A stretch of DNA of 62,753 nucleotides, counting the filler, from Hausera hauseri (lineage: Eukaryota), in the NCBI GenBank assembly GCA_046269625.1. It is 10 parts of 10 records of this genome, joined end to end, with 100 filler letters (N's around TTAATTAATTAA, not from the genome) between each part and the next. Parts side by side here need not be neighbours in the genome. Positions count along the whole stretch, not along the records: positions 7,350 to 15,325 come from JBJURY010840968.1; positions 15,426 to 26,248 come from JBJURY010151088.1; 8 more parts are not named here. The stretch is one strand, 5' to 3'. The position numbers and the translations under genes were made by a program. Shown in pieces: positions 1-62,753 of this stretch (position 1 is the stretch's first letter; every line of letters begins with the position of its first letter). The notes beneath the pieces are model-generated. The model did not search any database, was not told the DNA's origin, and saw only the letters and a list, made by a program, of their open reading frames with translations.

Positions 1-1465
1 TAGTTGGACATTTTTAAGAGTCTCAACTCGATCAGGTTGAGGTGAGTGGCCGTCTGGTGTGATAATATGTCCCAGGAGATTAACACGCTTTTGAAAGAAA
101 TTGCATTTCGCAAAATTGATTTGTAGATTTTACTGATTAAGACGTTTGAAGATGGACTGCAGATGTTCCTCATGTTGTTTAACTGATGAAGAGACAACCA
201 AGATGTCGTCAATGTATGGATGTGCAAAAGTGAAGTCTGATAGTATGGAATCAATGTGTCTTTGAAACGTCTGTGCAGCATTTCGGAGACCAAAAGACAT
301 ATACAAATACTCATAGAGTCCAAAAGGCGTGGTGACTGCTGTTTTTTCGATATCTTCCGGTGCGACAGGAATTTGATGATAAGCCTTAGCTAAATTGATC
401 GCTAAATAAACTTATGTAGTATTAAGTCGATGCAATATGTCCTTGATTAATGGTAGTCGGTATTTGTCCATTGTTGTTAATGTATTAAGTTGACGGTAGT
501 CGCCACAGGGTCTGAAAGATCCCTCTTTTTTGTACAACATGAAGGGGTGAAGACCATGGTGATTTGGATCTACGGATGATACCTGATTTTTCTAGCTCCA
601 TAAATTCAGCTTCTACTGCCTGTTTACGTCTCGGAGACAATGGACGGATCTTTTTTCTTATTGGCCTTTAATGTGTTGTAATTATATGGTGATAAATGCT
701 ATTTACTGGAGTGAAAGTCCTATCTTTCTGAAGTATCCGAGAACAATAGGTATGAAAAAATTGTTGTAGACTTGTAGGTAGTTGCTGTAATGTTGTAACT
801 GATGATGAATCGAGATTGCTAGCAGTACTTGGTATATGATTAGTTGTTGAGGATTCAAGTGAAGCGTGAAATAGAATGGTCTGGTCCGGAACCGCGTTTG
901 TGCAAGTGTTAGTGTTCAGTGATTTTACAGAAAATATCAGACTGTTACTGGGTGTAGAACGAAGTACCGAGTGTTTTAAAATAGATGGCTTATTTAACGT
1001 GGACTGTGTTGTCGTTGTGATGCCGTCTATTTTTGTATTAAGGTTTGCAGATGTATTTGCTTTCAGACAGCGTCGTTCACAATCAACTAGTAAATTGTAA
1101 TGTGAAAGGAAATCTGAGCCAAGTATTGCAGTCTGGACGTTAGGGATTGCAAACGTCCAATGAAATGATGAGGGAAAATTTTGTAGAGTGAAATCAAGTT
1201 TGCAGCTTCCGGCGACACGAAGAGCTTGGTCAGATGCAGTGCATAATGGTTGTATTCTAGATGACGTATGTTGAACCGGAAAAGAAAATGGAAGTAGTGA
1301 TATCGCTGCACCAGTATCAATGAGAAAATCTTTTGATTGGATGTTATTATTGGAGATAGTAGCTTTTAATGTAAAAACAGCAAATGAAACGTGTCGGCGA
1401 AAAGAATTAGACAGATTACCTTTGCCACTGCCAGGATCTGTCGAGGATACTGGCGGCGAAATCAG
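1..1465 (-). pseudogene. pol: Ty3/Gypsy (CsRn1-like) pol, protease plus RT part, disrupted; truncated by window start
   Basis: The -1 frame after gag reads FAVFTLKA...DFLIDTGAAISLLP (aspartic protease). RT motifs FRPCGDYRQLN, KAYHQIPVAPEDIEKTAVTTPFGLYEY and HPYIDDILV lie at ~200-520. Frameshifts are present. Confidence 0.93.
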
Positions 1466-2733
1466 TTTTTTTGGATTGGTGAACTAGAACGGTTGCTATT
1501 AGAGATGTTGGCACATCTGTCGATGGAATAGTTTTTGTTAATTTTGTATGTACAGCCAGTAATACAACTCCTAGCATTAGGACCGAATTTTGATTGATAG
1601 ACGCAAATTATATTACTTGAATCTAGATTTAGCGAATAATATTTACACCCTAAGCAACACTTATTTGCGTTGTTACTAAATTTGGTGTGGTAATAGCATA
1701 CGAGCGACCTCGTAGGTGAAGGTGTTCGATTTCTGGAATAAGAACGTGTTCGATTAGACAAAGGTACATTACTACGCTGTAAAGAAAGATTATTCAATTT
1801 ATCATTGATAAAGTTGATAGTGTTATGGAGTGCAGCATTTTCGGCGCGTAATTCGTTTAACTGTTGTTCGAGTGAAACATTGTTGGTAGTAACTGCTGCA
1901 GAAATGACTGGTTGAGTGTGTACGTTCAAAACTTCATATGTTTTATCCGCCAGTTCGGCTAATTTATCTAATGTTGTCGATTCTTCAACGACAGTAAGTA
2001 AGGCCCTAATTTGTATGGGCAATGCATTCAAGAAGTAACGTCGCAAAAGGTCGGCGTTATGTTGTTTCGTCACGCCAAGTGTTTGGAGTTGCACGAGTGA
2101 CGTTCTGAGAAAATCAGATGGTTTCTGCTCCCCCATTGCATTGTCGTTGAAGAAACGGTGAATTATTGAGTCCATAGATGGTTCCGTAAGTTTCAAAACT
2201 GCGTTGTAAAGATGCGTGTATGGATCAGGTTTCTGGAAGATATCGAGCAAATCATGAATTGCCGTTTTTACCGTTGTTGGAAGAAGACAAAGCAGGTTAT
2301 GGGCCTTGGTTACCGGATCAGTGATATTGTTTGATTGCAACCAGAGTTTGTGGAAGCTAAGCCACGTTTTGTTAGACTGTTCGTGGTCAATAAAGTACTC
2401 TGTGCACTGAGAAGTGTGTTTGACTGGCGAGGTTGTAGAAGCATAACTACTAAAAGAAGACGGCGTGGTTACGGTCAAAGGTTTTTGGTGGAAAGGAAAA
2501 TGTGGTGTTTTTTGAGTATTTTTATCAGTAGTATCGATGGTGGGAGAAGAATTCATCCCACCACGTATGCGAATGTGTATGTGAATGATAATACAATGGT
2601 TTGAAGGTACAGAAAGATTTCGAAGGTTGGCGTTAGTTATTGGTATATTATTGTACGTCAGATAAAAATCAGAGAGCTTGACGGCGTGTAGTGTGTAGTT
2701 GTGTAGGTATGATGCATCTATCGAATTTGTCAT
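1462..2733 (-). CDS. gag: Gypsy Gag (CsRn1-like) with N-terminal ubiquitin-like domain and two CHCC zinc fingers
   Basis: Open 423-aa ORF. Capsid-type motifs ITDPVTK...LP, DPYTHL, MGEQKPSDFLR and FLNALPIQIRALL. Fingers CYYH-x9-C-x3-C and CVYQ-x9-C-x3-C. N-terminal ...IHIHIRIRGG. Confidence 0.9.
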   Translation of the reverse strand: MTNSIDASYLHNYTLHAVKLSDFYLTYNNIPITNANLRNLSVPSNHCIIIHIHIRIRGGMNSSPTIDTTDKNTQKTPHFPFHQKPLTVTTPSSFSSYASTTSPVKHTSQCTEYFIDHEQSNKTWLSFHKLWLQSNNITDPVTKAHNLLCLLPTTVKTAIHDLLDIFQKPDPYTHLYNAVLKLTEPSMDSIIHRFFNDNAMGEQKPSDFLRTSLVQLQTLGVTKQHNADLLRRYFLNALPIQIRALLTVVEESTTLDKLAELADKTYEVLNVHTQPVISAAVTTNNVSLEQQLNELRAENAALHNTINFINDKLNNLSLQRSNVPLSNRTRSYSRNRTPSPTRSLVCYYHTKFSNNANKCCLGCKYYSLNLDSSNIICVYQSKFGPNARSCITGCTYKINKNYSIDRCANISNSNRSSSPIQKN

Positions 2734-3839
2734 TCTGTGTTAGTAAATGATGATTGTTTAAAAAGAATAAAAAAGAAATAGTCGGTGTAAACTCAAGTAG
2801 TTGGTGTGATAACGAAACACACCATGACGTGGTACACATTGATGTAAGACAAAATTTTGGTTGGTTTAGCGTGCCATGGTATGTTTGCAACTTAAGAGTA
2901 TGGGATGAATGGACCACTTCATTAATTTCTGTGTCCATCATCAAGTTCGAGAATTCTTGTGAGTGCGAGGTATTTTGAAAAATCATGTCGTGGACAAAGA
3001 ATAAGATGAAACAACGTATGAATAGGATAGACAAAATTTATCATCGATGGATTGTAGAAAATAAATGTTTTTGGAATGGCCGTGAATAGTAACTAAAGTA
3101 AAATATCTGTCGTAATAATTGCCAAAGGTATTAGCAACGATCGTTTTCGTTGGATATTGAACGTGTTTCAAAAGTATCAGACAACAGAAAGCTTACGGAA
3201 TCATAAGAAACAAATGGAGAAGGTTATAGTTCCAATAGGAACCAGTAATAAATGCAACCAAATTGTAATAGCAAATAGAAATTACTATAACCAGACTTTG
3301 GTTAGGCTCTATCCTCAATACCCCGGTAAAAATATAGGTGACCGGTGTCAAATTCTGTTTCTGACATCGTTTATTATCCGATGTCACCATTGTCGACTCA
3401 TACTCCTCGATGAAATTCACGGCAATCTTGTCGCCCTTGGTAAGGCACATAGAAATGATGACTTTCTGGTCATCGACTGGGGGCGTGGGTGTCCAGAATT
3501 CATAAGTAAAATTCCCGTCCAACTTACACCAAACATCCCCTCCATCCTTGCCAAACAAGCACGCCGCGAATGTACTCTAATGACGAAGCAGCAGAGCGAT
3601 AACTACTGAATTAAATGTATTACTGTACCTATTTCCTTTCTTACTATGCAAACCCAAAAATCGATAACCTGCAATAGCAACCTGATGAACAACACGACTG
3701 AAATTAACACATCGGTCACTGATCCGCTGCAGTAGCTGCATTGATCGATCATCACGATCAGCGACAACCCCAAGAAATGTGCCCAATACTATAACATTTC
3801 GTCGGATACGGTCAGTTGTGACTGAATAAAAACAATGAT

Positions 3840-4715
3840 TCACATTAATAAACGCCGCGCGACTTTAGAAGTCTTACATATGATAAAACTTGTAAATAAG
3901 AAACGGCAAAGCGTGCGAATGCAGTCAAATAAAACGACTAAAAAAACCGTAAGAACAACAACAAAATAATGAGGGTAACATTTATTAGTTTTGCGTGAGT
4001 CGTTCGCCGAGGCGTACGAATCCTCGCTTGAGGAAACGGCCGCGTTAATCCTCGGATTCCGGCGCGGGCAAGTCGGAATGTTATTCAAACTGGAATCAGT
4101 TAATGCTAATTCATGTCTGTCTGGCTCCAACCGGCGGCGACGGAGTGGTGTGGAAGCATCGTCTGGGGAGGAACACACTGTCATAACTGCCCACTTATGA
4201 GTGGCTTGATGGTCTGGAATCAGCTGGCTCTCCGATGGAACCAGTGATTCATATAATCGATTGGTTGCCGCCATCAGTCGCAGGAATACCGGGAAAAAAA
4301 CCGACGAATCGAAGAGACGACGGTTATCCCCATCCTGGTAAAACCGATGGAGCGTGCTTGTTGGGAGAGAGTATAGATCATCTCTCTCCAGCCCGACCAG
4401 GTGTCGTACAAAGCGACTTCTCTGCAGGAGTTCCCGTACCGTCAGAAAGTCCGAATAGGACCGGTACGGGGCTTGCTTGTGTGTGTCGCGACGGCGTTTT
4501 CCGCTGGAGGCGGCGTTCCGTCCGGTGGTGTGTCGTTCATCCGGTCGATCCTGGTCCTGTTGTGTGGTGCGACCGTCGGCATTATTGCCTGTCTTGGCAT
4601 CTACTGGACGGGGTATCTTTGGGATACGATACCCCGAAGTCAGTGTGGTTTTCCTTTCACCATGGGTGGTGTCAGATAGTTTCAGTGTATCTGCCGGGAT
4701 TGTTCTCGCATTGTT
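3840..4715 (-). other. Long open reading frame of unknown function (GC-richer, disorder-like)
   Basis: The frame of ORF 3840..4274 stays open upstream to a TGA near 4716 (manual translation: ...KRRRDTHKQAPYRSYSDFLTVRELLQRSRFVRHLVGLE...). No family recognised. Confidence 0.3.
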
Positions 4716-7249
4716 TCAGGCGGTCGGTTCTCCGGGTTTGGTATTTCTGATTGATGGCTTCATTTTCTGCATTTCGGGCATGTGTGGTTCATATTTCTTT
4801 TTTGAAAAAACTGTTCGATCCTTGATCTGTGGATTCAAACAAATGTATTAAATCCACAGATCTTGATTGTTTTTATTTTGTAAGTGCTGCTTATTTCAGC
4901 ACTTGTGATTTATTTTAATAATTCAAATTTTGTAAATTTTGCTGAATATTAATTTTATTTTGATGATTTAATTTTTGTTTGTACATGAATCCGTGATATT
5001 ATATCGTGATTTAAAATTTTTATATTTTTTTCTTTTTGTAAGGTAGAACCTTACACTTTCCATTTGAAATTTTTCGAAAAATCACTTGCATTTCTCTGCT
5101 TCCCGTGGGTTTTATTTTCGTCCACGCATTCATCCCGACATTTTCCATCAACCTGTACCAATTTCCTGGATGTTGCGCAACATTTCTGGTCTTCTTCAAA
5201 TTGCTTTCTTTCTTCCTCCGTGTATTTTTCTATCGTTCTAACTTTACTGTTCCGGTCGCACAAACCCCAGAAGTCGGAAACCATTACCGATAGGCTTGAT
5301 CAACTTCCACTTATGCCCCACAGATAAATACTCGATCTCGGTCACTTTTTGATCGATTATCTCGCTTTGAGCATTCACCCCAGCCCCAAGTATCTCATAT
5401 CATTCGAACGCCCATCACCCAAACGACAAATCACCCCATCTATTACTGCTCAAATTTTGCTTATCGAAGAAATCGATTGTTTTCTTTTGCATTTCCTGAT
5501 TTCCCCTAGGGTTATATAGCTTCGCCGTGTGCACCATCGAATTGACCAGAAAACACTCATTGGCCAGCAGAAACTGTTCCATTTCCCGTGTTTCTTCCCC
5601 CCCCCTCGTGGCTGAGATCTAGTATATCAACCTACTTTTCAATTACAACGACTTTGAAACGTTATCGATTATTGCTACCGATGAAAACAGGCTGGATGGT
5701 TGTTCAACCGAAGGATCCCGATTATTTCTCAATGTATACACTGGACAAGAAAAATCTCCGACGTTGATATTTATTTGCGATCGTTTCACGACCTCCGTTT
5801 CAGTAACTCTTCTTCCACTTTATCGATGTTATCCGAATTCGTTTTTATTCCAACCGGTGTCATTTCAGATGTAATCAACTTCAGACGATATCAAACTATT
5901 ATCCAATCGACGTGTACGAGTCTTTGTTCAGAAAGCCACAAATTATCGAATGTTTTCTTCGACATGGATGTTTATGTTTTCATTAATTGTTCACTCGTTT
6001 GTCTAGAATTCAGTGCTATGGTCAGCGGATTGAAATCCCATATTACCACATCGCGGTACCTTGTTGACTCGTACGTTACGGATTTTACGAAATTTCTTGT
6101 TCAACCGTTTTATTTGAATGAAAAACTTCGTTCGGGACTGGAAAAGATCTACCTGTATTCCGAAGTTCACAAGAACCGTCCTTGCACTCGATCAAAAGAG
6201 ACAAAAAATCAGCGAAATTACTTGGACCAAACGATTCAAAAGACAAATGGATAATAAATCCTTCGAAAATTACGTTGAAACATTGACCAACCATGGTCTT
6301 TTATTTGTTGGCCGAGGTGAAACAATCAAGTACAAATTGATCAGTGGTATGCCAGTCTTAAAGGTTGTCTGTGCCACTTCGAGAATTGTTGAAAATTCTA
6401 GTGACACCGGTTGTGAAATTAGCATATCCAGAAAGAATAACGGACAAAGAGGTAAATCCCAGAAATACACTCAGAGAATTATGAGCCACACCGGATTCCC
6501 CCAGTCGAATTTAATCAATGTTATTTATATTCATTTCAATCTATCTTCGAATTTTTCTTGATGTCATCAGCAACAAAAGATTTTATATGCTCAGATAAAT
6601 TTTTCGACACAGATTCGATATTTGTATCAATCATTAGTAAAGTAATATCCACTAGCCTTTGTACTTCACTTTTCAAATTCTTTTGTTATGATTTTGATCT
6701 CTTCTTGTTAGTATTCTTAAGATAACTTACACATCACCCTAACATTTATGAAAAATGTCTAATCAAACAGCATAATGAGTGCAGGATGTTTTGCTAAAAT
6801 TTTTCTACCCCGATGGGAAAAAAATATTCAAACGATCATCGAAAAATAAACAAGGGAAAAAAATAGGACAAAAAGTGCAAAATTCATATCCATCATATAC
6901 TATGATCAATAAATCAAATATGCTATTGTTATGAAAAGATCGAATTAATGTTTCTGTGTGAAAATGTATAAAGATATTATTTAATTTTATCTAAAACGAA
7001 ATTTTATCGCATTATGTTGAATTATGACATAATTAGAATGGAAATTATTAGTAATCATTTGAACTGAAACAAATTTAGTCGATAAATTCACACATTGACC
7101 TTAAAAGAGAATAATCGGAAATGTCGAAAAAACAGTTGGAAATCATTAAATATTCTCCAAAAACAAATAACCGATTTTTACAAGAAAAACCCACGCACGG
7201 TTTCAACTGTAAAAGGAATGTGACTTTACATATAGAAGAGAACAAATTT

Positions 7250-7349
7250 NNNNNNNNNNNNNNNNNNNNNNNNNNNNNNNNNNNNNNNNNNNNTTAATTA
7301 ATTAANNNNNNNNNNNNNNNNNNNNNNNNNNNNNNNNNNNNNNNNNNNN
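7250..7349. other. Artificial contig-joining spacer (44N-TTAATTAATTAA-44N)
   Basis: Six-frame stop linker. Identical 100-bp spacers at 15326-15425, 26249-26348, 30431-30530, 34714-34813, 39609-39708, 43662-43761, 51165-51264 and 55562-55661. Confidence 0.99.
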
Positions 7350-7426
7350 TTGTGGTGGTAAATTTTGATGAATCATCGATGTCGACACACAAATGAACGA
7401 ACAAACAACAATCCAGACAAAATTTA
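7350..7426 (+). repeat. 77-bp exact direct repeat at both ends of contig 2 (second copy 15249-15325)
   Basis: ttgtggtggtaaattttgatgaatc...atccagacaaaattta is both the first and the last 77 nt of the contig. Confidence 0.95.
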
Positions 7427-7744
7427 GATGTTCTGCTTGTTTTCTTTGCTGTCTTGCATAGTTTAGCAGTGTTATAAATTGTACTTTTAATTGATATTAT
7501 AGAACAATTAATTAATAAATTTTTTAAATTTTAAAAATACAACTTGATCCTTGTGAAGTCCGTTTCTTGTGGATTTATTTCATCTACTACATGGATTTAA
7601 ACTGGTGTCAGAACATTAATATCAGTGTCAAATATTACGTTTCTTTTGGAGGAAATTTAAAATTATCTATTCGAACTTCCCAGTAAATGCCACAATAATG
7701 CTACGTGCAAAATCAAAAAGAATTTTCTAACAAAATGTCATAAC

Positions 7745-9130
7745 AATGTGAAGGATAATGAAGAATTTATACTTTGTCGTCCATGTTATCATAAATGGCA
7801 GAGTATGTGCTGTTTATCTTGATGAAATGTGGCGAGATGGATTTTTCTGTCCAACATGCATTTCAGTGGAAAATATTAATATCAAACCAATTATGTACAA
7901 ATCGATGTACTTACCTCACAATGAACTCAGTAAACATATTGAAAATCGTGTGAATAATTTCTAAAAAAGTTTATCCGTCAGTTAGTGAAATTGTTAATCG
8001 TGCTTTATTAAATAACGATAAAACTGTTGATGTTAAACCTGGTATAAAAAGCCATTATTGTGAAACATGCGAAATGTCAATCTTTTAAATATCGCAAAAG
8101 CAATATTTGACTTTCAAGAAGTTGATGGTCATGAAGTATGTTCCTTTGGACTTCATGTACATGAATAGGCATCCGATTGTCCTGATCCAAATTCTAGGCA
8201 AGTTTATATAGCATATCTTGATTCAGTCCATTATTTCAGTCCGAAAATATCGAACAAATGTTTATCTTGATTTTTTGATCGGTTATTTAGAATGTTAGAA
8301 AATTAGGATTTACTATGGCTCACATTTCGGCGTGTCCTCCGGCAGAAGGGGATGATTATATTTTTCATATGCATTCCCCTGAACAGAAGTTTCCCAAGCC
8401 AAAACGTTTGCAGGAAAAGTACGTAAAGATTCTTGAAAAATCGACGAAAGAAAATATTGTTGATTACAAAGATATTTTCAGTGATGCTTTGCATTGAAGT
8501 ATGCTAAGTCCAACTGAATTGCTTATTTCGAAAGAAATTACTGGCCAAAAGCAAATTTGCCTCCAATTAATGATCCAGATCCATTGATCAATAGTAATTT
8601 AATGATCGGAAGAGATAAATTTCTGTGCTTAGCAAGAGAAAAGCATTTGGAACTCTTGTCCTTGCGTCGTTCTAAATTCTTGACATTATGTTTCTGTTAC
8701 GAATTACATATGGAACAGAAACATTCCGCCCTTCATTCTTGCAATGCATGCAATAAACAAATCAAGGTTCGTTTTACTTGCACATTTTTACTTCCACATC
8801 CGTTAATTAAAATAGATTCAACTATTATTTTCCAAAATGCTAATCAACCAACATTGGAACTTTAAGATACAACCAGAAAACATTCTTGCCAATGCCGCGA
8901 AATAAATTACAAGATAAATTTCTGTTCTAAAATTAAAGACATGGTCAAACATACGCAGTGCTGTTCTTTGTTACGAAATTCATTTTCCGTGCATGCCAAG
9001 CTTTGCAACGATCCTAAATGTCAGGTTCCAAATTGTCAAGCTTTGCGTTTCATTTGGAGACAACAAGGTAGCCAACAATGGATGCAACAAGCACAGATTT
9101 TAAGGCGCCGAGTATCTTCAGTGCAACGTG
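7745..9130 (+). pseudogene. CREBBP/EP300: CBP/p300 acetyltransferase fragment (PHD-HAT-ZZ-TAZ2), intronless and disrupted
   Basis: WRDGFFCPTC, HIENRVNNF, DKTVDVKPG, VYIAYLDSVHYF, AHISACPPAEGDDYIFHMH, KPKRLQE, DPDPLINSNLMIGRDKFLCLAREKHLE and HAKLCNDPKCQVPNC match CBP/p300 in order. Many stops, frameshifts and internal deletions. Confidence 0.93.
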
Positions 9131-9814
9131 GAATACATGTCGACCAATTTACTCCTACTCCATTGAATTCACAACCGCAGCCTTTTGAAAATTCTGTAAA
9201 TAAACTATCTATGAATAATGGCTATAATATATGCAATAATGACTTTTCTAAGCAGAAACCATTGCCTTCAAATATTATTCCTCCAACATTTCAATCTCAT
9301 TCATCTCAAAATGAAAATATTTATTCTAATAGTGTTAATGGTACATTAAATACCGCTAACCCAAATTATTTTACTAATCAGAAAACAGTTACGGATGAAG
9401 ATGTACGTGAAGATTTTATCAAAAATTTTAACGACTGGCTTGACACTTATCCAAACGAAATCATTGTCAATCCTTCATTTCAAAACATCCAGTCTGTCCG
9501 TGACGCCTCTATGAGATCAACGAGATTACTTAACAATAATCCTATATACATCGCGCCTATTCCACAACAATTACCTCCCACTCAAACAGCAAATTTGCTG
9601 TTTAAATATCCGAAACGAAGCAATCCTCAATCTGTCAAAGCTGTTCAAGAGTTAGCGAAATCAGTTCAGTTAATGCAGAAACCTCGGGAACGATTTCCAG
9701 AGTCGCTATCAATAAAAAGTAATTATATTATATGTATGCATATCGTTACTTCATTATTTATAATGCGAAACGATTCTATCAGTGAGAGCTGTCAATGATT
9801 TAGGTGAGAAGTCG

Positions 9815-11124
9815 ATGGTGACGGTCCCCGCTGCACTGCATCCCCTTTCTCTTATTTTTGCCCTTAACAAACATGTATACACATTAAGGGTTGCTTGCAA
9901 ACATATGGCGCACATTTTTTATTCTGCATTATCTTCCTTTTTCGGCTCCTCCAACTTTTATTGCATTCATAATGGCTTTATTCTATTACATTCCGACTCT
10001 CATCTTTTGCATCCGGGAAACATTCAATGATACTCACTGTCCATTTTCGCATCCGTGGTGGATCATAGACTGACCCTTCTGCCCAAAATTTAACCAAAAC
10101 CAGATCCGGTCGTCGTCTTGCCGACCTCACACCAACTACATCTCCAAATCTACCTTGCACAGATTTTTTCTTGATAAAACCAATTCGAGTCGCATTTGGT
10201 TACAATTCCATTTGCAATGGCTTAAAGCCAATCATATCACAGACTCCTTTTTGCCCGCGAACAGCTTGCCGATACTACTTCCAGCTAACATCAAGCAGCA
10301 AATCAACAATCTTGCTGAAATACTTCTTCAAGCCCGTGTGACATGCTTTATGAATCAGTTCTGCATATCACCGACCCTTCCATTGACAGCATAATTCAAA
10401 AATACTTCAATGAGCATGCCATCGGAAATCAAAAACCATCAGACTTCCTGAAAGTGCAATCTCTCAATTGAGTTCCTTATGGGTCACTCCTTTAAACAAT
10501 GCCGATTTTCTTCGTCAGTATTTTCTTTTATCTCTGCCTATCTCCATCAGGGCGCTGCTCACTGCAGTAGATGACTCTACTGCCCTGGAAAAGCTCGCCT
10601 TATTGGCAGACAAAAGTTTTGACATTTTGCAGTCTAATAGTCCACAACCAGTAGCTGAAGCAACCGCTCACACACCTTCACCCACCGACAGCACTTCATT
10701 TTCACAACATTTAAAATTGATGCAGCAAAAGTTTGACGAGCTACAGCAGTCGAGTTTAGCCATTACTACCCAACCAATTAATCTTAATAGGCCTCAACGA
10801 AGCGAAACCAGACCTCAAAGGGAGAGAAGCACTTCCAGACACTCTGCTCGATCCATTTCACTTGACGGACGCATGACTTGTTTTTATCACACGCGATTCC
10901 GAAGGGATGCTAGGAAGTGTTTTTTGAGTTGTCGGTTCTACAGCGAACGGTACGCTATGGACAACCCCATTTGTGTCTCTCACAATAAATTTCAGTCACG
11001 GGCTAGATCATGTGTGCCTGGTTGTAAACATTATAAAAAGAATTCTAGTTTCTCTCCATCTTATTTGCCTCCTCGCACTCACCATTCCTTTTCTTTTGCC
11101 CAAAAAGTCTCAAAAAACCAATAA
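9815..11124 (+). pseudogene. gag: Gypsy Gag (CsRn1-like) with ubiquitin-like N-terminus, disrupted
   Basis: LSLIFALNKHVYTLRV...FYCIHNGFILL...(fs)LTVHFRIRGG at ~9840-10062. Then WLKANHITD, FLLSLPISIRALL, CFYH-x9-C-x3-C and CVSH-x9-C-x3-C. Homologous to ORF 1462..2733. Confidence 0.88.
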
Positions 11125-14100
11125 TGATACTAGATGCCACGGCACATTCTGGTACAGGCAATATCGTTTAATCTTCTGGCCGTTTCAACACCGCCACTGC
11201 AGTTTTTCTGCTGAAAGCTGATCTATTATTTGGAGACACAGCACATAGACTTTCTTATTGATTCAGGAGCTGACTTTTCACTTCTTCCTTTGTCTTTCGC
11301 TCCTACATCCAACATAGTTCTCTCTCCTCCACTCTTCACTGCCTGTGGTCAACCCTTGAATATTGTAAGTACCATAAAACTGTCCTTCACATTCAACAAC
11401 CTACCAGGGAAATTCTCTTGGAAATTTCATAGCCAATATCAGATCGCTCATTATAGGCTCCGATTTTCTGGCTGCATACAATTTGTTAGACGACTGTAAG
11501 TATAGACGTCTCTTGCGCAGGAAATCCGTTGAAAATACCAACAAATGTTTACCAGACAACGAGTCGTATACCTTGTCTTCCTCTTTTCATTCAAATGTCA
11601 ATTTGACATGCTGTTCATCGGTTGATAAAAACACTTAATAATTCATCAATATTTTAATCTCTTCAAGTGTGAACAAATCAATCTTGAAACAATCGTCTAA
11701 ACCGAATGTCGTTAGTGAAGTATTCAGTCATTCTACATCAATTACAGCCACTGATATAATATGACTTGGTTATTCTTATCGATGGGTTCTGATCTTAAAT
11801 CCTATATCAAAACTTCTTGTTTCTGCATTCTCAAGAAGGACGTCAATTTCAAGCCGCATTTTACAACTTATCACCACATAGTCACCGAACACCAAAGACC
11901 TATCAGACAAAAGGTAAGGTCATTGTCTCCTCGTAGACGAAAAGCCGTTGAATCAGAGTTTAATGAACTCGAAAAGGCTGGCATAATTCGAAGATCCAAA
12001 TCACCATGGGTACTTACAGACCATGCGGTGACTATCATTAGTTAAATAATCTAACAACCTTGGATGCCTACCCTCTACCTCTCATAAAGAACATCCTGCA
12101 TAGTCTTACCAACACTAACATGTACTCCACAACTGACCTGCACAAAGCATATAATCAAATTCCGGTTGCACCTGATGATATTCCAAAAATTGCTGTTATC
12201 ACTCTATTTGGCCTCTACGAATATATTTTCCTGCCATTTAGTTTACGTAGTGCTTCCCAAACTTTTTAGCGGCACATTGATACCGTACTCTCTGGTCTGG
12301 ACTTCGCTCATCCATACACTGATGACATATTAGTTGCCTCTACGTCTGCCAAACAACATCAAGAACACCTTCGCATTATTTTTCACAGACTGCATAACAA
12401 TAATTTGCAAGTCAACTTCTCCAAGTGTAATTTTTTTCAAAAACGTGTAAATTTTCTAGGTCACGTAATCACTCCTCACGGCCACTCTTCACAACCGGAT
12501 CGACTACAACAACTAAAGAACGTAACTCTACCAACGACTACTACGGACATGAGAAGCTTTTTAGGCATACTCCACTTCATCCACAAATACATATCTCATT
12601 ATTCTGAGCTCACAGCACCTTTTGCACATTTATCATCCGGAAAAAAGAGGCAGTTGATTCACTGGACTCCTGATTTAATAACTAAGTTTGATTACTTACG
12701 CGATGGCCTAAAATCCATCGAAATACTGGTCTATCCAAAGCCCAATGCAAATCTTATAGTTACAAACGATGCCTTGACCATAGCAACTGGTGCGATATTA
12801 CACCAAATATACAATGGCGTCAATGAACCATTAGAATTCTATTCTCGAAAGCTCACGCAACCCGAAAGCCGTTGTTCAACATTTGACTGTGAGTTACTCG
12901 CCATAGTTCTGGCAGTAAAACATGTCAAACATCTACTTATCTTTCGTCCATTTGTCATTCAAACTGATCACAAGCCTCTCCTGCACATCATGTTATTAAA
13001 ACAGCCATCACCGAGGCAAGAGCGACATATATCATACCTGTCTACGTTTAGCTTTGTTTTGGAATACATCTCAGGCACAGATAATCTGGTAGCAGATTTT
13101 CTATCGAGGTCTGTTGGGTCCATCACAGTTGAGCCAATTTTTTCATACGAAGTGTTAAAGGCAAATCTACCGTCTGCTGACCTCCTTAGTTCCTTCAAAT
13201 CTTTCGAGATCATCGATGGCATCGCTTATGATACGTCAAACATCGGTAATAAAAAGATCATTTTAGCACCACCTTCACAAAAGCCAGCTTTTGTTCATGC
13301 GCATTCACTCCATCATCCAGGTTTGAAAGCAACCTTTCGCCTGCGTCAACGTCATGTAGTATGGTTATCAATACGCAGAGATGTACAGGGCTAAGTTAAG
13401 GAATGTGTAGCCTGTCAAAAATACAAAATAAACAAACACCTTAAACCGCCACTGTACCATTTTCCATGTGTATCACGTTTTCATACAGTTTATCTTGATC
13501 GTGTTGGTCCTTTACCTTCAGACAACGGATATCAACGTATACTTACCATGGTGGATCGTGCTTCTCGCTGGCCTGAAGCCGTTCCTCTTCGTTCAACAAA
13601 CACTGATTCAGTTGCTGACGCCTTCATAAAAATTTGAGTCAGTCGTTTTGGTTCCCCACGTTACATAATAACGGACCAATGTCCACAATTTGAGTCGTAA
13701 CTTTTCAAATCACTTGTCAAACGCTTGGAAATATCACATTTTTATACTACACCATATCATCCTCAAGCAAATGGCCTTCTTGAAAGGTTTCATAGAACAA
13801 TGAAAGTTTCCTTAAAAATCTTGGCTGACACTCATCGTAACTGGACGTCTATTCTACCATTTATCCTACTAGGTTGGCGCAACACACCTTCTAACACTAC
13901 CGGTTGCGCTCCAACTGAAGAACTCTTTGGAACTCCAATTCGGGCCTTATTTGAGCTTTCTGATCTCGACGACAACCCTACAGACGAATACATTCGTGAG
14001 GCACAATCTCACTTCGTCGAGGTCAGCTCAGATTCATTCTGTCGCCTCTTTAACAACAAATCCTATATTCCTAAGGATTTATATTCCGCCAAGTTTGTGT

Positions 14101-14702
14101 GGTTGAAGAATCAATCGCCTTCAGGCTTTAGACCTCAATATGTTGGCTCATACAAACTGCTAAATCCTTCATCTCACACGGCAATTGTTTTACGCCAAGA
14201 TAAACCTCATAACGTCCACCTTTCAAATCTGAAGCCAGCTTTCTTCATTGATGACACTCCGAATGCCAATGCTACCAATCTTGCGCCGTTGCAGCAATCA
14301 CTGTTCGATCACACTAAATCATCATCATTTCCTCCATCCGTCTCGCCTCCCTCTCCTCCATCATGTTCACTAACTTCTTCACTTCCTTTTTTGCTTGACT
14401 CTTCTTCACTATCATCTCCGTCACAAAATATCACTCAACAGCCCATCACAAATCCATCGAGTAAGCTACGCAGAGTGATATTTAATACGTACAGCAGAGA
14501 AAAGTTCTTTGATGGCACACAACGCCTGACCCGTACTAAAACCGAATATGCACCGAATATTGTTTCTTTTTCGATTCATCGTTTTCATTCATCTCATTTC
14601 CATCATTCGTTTTCGCCTTCACCTTGTTCTTCTAAGCCACGGGGGGCGATGTGGTGCCGCGGTTGCGGTTGCAGCTTATGTCCTATCAATACCCAAGGAT
14701 GA
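11118..14702 (+). pseudogene. pol: Gypsy pol (PR-RT-RNase H-IN), disrupted
   Basis: Protease FLIDSGADFSLLP; RT DAYPLP and KAYNQIPVA; RNase H NDALTIATGAIL, ELLAIV, TDHKPL and NLVADFLSR; integrase H..H/C..C zinc motif and TTPYHPQANGLLERFHRTMK; Ser/Pro-rich tail. Confidence 0.95.
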
Positions 14703-14710
14703 CATGACTC
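14641..14710 (+). mobile_element. Polypurine tract and start of 3' LTR (truncated)
   Basis: gccac-GGGGGGCGA-TGTGGTGCC. The same context (gccac-G10-tga-TGAGGTGCC) occurs at the end of the contig 7 copy. Confidence 0.6.
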
Positions 14711-16162
14711 AGCTGATCTAAATCAACCAAAACCGGCTAAACAGTTAATGAAGAAGAACCCGCACATCGCCTCAGAATTATGAATTACGTATTACAGTCA
14801 AAGAACGATTTGCTCCTACAACAAAACCACCATGTCTCGTACAACAACGTCTTCCACTACTGCGTACAAACGAGAACAATTATGTCATAGAAGACGGCAA
14901 CACCTCAAGAAATTGAAAAAATTTAAATGCCATTAGTAAACCCTGATGCTCACTCACAGGTAACAATTACAGGCAAGTCGTATAAGTCGGACAGACCGTA
15001 AACTTCATGAAATAGTACAGAACAGAATACAATGTTGAACAAGCTGTTGATTATATTGAAAGTGCAAAGTAAACACTAAAAAGCCAGTAAAATATCAGAG
15101 CACAGCAAGGAAGGTCAAAACTGCTGAAAGTGTTGTTTCTGTTTATGTTGTGCCACGCATCGTCAGTGTTTAAAAAAAGAAATGAAATTATCCTCCGGTT
15201 ATATGTTTTCTTTATTTGAAGTTTTGTCCAAGATCCATAAATAGTATTTTGTGGTGGTAAATTTTGATGAATCATCGATGTCGACACACAAATGAACGAA
15301 CAAACAACAATCCAGACAAAATTTANNNNNNNNNNNNNNNNNNNNNNNNNNNNNNNNNNNNNNNNNNNNTTAATTAATTAANNNNNNNNNNNNNNNNNNN
15401 NNNNNNNNNNNNNNNNNNNNNNNNNTTATACCATTCGAAGCGAACCGAATAATAGCTATAATCACCAGCGAGCAAACCAATGATGAAGCCATAAGGAAGG
15501 CGCATACAGAACATTTCGTTGGAAGAATAATGGGGATCCAAGAAGCTGCAATGTATTTCGAATACTTACAGACTGATGATGACAAACCGCAATACGATAG
15601 GAACTTAGTTCCCCTAAGCGAAACCCTGCCACCGGTGAAACCGAAACTACCGGTCGGAAGACAAAGAAAAATAAAGGAAATTGACCATAACGCAGACCTA
15701 GTCAGGGAATTGAGACAGTTATCAGTACCCACCTCGAGCTGAGATAATAAGGAACTAATCGAACTAATGAGAGATTTAATTAGGATAGTTAATTATACTG
15801 GACTCCAAGGCGACATATTTTCAGAGAAAGAAAGGCGGTTATATAATGTAGCTCGGACCATGAAGACTTCGCGATTTAAATTATCTAAAAGCACCCTCCA
15901 TGACGAAACAGTAATTGATAGAATTATGACAGACAATACGACGGAAGAATTAAGAAACGTTTTGATATATTTGGCAGTAAAATCTAATCCTCTCCGAGAA
16001 AATGAGTTCGACAAGGCAATCGGGTTAGCTAGGAAAGCGGCAAGAAGGGTACCTAAAGAAATAAAATGGGCTAAACTATTTAAAAAAGAGGACAATGCGA
16101 AAAGGACTAATAACTTAGAGGATATAGTACGAAATTTCTCTTCGGGAAAAGGGAACGAATCA

Positions 16163-17287
16163 AACTGGTTAATCAACCTACTAACAATAATGATGTTAGT
16201 GAAGCAGATGGAAGCAGTCACCATATATGATTGTGACAAATTCAAGGTGGGTCAGAAATACTCTTTAATGGACTTAGAAACATGTGAAGATGTGAGACCT
16301 CAGAAGCTTGAAACAACAGAAAAAAGTATATATTATATCAACAACGTGAACGAATCGCAATGGATGCGACGGAATGCATGATACGGAGATCACGCAGCGT
16401 TTTTCATTGTGGCAATATGCATGGGCATTCTTCAATAATCAAACCAAAAACACCATTAATTTCGATGAATGTGGACAGACAGCACAATGTTTCGACATAC
16501 TGGAAAATACTGGATAAGTTTACCTAATGGAGGCGCTACCACAGCCCCTAGCAAGCTAACAGGGACAAATTTAATCAAAGGATTATCAGAAAAAAAGTTC
16601 GAGGATACAGCCAACAAAGGAATTTATAGGCCCAAGGACATAAAAGCCTTTAGGGAATTCTTAGCATTTCTGCGACAGAGAACTTATGAACTAAATCGGG
16701 CTATGTCAATGGTCATGGACGAAACCCACTTTCAAGCGAAATGGGAATCATTACTCGGCGCTAATCACTATTAAAGAGTAACTTTAGAGATATTGTATAA
16801 AATTTGGGGAAGGTTTCTGATTTTCGGACAAGCCGCATCCGGAATTCTAGCTATCCACTTTTTGGTTCAGCTAGCCAAAGCAGTAATCCAAGCCATCATC
16901 AACGGATATGAAATATTCATATTAACCGGATTTTCCTGCAAAATTTTGACTGCAGTTATCACACCCTTTGAAAAAATGCTCAAGGCTTATGAAGAAAACC
17001 GATGGAAAAATGACGTACAACGTCATGTCGGATATTATAATCGTAAACGGCGAGGGCGACCGTCGATCTTCTACAGACGCAAATCTAAGAAAAAAACAAC
17101 ACAAAGAGACGATTCAGACGATAACGAGCCTAAGGGAGGAGAAGCGAATTTCAGAATAAGAATGCACAAAATTTACTCAGCAATTAACGCACCGTTGCCC
17201 ATCATGCCGCCAACAGCACCGATATATGAAGACTGTGACTGCAAATCAATCGTATCTTGTAGGTCAGAGATCTATCAAACCCATTAA
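16163..17287 (+). pseudogene. env: Chuvirus/Jingchuvirales-type class III fusion glycoprotein (env-like), internally deleted
   Basis: Internal signal peptide NWLINLLTIMMLVKQMEA, then VTIYDC...YSLMDLETC...(fs)YQQRE...ECMIRRSRSVFHCGNMHGHSS. C-terminal GIYRPKDIKAFREFLAF and WGRFLIFGQAASGILAIHFLVQLAKAVIQAIINGY membrane region. Most of the ectodomain is missing near 16485. Confidence 0.75.
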
Positions 17288-17378
17288 TTATGAGGATCCT
17301 TATAAAAAGACAAAGCAATATGGAGTATTACGGAAAATGAATGTTATCCATTAAGGGCCAACCAAAAATGACCACGGA

Positions 17379-20300
17379 ATGTTGTACTCAAAAAGAATAT
17401 CGCGTCACATAGAATCGAAATCGACGATCTGGGAGAACCTGAAACTATGTTCAATCTCAAGTTCACTACCCCAGGAACCGCTCATTGACAGTCGCATTAT
17501 GGAGATAACGAATGACGACTTGTACCCAAACGGGAAATTAAGAAAATTAAGGAAATATATCATTTCAGCGCCAGAGATAACAATAAATGGACATAGAGTA
17601 TTTACAACAAAGCAATCAAAGGCAGCGTCAAATTGCTACGGGACAGTAGCAGAAGGGAGACCTTTCGCTAAAATAGACATCGAAGATTGGGACGTTTAAT
17701 CATTAATCGATACAGGATCAGAAAAGTAGTTTATAAAATACGAATTAGTACCAACCACACTGCGAGAATAATTATGCCCACCACTATCGTCAGATCCTGG
17801 AAGTGTAGGAGCATTTGGACAAGTATCAAAACCGAGATTTAAATAGACTCCTGCCGTTTATATGATGGGCCAAGCACTTCAACACGAATTTGCGATAATG
17901 GACCAGTTGACAGACGACGTAGTACTAGGTTGCCATATATTGAAACAAATACCAGGCATGGCAATCGATGTGCATAACGAGAAATTGATTGAGCTCGAAC
18001 CAATAAAAGGGACAAAAGCAATAAAAAAAAGGAAATCTGGCGAAGTATGGATTCCCGTAGATGAAGACATTTCGCCTAGAACTGAAATGATAATTTTCGC
18101 ACAGATTCGACAGGATGAAGATCTGCCAGTATATTTCGAACCTCAAGAGAATATTGATCCAAACCTTATGTTTAGCAATATTTTATGTAGAGTTGTGACG
18201 GGACGAATACCTATCAGATTAGTGAACAATGCACCAATTCCCGTAAAATTGCACGCTAGCACTACTTTAGGTCACACTTGTAGAGTATCGGCAGTGACAA
18301 TAGAGGAGAAATCATACAAGTGTGCGGAATTTCCACTTCATGTTGAAACCAAATTCTCTCCCAAAGTGTATTGCAAATTCTAAGACTTATTGTGTAAATT
18401 CCGTTCGATAATAGCGCAAAACGAAGAATACATAGATAGAGAAAAGGCTCTAATATTAACGATTCCATTGATGAAAAAACCCGGCTCAAATGACAAAATC
18501 GATTTAGAAGAAGAGAAAATTCCTAAGTGGTACCCGCCTCCTCACTCATTGAGACCAGAGATAACTAAAGAGGTAGAGCGAATGTTAAAGGCCGACATAA
18601 TTTGACCAAGTGATCGATCATGGTACTCACCTATAATTATGGTTAAAAAGAAAGGAACCACGATACATCGGTTTTGTATAGATTATCGCACATTAAACAC
18701 ACTGATGATGAAAGACTCGTTCCCTCTACCATCAGTAAAGAAAGCTTCAGACAAACTATCAAGAGCGAAATGGTTCACCACTCTCGACTTACAATCGTGA
18801 TATTGGCAAGTGGAAATCGAAGAAAAGGATCGATATAAGGCAGCATTTAAGACACACAATGGCGTATACGAATTTAATGTTATGCCCTTCGGCATCACCA
18901 CAGGACCTGCTATTTTTACTAGAATGATGAATAAGATGCTCATGGGATTTGATAATGCTTTCGCGTATTTGGACGATGTAATTATAGCATTGAAAACAGA
19001 AGAAGAACACTTGAAGGACACTGAGGATACACCCATACCACTAGAACAAGCAGGGTTGAAACTATATCCAAAGAAATGTAAATGGGCACAAAACGCAGTA
19101 TCGTATCCCGTTCACATAGTTGGAGAAGGAGGATCAAAACCGGACAAATCTCTACTAAATAAGATATCCGATTGCATGGAGACGCAGAACCAAAAAAAGT
19201 TAAGACATTGGTTAGGCCTATGTGGATATTATGCCACTTACTTACCAGAGAGTTTACAAATTAACTCACCACTATATCGCCTACTCAAAAAAGGAACTAA
19301 GTGGAGTTGGACGGAAGTGGAGCAATGAGCCTTTGATGAAATGAAGAAGGTTTTGACAAGTGAACCAGTTTTAAGATACCCGGATTTTAACCTGCCATTC
19401 ATCAATAAAACAGATGCAAGTAAAGAAGGCATAGGATACGAATTAGATCAGAAACGAGAAGACGAAGAATTGGAACATCCAATAGCTTATGATGGACGCT
19501 CGTTAAAAAAAGCAGAAAAAAATTATTCAGTTACCGAATTAGAAACTCTAGCCGTTAAAGAAGCACTACGACACTTTAACGTCTATGTCTACGGACAAAA
19601 GATCATAATAATGACTGAACACAAAGCAGTTACGACATTAAAAGGACGCGCTAATAACCCAATATGTAGATTAAACCGCTGCATCGAGGAAATCTCACGA
19701 TATAACATTGAATTCCAATACAAACCGGGTAATAAACACGTCGACGCCGACGCACTGTCAAGGTTAAAGACAAAAACGAGTGCAATCATCACACTAAAGA
19801 AACTACAAATCGTACAGTTGATCGAACAACAAAGAACTCTGATATCGGATAAGACAATTAGAATTACAGCAGAGTAAGCTAAAGACACGGTTATTCAGCA
19901 AATTATCGAGTTCGTACAAAACGGCAAAATGCCAAAAGGACGGCAACTGAAAAAGCATCTGCAGAAACACGGATATAAATATCGCGCATCAAACCAAGAT
20001 AACATCCTGTATTACAAAAGGGAAGGAACAAGATTAATAGTCATTCCAAAAGGATTACGCACCGAAGTACTCATGTTTGAACATGACTCGTATTTAGCTG
20101 GACACATGTCTTGGAAGAAGACATTGGAAAGAATATTAAATAAATACTATTGGTCAAGCACCCATATCGATTTAAAGAATTGGGTAGGAGCGTGCGAAGT
20201 TTGCGCGACAAAACAAAAGAAAACAAAAGGCTACGTAGCAGAATTAAAACCTATTAAAACGTACCAGATAGGCCCATGCAAGCCATGTCTTTGGATATAG

Positions 20301-21105
20301 TAGGACCCTTGCCTAAAACTCACAAAAATAACAGATATATTCTGACATGCGTGGACCGATTAACGCACTTCGTAGAACTAGTGGCACTACTAGATCAAAA
20401 GTCAAAAACTTTAGCCGACGCAGTAGTAAGAAAAATCATTTGCAGATACGGACCACCAGAACAAATTTTAACGGACAGAGGAAGGAACTTCACAAGCGAA
20501 TTATTCGAAAAAATTATCAAGATATTTGAAATTGAACGTTTAACTAATACCGCATACCATCCACAATGCAACGGAATGGGCGAACGAATGAACGCGACAG
20601 TCAAGACCAAAAGGATTGGGATGAATTCCTAGAAGGAACACAGTTCGCGATTAATACAACTCCACATCCAGCAACTGGATTTACACCGTTCTTTATGACG
20701 TATGGCCGAGAAGCAATCTTACCCACAGATCTACGTGTGACACCGTATGAAAAGAACCTCGAGGATTTAGAGCAAAACTTTGCCGAAGTTCTACAGACAA
20801 GATTACAAAAGTGTTTGGAAGTTGCGAAAACATTATCACTCGAATACCAGGAACAATTTAAAAAACAATATGATAAAAAGACTAAGCCTCATGATCTGGA
20901 AAAAGGAAATTGGATTTATATACATTATCCGGTCGCAAAAAAGGTACATCCTTAAAATTGACACGTACCGGAAGAGGACCATATGAAATCGTCCGTACCA
21001 CGCCAACTACAGTCTACGTAAATAAAAATGGTAAAGAAGTTGTATCGATTCAAACAGTAGTTAAAACGAATATAAGGCCAGCTAAACATTACAATCTAAG
21101 ATCAC
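17379..21105 (+). pseudogene. pol: Gypsy pol (PR, RT, RNase H, IN with GPY/F module), disrupted
   Basis: SLIDTGS at ~17709; FCIDYRTLN, YEFNVMPFG and AYLDDVII; TDASKEGIG, YSVTELETLAV and HVDADALSR; HDSYLAGH...CEVC; DIVGPLP, TDRGRNF and TAYHPQCNG; GRGPYEI; HYNLRSR. Confidence 0.95.
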
Positions 21106-21119
21106 GAGAAAACAAAACC

Positions 21120-22565
21120 TCGTCAATTATCACCAGACTGATATCATACGTTCAGATAATTCTAGCACTATCGCTAATCGCCTCTCATATTCCAAAAACA
21201 CAAGCTGGATGGTGGCATGGAACCGAAATGCAGAAAAATGAAATTAATAAAACGGAAAAGAAACCAACATTAGAAGAAACCCAAAAACAAAAAAATATCA
21301 CGTCATTACGATCAATCACAATTCATTATTGTTTGCCGAACTCCATATGCGTTGGATTTACGATACAGAAAATATACCACGATTCTGGAAGATTTCAAAT
21401 TGCCCTAGATGATATAATAACAAAAGAAACAGGGAATTGTGATTTCGGACCTAAAGAGCATACGCAATGTTGCAATACAAAATTCGGACATACTTATAAC
21501 CTTACTTATCTGTTGTATTCATCAAAATTATCTGAAAACTACGAAATAAAACCGCAATTTCAATTAGTTATTCCTGCTTGGAACAAGCACCATGGGATAA
21601 AACCCAACGAAATGCTCTAGTCCATCAACCCAGTAAAGCGGATGCTGGAAGAAAATATCGCCAGTATTTCAGAGAACCCCAAGAACAATTGTGTTCAAGT
21701 AAAAACAAAAGGATGATTAATTAACGGTCGAGTAACTTCAGTCCGGTTCCTGAAAGAAAACATACAAGCTCATAATCAACAATACTGCCAAATCGACTTC
21801 GAACAACCAAAAATATGTTGTAAGTTATCACAAAAATATGACTATAGAATTCAGCTAGATTTATATGAAATCAGAACCAACCAATCGAGTATTTATTTAG
21901 GAAGCTACCGACTCAGGAATCCAATCAAGTCGAATTTATTTAATATGACAACGAATACAAAAATAAAGTCTACTATTCCGGCAATTATCAAAACTATTTC
22001 AACAAATAAACCACCTCAGAAAGATCTAGAAATAATTCCGATAAAATACTGGACATAACAATGCGAAACAACTTTTATTGTAGAAAAAGCACTTAATTAC
22101 GACTTAAAAATAAGCTGCCGAACATCATATAATAATCAGAAAGTAATATTGGCGAGAGGCAAAAATCGAATCAAATGTACCTACTTGAAGCCCGAAACGG
22201 ATTATATTGTACAAGTGAAAGCAGAGAATAGACAAAGTAAAACGTTTACGGTACGAACTTTAAATGAAATTGTCTCAATGAAATCATTAACCAATGACGA
22301 AGCGGAAGACGAGGCGACAACTACTGTTAAAATAAAAAGTTTAACTGAACAGACAACCTTGTCGTTAATATCGATTTTTGGAGCATCAATGTTCACTCTC
22401 ATAATCTTAATTGCGTTTTGTCGATTGATTACCAAAAACTGCTATAATAGACGCCCTAAAATCTACGAGAGAGAATTAAGGGTAATGGTACCAAAGGATG
22501 GAATCAATGATGGAATAACCCGACAACTACAGATCAGGTTATTCCACCATCAAACAAAGAATTAA
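21120..22565 (+). pseudogene. Type I membrane protein with Cys-rich/FN3-like ectodomain, in frame with the integrase C-terminus
   Basis: One frame runs from 20910 to 22565 with three in-frame stops. Signal-like IITRLISYVQIILALSLIASHIPKTQA; two Cys-containing repeats; FN3 signature LKPETDYIVQVKAEN; TM LSLISIFGASMFTLIILIAFC. Confidence 0.65.
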
Positions 22566-22625
22566 TTCAAATTTCGAACAATACTTTGTTTTAGGATTAA
22601 TCCTTATTTTGTATTTTCTTTCAAA

Positions 22626-25028
22626 ATGGTAAGTACGAGCAGCCGACCTAGGATCGACGAATTCCTGCAGAGGTACGGACCAGTTCTCATTCCAAAATCA
22701 AAGGGCATATACCGAAGGATAAATTATGCATTACGGACAGAAGTACATGTCGAATACAGGAAAGTAAATGAAATACCTAACGATCTGAAAGGTACCACTG
22801 AAGACAATCGCACGGTTTTGTTATACGCAATGAGTGATAATAATCAAGTCAAGTCATATGATCTTAAGAAGCTAATCCAAAGTAAAACGGCCAGAATAGA
22901 GGATATATTCATCCATTTAGCCGACGGAGAAATTTATTACAGAATAAAGAATCCACAATGGGACGGCAACGAAGGGCGCCAATACCGATTTAGCACGTTT
23001 AGAATAAGTGGACAAGGTTTAGAAACTATTGACTATGGATTAGAATTTCGAGTAGCAGCCATGCCTGTTAAATTGATGTTCGAAGTAACCTATAAAGAGA
23101 GCTGCAACTTAGGCTTGCCGATTCTACAGTTCGAACAAACTCCAACAGAGGACCAAAAGGATGAACATCTGCAATAATATAAGTTAGTCCAAGACGGTCA
23201 TAACGTAAGGATCCTAGCTACGAACTATGGTAGAGAAAACGATGGATATGGAGTACCGATAGAGGTATCTATTCGAGAGATGGGACCGAATTATACTCAA
23301 CCATTATAAACCCTCAAAAACATGTCCAGGATTCACATGCGGAAGTGACTGGTCTAAGAAAAGATCAAATGATAAATGGAAAAGATATTCTACAGGTCCG
23401 TTTGGAACTAGACCACTGCCTTTACGGATGTATGATAACAGGATACAATGTCAGAAGAGAAATCGGGCTATTAGGGATATCCGATGCAAATATTGCCGGA
23501 CTTAGGGAAATAGCCACTCATTCAGTAGTGCAAGAACGAATGGAGAAAACCGCGCAAGGAAGAAACCGACCAACAGCGTCAGAAACCTTCTTTAAAATAA
23601 CCGTCGAAGCAATGAGTGACAACCCAAGTAAAATTCCAAGACCTCTGACGGCTAGGCAACGTTCCCAATATTTACAAGAAATTTATATAACGTTAAAATT
23701 GGAACATGAATGGACCCCTAAAAATCCCACATAAAATTTACGTAGCTGCATAAACCATGAACGAATAGATGGTAGATATACAAGAAATATAAAACCATAT
23801 TCCCCGATTTGAACCGTTCAACCAGCAGACAAGCATAGTATCAAAATCGTAGTACCAGAACCAAAACCAGAAGGCAAAGCGGGATTACGGACAATCAAGG
23901 AGAAAGAGAGGACATTGCAAGGAACACCAAAGCATCCAGAAGAACGAAGAGAAGAAACAATAATTAAAAAGATGAAAGTGGAAAAGAAACCCCAAGCCAG
24001 GAAAACATTATCCATCTACAACTATCTATTCAAAAAGCGTAAGACATATGAAGGACAAAAGGCAGAGAACCAACAGAATCAACCAAGTACCTCTCATGAC
24101 ATAGAACCGTTAAAGAAGGGAATTAGGAGTCCCATTATAACGGAAATTAACGCCCTAATAGGAAAAGGAAATAGAGGACGCATATTTTAAAACAACCCAA
24201 GATTTTCCCAGAATGTTGGGAACTACCGAATACTATAGCAAAAAAATAATAAAGGAAGCTATGTTCTTCAATAAACTTGCCCCAGCTAGAGAGGTTTTTG
24301 AAAACACTTATGTATGGGAGAATACTAAATTTGGAACCTACCTTACGTCAATTTTTCTATCAAAAAGGACAGGGAAGATAATAGTTCCCGTGGAAGAGCA
24401 AATCCGAATATTGCTGAAGAAACAATATAAGAAATATAAAATAGAAGGAAGTATTCCTGACCTAGATAATGACCTTATAACGGATTGGACCCTGATTCAA
24501 GTAGACTGTGATCCACGCAAAAGTTCGATAAACGTCAAACAAAAGGTAATTCACGGGTAATTATATCAAGATGGAGATGGCCTTGTGTTTAAACCCATCG
24601 AACTGATCATTCAAGTTGATTTAGACAAAGATGATTGGGGCAAGGAATACAGTGAATGTCCCGTATGTCAAGCCAATTTAAGACAAGGCTACATAATTTT
24701 AGACAATAGAAATTGCCGTCATAAATACTGTCCAGATTGTCTAGACAAGTGGACACTCGACAATGGGAAAACGACATGCTCAGTATGCCGAGCTGAAGCT
24801 ACAGAATTAAATTACTACTCAGAGGGGAATTATACACGAGTTGTTAGAATTAGACCTTATCACAGCTATAATTTGGAAACGAACCCAGTAGCCAGTCGAG
24901 ACCCAAGGAATTCACCAACTGATCTGCCCGAAAGAATGAATAGGTTAAGACAACCCAGAACATTGGGCGCCACCACTTCTGACGCAATAGGCTCCTCCGA
25001 GGATGCCGCTCAGGAAGGAGAAATGTGA
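22626..25028 (+). pseudogene. Accessory ORF (fragmented) ending in a C3HC4 RING finger
   Basis: A chain of same-strand ORFs. ORFs 24213..24560 and 24585..25028 share a frame across one stop. CPVC-x15-CRHKYCPDC-x12-CSVC is a RING-HC pattern. Confidence 0.7.
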
Positions 25029-25717
25029 GAAATTACAGTCAACTAACAGAGACAACTGAAATTGTTAACATTTCCTATTACTATGAAAGTGTATATATTA
25101 TTTTAATCGAATTGTTGAAATAAAAAATGGAAAATTTTGAAATAACAAATACAGTAGTTCGAGAAATCTAGTTAATAGAGTTTTATTTGTATATAAGCCT
25201 ACAAAAGTGAATTTAAGTAAAAACCAACATTGTGCTGCAAGATCTGCTGCTATATAAGCAGATCACAAAACGATGGTAGTCAGAAGTTTGGAAACAGAAA
25301 TTTAGTGTCCGACTTAGAATCGAACAGCAAAAATTAAAGACTTATTATCTGCGTTATCATTTTGAATTGATATTGCTGAAAGTGAACGTTGTGATATTCT
25401 GTGATCAAATAAAGGTTATTTTAAAATTTGTTTATTTAAACTCCCATATAGTTTTCTCATCGTCCCTTAAGGACGATTTGTACTACACTAAGGATAAAAT
25501 CATACTTAAAATCATATAGTTAAGTTGAGAATCTATAAACTGAGACATTCATTTATTTCGCACGCAGTGCCAGCATTACATACTAAAATCTTTTAAAATT
25601 ATTAAGGCACAAGCAGATTACTTGAGAACGAGTAATCTTAACCTGCTGAAAAGCGATATAAATTGAAATTAAATATTGTTATAGTGGGAGACGATAAGGG
25701 CCACCCCAACTGTAACA
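25024..25717 (+). repeat. LTR (~694 bp) of the giant Gypsy element
   Basis: Preceded by purine tract AGGAAGGAGAAA; starts TGTGAGA and ends TGTAACA. TATATAA near 25251 and AATAAA near 25408. A PBS follows. Confidence 0.8.
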
Positions 25718-25721
25718 TACT

Positions 25722-25738
25722 TGGCGACCCTAGCAGGA
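25722..25738 (+). promoter_or_regulatory. Primer-binding site (tRNA-Arg-like)
   Basis: TGGCGACCCTAGCAGGA, 4 nt after the LTR-terminal CA. The tRNA identity is inferred. Confidence 0.65.
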
Positions 25739-26034
25739 GAGTTTGTTCCTCGCTAGACTTTACTGTTGAGAAACCAATTAACGACATACCGACGAATACC
25801 GCCATTTACATCAAGTAATTGATATAATAAGAACCGAGAATTGAAATTTGGGATTATAAGTTGATAGGGGGAATTAACTAAATTGAATTGAGAGCAAACA
25901 CTGATAGGCTCAATTTGAATCAAAACTCGTTAGTAAACGAACAAAAGGAATTTAATTGACGAGAAACACGAAATAGGCTTTATACAGAAGAAACGGCCAG
26001 TTGGAAAACCAAGAAAAATAAAAGAGGTAGACTA

Positions 26035-26248
26035 TAATGCAGATTTTATTAGGGAACTGAGGCAATTATCAGTACCCACTCCGAGCTCAGATAATGAAGA
26101 ATTTATAGAACTAATGAGAGACTTAATTAGGATAGTTAATTATACCGGACTCCAAGGCGACATACTGTTTGAAAAAAAAGACTAATATACAATGTGCTCG
26201 GACCATGAAAACTTCGCGATTTAAATTATCTAAAAGCACCCTCCCTGA
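26035..26248 (+). repeat. Diverged second copy of ~15690-15903 (internally deleted tandem element)
   Basis: agggaactgaggcaattatcagtacccac...taaaagcaccctcc aligns by eye to 15703-15900 with scattered substitutions. Confidence 0.9.
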
Positions 26249-26348
26249 NNNNNNNNNNNNNNNNNNNNNNNNNNNNNNNNNNNNNNNNNNNNTTAATTAA
26301 TTAANNNNNNNNNNNNNNNNNNNNNNNNNNNNNNNNNNNNNNNNNNNN

Positions 26349-27314
26349 AGTTCTATTGTCGTATTTACTTACTCGAGGTCATCAAGTGAGAGTTCTTTCA
26401 CAACTAATACGAAAATAGCTGTCAGCTGATTATATTCGCCCATTTATTCCAAAAAACACTGATAATAAATATACAGGAGCTACGGTTATTAAACCTGTTT
26501 GAGGATTCTATCCTAATCCCATCCCAACATTGGATTTATCCAGTTTGTATTCCAGTATCATAATGGCTCACAATCTCTGCTACACAGCGATGATCAATGG
26601 TGATCCTAGTAATTTAAATTTGTTCCCCGAAGATTAAGAGAAATCCTCCAAAGGCCACTATTTCGTCAAAAAAGCGGTAAAAAGAGGTTTACTTCCAGAG
26701 ATTTTGTAGCAACTAATTGATGCCAGAAAAAAAGCTAAGCGGGAATTTGCTATCGAAACCGATCCGTTTAAAAACAAGTTTTCGATGGACGTCAGTTAGC
26801 CTTGAAAATTTCCGTTTACGGGTTCACCGGTACTCAAGTTGGTCGATTACCGTGTTTAGCAATCTTATTATCAGTTACTGGTTACGGTCGAGTTACGATT
26901 AAAAAAACGAAACAGTTAGTAGAGGAAAACTTTACGAATTCTAAGGTATATGCACAGGATGCAAAGGTTATCTACGGGGACACCGATTCTCTGATGTGCA
27001 ATTTTGGTGTTGAGATAGCAGAGGCGGCTATGAAACTCAGTCGAGAGGTAGACGATTTTATTACGGGTTATTTCATTGCACCAATCAAATTGGAATTCGA
27101 AAAAGTCTATTATCCGTATTTGTTGATTAGCAAAAAGCGTTACACCGGAATGTATCACACAAAAACAGATAAATTTGATAAAATGGACTGTAAAGGTCTG
27201 GAAATTTTCAAGGAATTAACGAAAACTGGTAACGAATATAACAACAAAGAAGCTCACACAAAACTGACATTAAAATTACGCAAACGAGATTTTGGTAGTG
27301 CACCACAATTGGGT
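26349..27314 (+). pseudogene. POLD1: DNA polymerase delta catalytic subunit fragment, intronless and disrupted
   Basis: [92 protein letters not shown] and RKRDFGSAPQLG. Confidence 0.95.
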
Positions 27315-27578
27315 GGAATAACTTCTGTCATAATATTACCTGGGGAATTGTTGTCTCAAGCAGCACCGTGCTTGGAGCAAAAAACCTATCCAACCAAAAT
27401 AATTAGTTCATATAGAGGAACACTCTATGACGCGTTGGAATTTGTGAAAACTAATTGCGGTGTGGAAATCAATCCGAATAATCACGGCGAATTATTGAAA
27501 ATTGTCAAAAGCTGTCTTGGTGCAAAATTCGTCAGTAAATAGTCCGAAAGGGCCTGTAAAATTGCACTAGATGCAGTT
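27315..27578 (+). pseudogene. CCT3: T-complex protein 1 gamma fragment fused in frame to the POLD1 fragment
   Basis: GITSVIILPGELLSQAAPCLEQKTYPTKIISSYR...LLKIVKSCLGAKFVSK*SERACKIALDAV matches CCT3 GTTSVIILAGEML...HPTVVISAYR...ACNIALDAV. Confidence 0.85.
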
Positions 27579-27974
27579 TTAATGATCCCAGGCTCTACAG
27601 ACACTGGACTTAGGATTTAAATAAGGTTGGATAATTTGTTACTTTTCTACTTTGTTATACTTTGTAAAATAATACCAACCTGAGTATCCCAATCACTACA
27701 TTCAATATTCCCCAGTATAGTTAGTCAAATAAGTATTACAAATTCAGTTGTTTATTTGTTGAGCCTATGAACAAGGTACTGAAACCTAAAAGGTTATTTG
27801 CTAACATACGAAAAAGAGGAAGTGACTTATCGTTTTCCGAACCAACTGATCAAATGTTCAGGATAATATCCAGATCTAATGTCCCCGATACCATCCTAAC
27901 TGGGCAGATCAGCCATTACAATATAGGGATTTTGGGTGCGACCGTGTTCCCGGTGGCACACTGTACCTTTGACA

Positions 27975-29283
27975 CGACACACATTTTTCTCTATTTTTCT
28001 TTTCTTTCAAAATAAACATACACACACCGCACATACGCTAAGGCAACAGCAGCATATCTGTTTGTAGATTTGGCTCATCGCATTAACTTAAAAGGATACA
28101 CACTAAGCATAAACGGATACCATCTTCACTATTCCGATCTAATATCATCCTTTTTATCCTCATATTCATCGCTAATAATTACCTTATATCCTCGCCCATT
28201 CGGTGGTTCCGACATCAAATCTATATTAAACAATCCCCAGGAACTCACCGATATTCACACCATACATGTTCCTCTAAAACAGTTTTCTTTAGTTTTACCT
28301 GCAGCATCCTATTCGGTCAATTTCCCTAGTGTCGACTATTTTACAGATAAACAACATTCCAGTCGTACATGGCTAGAATTTTGTGCACAGTGGCTAAAAT
28401 CGAATAAGATCACTGACCCTTTCTTCAAAGACAATAGCCTATTAATACTTACCAGCCAGCCTTAAGTCGCAACTCCCAAATCTTTCCGATATTTTTCAGA
28501 CGATAGACCCATACGAAACACTATTCAACGATGTCCTTAAACTCACCGAGCCTTCTCTGGATAACATTATCCAGAAATATTTCAATGAAAACACAATAGG
28601 CACTCTAAAGCCCTCCGAATTTTTGCAAACATCTTGGACTCATTTAAGCAAGTTGGGAGTGAATCAAATCAACAATGCCAACTTATTGCTCAGATATTTC
28701 CTCCAATCATTACCGAAAGAAATACGCGCTTTACTAACAGTAGTTGAAGATACCGCTACGTTAGAAAAGTTAATACAACTGGCTGATAAAAGCTACAAAA
28801 TACTAAATACACACCATACTCCTATTGTCGCAGCCACATTACAACCGCTTATGACACCACCCAATGCTGAAATCTTAGCGCTGAATAATTAAATGAACGC
28901 TCTTCGGGCTGAAAACACGGCAATACACCAAGCCATTTCTGCTCTAACTTCTAAACTAGACAATTTATCCATGCCACGTCGAGATCGATTTACACCTAAT
29001 CATAGCCGCGCCTCATCGCACAATTCTAGATCCGCAGGTCCCTTACTCGACCTATGGTGTGCTATTATCACACTAAATTCAAGAACCAATCCAGCAAATG
29101 TTGCTTGGGGTGCAAATTCTGTACACCAGCCTTTCAAAAATATGACACTTTTTGCATTTACCATAATAGGTTCAGCAATAAAGCCCAAAACTGCATCAAC
29201 GGTTGCACTTTCATTAACCGATCTACTTCACCACGATCTACTCCTTTCAGCAACATAAATCCTGTGCCTCCAAAAACTTATAA
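27975..29283 (+). pseudogene. gag: Gypsy Gag (CsRn1-like) with ubiquitin-like N-terminus, disrupted
   Basis: HIFLYFSFLSK*TYTHRTY...AYLFVDLAHRINLKGYTLSINGYHL...IITLYPRPFGG. Then WLKSNKITDPFFK, YFLQSLPKEIRALL, CYYH-x9-C-x3-C and CIYH-x9-C-x3-C. Confidence 0.88.
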
Positions 29284-30430
29284 AGCCGCAAGATGTTTCG
29301 GCACATACTGGCACAGTCAAACGTTTCCCATCTAATAACCGTACCTATGCCGTTTTTACACTAAAAGCTTCGTTAACCTCCGAAACCAATCATTCAACTA
29401 ATTTCCTAATTGACTCTGGAGCAGCTGTTTCCTTATTACCACAATCCATCAAAACACTATCTATCGCACCGTCTAACACCAAACTGTACACAGCAAATGG
29501 CCCAGCTTAACGCATTTTCGGCAAATCCAAAGTTTCATTCACGTTACCACCATTCTCCGACATTTTCAATTGGACATTCATCGTTGCCGACACAATCGCC
29601 AATACTTTGATCTGATTTCTTATCTTCCTACAACCTCCTTGTTGATTGTAGACAACGTCGGATCATCAAGAGTAGTTCAACAAAACGTACCTTTACGAAT
29701 AACCAACAAAAACGCAACCTATCTCGCCTATAAAATCGATATTAAAAGAACCATCAGTCAACAAAAATAATAACGTCATTAATACCAATATAAATAATCC
29801 AACATTTTTGCTGCAGTCCGGTAATAGAAGAACAAAAAGCGTAGACAAGGACGATTTAGGCAATTCGATTTCTAGCGTTTCATACACTACAACAACAGCC
29901 TTTACTACGCTTAGCCAAGAAATGCAACAATATCTAACCAAATTTTGTTCCCATACAATTAAAAAAGACTTAACATATCGACCGGCTAACACGACGCTTC
30001 GTCATATCACAGAAAATGTTAGACCCGTTAGGCAGAAACTCCGCCTACTTTCAACATGCCGTCGACAGGCAGTACAAGCGGTATTCTCTGCACTCGAGCA
30101 AGCTAGCATCATAAAACGCTCTAAATCACCATGGGCATCACCACTCCACGTCGTCCCAAAGAAAGATGGCACATTCCGTCCATGCGGTGATTATCGACAA
30201 CTTAATAATGTAACAACCATGGATGCTTATTCTCTATCGTTGATTAAGGATATATTGCATTCTTTACGCAAGATTACGATTTATTCAAACATAGATCTCG
30301 AAAAAGCCTACCACCAAATACCGGTAGCATCAGAAGACATCCCAAAAACGGCAATTATAACACCTTTTGGTCTTTTCGAATACGCATTCATGCCGTTCGG
30401 TTTAAAGAACGCAGCACAAACTTTCCAACG
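29277..30430 (+). pseudogene. pol: Gypsy pol, protease plus RT N-half; truncated by contig end
   Basis: YAVFTLKA...FLIDSGAAVSLLP; SPWASPLHVVPKKDGTFRPCGDYRQLN; MPFGLKNAAQTFQ. Confidence 0.95.
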
Positions 30431-30530
30431 NNNNNNNNNNNNNNNNNNNNNNNNNNNNNNNNNNNNNNNNNNNNTTAATTAATTAANNNNNNNNNNNNNN
30501 NNNNNNNNNNNNNNNNNNNNNNNNNNNNNN

Positions 30531-30956
30531 ATCAATCGATTTAAATTCTAACTGCACATTCATATACAACATCAAGTGCACTTGCAATTGCACTCGGTCT
30601 CGAGCCCCAAAGATTGATTTTTGTAAACTCAAAAATCCAATATTATTGATTTTTGCACACTTGCACATGTGCTGCACACTTGCACTGTGCATCAATCGAT
30701 GCGTCTTCATGTGCTCTATCGGTTAGCACTTTGTCCCGATCGATTTGATCAATTGTGTACTGTGTAGCGATGGATAAGTGAAAAGTGCAAAAGTGCCCTT
30801 AGCAACGGTGCCTAGCGGCACCGTTGTTAGGCACTTTATGGATCGATAATGCACAGGTTGCACTATTGATCGGCACATGTGCAAAATCGATTTACCGATT
30901 ACCCCATCCACACACACACACACTCGGATGTGGGCCAGAACCGCCATTTCCCCCTA
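30531..30956 (-). repeat. Probable 3' LTR (partial) with PPT of a minus-strand LTR element; palindrome-rich
   Basis: The minus strand reads AGGGGGAAA-TGGCGG (TG at 30946), downstream of same-strand Gypsy pol remnants at 32740-33260. Confidence 0.45.
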
Positions 30957-31509
30957 ATGGGGTTTACTTTTGTAATATCAATACGTTCACTCAGGACGTC
31001 ATATGTTTCTCTTCTGACACATTCATCATAAGTCTTCTGCATTTTGTCCAGATTTTTTTCAACAATTTAATCTGAAACATGTGGACAATTCAACATATTC
31101 TGCCACAATTTTGTATTTTCTTTTTAATTTTCTGCTATTCGTTCATATCAGCCTTTGATTTATGCCCCTAGAAACTGGTATCGTCCAACAATGTGAATAT
31201 GAAGTGGTATTCTGCATTCTTCTAGGGAATACTCCTGTGCCTGCACATTACCTCGCCTTTTGGGCGACTGCTCAAATGCCACCAAATTCTGTGTCCAGAT
31301 GCCCTTGTTATTCTGTATGGCTATACCTCTATTCTTGTTTGAAATTATTAGTCACTGAAACAAATATGACAAGTAAAAGCTATACCAAAAAATTATGATT
31401 GAAGAATCTCCAACAAGATCTTTGGATATTGGTATAAATATAAATTTATTTTTACTTAAATCTGTACAGTTTAAAACGATACAAAACAAACAAGGACACA
31501 GACATTATA

Positions 31510-32454
31510 CAGGGCTTTGCAGGTAAATCCGGAAAAAGTTTATGAGTTAAATTTTGTGCTTTACTGATTGAATTTATGTCAAATATTTTTCGTGTTTAAC
31601 CATATATCTTTCTACTTTCAGGAGCTTCATTGCATTCTTCAATTGGTTCACGCGATTTCATGGAACAGGTGCATCGATTCGCTAATGTTATTTTAGCCTG
31701 CTTCGGCCACTAGGCTGCAGAGATCGTCAGACTGACGAAAGCTTCAAAAGTCGTTGTATTTGTAGACGAGAAGAAATTTATTGTCGACGCAGAGATGAAC
31801 TGCCAAAACTCACGCGTCATCGCAATTGACCCTTCTGAGGTGTCTCCTGTGTTCAAAATTAAGAATCCTGCCAGTATGATGGTCGTCGGCGCCGTGGCGA
31901 GTGATGAGAGCATGATGCCACCCAATTTCATTGAGGCTGGCTTGAAGATAAACACGGTGGAGTATATCTCGGTCATAGAGATAATTCTCCTTCCCTGGAA
32001 GGAGAAGAAGTTTGGACTCGTCAACGTCGTGCTTGTTCAGGACTGTGCGCCCTGCCATGGGTCCAAGATGACGCAAGCCTTCCTGGTCGAGAAAGTTCCC
32101 TTCGTCGTGAAGTCAAGCATCTGGCCCTCCAACTCTCCGGACCTGAATGTTCTTCACTATTTTATGTGGGGCGTCGTTCAATCGAAGGTAAGCGTATGTT
32201 CTAAGGCCAGTGTCGCCACTCTCAAGAGCTCCGTCAAGCGGGAATTCAGGAAGATCGACAAAGACGATTTGGTGGGCTCGCGCGTCAGAATCGAGTCCGT
32301 AATGATGGCCAATGGCGGCCTCATTGAGTAACTTTACTCATATCTGACCAATAAATACAGACGTAAATATCTATGTTCATATCTGCATTATTACGATATT
32401 TATGGTCATTTCGTAATTTCAAGTAAAAATTCCGGTTTTATCTGCAAAGCAGTG
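31510..32454 (+). mobile_element. Tc1/mariner-superfamily DD37D (maT) transposon, internally deleted
   Basis: Imperfect 25-bp TIRs (cagggctttgcaggtaaatccggaa / ttccggttttatctgcaaagcagtg) with TA on both sides. Transposase motifs VFVDEKKF, VQDCAPCH and WPSNSPDLNVLHY; 37 residues separate the second D from the third position, now H. The N-terminal HTH is absent. Confidence 0.9.
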
Positions 32455-32739
32455 TATGTTTTTGGGGAAGGACTTCGTAATCACTCTGTATAGTGTAATA
32501 ATTCAAAGGTTCGCCTTTAAAACTGTTTATTTATTAAGTGTTATCCAACAACAATCGATGTTGAAACATGGTATTCTTTCAGTTTTGATGGTAACTGACA
32601 TTTGTGGACTCATCGGATAACTCCTTTCTTGTAATTCTGCAACTACATCAGTCTTAATTGGTAGTGCTTCATTTCTATTATCTGCTTCTCAGCACACTGA
32701 AGTGTCTGAATCTAATGCTTCTCTGAAACAAGGCAGTTA

Positions 32740-33260
32740 TATCTCTGAAACAGTCATTTGCCTTATTTACTTGATTGTAGTTCTCTTGGATCCGCTTCCA
32801 TTCTTGATCCTTCATTAGGACATACGTCCATTCGTCAATTACCTTTTCAACTCTGAGTGGACCTCAACATTTATTATCAAAATCAAACTTTGTTTTGCAC
32901 TTTACCATTATGGCATCTCTTATTTCAAGTCTCTTGTTCCATTTGTTCCTGTTATATCTGCTTGTTTCTTGTTTTCATTTCTCTTTCTATTGTTAAATAA
33001 CCTTTTCATAAATCATTTCAAACTTCTTGTGTAACTCTGATATATTCGCTAGTGCTGCTTGATGCATAACTGAGATGTAAATTTCGTAACAATGCCTCGA
33101 AGAATATGCTATGATGCGTTATTTTCCGTTTTGCAACTGTTATAAAAGAGCGCCTATACTCTAAAACATGCGTCTGTGTCTAATATGTATTTTCCAGTAT
33201 AAGTTATCAGTAGGGTTCTTTAGGTGCAAAATATAAGGTTATAAACTATACATACTGTGG
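32740..33260 (-). pseudogene. pol: Highly decayed Gypsy pol remnants (RNase H start and integrase GPY/F region)
   Basis: Manual translation gives GKYILDTDAC, IGALL*QLQNGK*RIIAYSSR and *GPLRVEKVIDEWTYVL. Confidence 0.6.
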
Positions 33261-33974
33261 TGCCCACATTTACCCTATCGATAATTTGGACAAAAATAAA
33301 GAAACATTTTCTTGTTTACCATAATAAAATCAAAATCTCGTGAATTCAGCCAATTTCGAACGTTTAATATTTCACGTCATTTTTTCTCTTGGTAACCCAA
33401 CTGTGCCTAATTCTGATATGTAATTTTCTCATCATTGTGAAATGGTTTTCAATCGTATGCAGCTTTGTTATTATATGATACGGTTCAGAATTTGTTGATA
33501 TTGTACAGTTTAAATACAACACGCGAATTTCAACTCACTCTTTATTGATATTGGATTTAACGTCGCAATCATTTTATTTTCTGTCGAGTTCTGGCTATCA
33601 ATGGATAACCGTACAATAAATGACCAAATTATAAATCTAAACCGCGGAAATAATACTGGTGTCAGAAGCCCACATCTGTACACAGTCGCTGTACAACGGG
33701 CAGAAGTCCAATATTTTTTAATGGTCACTGATCCAGCAGGATCAACCGTTTTCCATCAACCAGTTAACAAACGAGAGACTGGTTGCCTCATAATCGAAGG
33801 ACAACAGTTGGAATTTTACATCCCATATCTACATATCGGCGAAATCTAGGAATTATTTTATTTCTCCATCAACGACGCAGTCGACACAACAGATACTGTC
33901 AGTGCTGCTCCCGTCCAGCCAAATAAAATGCCAAAACCAACGATTGCTCAAGCAATTCTCATCCCTCTCACTCA

Positions 33975-34713
33975 CCAGAATATAATTGTCGGGATATTGA
34001 AGGATCTAATACACACACTCTTCTGAAATCGCCATGTGATTTGCTTAAAGCACTTTGTAATCTCACCCAAGAAGGGATTGTCGAACAGTTTACTACCTAT
34101 GCCCAGAGTTTACCAGATCGTCATTCGCAAAATCCACAAGTACATTGGAAAGAAAATGACTGTGCACTGCTCTTCATTACTTCCATTGCATCACGTGACA
34201 GTACCGAAAGATACGGCATTACAAATACGACCTTCGATGACATTGCTGCGCTCTATAAGAGTCACGTGTTGCCGGAATTATCTGGTAAAATCGGCGATAA
34301 TGCAGTCGTTAAAGCCAACTGTATCAAGTACCTTATGGCATTCCGTAATATCATTTCCCACGACGAACGGAGATCATCGATAAATTTGCTATCACAATTT
34401 GCCTTTCATCAATCTCACGTCGTCCACACGCATACAGCTGCTGCCGTTAATAAATTATTGATGTTTCGTTATCCGTCGTCGCCCAATGCCATCAGTACTG
34501 CGGCAGATGTTAACGAAACGATGCTCTTTCGGTTGTGCGATGCATTGCAGATCGAAGGATCAGAAGAGAATGATTATACTATGCAGGCTATTATGTGTTG
34601 TTTGACTTTGTTGAAAACTAGTCAGCAGTTCGTGTCGAAATATCTGCCCGACAGATGTTCTCTGTTGAAGATCTTAGTAAAATCGAAATGTTAGAACGTT
34701 CAAATCCTGCAAC
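33975..34713 (+). pseudogene. CSE1L: Exportin-2 / CSE1 internal fragment, intronless
   Basis: EYNCRDIEGSNTHT...CDLLKALC, NPQVHWKENDCALLFITSIASR...YGIT, HVLPEL, VVKANCIKYLMAFRN, VVHTHTAAAVNKL and SEENDYTMQAIM follow CSE1L order. No N-terminal half upstream. Confidence 0.88.
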
Positions 34714-34813
34714 NNNNNNNNNNNNNNNNNNNNNNNNNNNNNNNNNNNNNNNNNNNNTTAATTAATTAANNNNNNNNNNNNNNNNNNNNNNNNNNNNNNN
34801 NNNNNNNNNNNNN

Positions 34814-35085
34814 TGTCCGTGTATTAGTCCACAGTGAAAAATGCTACGAGATCGTCTCAGCATACATTCCATTCCATCTAATGATATCAACTCTTGTTGT
34901 TGGTACAGAAAATAACTTTTCTCTCTCCTTTCTAACTTGTGCGGCCTGGAATCTTCGCATACTTTTAAATCCATTAGAGAATACTTCTGTCCTAGTTTAA
35001 ACTTATCGCAATCGTAGACAGTAACAGCACATATTTGCTTTAATAACATCATGAAGGTAAGTAAGCTGATTAACCAATTTGGTTT
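34814..35085 (-). pseudogene. env: Class III fusion glycoprotein N-terminus (second copy), cut by contig end
   Basis: NWLISLLTFMMLLKQICA-VTVYDCDKFKLGQKYSLMDLKVC...YQQQE...ECMLRRSRSIFHCGLIHG. Confidence 0.75.
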
Positions 35086-38000
35086 GTTCTTCCGGCCACC
35101 ACCATCCGTCACTGTAAAATTGCGTAATATGTCTTCGATTCTGTTATTATTACTGGTCTTTTTATCTTCTTCCTTATCGAATAATCTCGACCAATTTACT
35201 TCTCAGGATAGCTTCCTAGCCGCTTTTCGTGATAAGCTTGTAGCTCTATTAATTTCGTTTTCCCGACTGGGATTTGTCTTGATGGCTAAGTACAGTAATA
35301 CTTTTCTTAGCTTTTCTATCGTATTCTCCACCATGATTTTCTTGGCTACTGCTTTATCGGTTAAGTTAATTTTTAATAACTTAACATGTGAATTTCTCAT
35401 CTTTCTGGCCGCATTAAATATCGCTCTCTCTTTATCGTCCAATGTGTCGCCCCGGAGGCTGGAATAATTTACGACTCGTATTAAATTCTTCATTAATTCA
35501 TTTAGTTCTTGATTGTCTGTGCTGAAGGTAGGGATCGACATCTGTCTCAATTCTCTAATCAATTCTCTATTATGGTCAACGTATTCTTGAATTTTCTTAG
35601 GCCTACCTACTGGACGTCTCTGTTTCCGAACGGTTGTTGACCTTATACTGAGTGGCACTAAATTCTTGTCGCATTGTTCTTTATCTTCGTCTGTTTATAA
35701 GTACTAAAAATGCTTTGCAGCGTCTCAGACTCCCGTGATTTGTCCTACGCATTGTTCTGTTTTAGCCTTGCGTGTAGCGTCTTCATTAGTCTGCTCATAA
35801 GCTATTACTACTACTATTCTGTTTGTTTCGTCGGGTGTAATCCCGACGTCTATTAGTTATTCTAAATTGTCTAGTATTCGCCCTTTAAAATAGAATCTAT
35901 AGTTTAGCTTGTTTCTTCCACCATTCTTTATTAATCATTCTCTTACGTCCTTTACATAGGAATAAGTAGTTAACTGACATTCTTACCTCGGGTTTAGCCC
36001 TCAAGACTTTAGCGTATTTCCTTATTAAAAGTTTCGGCACCATGCTATAAATTGTGTTCTCACTAGATAATTTAGTTAAAGTCGGAATAAGTTGCCTCAA
36101 CTTATTTTCAGTAGTGTTTACATTAATTATTTCAATTAAATACCTTTCAGTTAGCGCTGAATACAGTAGCAGCTCCACATTGAATCTTATATTCTGCGGA
36201 CACGTTTCTGTTTCATTTAGTAGTACTAAAGTCACTAAGTTTTCGGCCGTTAATGCATCCAAGTACGCATCCCATTCCAGTTCATTTCCAACGTCTCGAA
36301 GCCCATAGTCTACTAACACTATTCGTTTTTTGCACATTCTTGCAAAGTTTTTTTAACCTTGGCTGTATTTCTTTCAACTGTATAGTTCGGAAACCTATTC
36401 CGTTTCCAGAAGCATACTGAATCAGTTTTAATAGCTTACTGAGTTCGTTAGCAGAAATGAGTTCTCTATGATGATAGTTGGTTAGTTCGATAATTACGTC
36501 TCTTTGTAATCTTTGCACAAATTCACGCTTATATTTTATTTCTGACTCGGTATGAGCATATTTGTTCCGATAAATTTCGAGCTCTTTTACTAGTTCATCC
36601 AGCCTCGTTACTCTTTGCTTAATTCTAATGCATGTTTCTTCGACTTGTCGCAATTTGGGCATCAATTATCTCATCTTCTCATAATTAATTTCTGCCATTT
36701 TCANNNNNNNNNNTCACCAAGCGACAAGCTTACTTATAGATCTCATTGATGGTTTTTGAGTATGGATCTATCGCATCAATCAATTTTTTTACGAACTTAG
36801 ATTCTTCAAAACTAAGATGTTGGTCATTCGTTATCTTTGTCAACTCGGTATGGCAATTGTGATCTGTTCCAGACATATATTCTTGTGGTTTACGTAATAA
36901 TTTCATTGCTTCTTCTAGACCTGTTCTCTGTTCTGCACAAATATCTAAAGTTTCCAGATCTTGAATTGAGATTTCGTCCATAGGTTTAGCGGTCAAATGT
37001 TGGACTCCTTCTAGTCAGATGTTACTTAATCTTGGATAAAATCACAAGTCATATTCCGCTTTTCTGCGAAGTTTGTTTCTTCGATCATATTATATATTTC
37101 TTCCAATATCACCGCTTCTTGTTTCTTTTTCATAAATTTTACTCGTCGTAATGCTTCGAACTGCGTTCGAATGTCTATTTCCGCTTGTACTGTACCTAAA
37201 TTACGTACATTTTCTTCTATTTGCTTTTTTACAGATGGCTCGCTTTCTTGAAATTCTTTCTTACGGTTTTCCATTAATTTACTTAGTCTCATTATTAATT
37301 CGGACCATACCAACAATTGATTGCCAATATAGCCTTGTCTAACATTTTATACACATCCTGTAGGTCATCGTGTGGACCTTTTATGAAGTTCATAACCCGA
37401 CTGACATAACTCATTTTTATATTCGCCGAATTCTATTATACAGGCTTTTATTACATATTTAGTTTCGTCGTTATTCATAAGCATAATCAGATTTCTCAAA
37501 CTACCAATTTGTGACCTCTTTTCATTTTCCATTCCGATACGATTATCTAGGTCTGTATATTGTTTTGGTACAGCGAAGACTACTTTTATCATCTTCATTA
37601 ATGGAGGGATGTCTACGGGGTCTATACCTAATATTCCTATATCGATATCATTTCGGTTGTTAACCGGATTTTTCTAATCCAATTGATCATTGCATAGCGA
37701 ATTATCCATCATGCGCTCTAAATTGCGGATTATTCTCTTCAATTTGGGATTGGCCTCTAGTGTAGATAATAACGTTTGAGCTTTAGCAACTTTTATATTC
37801 ACACTATCTTTATTTCTGCTCCATCATTCCGAAAATTCGGCTCCACTTTCAACCCATGACTCTAACTCACGCTTCCATTTTAGCAACGTTTCAAGTGGCA
37901 CCTCTTCGATTTGTCTTAAGTCGATTGCTTCATCAAGCCTTCCTTCACTACATAACTTTAAACTTTTATATAACCTCTCAGCAAATTGTTGTTCCTTACC

Positions 38001-39608
38001 GGATATATCCACTTGTTCGCTAATTTGCTTTAACTTTTCTAAGTTCTGCTGCAGTATTTCTTGATCGTGGTATCTAATTCTCATTTTCTTTAATTCATCG
38101 GCATTTTTCCACGAACGCCGGACTTTCCATTTTCTTGGATCGAAATCATTAGTATTTTTTGTTTCTTCCTCATTAGTGGAAAGTGGACAACTCTCGTTAA
38201 TTTCATTGATCGACTCCACAGATTCTTTACCTCGATGAACGTAAATGGACCAATTTCCGGTGTATTTAAGCTAGGCTCTTCGCCGCTTTGTACAGCGACT
38301 TTCGTATCCTCCGCTTCTTTTGTTACTGGTGATCGCGAACGACTTATACATTTCCTTTCCAATGAGGTGCTGCGGCCTCTATTTTTCGTAATTTAAGTAT
38401 TAATGGCTCCATAAATTCTTTTTCGACTATACGCCTTCTGTAATCTTATCTACCTTCTTAACCGTGAACTCAGGCTTTGTATCTAAGTCGACTTCTGTCG
38501 AAGTTCCTGGTTTATCTATTATTTTTTTACTCATCGGAACACTCTTTTTTCGTGTCATATCAATTCGCTTGGGTGCTATAGCATGCTCATACTCAGTTTT
38601 TGGTTTTGCTAAACCATGATACACTTCCAGTAGCCTTAACTTATCTCCATATTCTTTTCAAGCCATCAAACTTTGTGGATTAACAGTTTCAGATTGAGGG
38701 TCTAGAAATTTCCCTCAAGTCCTGTATGTCATATTTCGCTTCTAAATTCTCGTTGACTTTAATCAATCTTGTCTTATTGAGTTTGGTGGATGAAACGCTA
38801 CTCGAATTCGGACATGACCTTGCAATGTGTCCTAGATGTGTCCATTTCTGCCGACTCTCTACCGGCCGTCTTCATTCACAGGTAATTTAGATGTATTTAT
38901 GCGTATATTGTACTGGGTTGACGTACCTAGGTTATTATCTACGTTTCGTCGACTATCATTATTCCGGTCACCATCATAACGGTTTGCATAGTTAAAACTT
39001 TTGTAGCTTCCTCCATTTCTATCCGTATTAAGATTCGACTTATTTATATTTTGATCGTTACCCTATTTTTTGTTTCGGTTGTTCCTGTAGTCATTACTAT
39101 TTTTATTTCCATAATTCCTATTACTATTAAATTATCTATCACCTTTTCCATGATTGTCATTCCGATTTCTGTCATTACGATCACTTAGATCATTATTTCT
39201 ATCGTTTCTATCATTTCTATCGTTGTGTCTAGCATATCTATATAGTGCCATTTCTAAATCTTGGGCCAATTGCGGAGTTTTCTCGGAATTCTCAGGTCTG
39301 GTCAAAATCAACTGCTTAACTAAATCTCGGGACCAAATACCATTAAATAATTGAGTCGCCATCATGATATCTAGATCTGGCGGGGTTGCCTACTCTGCTA
39401 TTACGTTCTGCGTCTGATTTAGCTTTTGTTACATTAGCTATTCTCAAGATACTTACATAACTATTAGCGAGTTTCTTCAATGCGAATGCAAACTGGGTTA
39501 CCGATTTACCCTTCTGTTGCACTCTATTTTGAAATTCCATAAGCTTCTGTTGCGGCGTTACTGTCGGTAATAATTTACGGTTTAATGCTCCTACTAAGGA
39601 GGACCAAG
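34814..39608 (-). mobile_element. 5' part of the giant Gypsy element: gag, long helical ORF region and env N-terminus
   Basis: Gag motif EFQNRVQQKGKSVTQFAFALKKLA, an Asn-rich spacer and knuckle remnant GHIARSCP (38809-38832). Then ~3.5 kb of fragmented same-strand ORFs, and a region homologous to 15426-16430. Confidence 0.85.
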
Positions 39609-39708
39609 NNNNNNNNNNNNNNNNNNNNNNNNNNNNNNNNNNNNNNNNNNNNTTAATTAATTAANNNNNNNNNNNNNNNNNNNNNNNNNNNNNNNNNNNN
39701 NNNNNNNN

Positions 39709-40288
39709 CATATGTCGCAATAATCTTTCGAGGGTTTGACGATATTGAAGAATACGATGAGCCGGTGTTAAGAAAGTAATCCCGAGGGAGATAGCAAACT
39801 TTCTGAAATTCAAACTTTCTTATGTTGTCTCTTAAATCCTGATTACATCTGATACTTTCATTAAGTGTTAATAAAATGCTCTCAGCTGACTCATGTACTG
39901 TTTGTACATAGGAATAATACAAAGATTTTCTTTTATTGAGAATATGTCGCCAACTTTATACACAGGATTAACATCTGATGCAGTTTTTCTGTCATATACA
40001 AAATCGGAGTCGTTAATATCCGTATTACTGAGACTCATATTGGATTTAGAATCTAATCTAGAAGCGTATGGCGAATTTGCAGAATTAAATTCATTCATAA
40101 TCCGAATATCGAGCTCTTTTAGTATCTGTGTATGTTGTTCGTGAATAGGATCTAGGAGTCTGAATATGACTCTTGCAATACTTTCTGGAAGTCGGCTTTT
40201 AACATCAACCATATTTCCACTGGCAACGGCTTTCCGAAACCAAATACACAATATCTAAACTCCTTTGATGAGTACGTTCAGTATTGAT
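39709..40288 (-). pseudogene. FARP1/2: FARP-family RhoGEF (DH domain) fragment, frameshifted
   Basis: TERTH...WFRK, LPE..ARVIF..LDPIHEQHTQILKELDIR, KVGDIF, FEFQKVCYLP and P.HRILQY..TLERL match the FARP DH domain (FELQKVCYLP). Confidence 0.8.
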
Positions 40289-40799
40289 TATTTATTTGAT
40301 TATATGATATGGTTTGTCAAGCGATGCTTTCTTTTTTCATGATAAATTATGTAATCGTCTACTTGAGGACATGGAACTACGTCGGCTTAAAGAGGTTAAG
40401 ACTAGTACCTCTTGTAATCGACGTTTTAAGTTAAAAAATTCTCAAACGAATCACCTAGCGAAAGAAATAATTTCAATTCGCCAAGAAATTTATCCATGAT
40501 ATTTTCAGATAAAACTGTTCGAAAAAAGTGAAATAATTTAAAGAAACAGGACACTTTCGTATAGACGAATTTAACAAGTTCTGAAGCACATTCCGATGAA
40601 TAGAAATATTTCAATTCGAGATATAGCCAAGGCCAAACATCGTAAGCCGGATCGAAGTGAATGATAGTTATCCGATAATTCACCAACGCCCGATCAGAAA
40701 TAACTGTTTTCAAATCACAAAAATGTACTACTACGTCTGCAGATGAAATCCGAACATGAATGTCGGGCCATTTTGTCGTATTTTTTAAATTATTTTGAG

Positions 40800-40916
40800 G
40801 CGAAAGATCGGGGGCCCGCCTATTAGCCCGACGCGGCGGCAACGAAAGCCCAGCCGTGCCCGACCACATGAGTCAAGGGGCATCGGCCGCTGTGGGCACC
40901 TCATCACCCCCCCCCC
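40800..40916 (-). mobile_element. Polypurine tract (G10) and start of 3' LTR
   Basis: The minus strand reads gccac-GGGGGGGGGG-tga-TGAGGTGCC, the same as at 14636-14660. The LTR end is not defined. Confidence 0.6.
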
Positions 40917-40989
40917 GTGGCAAAGTGAAAACTATGAAGATCAAAACGGACGGAAAGAAAAAATCGGTAAACGAAAAAGTGTCTGTGTC

Positions 40990-43661
40990 AGTTGGTCTTA
41001 GTGTGAACAAGACGTTAGGTGCCTTCTACTGATTTTTTCCTGCTACACTTGCTAAATGTGACTCTGCGTGTTTTGTCTTTATGCGGTGTGTTTGCTTGCA
41101 GAGGTTGAAGTTTGGGAAAAAATTGTCAGATTTTGTTGTGAGTGTTGTGTCGTACGAAGACGAGTCAGAATAAAGAGAAGAAGAATGTGAAGGAAGAAGA
41201 GAGATTGTTGAAGACGGGTGGTTAAAAATATTCAAGAGGGTGTTAGGAAGCGAAGGAAAGATGAAAGGTGTGGTGGCGGGTGAAGGAAGAGAGGTGAATA
41301 GTGGAATAGAAGTTGGAATTGTATAAGGTGAAAGAGTGGAAGTGGAAGATGAAACAAAGGTAGTGGTAGAGAGAGAGGAAAAGAGATGAGAATAGAAGTA
41401 GAGAGAGGAGAAAGTTGCGAAACTGAAATGAAAGGCGTAAAAGACGATGTGTGAGGAGAAAGGGAAAAAGAAAGCGCCGAAGTTGAGGAAGGGGTGGGAA
41501 GAGAAAGCGAGAGAGAAGACGGCGAAGAGCCATAACACCGAAGAGGGCAAGAGGATGGAGAGATTGGTGAAGTCGAAGTGGTGTTTGGCGGAGGAGGTGT
41601 TGTAAAAGGAGAAATCAAGTTGTCAGCAGGGGATGAAGGAGGTGTGCAAAGGCTTGACGCTGCAAAATGGGATGGGGAAAAGAAGATTATCTGTCAGAAA
41701 AAAATTGAAGTAGAAATCTTGGTAGAAAACGTAGGTAAAAGTGGATTAAGAAATTGAGCAGAGATGGAAGGTGAATTGCTGGATTGCTGCGCGTCATGTA
41801 AAGATGTTGATGGAAAAGTGGTATCGTTGGGAGACGTGTCGTTAATGAAGAAAGCCGGTTTAGCGTTGTTTATGTGGACTGTTACTTCTTTGTTTTTTTT
41901 GAGAATGATGATGTTGTGAGAGTGTAAACGAATTACTTTGTAAGGGCCAACATACTGAGATTAAAAGCCACACGGCGTCTGATTCTTCAGCCATACGAAC
42001 TTGGCAGTATATAAATCGTCGGGTATGTAAGGTTTATTTCAGTGTAATAGTCTACAAAATGGTTCTTTGCTGATCGCAAGGAAGTGTTTCTGAGCCGCTT
42101 GCATGGGTTCGTCTGTAGGAATATTGCCCAGCTCAACCAGATCGAATAATGGTATGATAGAAGTACCAAATAATGCTTCTGCTGGTGAACAGCCTGTAGA
42201 AGTAGATGGTGTGTTCCGCCAGCCAAGCAGAACGTATGGAATGAGTGTAGTCCAAATGAGATTGGACTTGTCAAGGATTTTGAGAGACGTTTTATCGTTC
42301 GGTGAAAGCGTTCGAGAAGGCCATTCGATTGAGGATGATATGGTGACATGTGAATGTGGTTAATTTCGAATCGACTGACAAGAGCTTTAAACAGTTTGGA
42401 TTCGAACTGTGGACCTTAGTCCGAAATGATGTGGCAAGGTGATCCAAACCTGCTGATCCAAGTGCGGATGAAAACGTCTGCGATTGTTTCTGTATTGGTG
42501 CTCCGAAGCGGGACAGCCTCTGGCCATTGCGTGGAACGGTCCATCATTGCGAGGATGAACTGATGGCCGCTGTCTAAGGGTAGTGGGCCTACAAGGTCAA
42601 TGTAAACAGATTAAAAACGAGACGTGCATGGAAAATGATATAGTGGTGTCTTTAAGTGTTTAGTAACTTTGCATTTTTGGCATGCCACACACTGCCTAAC
42701 CCATGCCTGCACGTTCGAGCGCATTGACGGCCATACTACTTGGCCTTGTAAGAGTCGAAAAGTGGCCTAGGCTCCGGAATGGTGCAACGAATGGATGTTG
42801 TTGAATGCTTCTTTTTGAAGCAATTCACAAAGGATGACTTTAGGATTATTGGGTTTGGAGGTGTCAAAGGCCACACTGTCGATAATTTTGCATTATTTAA
42901 AAGATTTAAGGATGTTAGGAAATTTTGTTGAAGTTTGGATTGAAGAAAAATTAATGTAAAATCAATAGAGTTGACCGATCGGGACAAAAAGTCAGCTACT
43001 AAATTGTCGACTCCGTTTAGGTGCTTAATTTTAAAATTAAACGTGGACAAATACGATATTTGCCTCTCCCGACGTGGTGAAGTCGGTTTTATGGTGAGGA
43101 TTTGATGCAAGGGCTTGTGGTCCTTTTGTATTGTAAAGGTTCGTGTGGTTAGCAGATGCTTAAAGTGTTTTACGGCAAGGATTATTGCTAAAAACTCTGT
43201 CAAAGGTGGAATATCTTTGGTCTTGTGCCGTGAATTTTAGAGAAAAAAATTTTAATGGCTCATGGGGTCCATTTTTGACTTAATGGAGGACAGCACCTGC
43301 AGCTATTGTGGATGCATCCGTGGTTAAGAAGAGTGCTGCATGGGAGTCGGGATGGGTCAGGATTTCCACGGTTTTTAAATTATCTTTGAGGTGATCGAAA
43401 GCTTTGATTAGTTTGGCGGTCCATTGAATAGGCTGTTTTTTCTTGCCAGAGCTTAGTGATGCGAATGGAGCAGTTAGAGTGGAACAGTGTGGAATTTACG
43501 TATGAATAAAATGCAAGGTTCCGATAAAAGAACGCATCTCTGTGGATGTACGTGGTAGCTGTATGTTTTTGATCTGTATGATGCGCTCTGGCTGATGTGA
43601 ATGTCCTGAGAAACTAATAACATGTCCTAGGAAGTTAACCTTATGTTGAAAAAGAGAGAAT
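40990..43661 (-). pseudogene. pol: Gypsy pol (RT end, RNase H, integrase, long Ser/Pro/Thr-rich tail), disrupted; same family as contigs 1, 2 and 4
   Basis: KVNFLGHVI, TDASTIAAGAVL, EFLAIILAVKHFKHLL, DHKPL, DNLVADFLSR, DLVGPLP, SPYHPQSNGLLERFHRTIK and YVGPYKV. Confidence 0.93.
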
Positions 43662-44114
43662 NNNNNNNNNNNNNNNNNNNNNNNNNNNNNNNNNNNNNNN
43701 NNNNNTTAATTAATTAANNNNNNNNNNNNNNNNNNNNNNNNNNNNNNNNNNNNNNNNNNNNAAGTTCTAAATTTAAATCAGATACAATTTTAAATTTAAA
43801 TTTAAATTAAGATTGTAATTTGGAATAATCTAAAAAAAATTAATTAAAATTAATTAATTAAATTTTTAAGGTAATATTGCAAATCTGATTTAAATTTGGA
43901 AAATCTGTTTCAAAATAAATAATTTGGATTGCAATAAAAATTTTCTACTAGTGCTTACTTTTCAATGAGTACTCTGAAACAATTCAATTTTGATTCAGTA
44001 GACATACCATAGGGCGGGTATTTTAAAACCCTACCCCGGCTGGGCAATGACGTGGATGGTGTGGATGCGCACGCAGCCAACAGTATTAATTTTTATTAAT
44101 GATGAAGTTTGAGG

Positions 44115-44327
44115 CACCTGCATATTCGGACTCACCGCAATGAGTTATGTCGGAAAAGATTTTGGACTGACCCAGTTTCGGACACCTGCATATTCGGACT
44201 CACCGTAATGAGTTGAGTCGTAAAAAATTTTGGACTGACCCAGTTTCGGACACCTGCATATTTGGACTCACCGTAATAAGTTGAGTCGTAAAACATTTTG
44301 GACAGACCCAGTTTCGGACACATGCAT
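44115..44327 (+). repeat. Tandem repeat, 68-bp unit x ~3.1
   Basis: Units start at 44115, 44183, 44251 and 44319: cacctgcatattcggactcaccg...ttttggactgacccagtttcgga. Confidence 0.95.
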
Positions 44328-45950
44328 TTCTCCATATATATGATTATAATAAACATTTGAAAAAAATTTTTGACCCAGATTCGAACAACCACATTTCCCC
44401 ACCTATCTGACTATAAGGATCATTTTAAGTTTTCGGTAACCTTTCTCGGATTCCACCAGTCTGGATATAACAATCAGGTATGCTGCCAAGTCAAGTCTGA
44501 ATCGAATATTTATTTTGCCTTGTTTTGTACAACAACAACAAAAACAAAAACAATTAAATCGTTTTTATTGAATTAGAAACATACAAGCCACATGGGTTAA
44601 CCAATTCCATGGGAAAATGAACGAGTCCATCGGAACTAGTTACATTGCAATGTTGCTTAAAACAAATCCGATCTGCTGATTGCAAAGTTGGTATGTTGGA
44701 ATCATGTTTGACAAAATTTTCCACAAACCGTACTTGACATGGATTGCCATCCAACGCATAGCAATCCACTAATTTCCGATAGGTGCGAAACAACTGACCA
44801 AATATCATATCCATGTCATCCACAACCTGCTTCATATGTCGTAGATAATGTTGTCATGCCCTCCCATTCTCCTCAGCACGCTGGAGTATCTCTTCGTGAG
44901 AAGAACATCGTGCATCAAGTAATGGTCGATCAAGATTGTAAAGGTGACTCTGGAGACCTTAAATGAGTGTTATAAACGAATGAGTTCTCTTAAATGGGAT
45001 ATGTGGTAATGTCATACCGTAAGAAGTGCATGTATTTATACTGAAATGTAACAACAAAGACACGTGAAATAAATTATATTGATTCACGAAAACAAACATA
45101 GAAAAATAATATATATATTTGTGATTAACTACGGTCAATCTAGTCTTTCCTTACAATACAAAGCGAAGCAGAAAATACAATTCCAATGAGGAAATTAATA
45201 CAGTGTCGTTTTTGTTTCCACTCATCCTCGATACGTTTTGTGAAGAGAGATTGGACTATTATTTCAATATACTCTCGTCTGTTTATTATCCTGATTTCTG
45301 TCAGCTCACATAGATACTGAACGTCAAACACATGTCCAGCCATTATTTCATCTGTAAATTTCTGAATTTCGCTCTCAATGTACTCTTCCATGTAAGTTGT
45401 AATACGTAATATAACTGATATGTTTATACCTGCGTAAAAGAAATAAGTTAGTGTATAGCAGTTTATTACATAATTGTATTTAATGTTCTCAATTTAAAGT
45501 TTACTTTTACTTTAATTTGTTTAAATTTAAAAATGTTCACAATATCCCATGTACTGCGTGTCGCGCCTACATAAGGTGGATCAGTGCCATCAAGAGATGG
45601 CGAAATATTACAAAATTGGCACGGACACATGTGTGTGCAAAGTGTGAGATTCCAACGCGCTGTGCGTACCCCGAATTTTATGGGGTACACAAGCATCATC
45701 TCGGACCGTTTACCCCGTCTAAGAAGATGATGGTTGTGCATTGCCCTATATACCCGCGATACTGTAGTAGTAGAGTGCATGACGTTGATGGTTGCCATAA
45801 TGTAATGGAGCAGTACTATGGCGCCACAACGGTGCATGGTAAATGGGCCTACGTTTGTCCCGGTTATTCTATAGTTGATGAAATCAACCACGAACAATTC
45901 TACAACATTCACAAGGATCACTTGAAGTGAAGTTCAAAAAGAAAATATTA

Positions 45951-58600: not shown

Positions 58601-60806
58601 GAGAGGCAGAAAGACAGAGACAGCGACAGAGAACAAGAGAGATAGTGAGAGCGAGACAGAGAGAGAGAGAGAGGCAGAAAGACAGAGACAGCGACAGAGA
58701 GAGAGAGGGAGATAGAGAGTGAGACCGAGATAAGGAAAGAGGCATAAAGGCAGAGACAACAACAAAGAGAGAGAGAGAGAGAGCGTGAGACCGAGACAGA
58801 GAGAGAGGCAGAAAGACAGAGACAACGACAGAGAGAGAGGGAGTGAGACGGAGACAGACAGACAGGCAGAAAGACAGAGACAGCGACAGAGAGAGAGAGA
58901 GTGAGAGTGAGACAATGAGAGAAAGAGGCAGAAAGACAGAGACAGCTATACATAAAGAGAGAGAGTAATATCCAGACAAATAAAGAGGCAGAAAACAGCG
59001 ACAGTGAAAGAGAGAGAGAGTAAGAGCGAGACAGAGAGAGATTGGGACCAAGACAAAGAGAGAGAGTGTGAGACAGAAATAGATGCAGAAAGAGAGAGAC
59101 AGCGACAGAGGGAGAGAGAGTGAGACAGAGAGAGAGACTGAAACAGAGAGAAATGCACAAAAAAAGAGACAGCGACAAATAGATATAAAGAGAGAGAGTG
59201 AGAGCGAGACAGAGAGAGAGTGTGAGACAGAGATAGATGCAGAAAGATAGAGACAGCGACAGAGAGAGAGAGAGTGAGTCCGAGAGAGGGAGAGAGGCAG
59301 AAAGACAGAGACAGCGACAGAGAGAGCGAGAATGAGACATAGACAAAGAGAGAGGAAGAAAGACAGAGACAGCGACAGAGAGAGACAGAGAGACAGAGAT
59401 AGAGAGAGAGAGTGAGACCGAGACAGAGAGAGAGGCAGAAAGACAGAGACAGCGACAGAGAGAAAGAGAGTGAGACCGAGACAGAGAGAGAGGCAGAAAG
59501 ACAGAGACAGCGACAGAGAGAGTGAGTGATACCGAGACAGAGAGAGAGGCAGAAAAACAAAGACAGCGACAGAGAGAGAGAGAGTGATTCAGAGAGAGGG
59601 AGAAAGAGGGAGACCGAGAAAAAGAGAGAGGCAGAAAGACAGAGACAGCGACAGAGAGAGAGTGAGACCGAGAGAGGGAGAGAGGCAGAAAGACAGAGAC
59701 AGCGACAGAGAGAGCGAGAATGAGACATAGACAGAGAGAGAGGAAGAAAGACAGAGACAGCGACAGAGAGACAGAGAAAGAGAGAGAGTGAGACCGAGAC
59801 AGAGAGAGAGGCAGAAAGACAAAGACAGCGACAGAGAGAGACAGAGAGTGAGACCGAGACAGAGAGAGAGGCAGAAAGACAGAGACAGCGACAGGGAGAG
59901 AGAGTGATACCGAGACAGAGAGAGAGGCAGAAAACAAAGACAGCGACAGAGAGAGAGATAGTGAGACAGAGAGAGGGAGAGAGAAAGAGACCGAGACAAA
60001 GAGAGAGGCAGACAGACAGAGACAGCGACAGAAAGAGAGAGAGACAGATTCAGAAAGACAGATACAGCTACAGAGAGAGAGAGTGAGAGTGAGACAGAGA
60101 GAGAGAGGCAGAAAGACAGAGACAGCGACAGAGAGAGAGTGAGATTGAGACAAAGAGAGAGGCAGAAAGATAGAGACAGCGACAAAGAGATAGAGAGTGA
60201 GACAGAGAGAGAGAGACTGAGACAGGGAGAGAGGCAGAAAGACAGAGACAGCGACAGAGAGAGAGTTAGAGCGAGACAGAGAGAGAAAGAGTGTGAGACA
60301 CAGATAGATGCAGAAAGACAGAGACAGCGACAGAGAGAGAGATAGAGAGAGAGTGAGACCGAGACAGGTAGAGAGGTAGAAAGACAGAGACAGTGACAGA
60401 GAGAGAGAGAGTAAGACAGAGACAGAGAGAGGCAGAAATACAAAGACAGCGACAGAGAGAGAGAGAGAGAGAGAGTGAGACCGAGTCAGAGAGGGAGGCA
60501 GAAAGACAGAGACAGCGACAGAGAGAGAGACAGAGAGAGAGACCGAAACAGAGAGAGAAACAGAATGACAGAAACAGCGACAGAGGGAAAGAGACAGAGG
60601 CAGAAAGACAGAGACAGCGACAGGGAGAGAGTGAGAGTGAGAGAGAGAGAGGCAGAAAGACAGAGACAGCTACAGAGAGAGAGAGAGAGACGGACACAGC
60701 GAGAGAGAGTGTGAGACAGAGAGAGAGCCAGAAAACAGAGACCTCGACAGAGAGAGAGAGAGAGAGAGTGAGACCGAGACAAAGAGAGGCAGAAAGACAG
60801 AGACAG

Positions 60807-60843
<37 letters not shown>

Positions 60844-62753
60844 AACACAGCGAGAGAGAGTGTGAGACAGAAAAAGAGCCAGAAAACAGAGACAGCGACA
60901 GAGAGAGAGAGTGAGAGTGAGAGAGAGAGAGGCAGAAAGACAGAGACAGCTACAGAGAGAGAGATAATGAGACCGGGAAAAAGAGAGAGGCAGAAAGACA
61001 GCGACAGAGAAAGATAGAGAGAGAGAAAGTTAGAGCGAGGCAGAGAGAGAGAGAGTGAGACCGAGACAAAGAGAGGGGCAGAAAAAGAGAGACAGCGAGA
61101 GAGAGAGAGAGAGAGTGAGACAGATAGAGAGATTGAGACAGAGAGAGAGGCAGAAAGACAGAGACAGCTACAGAGAGAGAAAGGCTAAGAGACCGAGACA
61201 GAGAGCGAGGCAGAAAGACAGAGACAGCGACAGAGAGAGAGATAGGGGCAGAAAGACAGAAACAGCGACAGAGAGGAAGAGAGAGAGAGACTGACACAGA
61301 GAGAGAGTGTGAGACAGAGAGAGAGGCAGAAAGACAGAGACAGCGACATCGAGAGAGAGAGTGAGACCGACACAGAGAGAGAGGCAGAAAGACAGAGACA
61401 GCGACAGAGAGATAGAGAGAGAGTGAGACCGAGACATAGAGACAGGCAAAAAGACAAAGACAGCGACAGAGAGAGAGAGTGTGAGACCGAGACATAGAGA
61501 CAGGCAGAAAGACAGAGACAGCGACAGAGAGAGAGAGAGTGAGACCGAGACAGAGAGAGAGGCAGAAAGACAGAGACAGCGACAGAAAGAGAGACAGAGG
61601 CAGAAAGACAGAGACAGCGACAGAGAGAGAGAATGAGAGTGAGACAGAGAGAGAAAGGCAGAAAGACAGAGACAGCGACAGAGAGAGAGAGAGCGTGAGA
61701 CCGAGACAAAGAGAGAGGCAGAAAGACAGCGACAGAGAGAGAGAGAGTGAGAGCGAGACAGAGAGAGAGAAAGAAAGTGAGACCGAGACAAAGAGAGAGG
61801 CAGAAAGAGAGAGACAGCGACAGAAAGAGATAGAGTGAGACAGAGAGAGAGATTGAGACAGAGAGAGAGGCAGAAAGATAAAGACAGCTACAGAGAGAAA
61901 GAGGCTAAGATACCGAGACAGAGAGAGAGGCAGAAAGACATAGACAGCGACAGTGAGAGAGAGAAAGAGGGGCAGAAAGACAGACAGCGACAGAGAAAGA
62001 GAGAGAGTGAGACCTAGAAAAAGAGAGAGGCAGAAAGACAGCGACAGGGAAATGGAGAGGGAGAGAGAGAGTCAGAGCGAGACAGAGAGAGAGAGTGAGA
62101 CCGAGACAATGAGAGAGGCAGAAAGAGAAAGACAGTGACAGAGGGAGACAGAGTGAGACAGAAAGAGAGATATTGAGACAAAGAGAGAGGCAGAAAGACA
62201 GAGACAGCTACAGAGAGAAAGAGGCTAAGAGACCGAGACAGAGAGAGGCAGAAAGACAGAGACAGATACAGAGAGAGAGAGAGAGAGACGGACACAGCGA
62301 GAGAGAGTGTGAGACAGAGAGAGAGCCAGAAAACAGAGACATCGACAGAGAGAGAGAGAGAGTGAGACCGAGACAAAGAGAGAGGCAGAAAGACAGAAAC
62401 AGCGACAGAGAGAGAGAGCCAGAGGCAGAAAGACAGAGACAGCGACAGATAGAGAGAGTGAGAGTGAGACAGAGAGAGGCAGAAAGACAGAGACAGCGAC
62501 AGAGAGAGATAATGAGACCGGAAAAAAGAGAGAGGCAGAAAGACAGCGACAGAGAAAGAGAGAGAGAGAGAGAGTGAGAGCAAGGCAGAGAGAGAGAGAG
62601 TGACACCGAGACAAAGAGAGAGGCAGAAAAAGAGAGACAGCGAGAGAGAGAGAGAGAGTGAGACAGATAGAGAGATTGAGACAGAGAGAGAGGCAGAAAG
62701 ACAGAGACAGCGACATCGAGAGAGAGAGTGAGACCGACACAGAGAGAGAGGCA
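55662..62753 (+). repeat. GA-rich complex satellite / cryptic minisatellite
   Basis: Core gagaggcagaaagacagagacagcgaca(ga)n-gtgagaccgagaca reiterated for ~7 kb. One strand is very poor in T. Confidence 0.97.

Follow-up and report, generated by a model that had tools for sequence, protein, structure and literature searches.

The window analysed here (62,753 nucleotides, ten joined records of the Hausera hauseri assembly GCA_046269625.1) contains a degraded copy of an animal Ty3/Gypsy element that occurs in many copies. The reading that we favour, at a probability of about 0.7, is of an element with a class III-type env placed before pol, likely a member of the published GAG-ENV-POL group, and with two genes 3′ of the integrase, one for a predicted FN3-like membrane protein and one for a protein with an inactive exonuclease-like domain and a RING. 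The env-before-pol order has already been published, and the element is one more example of it; the novelty lies in the 3′ genes.

Architecture and copies of the element

On contig 3 (15,426 to 26,248), which is gap-free, a Pfam profile search returned env, RVP, RVT_1, RNase H, H2C2 and rve in that order (Table 1), and the original prediction of an env ahead of pol was thus borne out. Gypsy-type RT/RH and the pol order PR-RT-RH-IN were both present, and the nearest proteins share these domains, one of them being named Ty3-G Gag-Pol. A search with RT-RH returned 231 proteins, with 33-47% identity among the 120 listed, and 29 JGI loci; neither the 120 listed relatives nor the 29 loci contained matches to env, X or the 3′ genes, and no labelled errantivirus was found there. 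The insert between PR and RT had no match in Pfam or the PDB.

Contig 6, read on the minus strand, overlaps contig 3 by homology over 1002 nt (64.7% identity, E 1e-50), as had been claimed. Judged from their divergence (65% nt, 59% aa, synonymous sites saturated), the two contigs represent different subfamilies, and a composite of both is therefore no single element; the earlier composite stands as regards the overlap only, and had been drawn without mention of the 10-N gap at 36704-36713, which separates the gag side of contig 6 from its env side. This gap was bridged by one contig of run X1 only, with a short-side anchor of 24 letters. Contigs of run X1, many and diverged, covered 30/30 bins of contig 3 (26,914) and 30/30 of contig 6 (8,118), and showed small indels close to several frame switches, as would be the case if the switches had arisen as lesions in individual copies. 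An intact element was not encountered, the gag-X-env-pol order being assembled from two subfamilies across the gap. The element is estimated at about 16-17 kb, so that the earlier description of it as giant was overstated. Host-gene fragments (Pol delta/CCT, Cse1) adjoin transposons in the window.

At the 3′ end, the proposed LTR is supported by a polypurine tract, by its TG..CA ends and by a PBS-like motif that opens with TGG and lies 4 nt beyond the LTR end; a repeat search of the window gave no second LTR copy or TSD, and no tRNA to pair with the PBS-like motif was found within it. About 270 nt past this motif lies a second X fragment, either a deleted derivative or an assembly path through the LTR.

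Table 1. Features of the element on contig 3 (+) and contig 6 (-), in window coordinates
Feature	Position	Strand	Evidence or remark
C-terminal part of X, one stop, in frame with signal peptide	15428..16162	+	56% aa to contig 6, pN 0.24, pS 0.79
Internal signal-peptide-like segment upstream of env	16163..16216	+	reading frame, hydropathy
env N-terminal piece, one frame switch, then internal deletion of ~335 model positions	16217..16483	+	PF24664 model 61-96, E 8e-5
env C-terminal part, basic tail, one internal stop	16484..17287	+	PF24664 E 1.2e-18
Two hydrophobic segments in env C-terminal part	about 16817-16873, 16913-16969	+	hydropathy
Aspartyl protease	17652..17951	+	RVP E 0.0015; second search 0.027
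PR-RT insert, ~130 aa	17997..18380	+	weak match to 3/124 proteins
RT and RNase H, Ty3/Gypsy type	18642..19703	+	9 stops in 920 codons of pol frame
Integrase (H2C2, rve, GPY-type tail), with frame switches	20043..21100	+	
Type I membrane protein: signal peptide, three predicted FN3/Ig-like domains, short basic tail, 3 internal stops	21126..22520	+	
TM of FN3-like protein	22365-22421	+	
ORF3, broken: N-domain without family, DnaQ/DEDDh-like domain, linker, further domain, RING	22626..25028	+	
DnaQ/DEDDh-like domain of ORF3, first catalytic acids missing	about 23200-23460	+	weak matches, E 1e-4 to 1e-2
C-terminal RING of ORF3	24654-24791	+	RING E 3e-7
Polypurine tract	25012..25023	+	by eye
Putative LTR, 694 nt, TG...CA	25024..25717	+	by eye
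PBS-like motif	25722..25733	+	by eye
Second X fragment	25990..26248	+	83% nt to 15643-15903, dN/dS 0.11
env N-terminus, ended by contig edge	34816..35025	-	PF24664 model 7-88, E 2.7e-6
Internal signal-peptide-like segment, in frame with X	35026..35079	-	19-residue hydropathy 1.98
Region X, ~3.8 kb, several frame switches, partly coiled-coil-like	35080..38900	-	10-N gap 36704-36713 inside
Truncated gag capsid C-terminal piece	39346..39606	-	Atlas: 20/30 matches Retrotrans_gag, 0.93

The envelope and its junction with region X

The class III assignment of env is a profile match to PF24664 (Monjiviricetes_fusion), a Monjiviricetes-wide Pfam model, and the 'chuvirus-type' of the original prediction was narrower than what this model tests. 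On contig 3 the match is above cut-off and spans model positions 433-606 of 653 (~16484-17005), with a further N-terminal match falling in 16327-16497. Model positions 97-432 are missing from this copy (a ~1 kb deletion, with domains I-II gone), in agreement with the internal deletion noted earlier, and the glycoprotein start predicted on contig 6 was likewise recovered with PF24664. A PDB sequence search with the C-terminal part of env gave nothing meaningful. The profile matches support a class III-type env upstream of Gypsy pol.

In both contigs X reads in frame, through a stop-free junction, into a hydrophobic signal-like segment, so that this segment is internal to the upstream frame, as originally claimed. 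The comparison of the two copies that had been proposed, covering 296 codons of the X-signal-env frame, gave 59% aa identity and pN 0.225 vs pS 0.80, a pattern indicating that the frame is under purifying selection in two diverged subfamilies. These findings support an X-env polyprotein whose signal peptide is internal. Release of env by signal peptidase from a Gag-linked polyprotein is plausible, the Gag link itself crossing frame switches and the assembly gap. The env of contig 3 terminates at a stop ahead of pol.

Gag and region X

The assignment of gag on contig 6 stood in part, as Atlas was its sole support and neither a Pfam family nor a meaningful PDB match was obtained for the piece, which runs on in another frame to about 39200 and is followed by an N/D/R-rich stretch. 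In this decayed copy gag and X are out of frame with each other, and the gag-X and env-pol junctions are broken in the copies present here. The X pieces matched no family in Pfam, PHROGs or NCBIfam, with BIR, MATH, BCL2, ankyrin and Smc motifs absent in these searches, and an X piece gave nothing meaningful in the PDB. Relatives of X or X-env were found in 0/638 candidates of 372-2000 aa, 0/3015 of 1983-6313 aa and 0/141 JGI stretches, an absence that is weak.

Two genes between integrase and putative LTR

The 'extra ORFs' previously placed past the integrase proved to comprise a gene for a second membrane protein and an ORF with exonuclease-like and RING domains, both lying between the integrase and the putative LTR. 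Among 1.84 billion proteins, four matches (P0001-P0004, protein sequences) were found as intact relatives of the two genes, and the same set contained no cellular source gene for 21000-23306.

The membrane protein has a type I topology, N-glycosylation motifs and conserved cysteines, and is collinear with, and 32-33% identical to, intact P0001 (479 aa) over about 460-480 aa. A stop-free run on contig 3 leads from the integrase tail to its signal peptide, while P0001 was called with its own start upstream of the signal peptide. The predicted model of P0001 (pLDDT 49, from an alignment of 3 sequences) gave, as its best fold match, an FN3 domain whose alignment covers 75 residues at an rmsd of 2.3 and a Z of 9.0, and chains with several FN3 domains aligned over residues 73-401; the rows include IFNAR2 D2, gp130 and NCAM FN3 chains, tied within 1-2 Z units, and a Z of 7-9 may reflect no more than a common sandwich. 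In the viral library the matches were headed by FN3/Ig-type and phage tail proteins, with fusogen names absent from the best 50, and a reading of the protein as a second fusogen was rejected, the fold rows being FN3/Ig-type. The P0001 alignment gave nothing meaningful against PDB sequences, and no solved receptor was matched. A role in attachment or as a decoy receptor appears likely.

ORF3 is collinear with the intact 870-aa P0003 at 34-45% identity, and it ends at the PPT/LTR. Both zf-RING_2 and zf-C3HC4 scored above cut-off in the window and in P0003, and a C3HC4-type Cys/His pattern is present. Aligned to DnaQ (8h18), P0003 shows A and N in place of the motif I acids and M in place of that of motif II, and these motif I residues recur in P0002 and in the window. 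An active DEDD exonuclease was rejected, as the catalytic D-x-E of motif I and the D of motif II are absent in P0003. The predicted model of P0003 (pLDDT 35) is poor outside the RING, and relatives were found in 0/5 IMG/VR stretches. P0003 and P0004 each come from a 16,242-nt ENA contig, in all likelihood a shared one, and P0002 comes from an ENA contig of 12,445 nt. A counter-defence role of ORF3 seems likely.

Proposed mechanism and alternative explanations

In the favoured reading, env would be made within an X-env (probably Gag-X-env) polyprotein, be taken into the ER by its internal signal and be released there by signal peptidase; held in the membrane by the C-terminal TM, it would act as the fusogen that lets the element spread from cell to cell. 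The FN3 protein would be displayed on the surface of the particle or the cell and engage a ligand of the host, either for attachment or as a decoy receptor. ORF3 would act intracellularly, where its dead exonuclease fold would bind nucleic acid and its RING would ubiquitinate a factor of the host defence. The conserved second surface protein is a candidate attachment factor in the question of how gB-type errantivirus envelopes find target cells, and the dead-exonuclease/RING gene is a candidate for counter-defence; both have intact natural relatives suitable for expression and assay.

Whether the FN3 protein takes part in entry divides two narrower readings. On the surface of host cells it could act as a decoy receptor or an adhesion mimic and form, with the RING ORF, a counter-defence cassette unrelated to entry; this possibility, which we consider tentative, draws on the cytokine-receptor and adhesion chains among the fold rows (IFNAR2 D2, gp130, NCAM), on a short tail without a signalling domain, on the adjoining RING/DnaQ-like ORF and on the apoptosis and ubiquitin domains of Burro (as described in PMC6431247), although FN3 rows within 1-2 Z units are uninformative on function and no solved receptor was matched by sequence. 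Less probable still is that the particle carries it as a glycoprotein dedicated to receptor binding, which triggers the class III fusogen, possibly with Gag-X, env, pol and FN3 in one ER-membrane-threading polyprotein. Herpes gB requires partner glycoproteins, which offers a parallel; the signal peptide, type I topology, N-glycosylation motifs, conserved cysteines and TM would suit such a function, the gene occupies the usual env slot after the integrase, with the stop-free run joining them here, and the topology of a threaded polyprotein would alternate correctly. However, the own start of P0001 makes a separate ORF equally likely, env stops before pol in this copy, and the available text of PMC13524379 does not report that GAG-ENV-POL elements require such a gene. 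The boldest version, a two-glycoprotein lineage in which a class III fusogen lies between gag and pol, an FN3 receptor binder takes the env slot, both possibly cut from a single polyprotein that threads the membrane, and a RING ligase with a pseudo-exonuclease domain is directed against host RNA-silencing factors, is in our estimate rather doubtful; such an element would, if real, amount to a complex retrovirus of invertebrates with a herpes-like split of attachment and fusion.

The remaining explanations would remove a role for the 3′ genes or the gene order itself. Passive capture of host fragments, or a nested insertion, finds a precedent in the host-gene fragments beside transposons in the window, but is improbable given that the relatives, which are 32-45% identical, have kept their frames of 479 and 870 aa open, that no cellular source was found for 21000-23306 among 1.84 billion proteins, that ORF3 ends at the PPT/LTR and that every contig 3 bin is multi-copy in run X1. 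We likewise give little credence to gag-X-env as an assembly product, in which the gag side of contig 6 would come from another element and contig 3 would be a mosaic of copies. The 10-N gap, the very numerous diverged copies in run X1 and the continuation of contig 3 past the LTR with an X fragment that lacks gag point that way; against it, the gap is spanned, if weakly, by one X1 contig, all the pieces share a strand and follow one another as expected, no gap interrupts env-pol, and the order agrees with that described for published elements (PMC13524379, PMC6431247).

Comparison with known elements

The original prediction held that env of LTR elements normally lies 3′ of pol, and hence that the order defined a new type of lineage. 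This is contradicted by Burro of planarians, for which a 2019 study reports env lying between gag and pol in a shared frame (Arkhipova & Yushenova, PMC6431247, with Grohme 2018 on planarian giant Gypsy as cited there), and by the GAG-ENV-POL errantiviruses with HSV/gB-type ENV of Nematoda, Bryozoa and Platyhelminthes (Chary & Hayashi, eLife 2026, PMC13524379, which cites Sacco et al. 2022 and terms the mechanism of Env transmission elusive for most elements). With the latter, as far as they are described there, the element shares a Ty3/Gypsy pol and an upstream gB/chuvirus-like env, and its N-terminal env cysteine motif is, by eye, nearer the Platyhelminthes C1a and Insecta C1 rows than Bryozoa C2b. 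In contrast, the listed elements with LTR coordinates are about 10.6-13 kb, against the 16-17 kb estimated here, and the present copy is decayed, unlike those published; accessory ORFs are unmentioned for them in the available text, and 'accessory', 'RING' and 'fibronectin' are absent from the main text (PMC13524379).

Burro/GYPSM1, as portrayed in PMC6431247, runs from Gag through a long multi-domain stretch to a mononegavirus-fusion-like env in frame before PR, an arrangement resembled here by a putative gag, region X and an env in frame with X, and its ubiquitin-related cargo, including a RING-type motif, parallels that found here. However, it exceeds 30 kb, its cargo lies in ORF1 (with BIR, MATH, BCL2, ankyrin and Smc) whereas that of the element is 3′ of the integrase and includes a second membrane protein. 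Membership of Burro was rejected on the estimated length and on the lack of these motifs in X. At the place between PR and RT where Burro has a dUTPase-like domain (PMC6431247), the element has the insert of about 130 aa, for which no family match was obtained.

The bdelloid rotifer LTR elements Juno/Vesta carry, in the account available (Rodriguez et al. 2017, PMC5408684), a DnaQ-like exonuclease domain 3′ of pol, as here, but their DEDDy ORF3 has intact catalytic residues and env is replaced by the ORF, whereas the domain of the present element lacks the first catalytic acids, is fused to a RING and has env upstream. BEL/Pao elements with a chuvirus glycoprotein (Dezordi et al. 2020, PMC7642597) are comparable in combining such a glycoprotein with an LTR element; they are portrayed as another superfamily, whereas the pol described here matches Ty3/Gypsy. 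No description of a 3′ FN3 plus DnaQ-like/RING cassette was found in the literature searched, most subscription papers lying outside it. In the text available, DnaQ-like domains are listed as known accessories (PMC6338049), and the fibronectin of the OVEX1 report is a tissue marker (PMC2717909).

Gene order and the X-env frame

The window comprises ten contigs separated by N spacers, and the element carried by the third and sixth of these (contigs 3 and 6) is a real feature whose gene order, observed in contig 3, has already been published. According to Chary and Hayashi (2026; PMC13524379), who cite Sacco 2022, elements of Nematoda, Bryozoa and Platyhelminthes carry gB-type ENV alone in the order GAG-ENV-POL, and thus our main gene-order finding adds one more case. 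Judged by eye, the cysteine motif of env is similar to the flatworm C1a and insect C1 rows shown there.

Main features and their positions in the window
Feature	Position	Strand	Remarks
Contig 3	15426-26248	+	no gap
Contig 6	34814-39608	-	10-N gap at 36704-36713
Second Gypsy element	7350-15325	+	RT/RH 12270-13391; integrase piece 13701-14699
Pol delta catalytic-subunit pieces and CCT-gamma piece	26772-27539	+	intron-free chimera beside Gypsy fragment
DDE_3 transposase piece, then Cse1/exportin-2 fragment	31714-34691	+	Cse1/exportin-2 E 6e-31

The N-terminal env piece of contig 6 matched positions 7-88 of the Pfam fusion-protein model PF24664, and that of contig 3 matched positions 61-96; since the C-terminal part of the latter resumes at position 433, about 335 model positions are deleted there. 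Before env begins, each contig has a hydrophobic, signal-like segment that shares the frame of region X, the stretch between gag and env. Across 296 aligned codons the two contigs share 59% of protein residues and 65% of nucleotides; pN is 0.225, and pS, at 0.80, is saturated. X-signal-env is therefore a conserved frame in two old subfamilies, and contigs 3 and 6, earlier combined into a composite, do not represent one single element. Searches of Pfam, PHROGs, NCBIfam, PDB, proteins and JGI stretches found neither a family nor a relative for region X.

The gag piece drew Retrotrans_gag in 20 of 30 Atlas matches (score 0.93), with no match in Pfam and no meaningful one in PDB, and Atlas thus suggests a putative Gag. 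It is separated from the env side by the N gap of contig 6, bridged by a single contig of run X1 (the contig set compared with the window) with 24 letters on its short side. We estimate a full element of some 16-17 kb once the 3.8 kb from contig 6, the kilobase lost from env, the absent gag start and a 5' LTR are included. No close relative of pol was found among the 120 matches listed (33-47% identity), and neither env, X nor the genes 3' of integrase had a match in these or in 29 loci.

Run X1 contigs, mostly less than 95% alike, aligned to contig 3 (26,914) and contig 6 (8,118), filling 30/30 bins of each, although their summed depth is not a copy number and X1, possibly the window's own source, is not independent. 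Every part of the element, the 3' genes included, is present as many diverged copies. Some of these are told apart by small insertions or deletions close to frame switches, a pattern consistent with the decay of individual copies.

The cassette 3' of integrase

The cassette, comprising a gene for a membrane protein with predicted FN3 domains and ORF3, is the undescribed part of the element, its function being predicted; the literature searched gave no description of an FN3 and RING cassette. From the integrase tail an open frame without a stop runs into a signal peptide, followed by about 390 residues and a TM (22365-22421). When 21000-23306 was compared with 1.84 billion representative proteins, four relatives were obtained, each an unnamed ENA singleton. 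The intact relative P0001 (479 aa) is 32-33% identical along the entire membrane protein, with cysteines conserved. Its predicted model, although weak (pLDDT 49), contains three beta-sandwiches; an FN3 domain gave the top fold match (Z 9.0 over 75 residues at rmsd 2.3), and chains with several FN3 domains aligned across residues 73-401. Against a viral library FN3/Ig-type and phage tail proteins led, and no fusogen was named among the 50 matches listed.

Three pieces of the intact relative P0003 (870 aa) align in order along 22653-25025 (34-44%), and the broken frames there are therefore one gene, ORF3. Its C-terminal RING scored above the Pfam cut-off, and P0003 carries a weak DnaQ-like domain found by PDB (E 1e-4), PHROGs, NCBIfam and Atlas, whose motif I acids are absent from P0003, the relative P0002 and the window copy. 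DnaQ-like ORFs are described in rotifer LTR elements (PMC5408684); those, in contrast, are catalytically intact and stand in place of env. The predicted model of P0003 was usable in the RING only. Atlas look-alikes of its residues 56-435 included RNase T families and the arenavirus nucleoprotein C-terminal domain (0.87), all scoring below 0.9 and serving as leads only. P0003 and another relative, P0004, are each encoded on an ENA contig of 16,242 nt.

At its end, ORF3 runs through a polypurine tract into the first part of a TG..CA unit of 694 nt, a putative LTR, which a PBS-like motif follows. Beyond this LTR and PBS, in 25718-26248 (+), sequence from the end of X is reached in about 270 nt; this is either a deleted derivative that lacks gag or an assembly that passed through a collapsed LTR.

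We propose that env would be translated together with X, and probably also with Gag; the internal signal would take it into the ER, where signal peptidase would free it and its TM would anchor it as a fusogen. The FN3 protein is predicted to bind a host ligand, perhaps as a decoy receptor, a tentative reading, or, somewhat less probably, as an attachment partner of the fusogen. ORF3 is likely to join nucleic-acid binding with ubiquitination of a defence factor. It is doubtful that the 3' genes, whose identity and conservation were observed, are passive cargo, and an assembly mosaic seems equally improbable.

Other features of the window

Upstream in the second Gypsy element, ORF 8866-9795 weakly matches a TAZ zinc finger in two stretches (E 0.006); 77 nt common to both ends of that contig are probably an assembly overlap. 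The Pol delta fragment scored 218 bits to 6s1m_A vs 158-159 to the next three chains, these being the human and yeast enzymes, and the host is thus probably an animal. The contig at 55662-62753 is nearly all AG/AC-type microsatellite, and its long ORFs are artefacts.

Follow-up and report, generated by a model that had tools for sequence, protein, structure and literature searches.

Background

Errantiviruses with the gene order GAG-ENV-POL and an ENV of the HSV/gB type have been described from Platyhelminthes, Nematoda and Bryozoa (Chary and Hayashi, eLife 2026, PMC13524379). In the portion of that paper considered here, nine flatworm elements with a gB-type ENV are listed, the entry mechanism of gB-type errantiviruses is stated as unknown, herpes gB is noted to need partner glycoproteins, and most gB-type errantiviruses are described without such a partner. 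The accessory domains of the planarian gypsy element Burro/GYPSM1 include BIR, BCL2 and MATH, according to the part of its description used here (PMC6431247). Atlas virus has a two-part envelope, composed of a variable receptor-binding GN and the fusogen GC, in the portion of the source considered here (PMC9094657).

Here we report on a stretch of 62,753 nucleotides from Hausera hauseri (the window), in which a decayed Ty3/gypsy element with a gB/chuvirus-type fusogen upstream of pol carries another surface-protein gene in frame behind the GPY tail of its integrase. The window consists of contigs strung together with 100-base N spacers, so that neighbourhood across the spacers is meaningless and each contig has to be read by itself.

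Organization of the element

The contig at 15426-26248 contains most of one decayed retroelement, the surface-protein gene included. The order on the contig is the end of a long ORF, a signal-like stretch, the fusogen, PR, RT, RNase H, IN, the surface protein, ORF A, a RING ORF, a polypurine tract (PPT), an LTR-like segment and a PBS-like motif (Table 1). This order, together with a minus-strand relative that has a gag-like stretch and a long ORF before the same fusogen, gives the layout gag-X-env-pol-surface protein-A-B-LTR. The gag expected upstream of env lies beyond the contig; in the minus-strand relative, 38850-39606 is gag-like by eye and has no Pfam hit. The PR-RT-RH-IN order of pol, with gypsy-type domains and a GPY tail, assigns the element to Ty3/gypsy, the GPY/F module being a gypsy trait, and the PF24664 fusogen upstream of pol is a trait that it shares with the GAG-ENV-POL gB-type errantiviruses. 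A belpaovirus of the Gag-Pol-GN-GC type was considered and rejected: the RT motif is YLDD, not YVDN, and the downstream protein matches FN3 folds, not a phlebovirus-like env.

Table 1. Features of the element and of its surface-protein gene (positions in the window)
Feature	Position	Strand	Basis
Long ORF, 3' end, before the fusogen; closes in the fusogen's signal-peptide-like stretch (about 16163-16222)	15428..16222	+	No Pfam hit
Monjiviricetes/gB-type (class III) fusion glycoprotein, broken, internally deleted	16223..17287	+	PF24664, E 5.1e-20
Retroviral-type aspartyl protease, broken	17652..17951	+	PF00077, E 0.0017, just below cut-off
Reverse transcriptase and RNase H, broken	18600..19703	+	PF00078, E 5.7e-20; PF17919, E 3.2e-30
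Integrase zinc domain and core, spread over three frames in the window copy	20043..20955	+	PF17921, E 5.6e-16; PF00665, E 3.9e-15
Integrase C-terminal GPY tail, in frame with the surface protein, no intervening stop	20956..21119	+	Sequence reading
Signal-peptide-like segment, predicted internal signal, predicted cleavage after 21206	21120..21206	+	Hydropathy, conservation
Predicted FN3-fold domain 1, C-x29-C-x9-CC	21300..21584	+	Alignment A1; P0002 model; FN3 matches Z 6.8-6.9 at model 71-163
Predicted FN3-fold domain 2, duplicate of domain 1, C-x31-C-x9-CC	21636..21929	+	Repeat test z 8.1; fibronectin Z 9.1
Thr/Ser-rich linker	21930..22030	+	S/T content of relatives; model pLDDT under 30
Membrane-proximal FN3-like domain 3	22031..22268	+	PF00041, E 0.0016, below cut-off; seven strands in model, pLDDT about 50
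Predicted transmembrane helix	22365..22421	+	KD 2.51
Cytoplasmic tail, juxtamembrane Cys and basic patch	22422..22565	+	Sequence, alignment with relatives
Accessory ORF A, broken	22626..24001	+	No Pfam hit under E 0.02
Accessory ORF B, broken, C-terminal RING finger 24654-24791	24102..25028	+	PF13639, E 1.3e-07
Polypurine tract 25012-25023; LTR-like TG...CA 25024-25717; PBS-like motif from 25722	25012..25730	+	Read from sequence

The fusogen match to PF24664 extends over 16333-17014, upstream of the protease, with further runs at E 3.1e-12 and 9.7e-05. This copy covers profile positions 61-96 and then 433-609 of 653, about 340 positions being missing, and the window's fusogen is without about half of its ectodomain. 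It is preceded by a signal-like stretch inside a longer ORF, the same entry mode as that of the downstream surface protein. Two separate surface-protein genes are present in one element, as the preliminary description had claimed: the fusogen before pol and a predicted type I membrane protein behind the integrase. The long ORF that ends in front of the fusogen shares 56% amino-acid identity over 309 residues with the minus-strand relative at 34909-35835. That relative, which occupies 34816-39608 on the minus strand, is diverged; it has a gag-like start and an Asn/Arg/Asp-rich repeat, then a coiled-coil-like ORF of about 3 kb with no Pfam hit at the cut-off, and then the same fusogen N-terminus.

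At the other end of the element, the LTR is only putative, because no second copy of it is present in the window, the contig being without the element's 5' end. The stop of ORF B falls within the first bases of the LTR-like segment. A second element head, 83% identical to 15643-15903, follows the LTR-like segment and the PBS-like motif at 25990-26248; it is a tandem, internally shortened copy that lacks several kilobases of gag and long ORF. The window copy of the element is dead.

Other elements and fragments in the window

Smaller gypsy elements of another clade, with no obvious env, are located at 10414-14700, 28446-30430 and 40-2739; their RT is about 27% identical to that of the large element. 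One open frame at 26772-27542, adjoining the gypsy element at 28450-30430, combines part of a B-family DNA polymerase (PF00136, E 2.5e-50) with part of a TCP-1 chaperonin (PF00118, E 6.4e-09). An intron-free, partly deleted fragment of Cse1 (exportin-2) at 33927-34694 (PF08506, E 6.4e-31) is probably a retrocopy. A remnant of a Tc1/mariner-type DDE transposase (PF13358, E 3.3e-04) is found at 31714-32331, and a long simple-sequence repeat at 55600-62000.

An open frame continues behind the integrase

The frame 20895-22562 contains three stops in 556 codons (21618, 21714 and 22056), whereas the other two plus-strand frames over the same interval contain 47 and 34, and 2000 base shuffles of the frame gave a mean of 40.7 stops and a minimum of 23. 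The earlier count of about 550 codons with only three stops is therefore borne out. The frame runs from the GPY motif (20976-20984) through HYNLRSR, a hydrophobic stretch, the Cys modules, LKPETDYIVQVKAEN from 22185 and the TM helix to a basic tail, and its first in-frame ATG in the window is reached only at 21228, past the predicted cleavage site. The pol frame had been described as running on into the surface protein; this is true of the GPY tail and not of the integrase core, which lies in other frames in the window copy and is set apart from the tail by frame changes near 20258, 20550-20630 and 20940. Loose ends of contigs from a sequencing run, X1, flank 20937-20944 on both sides (13, 20 and 7 contigs), so the change near 20940 appears to be a lesion of the window copy.

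The base composition of the surface gene (A 0.41, T 0.25) is close to that of pol (0.39 and 0.22, respectively), whereas the host-like Cse1 piece has 0.29 of each. With this A-rich strand bias common to gene and element, the surface gene looks long resident.

The gene is present throughout the family

The gene is not confined to the window copy. In run X1, 26,909 contigs align to the 10.8-kb contig and cover 30 of its 30 bins, and 2,065 contigs in four identity bands (143, 397, 748 and 777) lie at 20860-21760; X1 is one run, possibly close to the window's source, and its contig depth does not equal copy number. At 21618 and 21714, where the window copy has stops, 96% and 99% of the X1 depth reads differently (51 and 45 contigs). 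At the position of the third stop, 22056, a residue is found in both of the database relatives described below. At least two X1 records span the region from the GPY tail to the signal peptide. None of the 13 majority differences of X1 at 20954-21186, read by eye, creates a stop or an ATG; they come from a listing of shares of at least 60%, which a minority start codon could escape.

Third codon positions make up nine of the 16 sites that vary among X1 contigs, as against two of the 18 sites at which nearly all contigs differ from the window (Fisher p 0.009; 34 of 39 listed rows, five rows upstream of the frame having been dropped). Within the surface gene alone the contrast is borderline (5/11 versus 1/14, p 0.056). 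The X1 cover, the stops read otherwise, the codon-position bias and the element-like base composition together reject a one-off insertion, the possibility that the search for other family copies had been meant to address. The surface-protein gene is real and family-wide.

Database relatives

A phmmer search of 1.84 billion representative proteins returned two matches, P0002 (intact, 479 amino acids, 33% identity, E 6e-59) and P0003 (189 amino acids, 45% identity, E 5.5e-33). Both are single-member ENA clusters and may come from retroelements. P0002 keeps the signal, the eight module Cys, the linker, the third domain, the TM helix and the tail. In P0002 a Met stands directly before a 26-residue signal peptide, and the upstream stretch is unrelated to that of the window; with such a start in an intact relative, it may be that not all of these proteins are fused to Pol. 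Neither of the two phmmer matches among the 1.84 billion proteins is a fusion of Pol length.

Word-based protein searches found no further relatives of the surface ORF among longer proteins (0 of 227 candidates) or of the ORF before the fusogen (0 of 638), and none among proteins of 30-102 amino acids when alignment A1 was used (0 of 247). Scans for the locus were likewise negative in metagenome contigs (0 of 236 and 0 of 364) and in viral contigs (0 of 89). Searches of PDB sequences gave nothing better than E 1.1 (contactin-1 FN3). The homologues among host surface proteins for which the preliminary description had suggested looking were thus not found in the protein and PDB sequence searches.

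Domains of the surface protein

A signal-peptide-like stretch had been reported after GPY and HYNLRSR, and hydropathy agrees: the hydrophobic stretch peaks at KD 2.02 (21126-21182) and ends in a T-Q-A cleavage-like site at 21206. This segment is by far the best conserved part of the protein with respect to P0002, 18 of its 22 residues being identical compared with 131 of 429 in the remainder (p 1e-6), and the tail is second (11 of 26). An identity of 82% at 21141-21206, against 31% elsewhere, is unusual for a signal peptide. On this pattern of conservation, the segment may have a second role, as a membrane anchor retained on the integrase or as an RNA signal.

The Thr-rich linker, the TM helix and the tail of the earlier account are all present. 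The linker has 14 Ser or Thr per 30 residues in P0002 and 15 in P0003, and the KD values of the TM helix in these relatives are 2.26 and 2.95, respectively. A YxxPhi motif terminates the tails of the relatives about 14 codons before the stop of the window copy, which has no Tyr there; the X1 contigs and both database relatives stop about 14 codons earlier than the window copy. No C-terminal PDZ motif was seen, P0002 and P0003 both ending in R-I-T. Hydropathy and conservation in the three sequences fit a type I topology, with a signal, one TM helix and a basic stop-transfer segment.

The two Cys modules are both present as they had been quoted. Their likeness to each other is not significant on the window sequence alone, since 321 of 2000 shuffles reached it (40 of 500 in a three-way motif test). 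When P0002 is added, no shuffle of 200 reached it (z 8.1; hhalign E 8e-4), and domain 2 is a duplicate of domain 1. Comparison by profiles of domain 3 with domain 1 (84 of 200 shuffles) and with domain 2 (40 of 200; hhalign E 0.011) gave no significant likeness.

Predicted fold

The FN3 signature reported earlier, LKPETDYIVQVKAEN, is in place; it is weak in Pfam (E 0.0016-0.005, under the curated cut-off). A fold predicted from the window frame as a single sequence was uninformative (pLDDT 32.8). The AlphaFold2 model of its relative P0002, built from three sequences, is weak, with a mean pLDDT of 47.1 and a pTM of 0.27, but has three seven-stranded domains. Foldseek with this model gave 155 matches at E 0.001 or less, the best being tandem-FN3 proteins over 210-350 columns (fibronectin, E 6.8e-06; gp130 D4-6; IL-2Rg; IL-4R). 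In VIA-align, domain 2 matched fibronectin best (Z 9.1, rmsd 2.1, 85 aligned), domain 1 matched FN3 domains at Z about 6.9 (rmsd 2.4-2.8, 75-84 aligned), and the whole P0002 model had only one match at Z 8 or more. In this low-confidence model, domains 1 and 2 are thus seven-stranded beta-sandwiches like those of solved FN3 structures; because of these matches, both Cys modules are probably FN3 domains themselves. With a signal segment and a TM helix predicted from hydropathy and beta-sandwiches from the model, the refutation that the preliminary description had tied to the lack of such predictions did not come about. Domain 3 was barely covered by VIA-align.

The FN3 fold is too common to show function. 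The matches in BFVD were FN3 proteins of a generic kind, cyprinid herpesvirus ORF129A among them, and a specific relative from a virus was not found there. No match of 0.9 or more to P0002 was found in the ESM Atlas; its feature neighbours, all under 0.9 and to be taken as leads only, are FN3 membrane proteins and include FNDC5, IL-11Ra and a glycoprotein cluster of cytomegalovirus US8. Class I cytokine receptors are characterized by WSxWS, C-x-W, a conserved four-Cys pattern and Box1. WSxWS, C-x-W and a Box1-like proline motif are absent from P0001 and P0002, and the Cys pattern is a different one in both domains (Table 1); identity as a class I cytokine receptor is therefore ruled out.

Possible roles of the surface protein

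The reading that we favour, tentatively and with a little less than even confidence, is that the gene is encoded by the element in many copies and specifies a predicted triple-FN3 type I glycoprotein, which signal peptidase likely releases from the end of Pol and which is likely the attachment partner of the fusogen. We infer translation as one chain with Pol. Pol would be synthesized in the cytosol, and the stretch that follows the GPY tail would serve as an internal signal; signal peptidase would release the ectodomain into the ER, and the TM helix would stop transfer. The long Thr-rich linker would keep two disulfide-locked FN3 domains off the membrane, and the tyrosine motif of the tail could sort the surface protein to budding sites or cell contacts. 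The tip domains would bind a host surface molecule, bringing the membranes near enough for the fusogen to act. The proposed topology is self-consistent, and its pieces have precedents in the in-frame env of Burro, between gag and pol (PMC6431247), and in the attachment-plus-fusion pair with which the Gag-Pol-Env polyprotein of Atlas virus ends (PMC9094657). A more elaborate form of this reading, possible if somewhat unlikely, is a two-component entry machine of mixed origin, in which a class III fusogen from negative-strand RNA viruses stands before pol and the integrase is followed by a triple-FN3 adhesin of cellular derivation. Signal peptidase would cut both from one polyprotein, with Pol between two membrane anchors, and the FN3 protein would be the receptor-binding partner, its swappable tip setting which cells are entered.

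Among the points against an attachment role are the description of most gB-type errantiviruses without a partner of this kind (PMC13524379) and the company that the gene keeps: accessory neighbours such as the RING ORF here, and the apoptosis and ubiquitin domains of Burro in the part of its description considered (PMC6431247), favour host manipulation over entry. They would suit a captured ectodomain resembling that of a cytokine or growth-factor receptor, which as a decoy or dominant-negative receptor would bend host defence or germline signalling and would be one of several accessory genes. The disulfide-bonded FN3 domains in tandem and the short tail agree with such a protein, as do the many cytokine receptors among the top fold matches (IL-2Rg, IL-4R, IL-9R, IFNGR, IL-20R2) and the ESM Atlas neighbours mentioned above, and a YxxPhi motif in the tail would suit ligand uptake. 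We nevertheless regard it as rather unlikely, since the receptor motifs are missing, fibronectin, L1CAM, LAR and ROBO match equally well, the protein and PDB searches gave no host homologue, and a location within Pol would suit a component of the particle better than an effector at the level of the cell. The pattern of conservation raises another role, in the producer cell, where the protein would act as a tether between a membrane domain and Pol or the budding site, or would mask the entry receptor against re-infection by related elements. The signal segment is far more conserved than the ectodomain and the tail comes next, and one 1521-base X1 contig agrees with the GPY-signal stretch over about 180 bases but not beyond, as if ectodomains varied behind a fixed anchor. 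A tether, however, needs no three folded domains with conserved disulfides, and attachment proteins also have fast-changing tips, GN being more variable than GC in the portion of the Atlas virus paper considered (PMC9094657), so that this role seems improbable to us.

A separate matter, compatible with any function, is whether the protein is expressed apart from Pol, from its own start codon or from a spliced subgenomic RNA, the sharing of the GPY frame then being incidental. The env of Drosophila gypsy is expressed from a spliced subgenomic RNA. We consider such expression unlikely here, and keep it at that level because of the Met that opens P0002 and an acceptor-like AG, with 10 of 15 upstream positions pyrimidines, that ends at 21136, at the start of the signal segment; the protein searches, too, yielded no long Pol fusion. 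On the other hand, the interval from GPY to the cleavage site contains neither a stop nor an in-frame ATG, whether in the window or in the majority differences of X1. P0002 was called as a gene on a contig of 4,939 bases, and its start may have been chosen by the gene caller; three other nearby AG sites score almost as well as that at 21136. The remaining view, that of a host fragment captured once and neutral, or of a frame open by chance, could appeal to a broken window copy and to only two database relatives, each in a cluster of its own. It is very improbable and largely refuted by the family-wide cover, the copy-private stops, the codon-position bias, the element-like base composition and an intact relative at 33% identity.

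The protein is a concrete candidate for the partner in the unexplained entry of gB-type elements, and P0002, a natural intact relative, allows tests of binding and localisation. Should the protein instead be a decoy, it would be a receptor mimic borne by a retrotransposon; receptor mimicry is a tactic known mainly from large DNA viruses. Annotation that ends at the integrase overlooks the surface-protein gene.

Comparison with known systems

The element resembles the gB-type errantiviruses in its Ty3/gypsy pol, its gB/chuvirus-type fusogen upstream of pol and its presence in many copies, and differs from them, as described in the portion considered, in its second surface protein, only chromodomains being given there C-terminal to the integrase (PMC13524379). 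The words 'fibronectin', 'immunoglobulin', 'GPY' and 'lectin' have no occurrence in the main text of that paper, and six relevant terms are absent from the portion of PMC6338049 covered. No FN3 membrane protein of a retrotransposon was found in the literature, with Repbase reports, subscription journals and the GitHub data of PMC13524379 outside the scope. A gB-type fusogen upstream of pol has thus already been published for flatworms, and the downstream FN3 protein is apparently unpublished.

With Burro/GYPSM1 the element shares an env upstream of pol, placed in Burro in frame between gag and pol in a long polyprotein, and accessory ORFs with host-manipulating domains, including RING-type motifs. 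The env of Burro is reported, unlike that of the element here, as gypsy-Env/mononegavirus-like, and no FN3 or second membrane protein is described in the part of the source considered (PMC6431247). The sORF2/FAST-like proteins of the MDG1 group are likewise accessory TM proteins, sometimes encoded downstream of pol and tied to cell-to-cell spread; in the portion of the source covered, they are fusogens of about 70 amino acids with a 30-residue ectodomain, in elements without env (PMC11952523). The surface protein here has about 450 amino acids and three domains and is encoded beside an env. As in gp130, IL-2Rg, IFNGR, fibronectin and L1CAM, a tandem seven-stranded FN3 fold and a type I topology are predicted. 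Unlike FN3 cytokine receptors and adhesion molecules, the protein shows 6-14% identity in the structural matches, another Cys pattern and no WSxWS or Box1, and no homologue was found at the level of sequence.

In Atlas virus and the nematode belpaoviruses, surface proteins are also fused in frame behind Pol, in one polyprotein. Atlas virus differs in being a BEL/Pao element, both parts of whose envelope are derived from phleboviruses and adjacent, with a class II fusogen, as far as the portion considered here describes it (PMC9094657). The element here belongs to Ty3/gypsy, its two surface-protein genes flank pol, and the second of them has a predicted cellular FN3 fold.
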